In this document: in pieces, positions 1 to 18,900 of the stretch
Numbering within the stretch: position 1 is the first letter of the stretch
Layout: each line of letters starts with the position of its first letter
Origin: Python bivittatus
Lineage: Eukaryota
Length of the DNA stretch: 18,900 bases
Direction: 5' to 3'
NCBI RefSeq assembly: GCF_000186305.1
Contig: NW_006532411.1
Span: 170,404-189,303, forward strand
Translations under genes and position numbers: made by a program
The notes under the pieces: model-generated
What the model saw: only the letters and a program-made list of their open reading frames with translations
Database searches by the model: none
What the model was told of the DNA's origin: nothing

Positions 1-65
1 GCTGGCTGGGGAATTCTGGGAGTTGAAGTCCACACATCTTAAAGTTGCTGAGATTGAGAAACACT
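1..65 (-). mobile_element. Fold-back SINE-like module, minus orientation, single arm; may be truncated by the window edge
   Basis: gctggctggggaattctgggagttgaagtccacacatcttaaagttgctgagattgagaaacact is the reverse complement of the module that recurs through the window. Confidence 0.7.
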
Positions 66-495
66 AACCTAAAGTACTCTTTCTCCTCCAACGCTCTCAC
101 CACATTCCCACCTGGGAGTCTTTCTCTGTTGGGATTACCATATCTGGGCTGCAAAACTCCAGCCAAGTTAGACTGACTTTTCTGTAGTTGCATGGATTTT
201 TGCGTAGAAATTGGACTTCACTACAATGTCTCAAGAAAAGTTTACTTAACACTGAAAATGTGGAGCATCTCGCTGGTCACAGCTCTCACATATCCCAATC
301 TGCGGTCATGGATAAATATCAAGGAAGGGAAACAGTATTTTTAACACTTGGTTTTGAAGGGCAGTATAACAGAGTTTAAAATTAAATCGAGGTCTACACA
401 TAAGGGGAGTCACCAAATCACAGGAGGTTGAGGAGTAAATGGCAGAAGAGCTGGTGGGAGAATAGTCATGGAGGGGAAGGTAAAGTTAAGCTCAC

Positions 496-631
496 CTTAT
501 GGAAATCATCAAAGGTGACAGCAGCCACAGCTCCCCGAATGCGTGAGGCCAATGTCTTACAGGCATCACCTATAAAATCTGGGACACAGAATAGGCGGGT
601 TGCTTCAGCCACTGAAGGAATCTCAAAGTGC
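496..631 (-). CDS. MVP: MVP coding exon, 11th in window; continues into an intron towards coordinate 1. Encodes (W)[45 protein letters not shown]
   Basis: Minus-strand ORF 466..681 contains this peptide, colinear with human MVP ...[52 protein letters not shown]. Acceptor ttttcccatcag|G at 632-633 and donor AAG|gtgagc at 494-495 (phase 1 in, phase 0 out). Confidence 0.85.
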
Positions 632-1424
632 CTGATGGGAAAACAGATCCATACACAGTTGCCAAGAAAACCTGAAAACATGACAGTGATTTTAAGTCAA
701 ACCTTCAGAGCTCTGCCTACCTCGTATCTTGGAAGCATTATCTTCCAAGTGTAGTGGGTCACAAACATCTTGCAGCCTCTTAAACTTGGATTAAGGAAAC
801 CATACTTTGCTTAACAGTTAGCATGACATGAACCAGACCATTATGACTTTACAAACCACAATTAAAATCAAACATAACTTAGTGTGATGTATCCGTCCAG
901 ACGATATTTAAATATTCTCAAAGCAGAGGTTTAAATAGCTGATTAAGAAAATCAGAATGGAGAATTAAGGCAATTAAATATATTTGATAAAGCAGCCATA
1001 TCATATGGCATACTGAGGATTAGATCATGTTTAATAATGAAAGGAACTTTAAGATCTAGTTGAAATATATTAGGGATAATTAAAATAGCTAGATGGCCTC
1101 TTATGACTTTCAGTTGAAAATTAAGCTTCTGACTCAAGTGTGTATTTTTAAAGTCACCGAAGGTTTGTAACTATTGTACAGATATTGCTAGGTGGGAACA
1201 ACAGATTTTATATCCCTTGGTAGAACTGTTTGAAGACTAAGTCACGTTACAAGTTTTTTTTTCTTTTAATATACATACTTAGCATTTTCTTCTGTTTCAA
1301 GGTAAGGAATATTATGCAAAGTGCAAAAATAGTGCAACGAATAGTGAGCACAACACAGATAGAAGGAAACCTAAATAAAATTAGTACTGTTGTTACTGTT
1401 TGTTGACTATTAGTTTGCTGACTT

Positions 1425-1888
1425 ATATATTTATTTATGGAATGTATTAGCTGCCCCAATCTGTTATGACTCTGGGCAACTTACAAAATACAATGATAAA
1501 AATACTACAGAAACACACAAAACCATCAAAAAATCTGGAAAAAACCCAATAATTATTAAAAGACCATAACACCATACAAAGGGTCCATCCCTTCATTTTA
1601 ACCAAGGCCTGGGCCCAGAGCCAGGTCTTAAGGATTTGTTTAAATAGGACCAGGGTGGGGCCATGCAAATTTTGGGAGGATGGTGCTCCAGAGGGGAGGT
1701 GCCATGTCAGAGAAGGACCACTTCCCGAGTCCCATCAAGTGACATTGTTCAAATCAGTATTTTTCAAACTTGGCAATTTTAAGATGTATGGACTTCAACT
1801 CCCAGAATTCCCCAGCCAGCATGCTGGCTGAGGAATCCTGGGAGGTGAAGTCCACACATCTTAAAGTTGCCAAGTTTGAAAAACACTG
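1425..1888 (+). mobile_element. Composite SINE-like element of about 460 bp: body 1425-1754, core module 1755-1820, then an inverted copy of the core 1824-1888 forming a near-perfect palindrome
   Basis: The body shares blocks with 4865-5223 (tttatttatGGAATgt..tgactctggg..ttacaaaa..aat..aaaa / agccaggtctt). The core cagtatttttcaaacttggcaattttaagatgtatggacttcaactcccagaattccccagccagc is followed by atg and then its reverse complement. Confidence 0.7.
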
Positions 1889-2469
1889 GTTTAAATTGAT
1901 GGAACCCAGAGCACACCAACTCAGTCAGACTGTGTGGGACAGGAAGAACCTACAGGGAACAAGCAGTTCTCAGACAACCAGGTCCTCTTTCAAAGAAGCA
2001 GTCAAGAGAACCAAGACAAACCTACTTATAGATTAGGCAATATTGCTAAACAAGGGAAAAAGAAAAGAAATACGCTGTTTGAAAGTAAAGCGCTGTAAAG
2101 CCAACTTGCCTTCACAGAAGGCAGCTGGAGTTAAGAGTTCAGAGCAAAACGGAAGGTGAAATGAAAGATAACCTTTTATTGCAGTTTCTCTCAATCAAAG
2201 GCAAAGACAGTTGGGATTGGAATTTTTAAAAAGGGCCTTTTTTTAAGGTATATTTTAATCCATTTGTGAATATGACAAGATTTCTCCCAATCTAGAACTC
2301 CTCAAAATTTGCTGTGCTATACATCTGGCTGTGCATCCAGTGCATCTGGATGGCCCTGAAGACGGTGGCTCCAGCTCCCAGCCTTTCAAATACGATTTGG
2401 ATCCCCAGCTTTTTCCCATCCCAATGATGAATCTCTTGGCTTTCAACCCATCAGTTTTCCTTCACTCAC

Positions 2470-2667
2470 CAGTTATAGGCCAGTTGGAGCTGCAGACGAG
2501 CATGATCAGCTGTTTCAATAGTGATGATGTCAGTGCAGAAGTCTGGCCCCAGGAGGAGGCACAGAGAACGACGCATGTGGGGGCGCTTGGGTCGGCCCCC
2601 TGAGAGACTCAGGACCGTGAATTGCTCATCTGGACCCAGAAGCACAAGTTCTGGTCCAAAAACCACC
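2470..2667 (-). CDS. MVP: MVP coding exon: (R)[65 protein letters not shown](W)
   Basis: Minus ORF 2466..2666 matches human [66 protein letters not shown]. Acceptor ctccttcccccag|G at 2668-2669. Donor AACTG|gtgagt with gt at 2468-2469; the split codon TG+G restores Trp. Confidence 0.88.
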
Positions 2668-3335
2668 CTGGGGGAAGGAGAAGAAGATCAAATTAAATCA
2701 TGGAGGTTCCAAAGAGCACTGGATATAACGTGGCATGAACCAGTGGCACCCTTCTTGAAGGCCGAGATTCTTTTGCAATGCTTATTTTCATGTTTTATGT
2801 CTCATTTATTAAAGGACTCATTCTCTGTGAATATCAAGTTTCCTTCTCACCAGTAGATTAAATTGGATTGTTTCTGATTCATGGGGACTATTCTCAGGAA
2901 TCCGTTCTCATTTTAGTTAATATTTATATTAACTTCATAGCAGCATTAATTCTTTTAGAGAAGGATAGTGCTAATTTAGTATAATGTAGGGGGAAAAGGG
3001 AGAGATCAGAGGCCTACTAATTAAAACATATCCACTTCTCAGCCACACTGAACAGGAAGAAACACAAAAGGGTGGACTTGTGAAGAGAAAATATTTCATT
3101 AAAGATATGGCAGTCCTTTATTAAGCCTTTTCAAAGGACTGCCATTCCTTTAATTTTGCCTATTAAAGTTACAAAGCTGGTGGGACAAATGGTATCTTAT
3201 TGAAAAATACTGCCAATAATCAAGTCTGAGGGAAACCCCCGCCCCCAAAGGACTTGCAGTGAAATGTAGTAATGCGGCTATTAATACTGAGTGAAATTAA
3301 CTGGGTGATCTAGGCTAGTCCATCACAAAATAAAA

Positions 3336-3336
<1 letters not shown>

Positions 3337-3367
<31 letters not shown>
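3337..3367. repeat. (TG)n microsatellite of about 15 units, intronic
   Basis: Seen directly: tgtgtgtgtg... Confidence 0.95.
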
Positions 3368-3369
<2 letters not shown>

Positions 3370-3819
3370 GCAGGCCAGAGGGGACAAAAGATGGAAAATA
3401 AATGAAAAATACAGTATCAGCAAATGAGAGAGCAGCAATTCTAAAAGTCAACCAAACAACCTACTTTCCCTGAAGTCTCATTTCTGGAACGGGCATGCAT
3501 ATTGCTTATTCCAGAGGGAATTCAAAGTCCCCTCCCTGGACTCCACTTCAAAGACAAAGAATGACCAGATTACCAAATCTGGGGCTGCAAAATTGCAGGC
3601 AAGAAACTGGATCAGCTTCTCAACAGCAATCAAACCTATTTGTCATGAGGCTTTGAAACGTGCAAAGACCATTTCCTGAGCCAACTGTGAGTGTCAGCAG
3701 TCTTCCAACAAGTTTGGGCAGCAGAGTAGAGTCATCAAGAAGGGACCAAGAAAGCTGATCCTGAAGAATGTGCCATCCTCAAGAGTCTGGCACAGAAGGG
3801 AGTAGACCAATTTTCTCAC

Positions 3820-4058
3820 CTGGATTTACGCTCCTTGTAGTCGTAAACTTGTACAGCTGCATTGTGGGGGACACGATAAGACACAGCGCGTGTCTTATCA
3901 CGGGGCAACCCAATACCCTTTTCAGAGCTATCTTTGGAACGATCAAGAAGAGGATCCCTGTCTGTGGTCAACAAATCCTCCACGTGGGGAGGCAGGTGTT
4001 TCTCCCACAGTTCCTCATCCTGAGACAGCATGTAAGAATGGCCAATGACAGCTCTAAT
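3820..4058 (-). CDS. MVP: MVP coding exon: [79 protein letters not shown](R)
   Basis: Minus ORF 3816..4085 matches human [82 protein letters not shown]. Acceptor cattctcttccag|ATT at 4059-4060. Donor TCCAG|gtgaga with gt at 3818-3819 (phase 2). Confidence 0.88.
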
Positions 4059-4536
4059 CTGGAAGAGAATGAGAAATGGTTGCAAATATATGAATATGTA
4101 GCATCACCCCAAATTTAGTAGAATTTCCTGGGCAATCTTCTTTATTTCAGGAGCATTGCAAAAAACATTACAAAAAGGAAGTCTCTTTATAGTTCTGAAA
4201 GAATAAGATTGTCTCTGTTAGCACTGACTCTATCAAGGTGATATAGAAACCATAAAGCAGTAGCTTTTCTTCAATTAACAAGTGAGATTACAAATGAGAT
4301 TTTGCATAGCGCTTAAGATAATGCTACCCAGCACTGCCTTTCCCCATTGTCAAGACTCTTTTACAATGCTTATTTTCAAGTAATTATGCGGAAGATTCGT
4401 TTCTAATCTTATGTGGAAGATTCCTCTTTGCAGGCGCTGGACCCTTATTACTTGCATTTCAAGCCTAATGGAGATTAATGCTGAATTATTTTTTCTGCAA
4501 ATCAGAAGTAGGCAGAGGCATTATTTGCTTTCTGGC

Positions 4537-4575
4537 TTTTTTTTTTTTTTTTAAGGAGGAGAAGGAGAAGATAAG
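4537..4575. repeat. T16 homopolymer followed by a GGAGAA-type purine repeat
   Basis: ttttttttttttttttaaggaggagaaggagaagataag. Confidence 0.9.
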
Positions 4576-4864
4576 TGCTATTACATTATTTTGAAAAAGT
4601 AACTAGAGCCCACCCATCCTTTGCCCGTATAGGGATACGCAGAAACAAATTTACAATCTTTCAAATGTGCTGAAATAGAAACCATGATGGCATTTATTAA
4701 TGACACATCAGCCTTTTAACACCTCAATAGCTCATACATTTTTCAGGCTTTTGTGTGTGCATTTTTGGGAGTTTTGGGGGGATAAGGGGCACAACACTAC
4801 TCTTTATACCTCAATCCTATCCCTAAAATGGGTCCTGGCCCCATGTAGGCCCCAACCTTTTTTT

Positions 4865-5306
4865 TTAATTTTTATTTATCGAATTTGTCACCACCCATCT
4901 CGCTAAATGACTCTGGGAGGTTTACAAAACAATTAAAATCAATTAAAATTACAAAATTACAATAATAAATAAAAAATAAAAAGATCCAAAATAATTGGCA
5001 ATCGCTCAGGGAGCATCATCGAGGCGCTAACCACCCCCAGGAGTGGGTAGAGTTGTTATACCCCCACGCAAGCTGGCAGAGCCAGGTCTTCCATTTTTAT
5101 TGGAAGGCCAGTAGGACAGGGGCCTGCCGCACCTCTGGGGGGAGAATGAACATGCTGCGCAGACTCTGGTGCTACTCACAAACTGACCAAATTTGTGAAC
5201 TCCAATTCCTCCTCCTCTATAACCAGTGTTTCTCAACTATGCTGGCTGGAGAATTCTGGGAGTTGAAGTCCATACATCTTAAAGCTGCTGAGGTTGAGGA
5301 CCACTG
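4865..5306 (+). mobile_element. Second composite SINE-like element: body 4865-5223, then a truncated direct arm (cagtgtttctcaac, 5224-5237) joined to a full inverted arm (5242-5306)
   Basis: Body homology to 1425-1754. 3' module ctggctggagaattctgggagttgaagtccatacatcttaaagctgctgaggttgaggaccactg. Confidence 0.65.
4905..4985. repeat. A-rich low-complexity tract, the 5' part of the composite SINE
   Basis: aattaaaatcaattaaaattacaaaattacaataataaataaaaaataaaaag. Confidence 0.8.
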
Positions 5307-6087
5307 CCATAAACAGAATAAAAAGTGAATGTATGAAAGAACTAATGAGTAGAAGTAACTCATATTCATCTAAGCTACAGAACTCTTAGGACCCTACCCT
5401 GTCTACAATATGCCACAAATGCCAGATGGTGGAGAAGGAAATGAAGATTATGGAGTACAGAGCAACATCCCCAAGGAACTCAAAGAGAAGTCATATGCCA
5501 AGAACTACCTTGATAATTTTAATGTCATCTATCTAAGCTAGTATTCTAAGTTGCTAACAGCAGCCAATGGGTTACTGCTACCAAAAGTGAGAACCACAAA
5601 AGCAATCTCCCTCCTTTCCATTATTCTTTATTTTACAAATTTGGTAGCTAGCCTGCCCTTTAAAACGTAGAAGTCTACTAGATCTTACATGACAAGCTAA
5701 GGTCACTGAAGTTCTCCTACTGACTTCGTATTTATACTATCCTATACCCATCTCCGTCCTTGCGATACTGGCCAATGCCCAGAGGAAGACGATGCTGGGG
5801 GACGGGACCAAATCCTTGCAAATTGGTTTATTTTGGAAAAGGACTGAAAAAAATAACCAAAGTTGAAGTAGAAAGATATCCTTTTCACCACCACTGTGAT
5901 TTCCTTTTGCAAGCCCACTTTAAGAGCTTTGTCTGAAGAGCAGTTAATAAATAATGAGCCACATTAGAGAACTGCAGTCCTTTTGCTAACATTGACCTCT
6001 AAAAGTCTGCATCCCCAAGGACTGACGTGTTTTAGGCCACATCGTAGAAGCTTCTCCAGTAACCACTGCTGTATCTATTTCACTCAC

Positions 6088-6246
6088 CTTTCCCGTCTTA
6101 ATATCCCGGACATAAATGCCTTCATTTTCAGCCAGAGGAATAGCATGCCGTTGCTCCATCACTTCTACCTCCGCAGGTGGTACGTACTCCAGAGGGCCTC
6201 GAATCAGCCAGCGGTCACCTGGCTTGCGCAGAATGTCCTTGTTGTC
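6088..6246 (-). CDS. MVP: MVP coding exon: [53 protein letters not shown]
   Basis: Manual minus-strand translation matches human [44 protein letters not shown]. Acceptor is a long polypyrimidine tract then cctag|GAC (ag at 6247-6248). Donor AAG|gtgagtg with gt at 6086-6087. 159 nt, phase 0 at both ends. Confidence 0.85.
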
Positions 6247-6345
6247 CTAGGTATGAGGCAAAGTAAGGAGAAGAGACGAAGTGGCGTATCCAGCTACATC
6301 GATCCACCCATCCACCCTGGCCAACAGAGACTCTGGATCTCCTAC

Positions 6346-6471
6346 CTCACTTTTGTCTTCCAAGGGACGAAGTGCACGTAATAAGAGACCATCTTCTTCA
6401 GACAAGACATAAATGTCCTGGATCCCATCTTCCAACCATTCTCCAGGCTGTAGGAAGAATGATATCTCGCC
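6346..6471 (-). CDS. MVP: MVP coding exon: [42 protein letters not shown]
   Basis: Minus ORF 6247..6507 matches human [39 protein letters not shown]. Acceptor ccttctgcag|GGC (ag at 6472-6473). Donor GAG|gtagga with gt at 6344-6345, a weak match to consensus. Reading on through the ORF loses homology and hits an in-frame TAG at 6249-6247. Confidence 0.8.
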
Positions 6472-6702
6472 CTGCAGAAGGAGGAACAAGAGTTGGGGAA
6501 AACTCAAGAATGATCTTTAGCCATTGGCTTAAAAAAAGGGGGAGCTTAACTTTACTTATTAAACTGTACTGTAATGTGGTCAGTTTGATTTTGGCTTACT
6601 ACAGGAGTGGTATCCTCTGGTTCCAAGCTATTCTAATCACTATCACCAAAAATCATTGGTAAGTTGCCTGCCGTTATGAGCCTGGAAACAGAAACTGTAG
6701 TG

Positions 6703-6817
6703 CAGTGTTTCTCAACCTCAGCAACTTGAAGAGGTGTGGACTTCAACTCCCAGTGGGAGGGGAATTCTGGGAGATGAAGTCCACGCATCTTCAAGTTGCT
6801 GAGGTTGAGAAACACTG
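6703..6817. mobile_element. Fold-back module present as a complete hairpin: direct arm 6703-6753, inverted arm 6763-6817
   Basis: cagtgtttctcaacctcagcaacttgaagaggtgtggacttcaactcccag .. ggaattctgggagatgaagtccacgcatcttcaagttgctgaggttgagaaacactg. The arms are almost exactly complementary. Confidence 0.75.
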
Positions 6818-8174
6818 CTGTAGGGTAAACGCATGTAGACACATACTAATGGGAAAGTTAAGATCTGCCCTAGCCTAGATCCTACAGTCTAGAAAAGGTG
6901 AAGTATAACATCTCCTTCACTAGTCTGACTTTTAGTGACTGTCCCTGTAGCTTTCTTGGCAGCAATACACAACTAGTTTGTCACTGCCTTTTTCTGGGAA
7001 ATTGTTTTGATATCCAAGTCTAGCATACAACTCTGAGATTCCCTAGTAGGACTCCCAGAATTATAATTCAACCCTGTTTAGCTTCTGAGCACAGGCAAGG
7101 TTGGGCAGATGTTGCCACCTAGTATAATACACTCATTAATCAGGACATAGGTGAACAACTGATATTGTCTAAGGGCAGCAGTGTATTATTTTTCTAAACT
7201 GAAGCTTGCCTGTGCAAATGGCTAGGGGGAGCACTACTGGATGCAAAAATGGGACCAGTGTTATAAAATATATAGGATCTTATATATAGGATCTTAAAGT
7301 CCCACCAAACAAATCAGGAACACAACTGATCATTTTTAACTACTTCGTTAGAGCGTATTCAAAATACAGACTCATTCACATGCACATACTATATCTACTC
7401 AAAAAGAAGTAGAGAGAAAGAGATAGAGATGTAAGGGAGTTGGGAGTGCTTCATGGGGAAATCTTAGCATTTAAAAACTATGTCTCCATTGTCTATTCTC
7501 AACTCCTGTCATCTCCCCCTCTAGGCTACTTTGGGTAGACTGAACAGAGGGATGCACGCAGAAAGCACAGAATAAAAAGATGTAAGAATGCATATAGGTA
7601 AAGCTATTATATAAAGAATACAAGCCTATATTTCGTATCAGTTATACTAAGTGATAATTACAATTTATGTGCTAGAACACAGATGGGCAGATTTGAAAAG
7701 TTGGGGAAGAATAACTCAGATGCCTGTTCTTCTGGAAGGCTGCAGAACACTGACCAGTGACATGGTGACCTAATCAGAAAAAGTGTAGTCATTTCTTTTC
7801 AGCCCATGTTTAACACCTTGGAGACAGTTTAAAAGAGAGAAAAGGAACAGGAGGCAAATCACTACTCTCCCATCCTTCAAATTCGCCACGCCATGCCACA
7901 TCAACCCACGCCAAGCCAAAATCCCATTACTGAAATTTTACTGCAACATGGCTGAATTTCAGGGCTGCATGTGGGCCAAAAGTTGCCAGCCAATTTAAAG
8001 CATCCCTAACAAAAAATACAGAAACACACAGTTTGATGCTTTTGGCCAAGAAGGACCATCAATCCACCTCTCAAGGCATTTGCTGCACGCTGTCAGAACT
8101 GTGACTCCTGGCAAGTTAATCTTAATGTTTAGCCCAAATCTGCTTCTCTGCGATCTCTTTCCTGCTGTTTAGAG

Positions 8175-8240
8175 CAGTGTTTCTCAACCTTAGCAACTTT
8201 AAGCTATGTGGACTTCAACTCCCAGAATTCCTCAGCCAGC
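8175..8240 (+). mobile_element. Fold-back module, direct arm only
   Basis: cagtgtttctcaaccttagcaactttaagctatgtggacttcaactcccagaattcctcagccagc. Confidence 0.75.
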
Positions 8241-8435
8241 CATGCTATATAGGATCTAAAAAAATTATTCTACAAGGCTACCTTTCTAATCTGCCCCCCA
8301 ATTGGAGACACAGTCAAGCTGCTCTTCAAGGACAGGCTGCTTTAAGGAGTTCTGTTGTAATCACTAGGGTTGACACACTGAACAGTAACAGTATATCAAT
8401 GGAGTCCTTCACACTACTGAGATAAAGATACATAC

Positions 8436-8675
8436 CTTCATGACCTTCTTCTGCCCAAGTTGAGGTTTACCATCTATTAAACCTACTGGGTCACAAATCA
8501 CACAGTACTGACAACTATTCAAAGTGGTGATGTTGATAATGCCCAGGACTTCCTCGTAAACATCAGGGATGTGGGCTTCAGTGTCTGCCATGGTGACCAA
8601 CCATTCTTCTCCAGTTTTCCTCAGGATACTTTGAAAGTCCTGAAATGTTTTAGTGGCCCGGAGATGCAGGGCTTT
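8436..8675 (-). CDS. MVP: MVP coding exon: [80 protein letters not shown]
   Basis: Minus ORF 8409..8681 matches human [79 protein letters not shown]. Acceptor ttttgttctttgaag|AAA (ag at 8676-8677). Donor AAG|gtatgt with gt at 8434-8435. 240 nt, phase 0 at both ends. Confidence 0.88.
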
Positions 8676-9094
8676 CTTCAAAGAACAAAAGAGGCAGAAA
8701 TATATTAGTGCAAAGGACCCTTTTTATGATTTAACAGTTTTTGTTACTGAACTGACTATTCATACAAGTGACATGTATAGGGTTCAAGCCACACCCCAAA
8801 ATGTTCATTCTGATTATATCCCCTTACACTTCGAAGCAGACTAGAATGCGTGGCAGTAGCAAATTTTAGGCAGAGATGGTTAACATGCAGCCCTTCATAA
8901 GATATTGGTCTACAAATTCTCATCCCTGATCACTGGTGGTATGGGACTAACAGAAATTTAAATCTATCAGCATCTGGCAACAAGCACTGGTTTTTAATAC
9001 AGCCCTCTTCTGCTTGCTCGCTCAAGGAAAAGAGATCTACCAAAGCAGGGAGAGGCCATGGGCATCCATAAAAGAGAGCCAATTTGGTGTAGTA

Positions 9095-9160
9095 CAGTGC
9101 TTTTCAACCTTGGCAACTTTAAGATGTGTGGACTTCAACTCCCAGAATTCCCCAGCCACC
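9095..9160 (+). mobile_element. Fold-back module, direct arm only
   Basis: cagtgcttttcaaccttggcaactttaagatgtgtggacttcaactcccagaattccccagccacc. Confidence 0.75.
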
Positions 9161-9186
9161 ATGTGTATATAAAGGTAGGATAAAAA

Positions 9187-9205
9187 TCTAATAATAATAA
9201 TAATA
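9187..9205. repeat. (AAT)5 microsatellite
   Basis: taataataataataata. Confidence 0.85.
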
Positions 9206-10192
9206 CAAGGTCTTGGGAGGATGTTATCTCCATGTAACCAGAGGTTAATGGCTTTTAAATTTTTATTAAGATATTGAAGGAAAATTGGGGGGTTAAGCTA
9301 AAAGCCCCTAACCCAAACACACTTTCCCAGGGAAACTAAAACTGTCAGCTCAGCCCTAAAACATTCAGAAGGCCAAGGAATGCTGGTAATTTAGAAAAGG
9401 ATTACTGGAAGGCCAGCACAGCTCTGGGAAAGCAAAAGAAAATAACTCCTTAGGAAGAAATTGTGTTCATGAAATACCGCCTCTTTGTTCTTTCAAAACC
9501 CCATTGTGTTTGTAGTCCTGCACCATTGCCCCATAGTTCCGCCAACTGCCTCATTGCTTTCCCTAAACACATAATGTGTTTTATCTGATCAAATACTTGC
9601 TGTTGTCTATACTCAACCAAATACCCTGATGCTGTATCCAATCATACATATTTTCTAAGCCTATAAAATGGGACGAAACCCCCACCCCTCTTTAGGCCTG
9701 TCTTTGCCTCCAGCACCATCAATAAATCTACTTGTGGTTCAATGCAATGTGTCCTGGTCTCCGGTTCAAACAAACTCCTAGGGAATTTCTCCTACAACAT
9801 AAGGCCCCCGAAGTCACTGAGAGAATGTTGTTACTCAGCAGGTATTAGAACCTGGGGCTTCTTTTCCTTGTCTAACCACTCTAGGTTACTATCTTTTATA
9901 GCAGCTCACACAAGCTATAAGGTTGGGCCAGTAAAAATGCTTCCATATATCTATTCAATCCAATTAGCTATAAAAAGGAGCTTTTTTTTGTATTTGTTAG
10001 CCAAGGAACATTCATAAGATGCCTATACATTGGACATCCTACCATAGGTGGAGGAGCTTCAGAATCAAAGGAGAGTTTGCCCTGTGCTTTGCAGCAAAGA
10101 CTTCAAGCACCAAAGCAATGGCAAGTGACATCAATAGCCTCTCTTTCCCATAACCATCACCTACTGCTAGAAGTTGCAAACCTGTCACTTAC

Positions 10193-10287
10193 TTTCTCAG
10201 TCAGAATGATAGCATCAACAATGTCAATGACTTCCTCAAATACACCCGGCAAGTAAGCCCCAACCTTCTTCACCAGCCATTCTTCAC
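10193..10287 (-). CDS. MVP: MVP coding exon: (G)[31 protein letters not shown]
   Basis: Manual minus translation matches human [32 protein letters not shown]. Acceptor tttttccccacag|GT (ag at 10288-10289). Donor AAA|gtaagtgac with gt at 10191-10192. The reading frame is restored with the neighbouring exons. Confidence 0.85.
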
Positions 10288-10349
10288 CTGTGGGGAAAAA
10301 ATGGGAAACTCAAGATATACATAAATACATACATAGATATGTACATACC

Positions 10350-10386
10350 GTGTGTGTGTGGGGGTGTGTGTGGGGGTGTGTGTTTG
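10350..10386. repeat. GT/G-rich imperfect tandem repeat (gtgtgtgtggg)x3 inside the 149-bp MVP intron 10288-10436
   Basis: cgtgtgtgtgtgggggtgtgtgtgggggtgtgtgtttg. On the sense strand it is a CA/C-rich tract. Confidence 0.9.
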
Positions 10387-10436
10387 TAGGAAAGCTGCCC
10401 TCTCATAGGATCATGGGCAGGAACCCAAAAAGATAC

Positions 10437-10568
10437 CTGTCACACGTTTGTTTCCTTCTCTGTCCCTGCATTCCTTCCGTGCCTGAAGTCTTATGGCTTG
10501 GTTGGGACGAATGGTGGTGGCCAGGATAGTCTCCACAACTTCAACCTCTTTTTGTGGGATGTAGGTGC
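10437..10568 (-). CDS. MVP: MVP coding exon: (G)[43 protein letters not shown](G)
   Basis: Minus ORF 10411..10668 matches human [45 protein letters not shown]. Acceptor ctttccag|GC (ag at 10569-10570). Donor ACAG|gtatct with gt at 10435-10436. Confidence 0.88.
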
Positions 10569-11311
10569 CTGGAAAGGACAATGGTTTATTACACGAGCTA
10601 GCTAGGCCCCAACCCATATATGATAGGGGCGGGGAAAGAGTGGTCTGCTTCTGACTTGGCCAAGTCAAGACAATGCCTAGGAAGAAAGGAGATGGAAGCT
10701 ATTGTTCCTGGTTCCATGCATAGAAGGGAGGTCCTTGTAAAATATGGTAAGGTATTTAGGGGAAAAAATCAAATGGATCCTATTTTCATTTTAACCAGTA
10801 CAATTATTTACTTAAAACATATTCCTAAGAGCTTTATCAATGTTTTAATTTTTACCATTAGCATTTCCTGAGCCAATAATTTCAATGGAGATAAAAAATA
10901 GAGAAAAAAATTACATTCATATGGGATGCCATGAGAAAAAAGGGGAGAGTTTAAAGGAATATTTTGGCCCTAGGAGTCCTGAAAAACAATTGGGTCTGAC
11001 TCATTTTTGCCTACTTGACTGGCAACAGATTAGTGGAATCTCAGGATTCCTCACATTTCCTAATATCTGTTTGTTTCAACTGAGGATATCAGGAGCGAAG
11101 CCATAATCTTCTACATAGATCTGCATGTGCCCTCCAGGAATGTGGAACCTATGGCCCTCCACATTTGGCTGAAGTAGTGCACTCAGGCTTTCTCACCATT
11201 GGGTCTGCTGGTTGGGGCCATTGGGAACTGTACTTCAGCCACATCTGGAGGACCACACATCTCCCCTCTCTGCTGAAAGCAAAGTTTCCTTCCTTGACAA
11301 TTGTCACTTAC

Positions 11312-11435
11312 CAGGTCCTTCAAACAACCATTCATCTCCAGCAACATATTTGCCCCCCTGGTCATCCTCAAAGTCCAACAGGGCTTTCAGATGGAGGGCG
11401 GTGTTAGCCAAGACAATTTGTAAAGGTGTAACATC
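11312..11435 (-). CDS. MVP: MVP coding exon: [41 protein letters not shown](G)
   Basis: Manual minus translation matches human [42 protein letters not shown]. Acceptor tctag|GAT (ag at 11436-11437). Donor CCTG|gtaagtgac with gt at 11310-11311 (phase 1). Confidence 0.85.
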
Positions 11436-11945
11436 CTAGAGAAACAGATGAACAAAGGGGCTATGGTAACAAAAGCAATGCCAGGGACTATTCTGTAGTG
11501 TCAAGTCTTGCGAGGCTGGCAAACTCAGGAAACAGGAACCATTTGGATTTCTGGAAAGATCTTTATTAGTAGTAAAGTAAATTGAATACATCCAAAAAAT
11601 TGAATAAAATTGAATTGAATAAACAAATATAGAATCTTGAAAACTTACCAAAGTAATTCTCCAGCACAACTTATACCTAGTATAATTAAGGTGAGATTAC
11701 CCTGAGTCTCTTTCTCATACTTCCCTCCTCCCCTGAACTCAAGAATCACTTCTGAAATGTCTCTGTCTCCTCCCTTACCTGTCATTTTACCTCCTCTGTG
11801 TTCTCACGTTCCCTTAGGCATTCCATCACATGTAGAAAATTACAGCATGGGATTCATACATTCTCCCACCCTTGCTACAAGAGGTCTCCAACTGATTACT
11901 CATTGTGGGCCATTTGAGGAGAAGAGAAATTAATACACCTCCTAC

Positions 11946-12141
11946 CTGTTTTAGTTCCTCTCCTGGATATAAAGGGAAAGGGTCCTGAGCCATTCTGATC
12001 TCCAAGTCAGCATGCGCAAGCCGGACCTGCCCCAAAGCATCAAGTTGGACTGCCCCATCTGTTCCATGAACCACTGGATTGAGGATGATACAGTAATGTC
12101 GTGGCGAAACCATCACCATCTTCTTTGGGGCTAATATGATC
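11946..12141 (-). CDS. MVP: MVP coding exon: (R)[65 protein letters not shown]
   Basis: Minus ORF 11826..12305 matches human [66 protein letters not shown]. Acceptor ctacttcag|G (ag at 12142-12143) completes the AG|G Arg codon from the previous exon. Donor CAG|gtagga with gt at 11944-11945. Confidence 0.88.
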
Positions 12142-13240
12142 CTGAAGTAGGAAAGAAGTGTGGTGATGGTGGTGGAAATGCAAAAGGAGAAATAAGATCT
12201 TGGGCTTCTAGGCTCCTGGTTAGAGATGACCTTCAGCGTGACTTCCTCAAGTTCAGGCATGCTTCTTATTTGACCTAAGTTTTGCAAAACATTGCAGAGT
12301 GACACTCTTGAGAGATGTTTGCTAAGTTCAGGCTAGGACTTGGAGTGGGCTACTTTTGGGGGGCAGTTAATGCTTTTGGAGGGGCATGGTGGATGCAGCC
12401 ATGCAATGTGCATGAGGCAGAGAAGGATCTATTCCAATTTTCTGGGAAGACATGGTGATTCTTCTTAATTCCTTTATCTACTTGAAGCCTGCTTTAGATT
12501 TATACTTCACTATTTGTCTGTTTCTCATCTCAAAACAGTGGGAAACCAAAATTCAACTCTGTCATTAGAGGAGACTTCAGAACTTGCAAAAATAGCTTTC
12601 AAAGGTTCAGAAAGTCCTGAAGCTGCTCTTTGCTCATCCTGGGCAAAGGTTACAGGTGTTATTCAAACCGCCAATGTGACTGTACAGAAAGTGCCACAAG
12701 GGTGGCAGAAAACCAGAAGAAAGTCAAGGGATCCAATCAAAGCACAAAGGTGAGCATTTGAGGGAGGAGAAAAGAGAAAGGTAAAGAAACACTCCCTCAA
12801 AGCAGCCACGCAAGCGATCCCCATCCAAAACTTAGCTTGGGGCTCACCCAAGGAAGCACCTCCTGTTACTGGTTCAAAGGCCTCGTAACAAATACTGTAC
12901 TCAGAGTATGCAAAGAGCAGAGTTTCTTCACCCCAGCCCTGAAGAAAGCAGGGAAGACGTGGGCCCCTGCTTCCTCCTCCTGCAGGTTAACGCCTGGGCT
13001 CAGCAGGAAGACTGAGCGGCCGCTCCCGTGGGGGAAGCTTGGGAGAAAAGCAAAAGGAGCTGGTTCTCCTTATGCAAACAGAAAATGTCTTTCTATTTTG
13101 TTGCAAAACTCTGGGCCAATCGGAGCGGTCTTCCAGGCCCCAGCCAGGCGACCATTCCGCCAGGGAAGCGAGAGACGCGAAACTTCGCCCGGCGGTTACC
13201 GTGTTTTCCTGGTTACGGTCCTCTTTCTGACGTGACTCAC

Positions 13241-13362
13241 CTCTCATTATCCTGGCGGATGTAGGTCTTGGGCCCCGTTTCCACGCGGGTGACGTTGGAG
13301 TTCTGATCCAAGACATGGATGTAGTGGTAGGGAGGGATCCGGATAATTGACTCATTCGCCAT
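13241..13362 (-). CDS. MVP: MVP first coding exon with initiator [43 protein letters not shown](R)
   Basis: Minus-strand ATG at 13362-13360 in a good Kozak context (gacaacATGG). The translation is nearly identical to the human MVP N-terminus [42 protein letters not shown]. Donor GAGAG|gtgagtcac with gt at 13239-13240 (phase 2). Confidence 0.88.
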
Positions 13363-13366
13363 GTTG

Positions 13367-13583
13367 TCTGCCAAGCAGCGGTGCAAAGGAAGAGCAATCG
13401 TATTTTAGAAAAATGCCAGAAAATATCACGGCAGGGCTGCCCGCTGAGTCATCCCCCTCTTTGCTTTACCCAGGGAGGCTTTTAGAGAAGCCTGCAATCT
13501 CTCTCACATCCGCCAGCCCGTCAGGGCGCTTAATCCTTCAAGAACGCAGCTTGGCTTTTAACTCAGCAACCCACACCCTTACG
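13367..13583 (-). other. MVP: Hypothetical small intron (13372..13582) separating a non-coding exon 1 from the ATG-containing exon
   Basis: On the minus strand: cgcttcacc|gtaagggtg (donor gt at 13581-13582) and a pyrimidine-rich run then ttggcag|ACAACATGG (acceptor ag at 13368-13369) just upstream of the start codon. Sequence-only inference. Confidence 0.25.
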
Positions 13584-14889
13584 GTGAAGCGACACACCCG
13601 CTCCGTAAAATCATGTTCCCCTGGCAATTGCGGAGAAGCCTAGCTCGGCGTGCAACGACCGTCGCCGAATCTGGCTGTCAAGATTTGCTTTGCTGGGTGA
13701 AAAAGAAACCCACACAAACATTCGAGGTTTTGCACGTGCTGGCCGAGAGAGATCCACACTAACACCCTCGTTCCTCAAAGGCTGAGCCTTGGTGGGAAAG
13801 TCGATTTCACTCACTCATTTAGAATTAACGATTGTACGTGTCAGCGCATAATGCTGCACTTTGGGAAACTTCTTAGCTCAAAGATGGATCGGTTAAAAAA
13901 AAAAGTATTGCAAAGGAAAGTTTTTATAGTGACAGAGGGAAGGGGGGCTATCAAATGCATGGCCCACGCCGACGTGGAACAGTGCATACTGGGGAGACAA
14001 GGGTAAAGCCGATGAGCTAAACTTACCAGGCGGAGTTGCTTTCTGGAGCTTCGGTGACAGTAGACTGGGACTTTCTCTAATACATTTATTTCCTGGTTTA
14101 GAGGAGGAGCAAACTGAAGCGGGTCAGAAAAATGTTAAAGGAGAAGCAGATTTCAGATGTAGTAGTCATTCAGAGTTTTGCAGCCAAATATAATAGCCCT
14201 GCCAAAGTACTGTAGGCTATATAGGTTCAAGGAGGGTTCTCATAGGATCGGGAGAATGCTTGAGAACACAAGAGACTTCTCCACAAGCTTGGTGAGGGGC
14301 AATAAGATGCTTTCCCCCCTACACTTTTTGGGAGATTTCACAAGTATCAGATAGAATGGAGTGAAAATAACATGGCCATCTAACTCATGACTCTGCTGAG
14401 TTACGCATAGCAGGCTGAACCAGGAAAATCGATCATAAAGAATGGGGATTGGGAAGATCCTTTACAGTAATGTATGATGGAGAAAGCAAAGGAGAGCATT
14501 GCTCTGGGGACCTTTCCTGAGCAGGAGGAAGGAAATTATTTATGGGATTATTCAGAATAATTGACAGACTGTCTACAGCCAAGCTAAAAATTGGGATAAT
14601 AAGTCTGGTAGCGCCCTTTCCAACTAGCAAAGTATAAGCTTTTGTGAGCTGCAACTCGCTTCCTAAGGTGCATAGAGTGGCTAGACTAATACAGAATTTA
14701 AATTGGGATAAGGTGGGGGGAAAGGGAGAGGAAGACAGGTTGGTTATGCAGGTTACATGAGAGAGAGATTAAAGGACCCTATTAATTAACTATTTTAATG
14801 GGTTAAAAACCCATTGTCTCATAAGAGACCTTCTGAGATTGCCTGAAACCAGTTTCTCACTCAATGATGCTGTCAAACTCCTCCTTTTC

Positions 14890-15065
14890 CAAAACAGGCA
14901 CTTTGAGGTCTGCTGCGGAGTGTCCTGGCAGATAGAAACACTTTGATCCTACCCTGACAGAGTTAGTGGCACTAAGTCACCCAGTGAGCCTCCATGGTTG
15001 AGGGTGGACTTGAATCTGGGGTTCTTCAGTCAGTCCAACCCCTCAGCCATTACAACACACAGGCT
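14890..15065 (-). mobile_element. tRNA-derived, MIR-like SINE copy in minus orientation
   Basis: Minus strand reads ..ggttggactgactgaagaaccccagattcaagtccaccctcaacc.. (tRNA-like T-arm) followed by ctcactgggtgacttagtgccactaactctgtcagggtagga, a MIR-like core similar to 'tgaccttgggcaagtcact'. Confidence 0.45.
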
Positions 15066-15131
15066 CTATTTTTAAAAGTTGTTAGAAACTGCTAGCTGAC
15101 CAGGAAACAGACTTCTGCATTACATATAGAT

Positions 15132-15232
15132 CAGTGTTTCTCAACCTTGGCAACTTTGGTGGACATGCTGGCTGGGGAATTCTGGGAGGTGAAGTCCACA
15201 CATCTTAAAGTTGCCATAGTTGAAAAACATTG
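15132..15232. mobile_element. Fold-back module: truncated direct arm 15132-15167 joined to a full inverted arm 15168-15232
   Basis: cagtgtttctcaaccttggcaactttggtggacatg|ctggctggggaattctgggaggtgaagtccacacatcttaaagttgccatagttgaaaaacattg. Confidence 0.7.
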
Positions 15233-16013
15233 GTTTAATTCAATCTATGGCTAGATTTCTATGATATAGTGAGCCATAATGTGGTGGTGCTTTGGTTTAG
15301 CATATGCCATGACCCCCCCCACTGTGGTCTGTAGACCACAATGATTTGTACACCATCCAACATCGCCAGCCAGCACAGCCGAGAGTAAGGGATCCTGGGA
15401 ATTGAGTTCCGCAACAGCTGAAAGATTGCACATCACACACCTGTGCTGTATGGCTTTGGGCTAGATGATTCCAAGCAATTACTCTAGTTAATTCAGTAAA
15501 TTATAGTTAAGTAAACCAAGGCTTGGCATGATGTATGAATCCAGCCTATGTCTCAGGAATAGAATATATCCTCTGCACACTTAGAAACTCCAGTTTCAAT
15601 AATTAGCTTAGTTGATTGAAAGGTGTCATTTAATACAGTTGAGAGAAAAAAAGTTGAAACTTCAGAAAGTGATAGCAAATATCCAGAATATTCTGGATAT
15701 AAGTGGGCCTGAAGCTTGTGAAAGCTGTGTTAAAATTCTGCCTGGTTATGGATTCTGAAAGGTATCCAAATCCTGCTCAAAACAAACATGTTGTTAACAA
15801 GCTTCCCTTCCTTGGGCATGTCAAAACTCCATTTTAGCTGCTGTATGAAAAAAGAAAATGAGACAGCTGATCCTTTTTTCCATCATCAGTTTCCATGCAG
15901 GAAGAATTTGGCCCAGCTGTTATAAACATATCAGGAAAACAGTTAACTACTCTACTGCCAAGGTAGACCAGATCAGGAAACTGACTCTACAGGAAGACTA
16001 GAACTCTACTTTA

Positions 16014-16325
16014 TTGATATAGGCTACAGCAGTGTTTCTCAACCTTGGCAACTTTAAGATGTGTGGGCTTCAACTCCCAGAATTCCCCAGCCAGCCTAGC
16101 TCAACACAGCTTTCACAAGCTTCAGGCCCACTTATATCCAGAATATTCTGGATATAAGTGGGCCTGAAGCTTGTGAAAGCTGTGTATTGATATAGGCTAC
16201 AGCAGTGTTTCTCAACCTTGGCAACTTTAAGATGTGTGGGCTTCAACTCCCAGAATTCCCCAGCCAGCCTAGCTCTGGGAGTTGAAGTCTACACATCCTA
16301 AAGTTGCCAAGGTTGAGAAGCTCTG
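16014..16325. repeat. Complex rearranged block: 89-bp direct repeat DR1 (16014-16102, includes a module direct arm); perfect 82-bp palindrome (16104-16185); DR2 (16187-16275); module inverted arm (16276-16325)
   Basis: ttgatataggctacagcagtgtttctcaacc...ccagccagcctagctc occurs twice. Between the two copies lies acacagctttcacaagcttcaggcccacttatatccagaatattctggatataagtgggcctgaagcttgtgaaagctgtgt, which is exactly self-complementary. Confidence 0.8.
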
Positions 16326-16522
16326 GGCTACAGTAACAGAATCTTATACATCTGCCTCTGTTTTCCCTTCCTTCCTCTTATACCCAGGAATCTGAGGGGA
16401 GCCAGTCTGAGATTCCTTCTCATACTTTCCCACTTCCCCCCTTAATGCACACTTCTTTTGCACCTGTTGTCTTAACAACTTCTGGATGGCTTCTCCAAGG
16501 TCATCTCCATGGCTCCCTATGC

Positions 16523-16612
16523 CAGTGTTTCTCAACCTTGGCAACTGCTGGCTGGTGAATTCTGGGAGTTGAAGTCTACACATCTTAAAGTTGCTGAGGT
16601 TGAAAAACACTG
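16523..16612. mobile_element. Fold-back module: truncated direct arm 16523-16546 joined to a full inverted arm 16547-16612
   Basis: cagtgtttctcaaccttggcaact|gctggctggtgaattctgggagttgaagtctacacatcttaaagttgctgaggttgaaaaacactg. Confidence 0.7.
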
Positions 16613-16694
16613 TCCCACACTAACCTATATTCAGTTGTGTAAGTTGATTACTATTCACATTAAAGAATACTGCTTTGTGGAAGAAGACTGAAGA

Positions 16695-17045
16695 TGGTAT
16701 TGTCCTAGAATCATAGTGTTGGAAAAGACCTAAGAAGTCATCAAGCCCAACCCCCTGCACACTGCAGGATTTGCTACAACATACCCAATAGATGACCATC
16801 CAGCCTCCATCTGAAAACCTCCAGCAAAGAGGAAGAAACCAAGTAACCTATTCCACTGATTGACAGCTCTCACTGTCAAGAAGTTCTTCCTCATATCTAA
16901 TCCGTATCTCTACACCCTTGAAGTTTCATCCCATTAGTTGTAGTCTTACCCTCTGGAGCAAGTGAGAATAAGTCCAAGTGCTCTACAATGTGACAGCCCT
17001 TCAGATATTTGAAGACACCTATCATATCCCCCCCCTCTCTCTTTT
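16695..17045 (+). mobile_element. Interspersed repeat copy (SINE/CR1-associated type, family not named)
   Basis: Starts agaatcatagtgttggaaaagacc..caagcccaaccccctgcac..gatgaccatccagcctccatctgaaaacctccag..ctattccactgattgacagctctcactgtcaagaagttcttcctcat. I recognise this pattern as a recurrent reptile repeat. Recognition is from memory only, with no database check. Confidence 0.4.
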
Positions 17046-17117
17046 TTTTAATATGGATACTGTATGCTCAACAAATAGTCTGCCTCCTGAACTGTTGCAA
17101 CCTCAGAAATACCTATA

Positions 17118-17480
17118 GGTAGTCCTTGACCTATGACCACAATTGGGACTGAAACATCCATTGCTAAGTGATGTGGTCATTAAGTGAGTCGTGCCCAATT
17201 TTATGACCTTTTTGCTGCAGTCATTAAGCAAATCTGGCTTTACCCATTGATTTTGCTTATCAGAAACCCACTGGGAAGGTTGCAAATGGCGATCACATGA
17301 CCCTAGGACTCTGCAACCATTGTAAATGCATGCCAGCTGCCAAGCACGCAAATTTTGATCATGTGACTGCAGGGATGCTGCGATAGTTGTAAGTGTGAGG
17401 GGCGGTTGTAGTTAACTTTTTTCACTGCCGTTGTAACTTTGAATGGTCATTAAACGAATGGCTGTAAGTTGAGGACTACC
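17118..17480. mobile_element. Non-autonomous MITE-like element of about 363 bp with imperfect terminal inverted repeats
   Basis: Left end ggtagtccttgacctatgacc, right end ggctgtaagttgaggactacc; reverse-complemented they match at 15 of 21 positions. No coding capacity inside. It resembles a very common squamate repeat family that I recall but cannot name confidently. Confidence 0.55.
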
Positions 17481-18900
17481 TGTATAGCAGATCACCAAAC
17501 ACAGTCATACAGTATCTGGGCTGCAAAAATTCAGACAAATATGAAAGGATAGGAAAAGTTTGTTTTCTGAATCTCAGTACCGACTTCTGTAGAGACTTCT
17601 GCTAAAGAGCAAAATACAGTATTTGAAACCTACAATGGAAAATGAACAATTAAAGCAGAAATAGCTATATGGTCGATGTGATTAGCTCACAGCAAACTCT
17701 ACCAACAGTAAAACAGAATTTGGCCACAAACAGGCCTAAGGATCAGCTAATACAGCTGTACATAAAATAGTTCTGAATGGTCTGAAAACTTAGTTAAAAA
17801 GGGAGTAAAATGAACAGTAGAGCAAAAACGTGAGCCTTATTTTGAATCGCCCCTTTGCCATAAAGGCAGAGCCTTCATATATACAGTGTAAGAGGTTTTT
17901 CTGAATTTCCCTTGAAGAACAGCCATTGTGAGCACACTACAATGTGCTATGGTTAATGCTCTTCCAAATTTCAAGGTGGTTATATGATTTAAGTATCTTG
18001 CTGGTATTCCTAACTAACTACCTGGTAGGGACAGCTATTCAAACATATCTCTAGGGACAGCCACATGTCAATCTCTTTGCTGCCATCTACTGACTCTCAA
18101 GACCTTTGCAGTTCCATCATGGCATGCCAACCAAAGTTGTATCATCTCCCATTCCAACATTTTAAGCCATATACCCACTGCAAAGTGGCTCAGCTGTTCT
18201 GTTTTGCAGCCTAAGGAATCATGGGATCACATGGGATTGAGGGTCCAAAACATCATCCCTAAAACATCACGCCTAGGAATTTTGGGTGGATGTGTGTGGA
18301 TGTGTGTAGGGGAGAACAATAGTACTTAAAGGACTGTATATTTGCTAAGCCTATAATAGGTCAACTGAAAAACATAATTAAAATTTTCTGTACCCCTCTG
18401 GTATCATCTGTAGGTTGTTTGGATTATTATACATAAAAACCCCAAATAAAGTTGTGGACTGCAACCCATTACATTTTATGGATCAAGTGCTGTCCCAAGT
18501 TATTTGTTGGACAGGTGAATGACTTTGAATATAGGGTAAGCCTACTTTGGAAATAATTTGAAAGAAGTGATTCAGACTTCCCGTGACCTGAGCACCTCTC
18601 TGCTGTTCATTAAAGCTGTGTGCTTTTCCAGACTTTGTTGGCTGCTGCTTTAAGGAATCCACCTCTTAAAGTTAAAAATGACTTTTAAAACACCTTTTGC
18701 TTATTTGAAGTGTGAAGATCTTTTTTCAAACCATGTTCTATTTTAATTCATGATGCGAGAAGATCATAAACTGCTGAGAGAGATTGCTCAGTATTAATGA
18801 CACAGTATTCAAAAGCTGTTCTTGGGGATAACACAGATACATGGAATGCATGCCAAGTCAGTTAATAGGATTAGATTATAAATGTTTGTTATCTGAGGAG

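Follow-up and report, generated by a model that had tools for sequence, protein, structure and literature searches.

The closest described relatives of the repeat studied here are short hAT elements known from Anolis carolinensis. Among these, hAT-N1_AC is 135 bp long with 57-bp terminal repeats and the target NYYTARRN, and the terminal repeat of SPIN_NA1_AC has the consensus CAGTGKTTCTCAACCT (Novick et al. 2010, PMC3014272 Table 1). For snakes, a survey by Castoe et al. in 2011 found hAT elements barely detectable in python, and the python-colubrid split is quoted as about 100 Ma compared to a tetrapod invasion of SPIN elements 15-46 My ago (PMC3157835). At the MVP locus of Python bivittatus, we find many dispersed copies of a short, non-coding palindromic repeat that is very probably a non-autonomous MITE of the hAT superfamily with Charlie/SPIN-type ends, decaying from its centre outward after insertion. 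It is an ordinary kind of element and belongs to an already known class. Like hAT-N1_AC, it is short, non-autonomous, and made up almost wholly of terminal inverted repeats, and it matches the hAT-N1_AC terminus (CAGTGGTTCTCAACCT...) at 15 of the first 16 nt, a likeness that holds for the terminus; past position 16 the two sequences diverge (CTGTGG versus CTTGGC). The hAT-N1_AC family is young (about 2-5% divergence), whereas insertions of the snake family began before the python-colubroid split and continued after Python and Liasis had separated. The terminal 16 nt of the snake MITE, CAGTGTTTCTCAACCT, fit the SPIN_NA1_AC consensus exactly, and both have an 8-bp NYYTARRN duplication. Nonetheless, we reject SPIN proper, a comparison made at the termini only, since several copies are orthologous between python and colubrid, unlike the recent, horizontally acquired insertions of SPIN, and SPIN has been reported as absent from python (PMC3157835).

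A more distant likeness exists to lizard elements. The Varanus element at about 31067-31190 of the fetched locus (L004) ends in CAGCTTTTTCCAACC, which fits the hAT-N2_AC repeat CAGSYTTYTYMAMCM, and has the inner motif GGACT(A/G)CAACTCCCAG in common with the snake arms. Compared to the snake copies, those of lizards are more diverged, have longer non-palindromic cores, and give weak profile matches (E 1e-2 to 1e-5). The snake family may have descended from this older squamate lineage of hAT-N2_AC and related lizard elements.

The window, i.e., the whole stretch of 18,900 nucleotides analysed here, contains nine insertion sites of the repeat plus one local duplicate. MVP lies on the minus strand with coding exons running from 13362 down to 481; six of the nine sites fall within its introns and the three above 15000 are located 1.8-3.2 kb upstream of its start codon. 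This agrees with a preliminary description that had counted at least nine copies, six of them intronic, of a 65-bp module that we recover at every place given there by three-mismatch, repeat-finder, and profile searches. Searching with the 65-base module at three mismatches gave three matches (none expected from 200 shuffles), the repeat finder returned families of seven to eight copies and 49 inverted pairs, and the profile search found 13 full or near-full arms plus two short stubs. Together with Liasis, Candoia, and Erythrolamprus (8-12 MITE sites per 42-59 kb), our sample covers about 25 insertion sites at one locus in four snake species. The density of roughly one site per 2 kb at Python MVP (nine in 18.9 kb) fits poorly with the survey of Castoe et al. 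unless the family is among their unclassified repeats.

An intact unit comprises two arms of about 66 nt with the ends CAGTG...CACTG and forms a near-perfect palindrome of 132-139 bp, each arm leading from the outer terminus CAGTGTTTCTCAACCT... to the palindrome centre CAGCATGCTG. Within copies, the arms are 81-89% complementary and can be aligned along their whole length, so the homology of the two arms assumed in the preliminary description stands. The element ends, CAGTGTTTCTCAACCT and AGGTTGAGAAACACTG, represent hAT-type terminal inverted repeats (CAG(T/G)G...). Because neither an autonomous hAT element nor a transposase was identified in the window or in the fetched snake and lizard loci, the repeat is placed in hAT by its termini, its target, and the length of its duplications. 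Supplied in trans, a hAT transposase would bind the terminal repeats and move the MITE by cut-and-paste into 8-bp nnnTAnnn targets that are duplicated on insertion, after which the copies drift neutrally.

Duplications of 8 bp with matches of 8/8 or 7/8 flank the element at 10 independent insertion loci (12 element copies, with two loci counted via two orthologues each), compared to P = 0.0015 for 7/8 or better among random pairs of 8-mers, and two further loci match at 6/8. A central TA is present in 10/10 well-preserved targets, as in the Buster/Charlie-type consensus nnnTAnnn, while the flanking Y/R bias of NYYTARRN is only partial. Convincing direct duplications are absent at the window copies 15132 and 16523 and at two or three Erythrolamprus copies; two copies of Erythrolamprus have inverted and not direct flanks. 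Three orthologous pairs of filled and empty sites (Liasis versus Python and Erythrolamprus; Candoia versus Python and Liasis; Python and Liasis versus Erythrolamprus) each have exactly one 8-mer in the empty allele and two in the filled one. At 16908-16915, the python sequence is the empty target CTCTACAC, and Liasis has a 139-bp MITE between two copies of CTCTACAC; since the site is empty both in Python and in the outgroup Erythrolamprus, this insertion occurred in the Liasis lineage. The empty target ACTCAGAG at 12899-12906 in MVP intron 1 is filled in Candoia by a 185-bp MITE that has a non-palindromic core of 43-51 bp and ATTTAGAG on both flanks. The whole palindrome and one 8-bp duplication therefore arrive together as a single unit, and the fold-back is intrinsic to the element, as had been supposed, rather than a product of nested insertions.

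The preliminary description distinguished palindromes, copies with truncated arms, and single-arm copies, and all three forms exist, though one palindrome starts at 16203 and not 16201 and the single arm at 9095 extends to 9161. The copy at 1-65 had been taken for an inverted arm only. Based on the profile search and its orthologues, it is the right arm of a complete palindrome with the left half outside the window start, followed by a target-site duplication copy (ACCTAAAG) at 66-73; the orthologue is complete in Liasis (L002 23671-23804, flanks CTTTAGGT/CTTTAGAT, 7/8), lacks 27 nt in Candoia, and is found in Erythrolamprus as well (L001 40978-41113). A complete 134-bp MITE with 89% arm complementarity spans 1755-1888 in the MVP intron bounded by exons 2669-2469 and 630-481, flanked by GTTCAAAT at 1747-1754 and GTTTAAAT at 1889-1896 and with an 8/8 duplication of GTTTAAAT in the Candoia orthologue. 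About 230 nt separate exon 6471 from the intronic MVP copy at 6703-6817, a palindromic MITE that has a deletion of about 17-19 bp across its centre and the duplications CTGTAGTG at 6695-6702 and CTGTAGGG at 6818-6825 (8/8 in Candoia), and in Erythrolamprus the orthologue is missing its right arm, the inner part of its left arm, and some of the flank. The palindromic MITE at 16203-16325, one of the three copies upstream of the MVP start codon, has a centre-adjacent deletion of about 11-16 bp in the right arm and a perfect duplication GGCTACAG at 16195-16202 and 16326-16333; Liasis has the same 123-bp element (L002 7003-7125).

The remaining copies have lost much of one arm. At 5224-5306 in an MVP intron, a 14-nt left stub (CAGTGTTTCTCAAC, 5224-5237) is fused to a full right arm (5240-5306) with consensus positions 15-65 missing, and this truncation is ancient since the same form is found in Liasis, Candoia, and Erythrolamprus. 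The copy at 15132-15232 upstream of the MVP start codon combines left-arm deletions (consensus 27-32 and 39-65) with a full right arm between flanks that match at only 4/8 (ATATAGAT/GTTTAATT). Opposite arms were lost in different lineages at this site; Candoia and Erythrolamprus have the left arm in full and lack most of the right arm retained in Python, and the ancestor was therefore complete. The copy at 16523-16612, likewise upstream of the start codon, lacks consensus 24-67, leaving a left stub of 24 nt next to a full right arm; its duplication has decayed (CCCTATGC / TCCCACAC), and the site is empty in Erythrolamprus. Solo left arms on the plus strand are found in MVP introns at 8175-8240 and 9095-9161. 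The former ends at the palindrome centre, its right arm gone along with about 60 bp of flanking sequence; Candoia and Erythrolamprus have common non-MITE ancestral sequence at this site, and the insertion is specific to the python lineage. The latter belongs to a MITE that had inserted into a tRNA-type SINE. Its Candoia orthologue is a complete palindrome (L003 15249-15382) that has the duplication GTGTAGTG/GTGCAGTG and, after it, the body of the SINE, while about 230 bp are missing in Python and Liasis from ...CCACCATG onward, a deletion that starts at the palindrome centre and takes most of the SINE along with the MITE's right arm and duplication. Copies had also been described as lying in both orientations; the single arms do have one (plus), but orientation has little meaning for the complete copies, being palindromes.

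All eight internal deletions of at least 14 bp reach to within 3 nt of the symmetry centre, a joint outcome with a null probability of 7e-4. Because some orthologues are complete in one species and shortened in another, the truncated and solo-arm forms are shown to derive from complete palindromes by centre-anchored deletion, just as the preliminary description had read the truncation series. Because they are palindromes, the copies shed DNA preferentially at the symmetry centre and outward from there, most likely by formation of a hairpin or cruciform, breakage at the tip, and end-joining, a route inferred from breakpoint positions alone; abortive gap repair after excision could also cause central deletions. 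Centre-break "palindrome revision" was reportedly described for transgenic mouse palindromes by Akgun et al. in 1997 and Cunningham et al. in 2003, with asymmetric deletions from the symmetry centre that are said to stabilise the palindrome. The same pattern is seen across orthologous MITE copies, but the mouse palindromes are kilobase-sized with events that were observed, whereas the MITE arms measure 66 nt, with events that are inferred across tens of millions of years.

It seems rather unlikely that the truncated forms are instead mobilised deletion derivatives that inserted already truncated and need only the terminal 14-24 nt or so on one side. The copy at 5224-5306 would fit such an origin, because all four snakes have an identical junction here (CTCAAC joined to (T/C)ATGCTGG) with no complete ancestor seen, and because this form retains its 8-bp duplication in Candoia (CTATAAAC/CTGTAAAC, 7/8). 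The copies at two unrelated loci lack consensus 39-65, which would be expected of a deleted subfamily, but both of them have orthologues with a full arm. Furthermore, a complete orthologue exists in another lineage at four other loci, and the junction differs in every truncated copy of the window.

The copies evolve at the neutral rate. Python and Liasis differ by 2.9% in MITE DNA when one centre cluster is left out and by 3.05% in other non-coding DNA. Orthologous copies in Python and Erythrolamprus (1-65, 5224, 6703, and 15132) indicate that some insertions are older than the python-colubroid split, and one is younger than the split of Python and Liasis. Young Liasis copies have 6-7 mirrored subfamily substitutions each compared to 0.3-0.4 expected under independent mutation of the arms; because new substitutions appear on both arms, palindromy is actively kept in the transposing master lineage. 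In two Erythrolamprus copies, the palindrome extends into the flanks. These flanks and the mirrored substitutions lead us to propose, at low confidence, a long-lived snake lineage of perfectly palindromic hAT MITEs in which the master arms might be kept identical by hairpin-templated correction or fold-back re-synthesis, with the fixed copies forming a dated centre-break series. If true, these copies would record palindrome revision as it occurs naturally in a vertebrate germ line, in a series dated by phylogeny, the recurrent identical deletion of consensus 39-65 would point to a hot spot of structure-specific cleavage, and hAT activity in pythons would have been underestimated by early surveys.

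The preliminary description also expected the copies to fold as RNA, and stable hairpins are indeed predicted for complete ones (-85 to -106 kcal/mol, z -14 to -18), with -106.4 kcal/mol (z -18.3) for 1755-1888, -85.8 kcal/mol (z -17.7) for 6703-6817, and -85.5 kcal/mol for 16203-16325. Complete copies in MVP pre-mRNA should fold as long perfect hairpins, and intronic dsRNA is plausible on the basis of these models. Nothing in our analysis points to host use of these structures. The human MADE1 element, a mariner-derived 80-bp palindromic MITE and source of the miR-548 family, illustrates that near-perfect palindromic MITEs with hairpin transcripts can seed miRNA genes, though it belongs to another superfamily (TA duplication) and is shorter than the python MITE. 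That the python hairpins are RNA genes or regulators used by the host under selection, be it as miRNA-like precursors, ADAR substrates, or splicing modulators, nevertheless strikes us as very improbable. Their predicted stability, the presence of six copies in one pre-mRNA, and the genuine sequence similarity of the best copy to Rfam mir-5408 across the inner arms would speak for such a role. This family (RF04264), which we take to be an Anolis carolinensis miRBase family, has uGgaCuacaaCuCCCa ... GaauuCuGGGaGuugaAGucC of its model consensus in common with the MITE inner arms and matches the window at 1781-1862 (57.5 bits, E about 1e-10 to 1e-8) and at no other copy. However, this score falls short of the 90-bit gathering threshold and is nearly reached by unrelated miRNA models of perfect hairpins, and mir-5408 was not found at threshold in the Sceloporus or Varanus loci. 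Moreover, MITE copies show the background substitution rate, lose arms freely across lineages, and vary in presence between species.

Still weaker is the initial label "SINE-like", which would imply that a fold-back body is transcribed by pol III as a retroposon and inserted with a LINE enzyme. In its favour, copies are numerous and short, and the inner arm GTGGACTTCAACTCCCAG bears a loose likeness by eye to a tRNA B box. However, both arms carry this motif in mirror image, ARAGORN and Rfam give no sign of a pol III head derived from tRNA, 7SL, or 5S, the former finding no tRNA-like head or structure in the palindromic unit and the latter no family at gathering threshold, both ends carry one inverted sequence without an A-rich or LINE-like 3' tail, and the duplications are fixed at 8 bp with nnnTAnnn instead of varying in length. 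Since the repeat is, by our assignment, a class II hAT MITE and not a SINE, the fold-back shape previously considered unusual is the expected one. A MITE of another superfamily (Tc1/mariner with TA, PIF/Harbinger with TWA, or piggyBac with TTAA) whose 8-bp matches merely reflect target preference would account for the TA in every target but is highly implausible given that the full 8-mer occurs once in empty and twice in filled sites, the TA occupies 8-mer positions 4-5 away from the element ends, and the termini agree with published hAT repeats.

One additional arm at 16030-16096, absent from the preliminary list, sits within a local rearrangement at 16012-16185 (plus strand) that was detected by the repeat finder and in which an exact duplicate of 91 bp precedes a perfect palindrome of 83 bp. 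The sequence at 16012-16102 is 100% identical to 16185-16275 (MITE flank, left arm, and centre), and the arm is part of this duplication and not an independent insertion. The 83-bp palindrome is built from 15679-15731 and its reverse complement. Liasis lacks the rearrangement and has a single copy (L002 7053-7143). It is either a genuine template switch or an error of the assembly, and its junction coincides with the MITE centre.

As far as sequence can tell, the palindromic repeats of the window are copies of a hAT MITE, a non-autonomous transposon that is inherently hairpin-shaped. When intact, the element is a near-perfect palindrome of 132-139 bp in which one ~66-nt arm, CAGTGTTTCTCAACCTTGGCAACTTTAAGATGTGTGGACTTCAACTCCCAGAATTCCCCAGCCAGCA, is followed by its reverse complement and the arms are joined where CAGCA meets TGCTG. 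The three complete copies have 8-bp direct target-site duplications (TSDs), GTTCAAAT/GTTTAAAT at 1755-1888, CTGTAGTG/CTGTAGGG at 6703-6817 and GGCTACAG/GGCTACAG at 16203-16325, and TSDs matching at 8/8 positions were found at six more insertion loci among orthologues and further copies in other snakes; for random 8-mer pairs at the same spacing, the probability of matching at 7/8 positions or more is 0.0015. All well-preserved targets carry TA at positions 4-5. Three filled/empty orthologous pairs show the entire palindrome and one additional 8-mer gained together: the Liasis element at L002 6274-6412 has CTCTACAC on both sides and the window a single CTCTACAC at 16908-16915 (the Erythrolamprus outgroup is also empty), the Candoia element at L003 11223-11407 has ATTTAGAG on both sides and the window a single ACTCAGAG at 12899-12906, and the window copy 16523-16612 corresponds to an empty site in Erythrolamprus. 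The repeat has no tail, ARAGORN finds no tRNA-like head in it, and Rfam at the gathering threshold gives no match in the window. Because of these findings together with the fixed 8-bp TSDs, the SINE-like label of the preliminary description is given up in favor of a hAT MITE. The repeat family is real, of an ordinary kind, and was misclassified at first reading; annotation should mask it as a hAT MITE rather than report a new SINE class.

Six-frame translation and tblastn place MVP on the minus strand, with its start codon at 13362 and exons running down to 481. Because most window exons match Python bivittatus MVP at 100% identity and the window DNA shows ~96% identity to the olive python Liasis olivaceus (L002), ~84% to the boid Candoia aspera (L003) and ~72% to the colubrid Erythrolamprus reginae (L001), the window is a Python MVP locus, and we compared it with the MVP loci of Liasis, Candoia X1, Erythrolamprus, Varanus and Sceloporus. 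The exon map bears out that six repeat copies lie inside MVP introns; the three sites above 15000 lie 1.8-3.2 kb upstream of the start codon. The 65-nt module first noticed is real and far above chance, with 3 matches in a 3-mismatch pattern search against 0 in 200 shuffles. A repeat finder returned direct families of 5-8 copies plus 49 inverted pairs in the window, and a profile built from the arms detected 13 full or near-full arms and 2 short stubs. All coordinates of the preliminary description were reproduced except that the third complete palindrome begins at 16203, not 16201, and its copy list missed a tenth arm at 16030-16096. The supposedly solitary inverted arm at 1-65 is half of a complete palindrome cut by the window start, its Liasis orthologue being complete.

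Published data on two Anolis elements agree with the snake repeat being a hAT MITE: CAGTGKTTCTCAACCT is the terminal repeat of SPIN_NA1_AC, whose target is NYYTARRN, and the 135 bp of hAT-N1_AC include 57-bp terminal repeats that start with CAGTGGTTCTCAACCT (PMC3014272 Table 1). SPIN proper is ruled out, since it is reported to be 15-46 My old and absent from python and the python-colubrid split is placed near 100 Ma (PMC3157835), whereas Python shares its copies at 1-65, 5224, 6703 and 15132 with the colubrid Erythrolamprus at orthologous sites. The Varanus and Sceloporus MVP loci hold only weaker, older relatives, and the ends of one Varanus element fit the Anolis hAT-N2_AC repeat. Snake-repeat reviews do not describe the palindromic family of the MVP locus by name, module sequence strings looked for across 8 million papers gave only chance matches to unrelated primers, and scans for further copies gave 0 matches both in metagenomes (two patterns) and in viral contigs, where a viral vector was sought as well. 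Since hAT-Charlie is counted among the dominant snake transposons (PMC8303610), the family may well have been catalogued already. At one site per ~2 kb, the locus is densely populated for a genome in which an early survey could hardly detect hAT elements (PMC3157835). Activity of the family was long-lived; some insertions are older than the python-colubroid split, the one at 8175-8240 occurs solely in the python lineage, one in Candoia is absent from pythons, and one in Liasis is later than the Python-Liasis split (3% neutral divergence).

The truncated forms had been attributed to hairpin-mediated deletion from an originally palindromic element, and the pattern is supported because orthologues give the polarity of the changes and the deletions are anchored at the palindrome center; the mechanism is what we infer. 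Orthologues identify both solo arms as deletion products. At 9095-9161, the Candoia orthologue is a complete palindrome within the head of a tRNA-type SINE, and pythons lack ~230 bp, the loss beginning exactly at the palindrome center. This squamate SINE is whole in Candoia (L003 ~15020-15248) with its head as the MITE insertion point, and the left flank of the Python arm (window 9077-9094, AGCCAATTTGGTGTAGTA) is a remnant of that head (GGTGTAGTGGTTAAGGTGCTGG...CAGGGTTGTTGTTG...). The solo arm at 8175-8240 stands in place of ~60 bp of ancestral sequence kept by Candoia and Erythrolamprus, which fits an insertion followed by loss from the center through the right arm into the flank. A longer element common to both solo arms was rejected, as similarity between 8241 onward and 9162 onward ends ~10 bp past the arm.

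Candoia lacks 27 nt adjoining the center of the element at 1-65 and 14 nt adjoining that of 1755-1888, Erythrolamprus lacks everything rightwards from the inner left arm of 6703-6817, and the copy at 15132-15232 has lost its inner left arm in pythons and its right arm in Candoia and Erythrolamprus. In the consensus alignment, 8/8 independent internal deletions of at least 14 bp span the center or end no more than 3 nt from it, an outcome with probability 7e-4 when deletions of equal lengths are placed at random; by inspection, their junctions show 0-1 nt of microhomology. Breakage of a hairpin or cruciform tip followed by end-joining would produce such center-outward loss, and the "center-break" revision of mouse palindromes is a like process. 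The form at 5224-5306 is identical in four snakes (Python, Liasis, Candoia and Erythrolamprus), and this copy could equally have been inserted already truncated. Consensus interval 39-65 was deleted independently (GGA joined to C(A/G)TGCTGG) at window 15158-15166 and L003 28799-28801, two unrelated loci in two lineages with the full arm kept in orthologues of each; either a deletion hot spot or conversion by a subfamily already lacking the interval could account for this. Over ~100 My of snakes, orthologous copies record short perfect palindromes decaying center-outward in the vertebrate germ line, often with removal of flanking DNA, a pattern that is informative but expected.

Subfamily-diagnostic substitutions are mirrored on both arms. 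In young Liasis copies, independent mutation of the arms would give 0.3-0.4 such changes and 6-7 are seen; most other copies have 2-4. The transposing lineage therefore keeps both arms identical, and palindromy is maintained there. We infer that an inter-arm copying process, or regeneration of the palindrome from one arm, is responsible. Two complete Erythrolamprus copies (L001 5398-5530 and L001 10651-10793) have 8-bp flanks that are inverted repeats (7/8 and 6/8; direct matches only 2/8 and 3/8), and at the former the palindrome extends ~13 nt into the flank; a lost arm could have been re-synthesized by fold-back copying. A local B-rcA-A-B structure spans window 15679-15731 and 16012-16275: the 91-bp block 16012-16102 is exactly repeated at 16185-16275, with an 83-bp perfect palindrome between the copies built from 15679-15731 and its reverse complement. 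In Liasis, B occurs once and the insert is absent. The junctions of the window structure lie at the MITE center and the 22-bp palindrome ATATCCAGAATATTCTGGATAT; either replication recently switched template between these two hairpin-prone sites, or the structure is an assembly artifact. At the center of the 6703-6817 copy (window 6745-6760), 11 differences from Liasis fall within 16 nt, compared to ~3% in the remaining MITE DNA, and both pythons differ from Candoia there, which resembles the outcome of complex multi-nucleotide events (quasi-palindrome or template-switch mutation) in the hairpin loop.

Predicted RNA folding energies are -85 to -106 kcal/mol (z -14 to -18) for the hairpins of complete copies, and truncated copies fold far more weakly (-20 to -42 kcal/mol). 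Given the energies of the complete copies, intronic dsRNA is a sound prediction: they would put 60-bp perfect duplexes into pre-mRNAs as candidates for ADAR or Dicer processing. Selection on the hairpins is rejected because Python-Liasis divergence in MITE DNA (4.1%, or 2.9% without the 16-nt center cluster in 6703-6817) is at background level (other non-coding DNA 3.05%, exons 2.3%) and arms are freely lost, so that the intronic hairpins require no functional explanation. Sub-threshold Rfam miRNA matches are mostly generic perfect-hairpin matches. The best copy reaches 57.5 bits against mir-5408, below the 90-bit threshold, and the sequence similarity along its inner arms is real; this suggests that a related lizard MITE may have been annotated as a miRNA precursor and does not make the window copies miRNA genes. 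A literature search on mir-5408 gave nothing usable. Within the inner arm, GGACTTCAACTCCCAGAATTCC (at window 1787-1812 and 8207-8232, for example; lizard relatives have GGACTACAACTCCCAG) resembles the ZNF143/Staf "ACTACA + SBS" binding motif ACTACAAYTCCCAGCAATGC, a putative site by sequence likeness that, if real, the family would spread in pairs; a literature search with a ZNF143-type motif string found nothing.

The loci contain further features. (CA/TG)n-type dinucleotide microsatellites lie in MVP introns at window 3330-3360 and 10330-10385, visible as HTHTHT runs in six-frame translation, and another dispersed repeat at 17225-17484 has matches of 70-76% identity at several non-orthologous positions across the Liasis and Erythrolamprus loci. 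Rfam at the gathering threshold matched only U1 in the lizard loci (Varanus and Sceloporus), a full-length snRNA match of 87.5 bits at Sceloporus L005 11720-11872, in or beside the first MVP intron. A ~250-bp element absent from Python and Candoia occupies Erythrolamprus L001 ~23800-24030 (orthologous to window ~8240), and its ends, TATACACTGCTCAAAAAATAAA...GGGAACACT, appear by eye to be typical of a Tc1-like MITE.

Follow-up and report, generated by a model that had tools for sequence, protein, structure and literature searches.

Inside a fold-back transposable element of Python bivittatus, a perfect 82-bp palindrome is set between two identical 91-bp direct repeats. We analyzed this block within an 18,900-nt stretch of the genome ("the window"; assembly GCF_000186305.1, contig NW_006532411.1, positions 170,404 to 189,303), whose own numbering is used throughout. 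All of the inserted bases are templated from nearby sequence, the arrangement is derived relative to that of Liasis olivaceus, also a pythonid, one breakpoint falls at the apex of the hairpin that the element is predicted to form, and the two junctions share 0 and 1 nt. The block is best read as a mutational scar left by a single event in the python lineage, real and in the germline, rather than as a functional element, and we give this reading a probability of roughly 0.55. As such, it matches known classes of mutation, namely tandem duplication at a staggered break and snap-back synthesis of templated filler, and requires no new mechanism.

Structure of the palindrome block

The features of the block, its source, and the element that contains it are listed here in order of position.

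15679 to 15700 (no strand): native 22-bp perfect palindrome ATATCCAGAATATTCTGGATAT, the seed, which becomes the center of the 82-mer
15701 to 15731 (plus strand): source tail of 31 nt, AAGTGGGCCTGAAGCTTGTGAAAGCTGTGTT, which gave rise to the arms through one inverted copy (31 nt) and one direct copy (30 nt)
16012 to 16102 (plus strand): left 91-bp repeat, made up of 18 bp of unique flank, including the target-site duplication of the MITE, and, from the MITE itself, the left arm and loop
16022 to 16029 (plus strand): left 8-bp target-site duplication, GGCTACAG
16030 to 16325 (plus strand): host fold-back MITE with terminal inverted repeats CAGTGTTTCTCAACC..., 123 bp long before the event
16103 (plus strand): lone A separating the left repeat from the palindrome, matching the complement of T15731
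16104 to 16185 (no strand): 82-bp palindrome, composed of the inverted tail, the 22-bp core, and the direct tail
16185 to 16275 (plus strand): right 91-bp repeat, whose first base, T16185, is common with the palindrome
16326 to 16333 (plus strand): right 8-bp target-site duplication, GGCTACAG, flanking the MITE

Repeat detection and exact extension by script establish that positions 16104-16185 are their own reverse complement, with 41-nt arms and no spacer; the bases that flank the 82-mer outward are A and A. The palindrome had been described correctly in an earlier, sequence-only reading of this DNA. That reading had also derived the right arm from about 400 bp upstream, and the copy is indeed exact, although its source widens from 15683-15730 to 15679-15730. 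The direct repeats, given there as 89 bp, are identical as claimed, but exact extension places their start two bases further left, so that 16012-16102 and 16185-16275 agree at 91 of 91 positions. These copies are set apart solely by the 82-bp filler (81 bp plus the shared T), the right one overlapping the palindrome by a single base.

The filler has the composition of a templated insertion, namely copies of nearby DNA that are partly in reverse complement. The left arm and core (16103-16155) match 15679-15731 exactly in inverted orientation (53 nt), and the right arm and core (16134-16185) match 15679-15730 exactly in direct orientation (52 nt). In total, the 173 extra bp resolve fully, at 100% identity, into the reverse complement of 15701-15731, the core, 15701-15730, and a second copy of 16013-16102. 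Every inserted base is thus templated from sequence at most 425 bp away, with the source of the palindrome lying 372-424 bp upstream. The A at 16103 was either templated, as base 31 of the left arm, or added without a template.

Junction microhomology amounts to 0 nt on the left (16102|16103) and to 1 nt, a T, on the right (16185). Both junctions were tested for the microhomology of at least 2 nt expected at switch points in TMEJ or MMBIR, and none was found. The duplication, for its part, has the hallmarks of a small tandem duplication, being exact, shorter than 100 bp, in tandem orientation, and near-blunt at both joins.

In 200 shuffled windows, the longest perfect palindrome had an arm of 7.1 nt on average and of 10 nt at most, and the second-longest palindrome of the actual window is the seed itself, with an arm of 11 nt. 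Three copies of the 30-nt arm tail are present in the window where 0.00 are expected. The palindrome and its copied arms are therefore far beyond chance.

The host element and its relatives

The element that carries the block has the termini CAGTGTTTCTCAACC...GGTTGAGAAACACTG and belongs to a family with nine copies or fragments in the window, whose arms are 81-92% complementary. Target-site duplications are GGCTACAG/GGCTACAG at the host copy and GTTCAAAT/GTTTAAAT and CTGTAGTG/CTGTAGGG (7/8 matches) at two others; at two degraded copies in the window, none was seen. Being part of the 91-bp unit, the left duplication of the host copy recurs at 16195-16202. The sequence-only reading had called the element a fold-back SINE. 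Its fold-back nature stands, but with its terminal inverted repeats and 8-bp target-site duplications it is better described as a putative hAT-like MITE. No autonomous copy related to it is present in the window, and a literature search with the terminal string returned irrelevant matches only.

Removal of the 173 bp restores a 123-bp MITE, which as single-stranded DNA is predicted to fold into a hairpin with an MFE of -48.4 kcal/mol. The left breakpoint, after 16102, follows nt 73 of the restored element, at the boundary of loop and stem, 2 nt beyond the apical loop in the 3' direction. The second breakpoint (16012) is located 18 bp outside of the MITE.

Two internally deleted copies of the MITE, at 15132-15232 and 16524-16612, are present less than 1 kb to either side of the block and have no recognizable target-site duplication. 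Together with the host MITE, they constitute a local cluster of mutually inverted repeats with arms that are 87-91% complementary. Such a cluster could itself favor secondary structure or assembly trouble.

Comparison with other snakes

Outgroup loci were obtained from the MVP (major vault protein) cluster for Liasis olivaceus (Pythonidae; locus L001) and Candoia aspera (Boidae; locus L002). Liasis is collinear with the whole window, with about 18.7 kb aligned at a substitution divergence of 2.97%, and the flanks of the block are collinear on both sides at 96-97% identity. Window positions 14448-16102 correspond to L001 8717-7053 and positions 16185-16916 to L001 7143-6412; in Liasis, these two aligned blocks overlap by exactly 91 bp. 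At the base level, ...CTACTT runs straight into TATTCATATAGG... and ...CCTAGCTC into TGGGAG... in Liasis, which has a single 91-bp unit (L001 7053-7143), no 82-mer, and otherwise undisturbed junctions. The unduplicated state that the sequence-only reading had proposed to seek in a related species is thus present in Liasis, and judged from this alignment the python state is a clean, derived insertion of 173 bp.

The orthologous MITE, the 22-bp seed palindrome (L001 7454-7475), and the source tail, once and at its orthologous position, are all retained in Liasis. Conservation of the seed indicates that it is older than the insertion. Since seed and tail occur once in Liasis and the 82-mer is missing there, copying must have proceeded from the upstream source to the palindrome. 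This supports the direction of the inverted duplication that had been proposed earlier, one seeded by the short palindrome; the accompanying proposal of template switching or hairpin-primed synthesis is, in essence, also the mechanism that we favor. Moreover, the source tail differs from Liasis at two sites, at which both palindrome arms carry the python bases, and a python-specific G is common to both 91-bp copies, so that the python copies agree at 3/3 variable sites. Copying was therefore local, from the python sequence itself.

Among the python copies there is no divergence, with 0 differences in 173 duplicated bp. Set against the 2.97% that separates python from Liasis, this fits the recent origin suggested by the sequence-only reading and, if the event is real, places it within about the youngest 58% of the python branch (95% confidence).

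The whole 2.3-kb segment 15570-17876, with source, MITE, and palindrome site alike, is missing from the Candoia locus (L002 ~9204-9209), which thus provides no second outgroup for polarizing the change. The segment is either a pythonid-specific gain or a deletion in Candoia.

Other differences between the two pythonids involve additional sequence in Liasis. A fold-back MITE of 140 bp, from a related subfamily (CAGTGTTGTCCAAACTTGGCC...; L001 6273-6412), is found only there, with the 8-bp duplication CTCTACAC on both sides, and the corresponding python site (16908-16916) is empty. With a filled site in one species and an empty site in the other, the MITE family must have been still transposing after the split of Python and Liasis. 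Three other Liasis-only segments, of 232, 223, and 199 bp (L001 18058-18289, 12299-12521, and 8717-8915), have python counterparts at 5471-5475, 11015-11027, and 14448-14460 and are bounded by direct repeats, 5-13 bp long, of the python sequence. These look like retroposon/SINE-type insertions in Liasis, or else precise losses in python.

A possible route to the block

The process would have begun with a break, or a stalled nascent end, at the apex of the MITE hairpin, leaving a top-strand 3' end at 16102, and with a discontinuity in the second strand 91 bp to the left (16011|16012). An error-prone repair polymerase may then have extended the 3' end by copying single-stranded DNA from 15731 back to 15679, about 370 nt behind the break, to give the inverted product. 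The new 3' end would consist of the self-complementary 22-mer, which could snap back and prime a second synthesis on the fresh strand, yielding the mirror arm. This product would have been joined at 16012 by 1 nt of microhomology, after which synthesis would have continued. The 91-bp stretch, if kept by both ends through fill-in of complementary 3' overhangs or through upstream re-priming, would as a result be duplicated around the filler.

Snap-back on the native palindrome would explain why the 82-mer is perfect and free of a spacer, and why its arms end within 1 nt of the same source coordinate; this last feature suggests that a short template was copied to its end. Agreement with the source extends over 31 nt in the left arm and 30 nt in the right one, which fits a right arm copied from the left and slightly favors the order of steps given above. 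Three serial template switches at a fork are another way to describe this product, as an extension of the short-range template-switch model, and the order of the steps, the enzymes, the choice of break repair over replicative switching, and an origin in the animal are all deduced from the final structure. Joining looks NHEJ-like or accompanied by non-templated addition, and the filler looks like a snap-back templated insertion. Given that microhomology of at least 2 nt is lacking, the block is not classed as strict TMEJ or MMBIR.

The position of the left breakpoint, just past the loop of a hairpin of -48 kcal/mol, argues for a scar. Several points argue against it. With 0 nt of homology at the left junction, simple priming there would need a non-templated step or a ligation. 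The copied tracts of 52 and 30 nt exceed the usual length of templated inserts made by Pol theta, instability in vivo would be expected of a perfect palindrome of 82 bp, and the python evidence comes from one reference assembly. A more specific proposal, namely that the block is real, young, and possibly polymorphic, arising in one germline event in which a break at the MITE hairpin was repaired by two successive snap-back syntheses from the 22-bp seed, and that the outcome is a de novo perfect hairpin with a 41-bp stem, 2.7 kb upstream of MVP, and a candidate Dicer substrate if transcribed, is in our judgment a long shot; it would match the proposal that new miRNAs can be born from hairpins made by template switching.

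Relation to known mutational processes

Fold-back priming at short inverted repeats underlies models of palindromic amplification in yeast, Tetrahymena, and mammals. As in these models, the python block would have been made by a short natural palindrome at a 3' end that self-primes and mirrors the adjacent sequence. However, the models yield hairpin-capped chromosomes and palindromes of kilobases to megabases, whereas in the python synthesis would have ended after 30 nt and the product would have been re-integrated as a small insertion.

On 3' tails, Pol theta switches back and forth between non-templated extension, copying in cis (snap-back), and copying in trans (Kent et al. 2016, PMC4912351), and structure-forming sequences near breaks can prime templated synthesis in SD-MMEJ (Khodaverdian et al. 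2017, PMC5728401). The python block resembles the products of Pol theta TMEJ and SD-MMEJ in that its filler is copied inverted from the flank of the break and then again from the nascent strand, over several rounds, and in that a structure-forming sequence would serve as primer. It differs in its tracts (52 and 30 nt) and template distance (~370 nt), which are larger than typical, and in that its junctions do not have the microhomology of at least 2 nt that is usual for TMEJ.

The direct repeats have a close parallel in tandem duplications of less than 100 bp, whose origin is traced to fill-in at complementary 3' overhangs and subsequent Ku-dependent, near-blunt joining (Schimmel et al. 2021, PMC8355091). 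Fill-in depends on the 53BP1-Shieldin-CST-Pol alpha-primase axis, and duplications that carry an extra change at the junction are termed "TD+" (PMC8355091). The exact 91-bp duplication with junctions of 0 and 1 nt is alike; the 82-bp templated palindrome between the copies is not. In addition, those duplications were induced with pairs of Cas9 nickases, whereas in the python the nicks are deduced and a natural MITE hairpin would be the source of the break.

In vertebrate genomes, perfect inverted repeats and hairpins can also result from template switching (PMC5453318; PMC8794818). Like the python block, such short-range mutations are detected by comparison of close genomes (PMC5453318; Monttinen and Loytynoja 2022, PMC8794818). 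The four-point model covers a single switch-and-return and explicitly leaves serial switching of the FoSTeS/MMBIR type outside its scope (Loytynoja and Goldman 2017, PMC5453318). The python product, in contrast, needs three switches and a 91-bp duplication and is thus closer to a miniature serial switch of the FoSTeS/MMBIR type.

Alternative explanations

It is quite possible, although we hold it at somewhat below even odds, that the block is an artefact of the draft assembly or of its library and that the animal itself is Liasis-like at this site. In this case, contig ends overlapping by 91 bp in the MITE would have been left unmerged, and the gap between them filled by a fold-back mini-contig or a chimeric read from the region of the 22-bp palindrome. 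The reference is a shotgun assembly of 274,244 contigs with a contig N50 of 10,658 bp that has been called low quality (PMC11838433), and the breakpoints fall within a multi-copy inverted repeat, the kind of sequence at which short-read assemblies fail. Yet the 18.9-kb window has no N, and the 173-bp block is the only python-specific insertion of more than 21 bp in the 18.7-kb alignment with Liasis; thus, there is no pattern of local assembly noise. An artefact predicts the 100% identity of all copies that is observed. Its source, 370-420 bp away, would be at a distance comparable to a paired-end insert, so that mis-recruited gap-filling reads could give the same result, and a 22-bp palindrome would let a de Bruijn walk with k of at most 21 fold back to produce reverse-complemented tail, core, and tail with equal arms. 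The breakpoints, 2 nt past the loop and 18 bp outside of the MITE, would nevertheless be unlike a de Bruijn branch, which should occur at least k-1 nt into a shared arm. Furthermore, extension by overlaps or k-mers needs reads that span the junctions, and because just 0 and 1 nt at the junctions are in common with the flanks, molecules that cross them must have existed. Random ligation would hardly have supplied them: an in vitro chimera was rejected, as three fragments from one 450-bp neighborhood are unlikely to meet in a 1.4-Gb library. The scaffold mis-join considered in the sequence-only reading is contradicted by flanks that are perfectly collinear with Liasis, and any artefact would therefore need to take the form of a local duplication with filler. 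The junctions left no independent trace in searches that are unlikely to reach python genomic reads: exact look-ups of 11 window ORFs, one of which spans the junctions, gave no match in protein and contig collections, a homology search with the junction-spanning 58-aa ORF gave no candidates, and a metagenome scan with a 33-mer of core plus arm gave 0 matches.

The remaining explanations accept the sequence and change its history. If the python state were ancestral, recombination between the 91-bp repeats could have removed 173 bp in Liasis; deletion between perfect repeats would leave exactly the Liasis sequence, and the missing segment in Candoia deprives us of a second outgroup against which to check this. 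However, an origin before the split, at 2.97% divergence, predicts about 5 differences in 173 bp where 0 are seen (P ~0.006), the agreement of the python copies at all three variable sites is contrary to it, and a perfect 82-bp palindrome is unlikely to have persisted unchanged for so long. We consider this loss very improbable. Even less credible is a second palindromic fold-back MITE inserted into the first, with the direct repeats as its target-site duplication. A palindrome between direct repeats does superficially look like an element with terminal inverted repeats and a duplicated target, but the 82-mer is not dispersed: its arm occurs nowhere in the python window but at the source and in the palindrome, a single time (at the orthologous source) in Liasis, and not at all in the Candoia locus. 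The arms are instead adjacent unique sequence, including two python-specific substitutions, as local copying would produce, and we know of no transposase family that makes a 91-bp target duplication. On these sequence grounds, insertion of one MITE into another appears effectively refuted.

Significance

Whether the block is real or an artefact, there is no sign of function at it, nor of a new kind of system. If real, it is a natural case, polarized by an outgroup, in which a hairpin transposon and a short native palindrome gave rise to a long palindrome and a tandem duplication in one repair event. With each base traceable to its template, it would be useful in teaching and for testing software that detects template switches. 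The palindrome site upstream of MVP would then also be likely to be fragile and cruciform-prone and could be polymorphic in this invasive species, for which population resequencing data exist. If the block is instead an artefact, it exposes a failure mode of short-read drafts at fold-back repeats, in which contig ends are duplicated and a palindrome-seeded fold-back fills the space between them; comparative scans for template switches must then filter such structures.

Genomic context

The block is located 2.65-2.96 kb upstream of the ATG of MVP, the 5' half of which spans window positions 496-13362 on the minus strand. A minus-strand ORF (13237-13386) reads as the MVP N-terminus. Exons were mapped by tblastn with squamate MVP, and eleven minus-strand exons were joined into a 589-aa model that is 100% identical to P. 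bivittatus MVP (XP_007424389.1):

13362-13243 (minus strand): MVP exon 1, the first coding exon, 100% identical to XP_007424389.1
12143-11946, ~11432-11310, 10572-10435, 10291-10193, and 8678-8436 (minus strand): MVP exons 2 to 6
6471-~6346, 6246-~6085, 4055-3819, 2666-2469, and 630-496 (minus strand): MVP exons 7 to 11

A 389-aa MVP query listed matches of at most 681 aa and missed the full-length MVPs (~845-890 aa), which were found with the 589-aa query. On the MVP side of the palindrome block there is a CpG-island-like stretch (~13000-14000; CpG o/e 0.75-0.87) that we read as the probable MVP promoter region; elsewhere the DNA has the CpG depletion of a vertebrate genome. Nothing in the window reached the gathering thresholds of Rfam, and TRF detected microsatellites only. 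Just downstream of the block, minus-strand ORF fragments at 16730-17025 (...FLTVRAVNQWNRL... and ...KYLKGCHIVE...LFSLAPEGKTTTNGMKLQ...) resemble the C-terminal end of the ORF2 of a CR1-type LINE, and are probably a degraded LINE tail.
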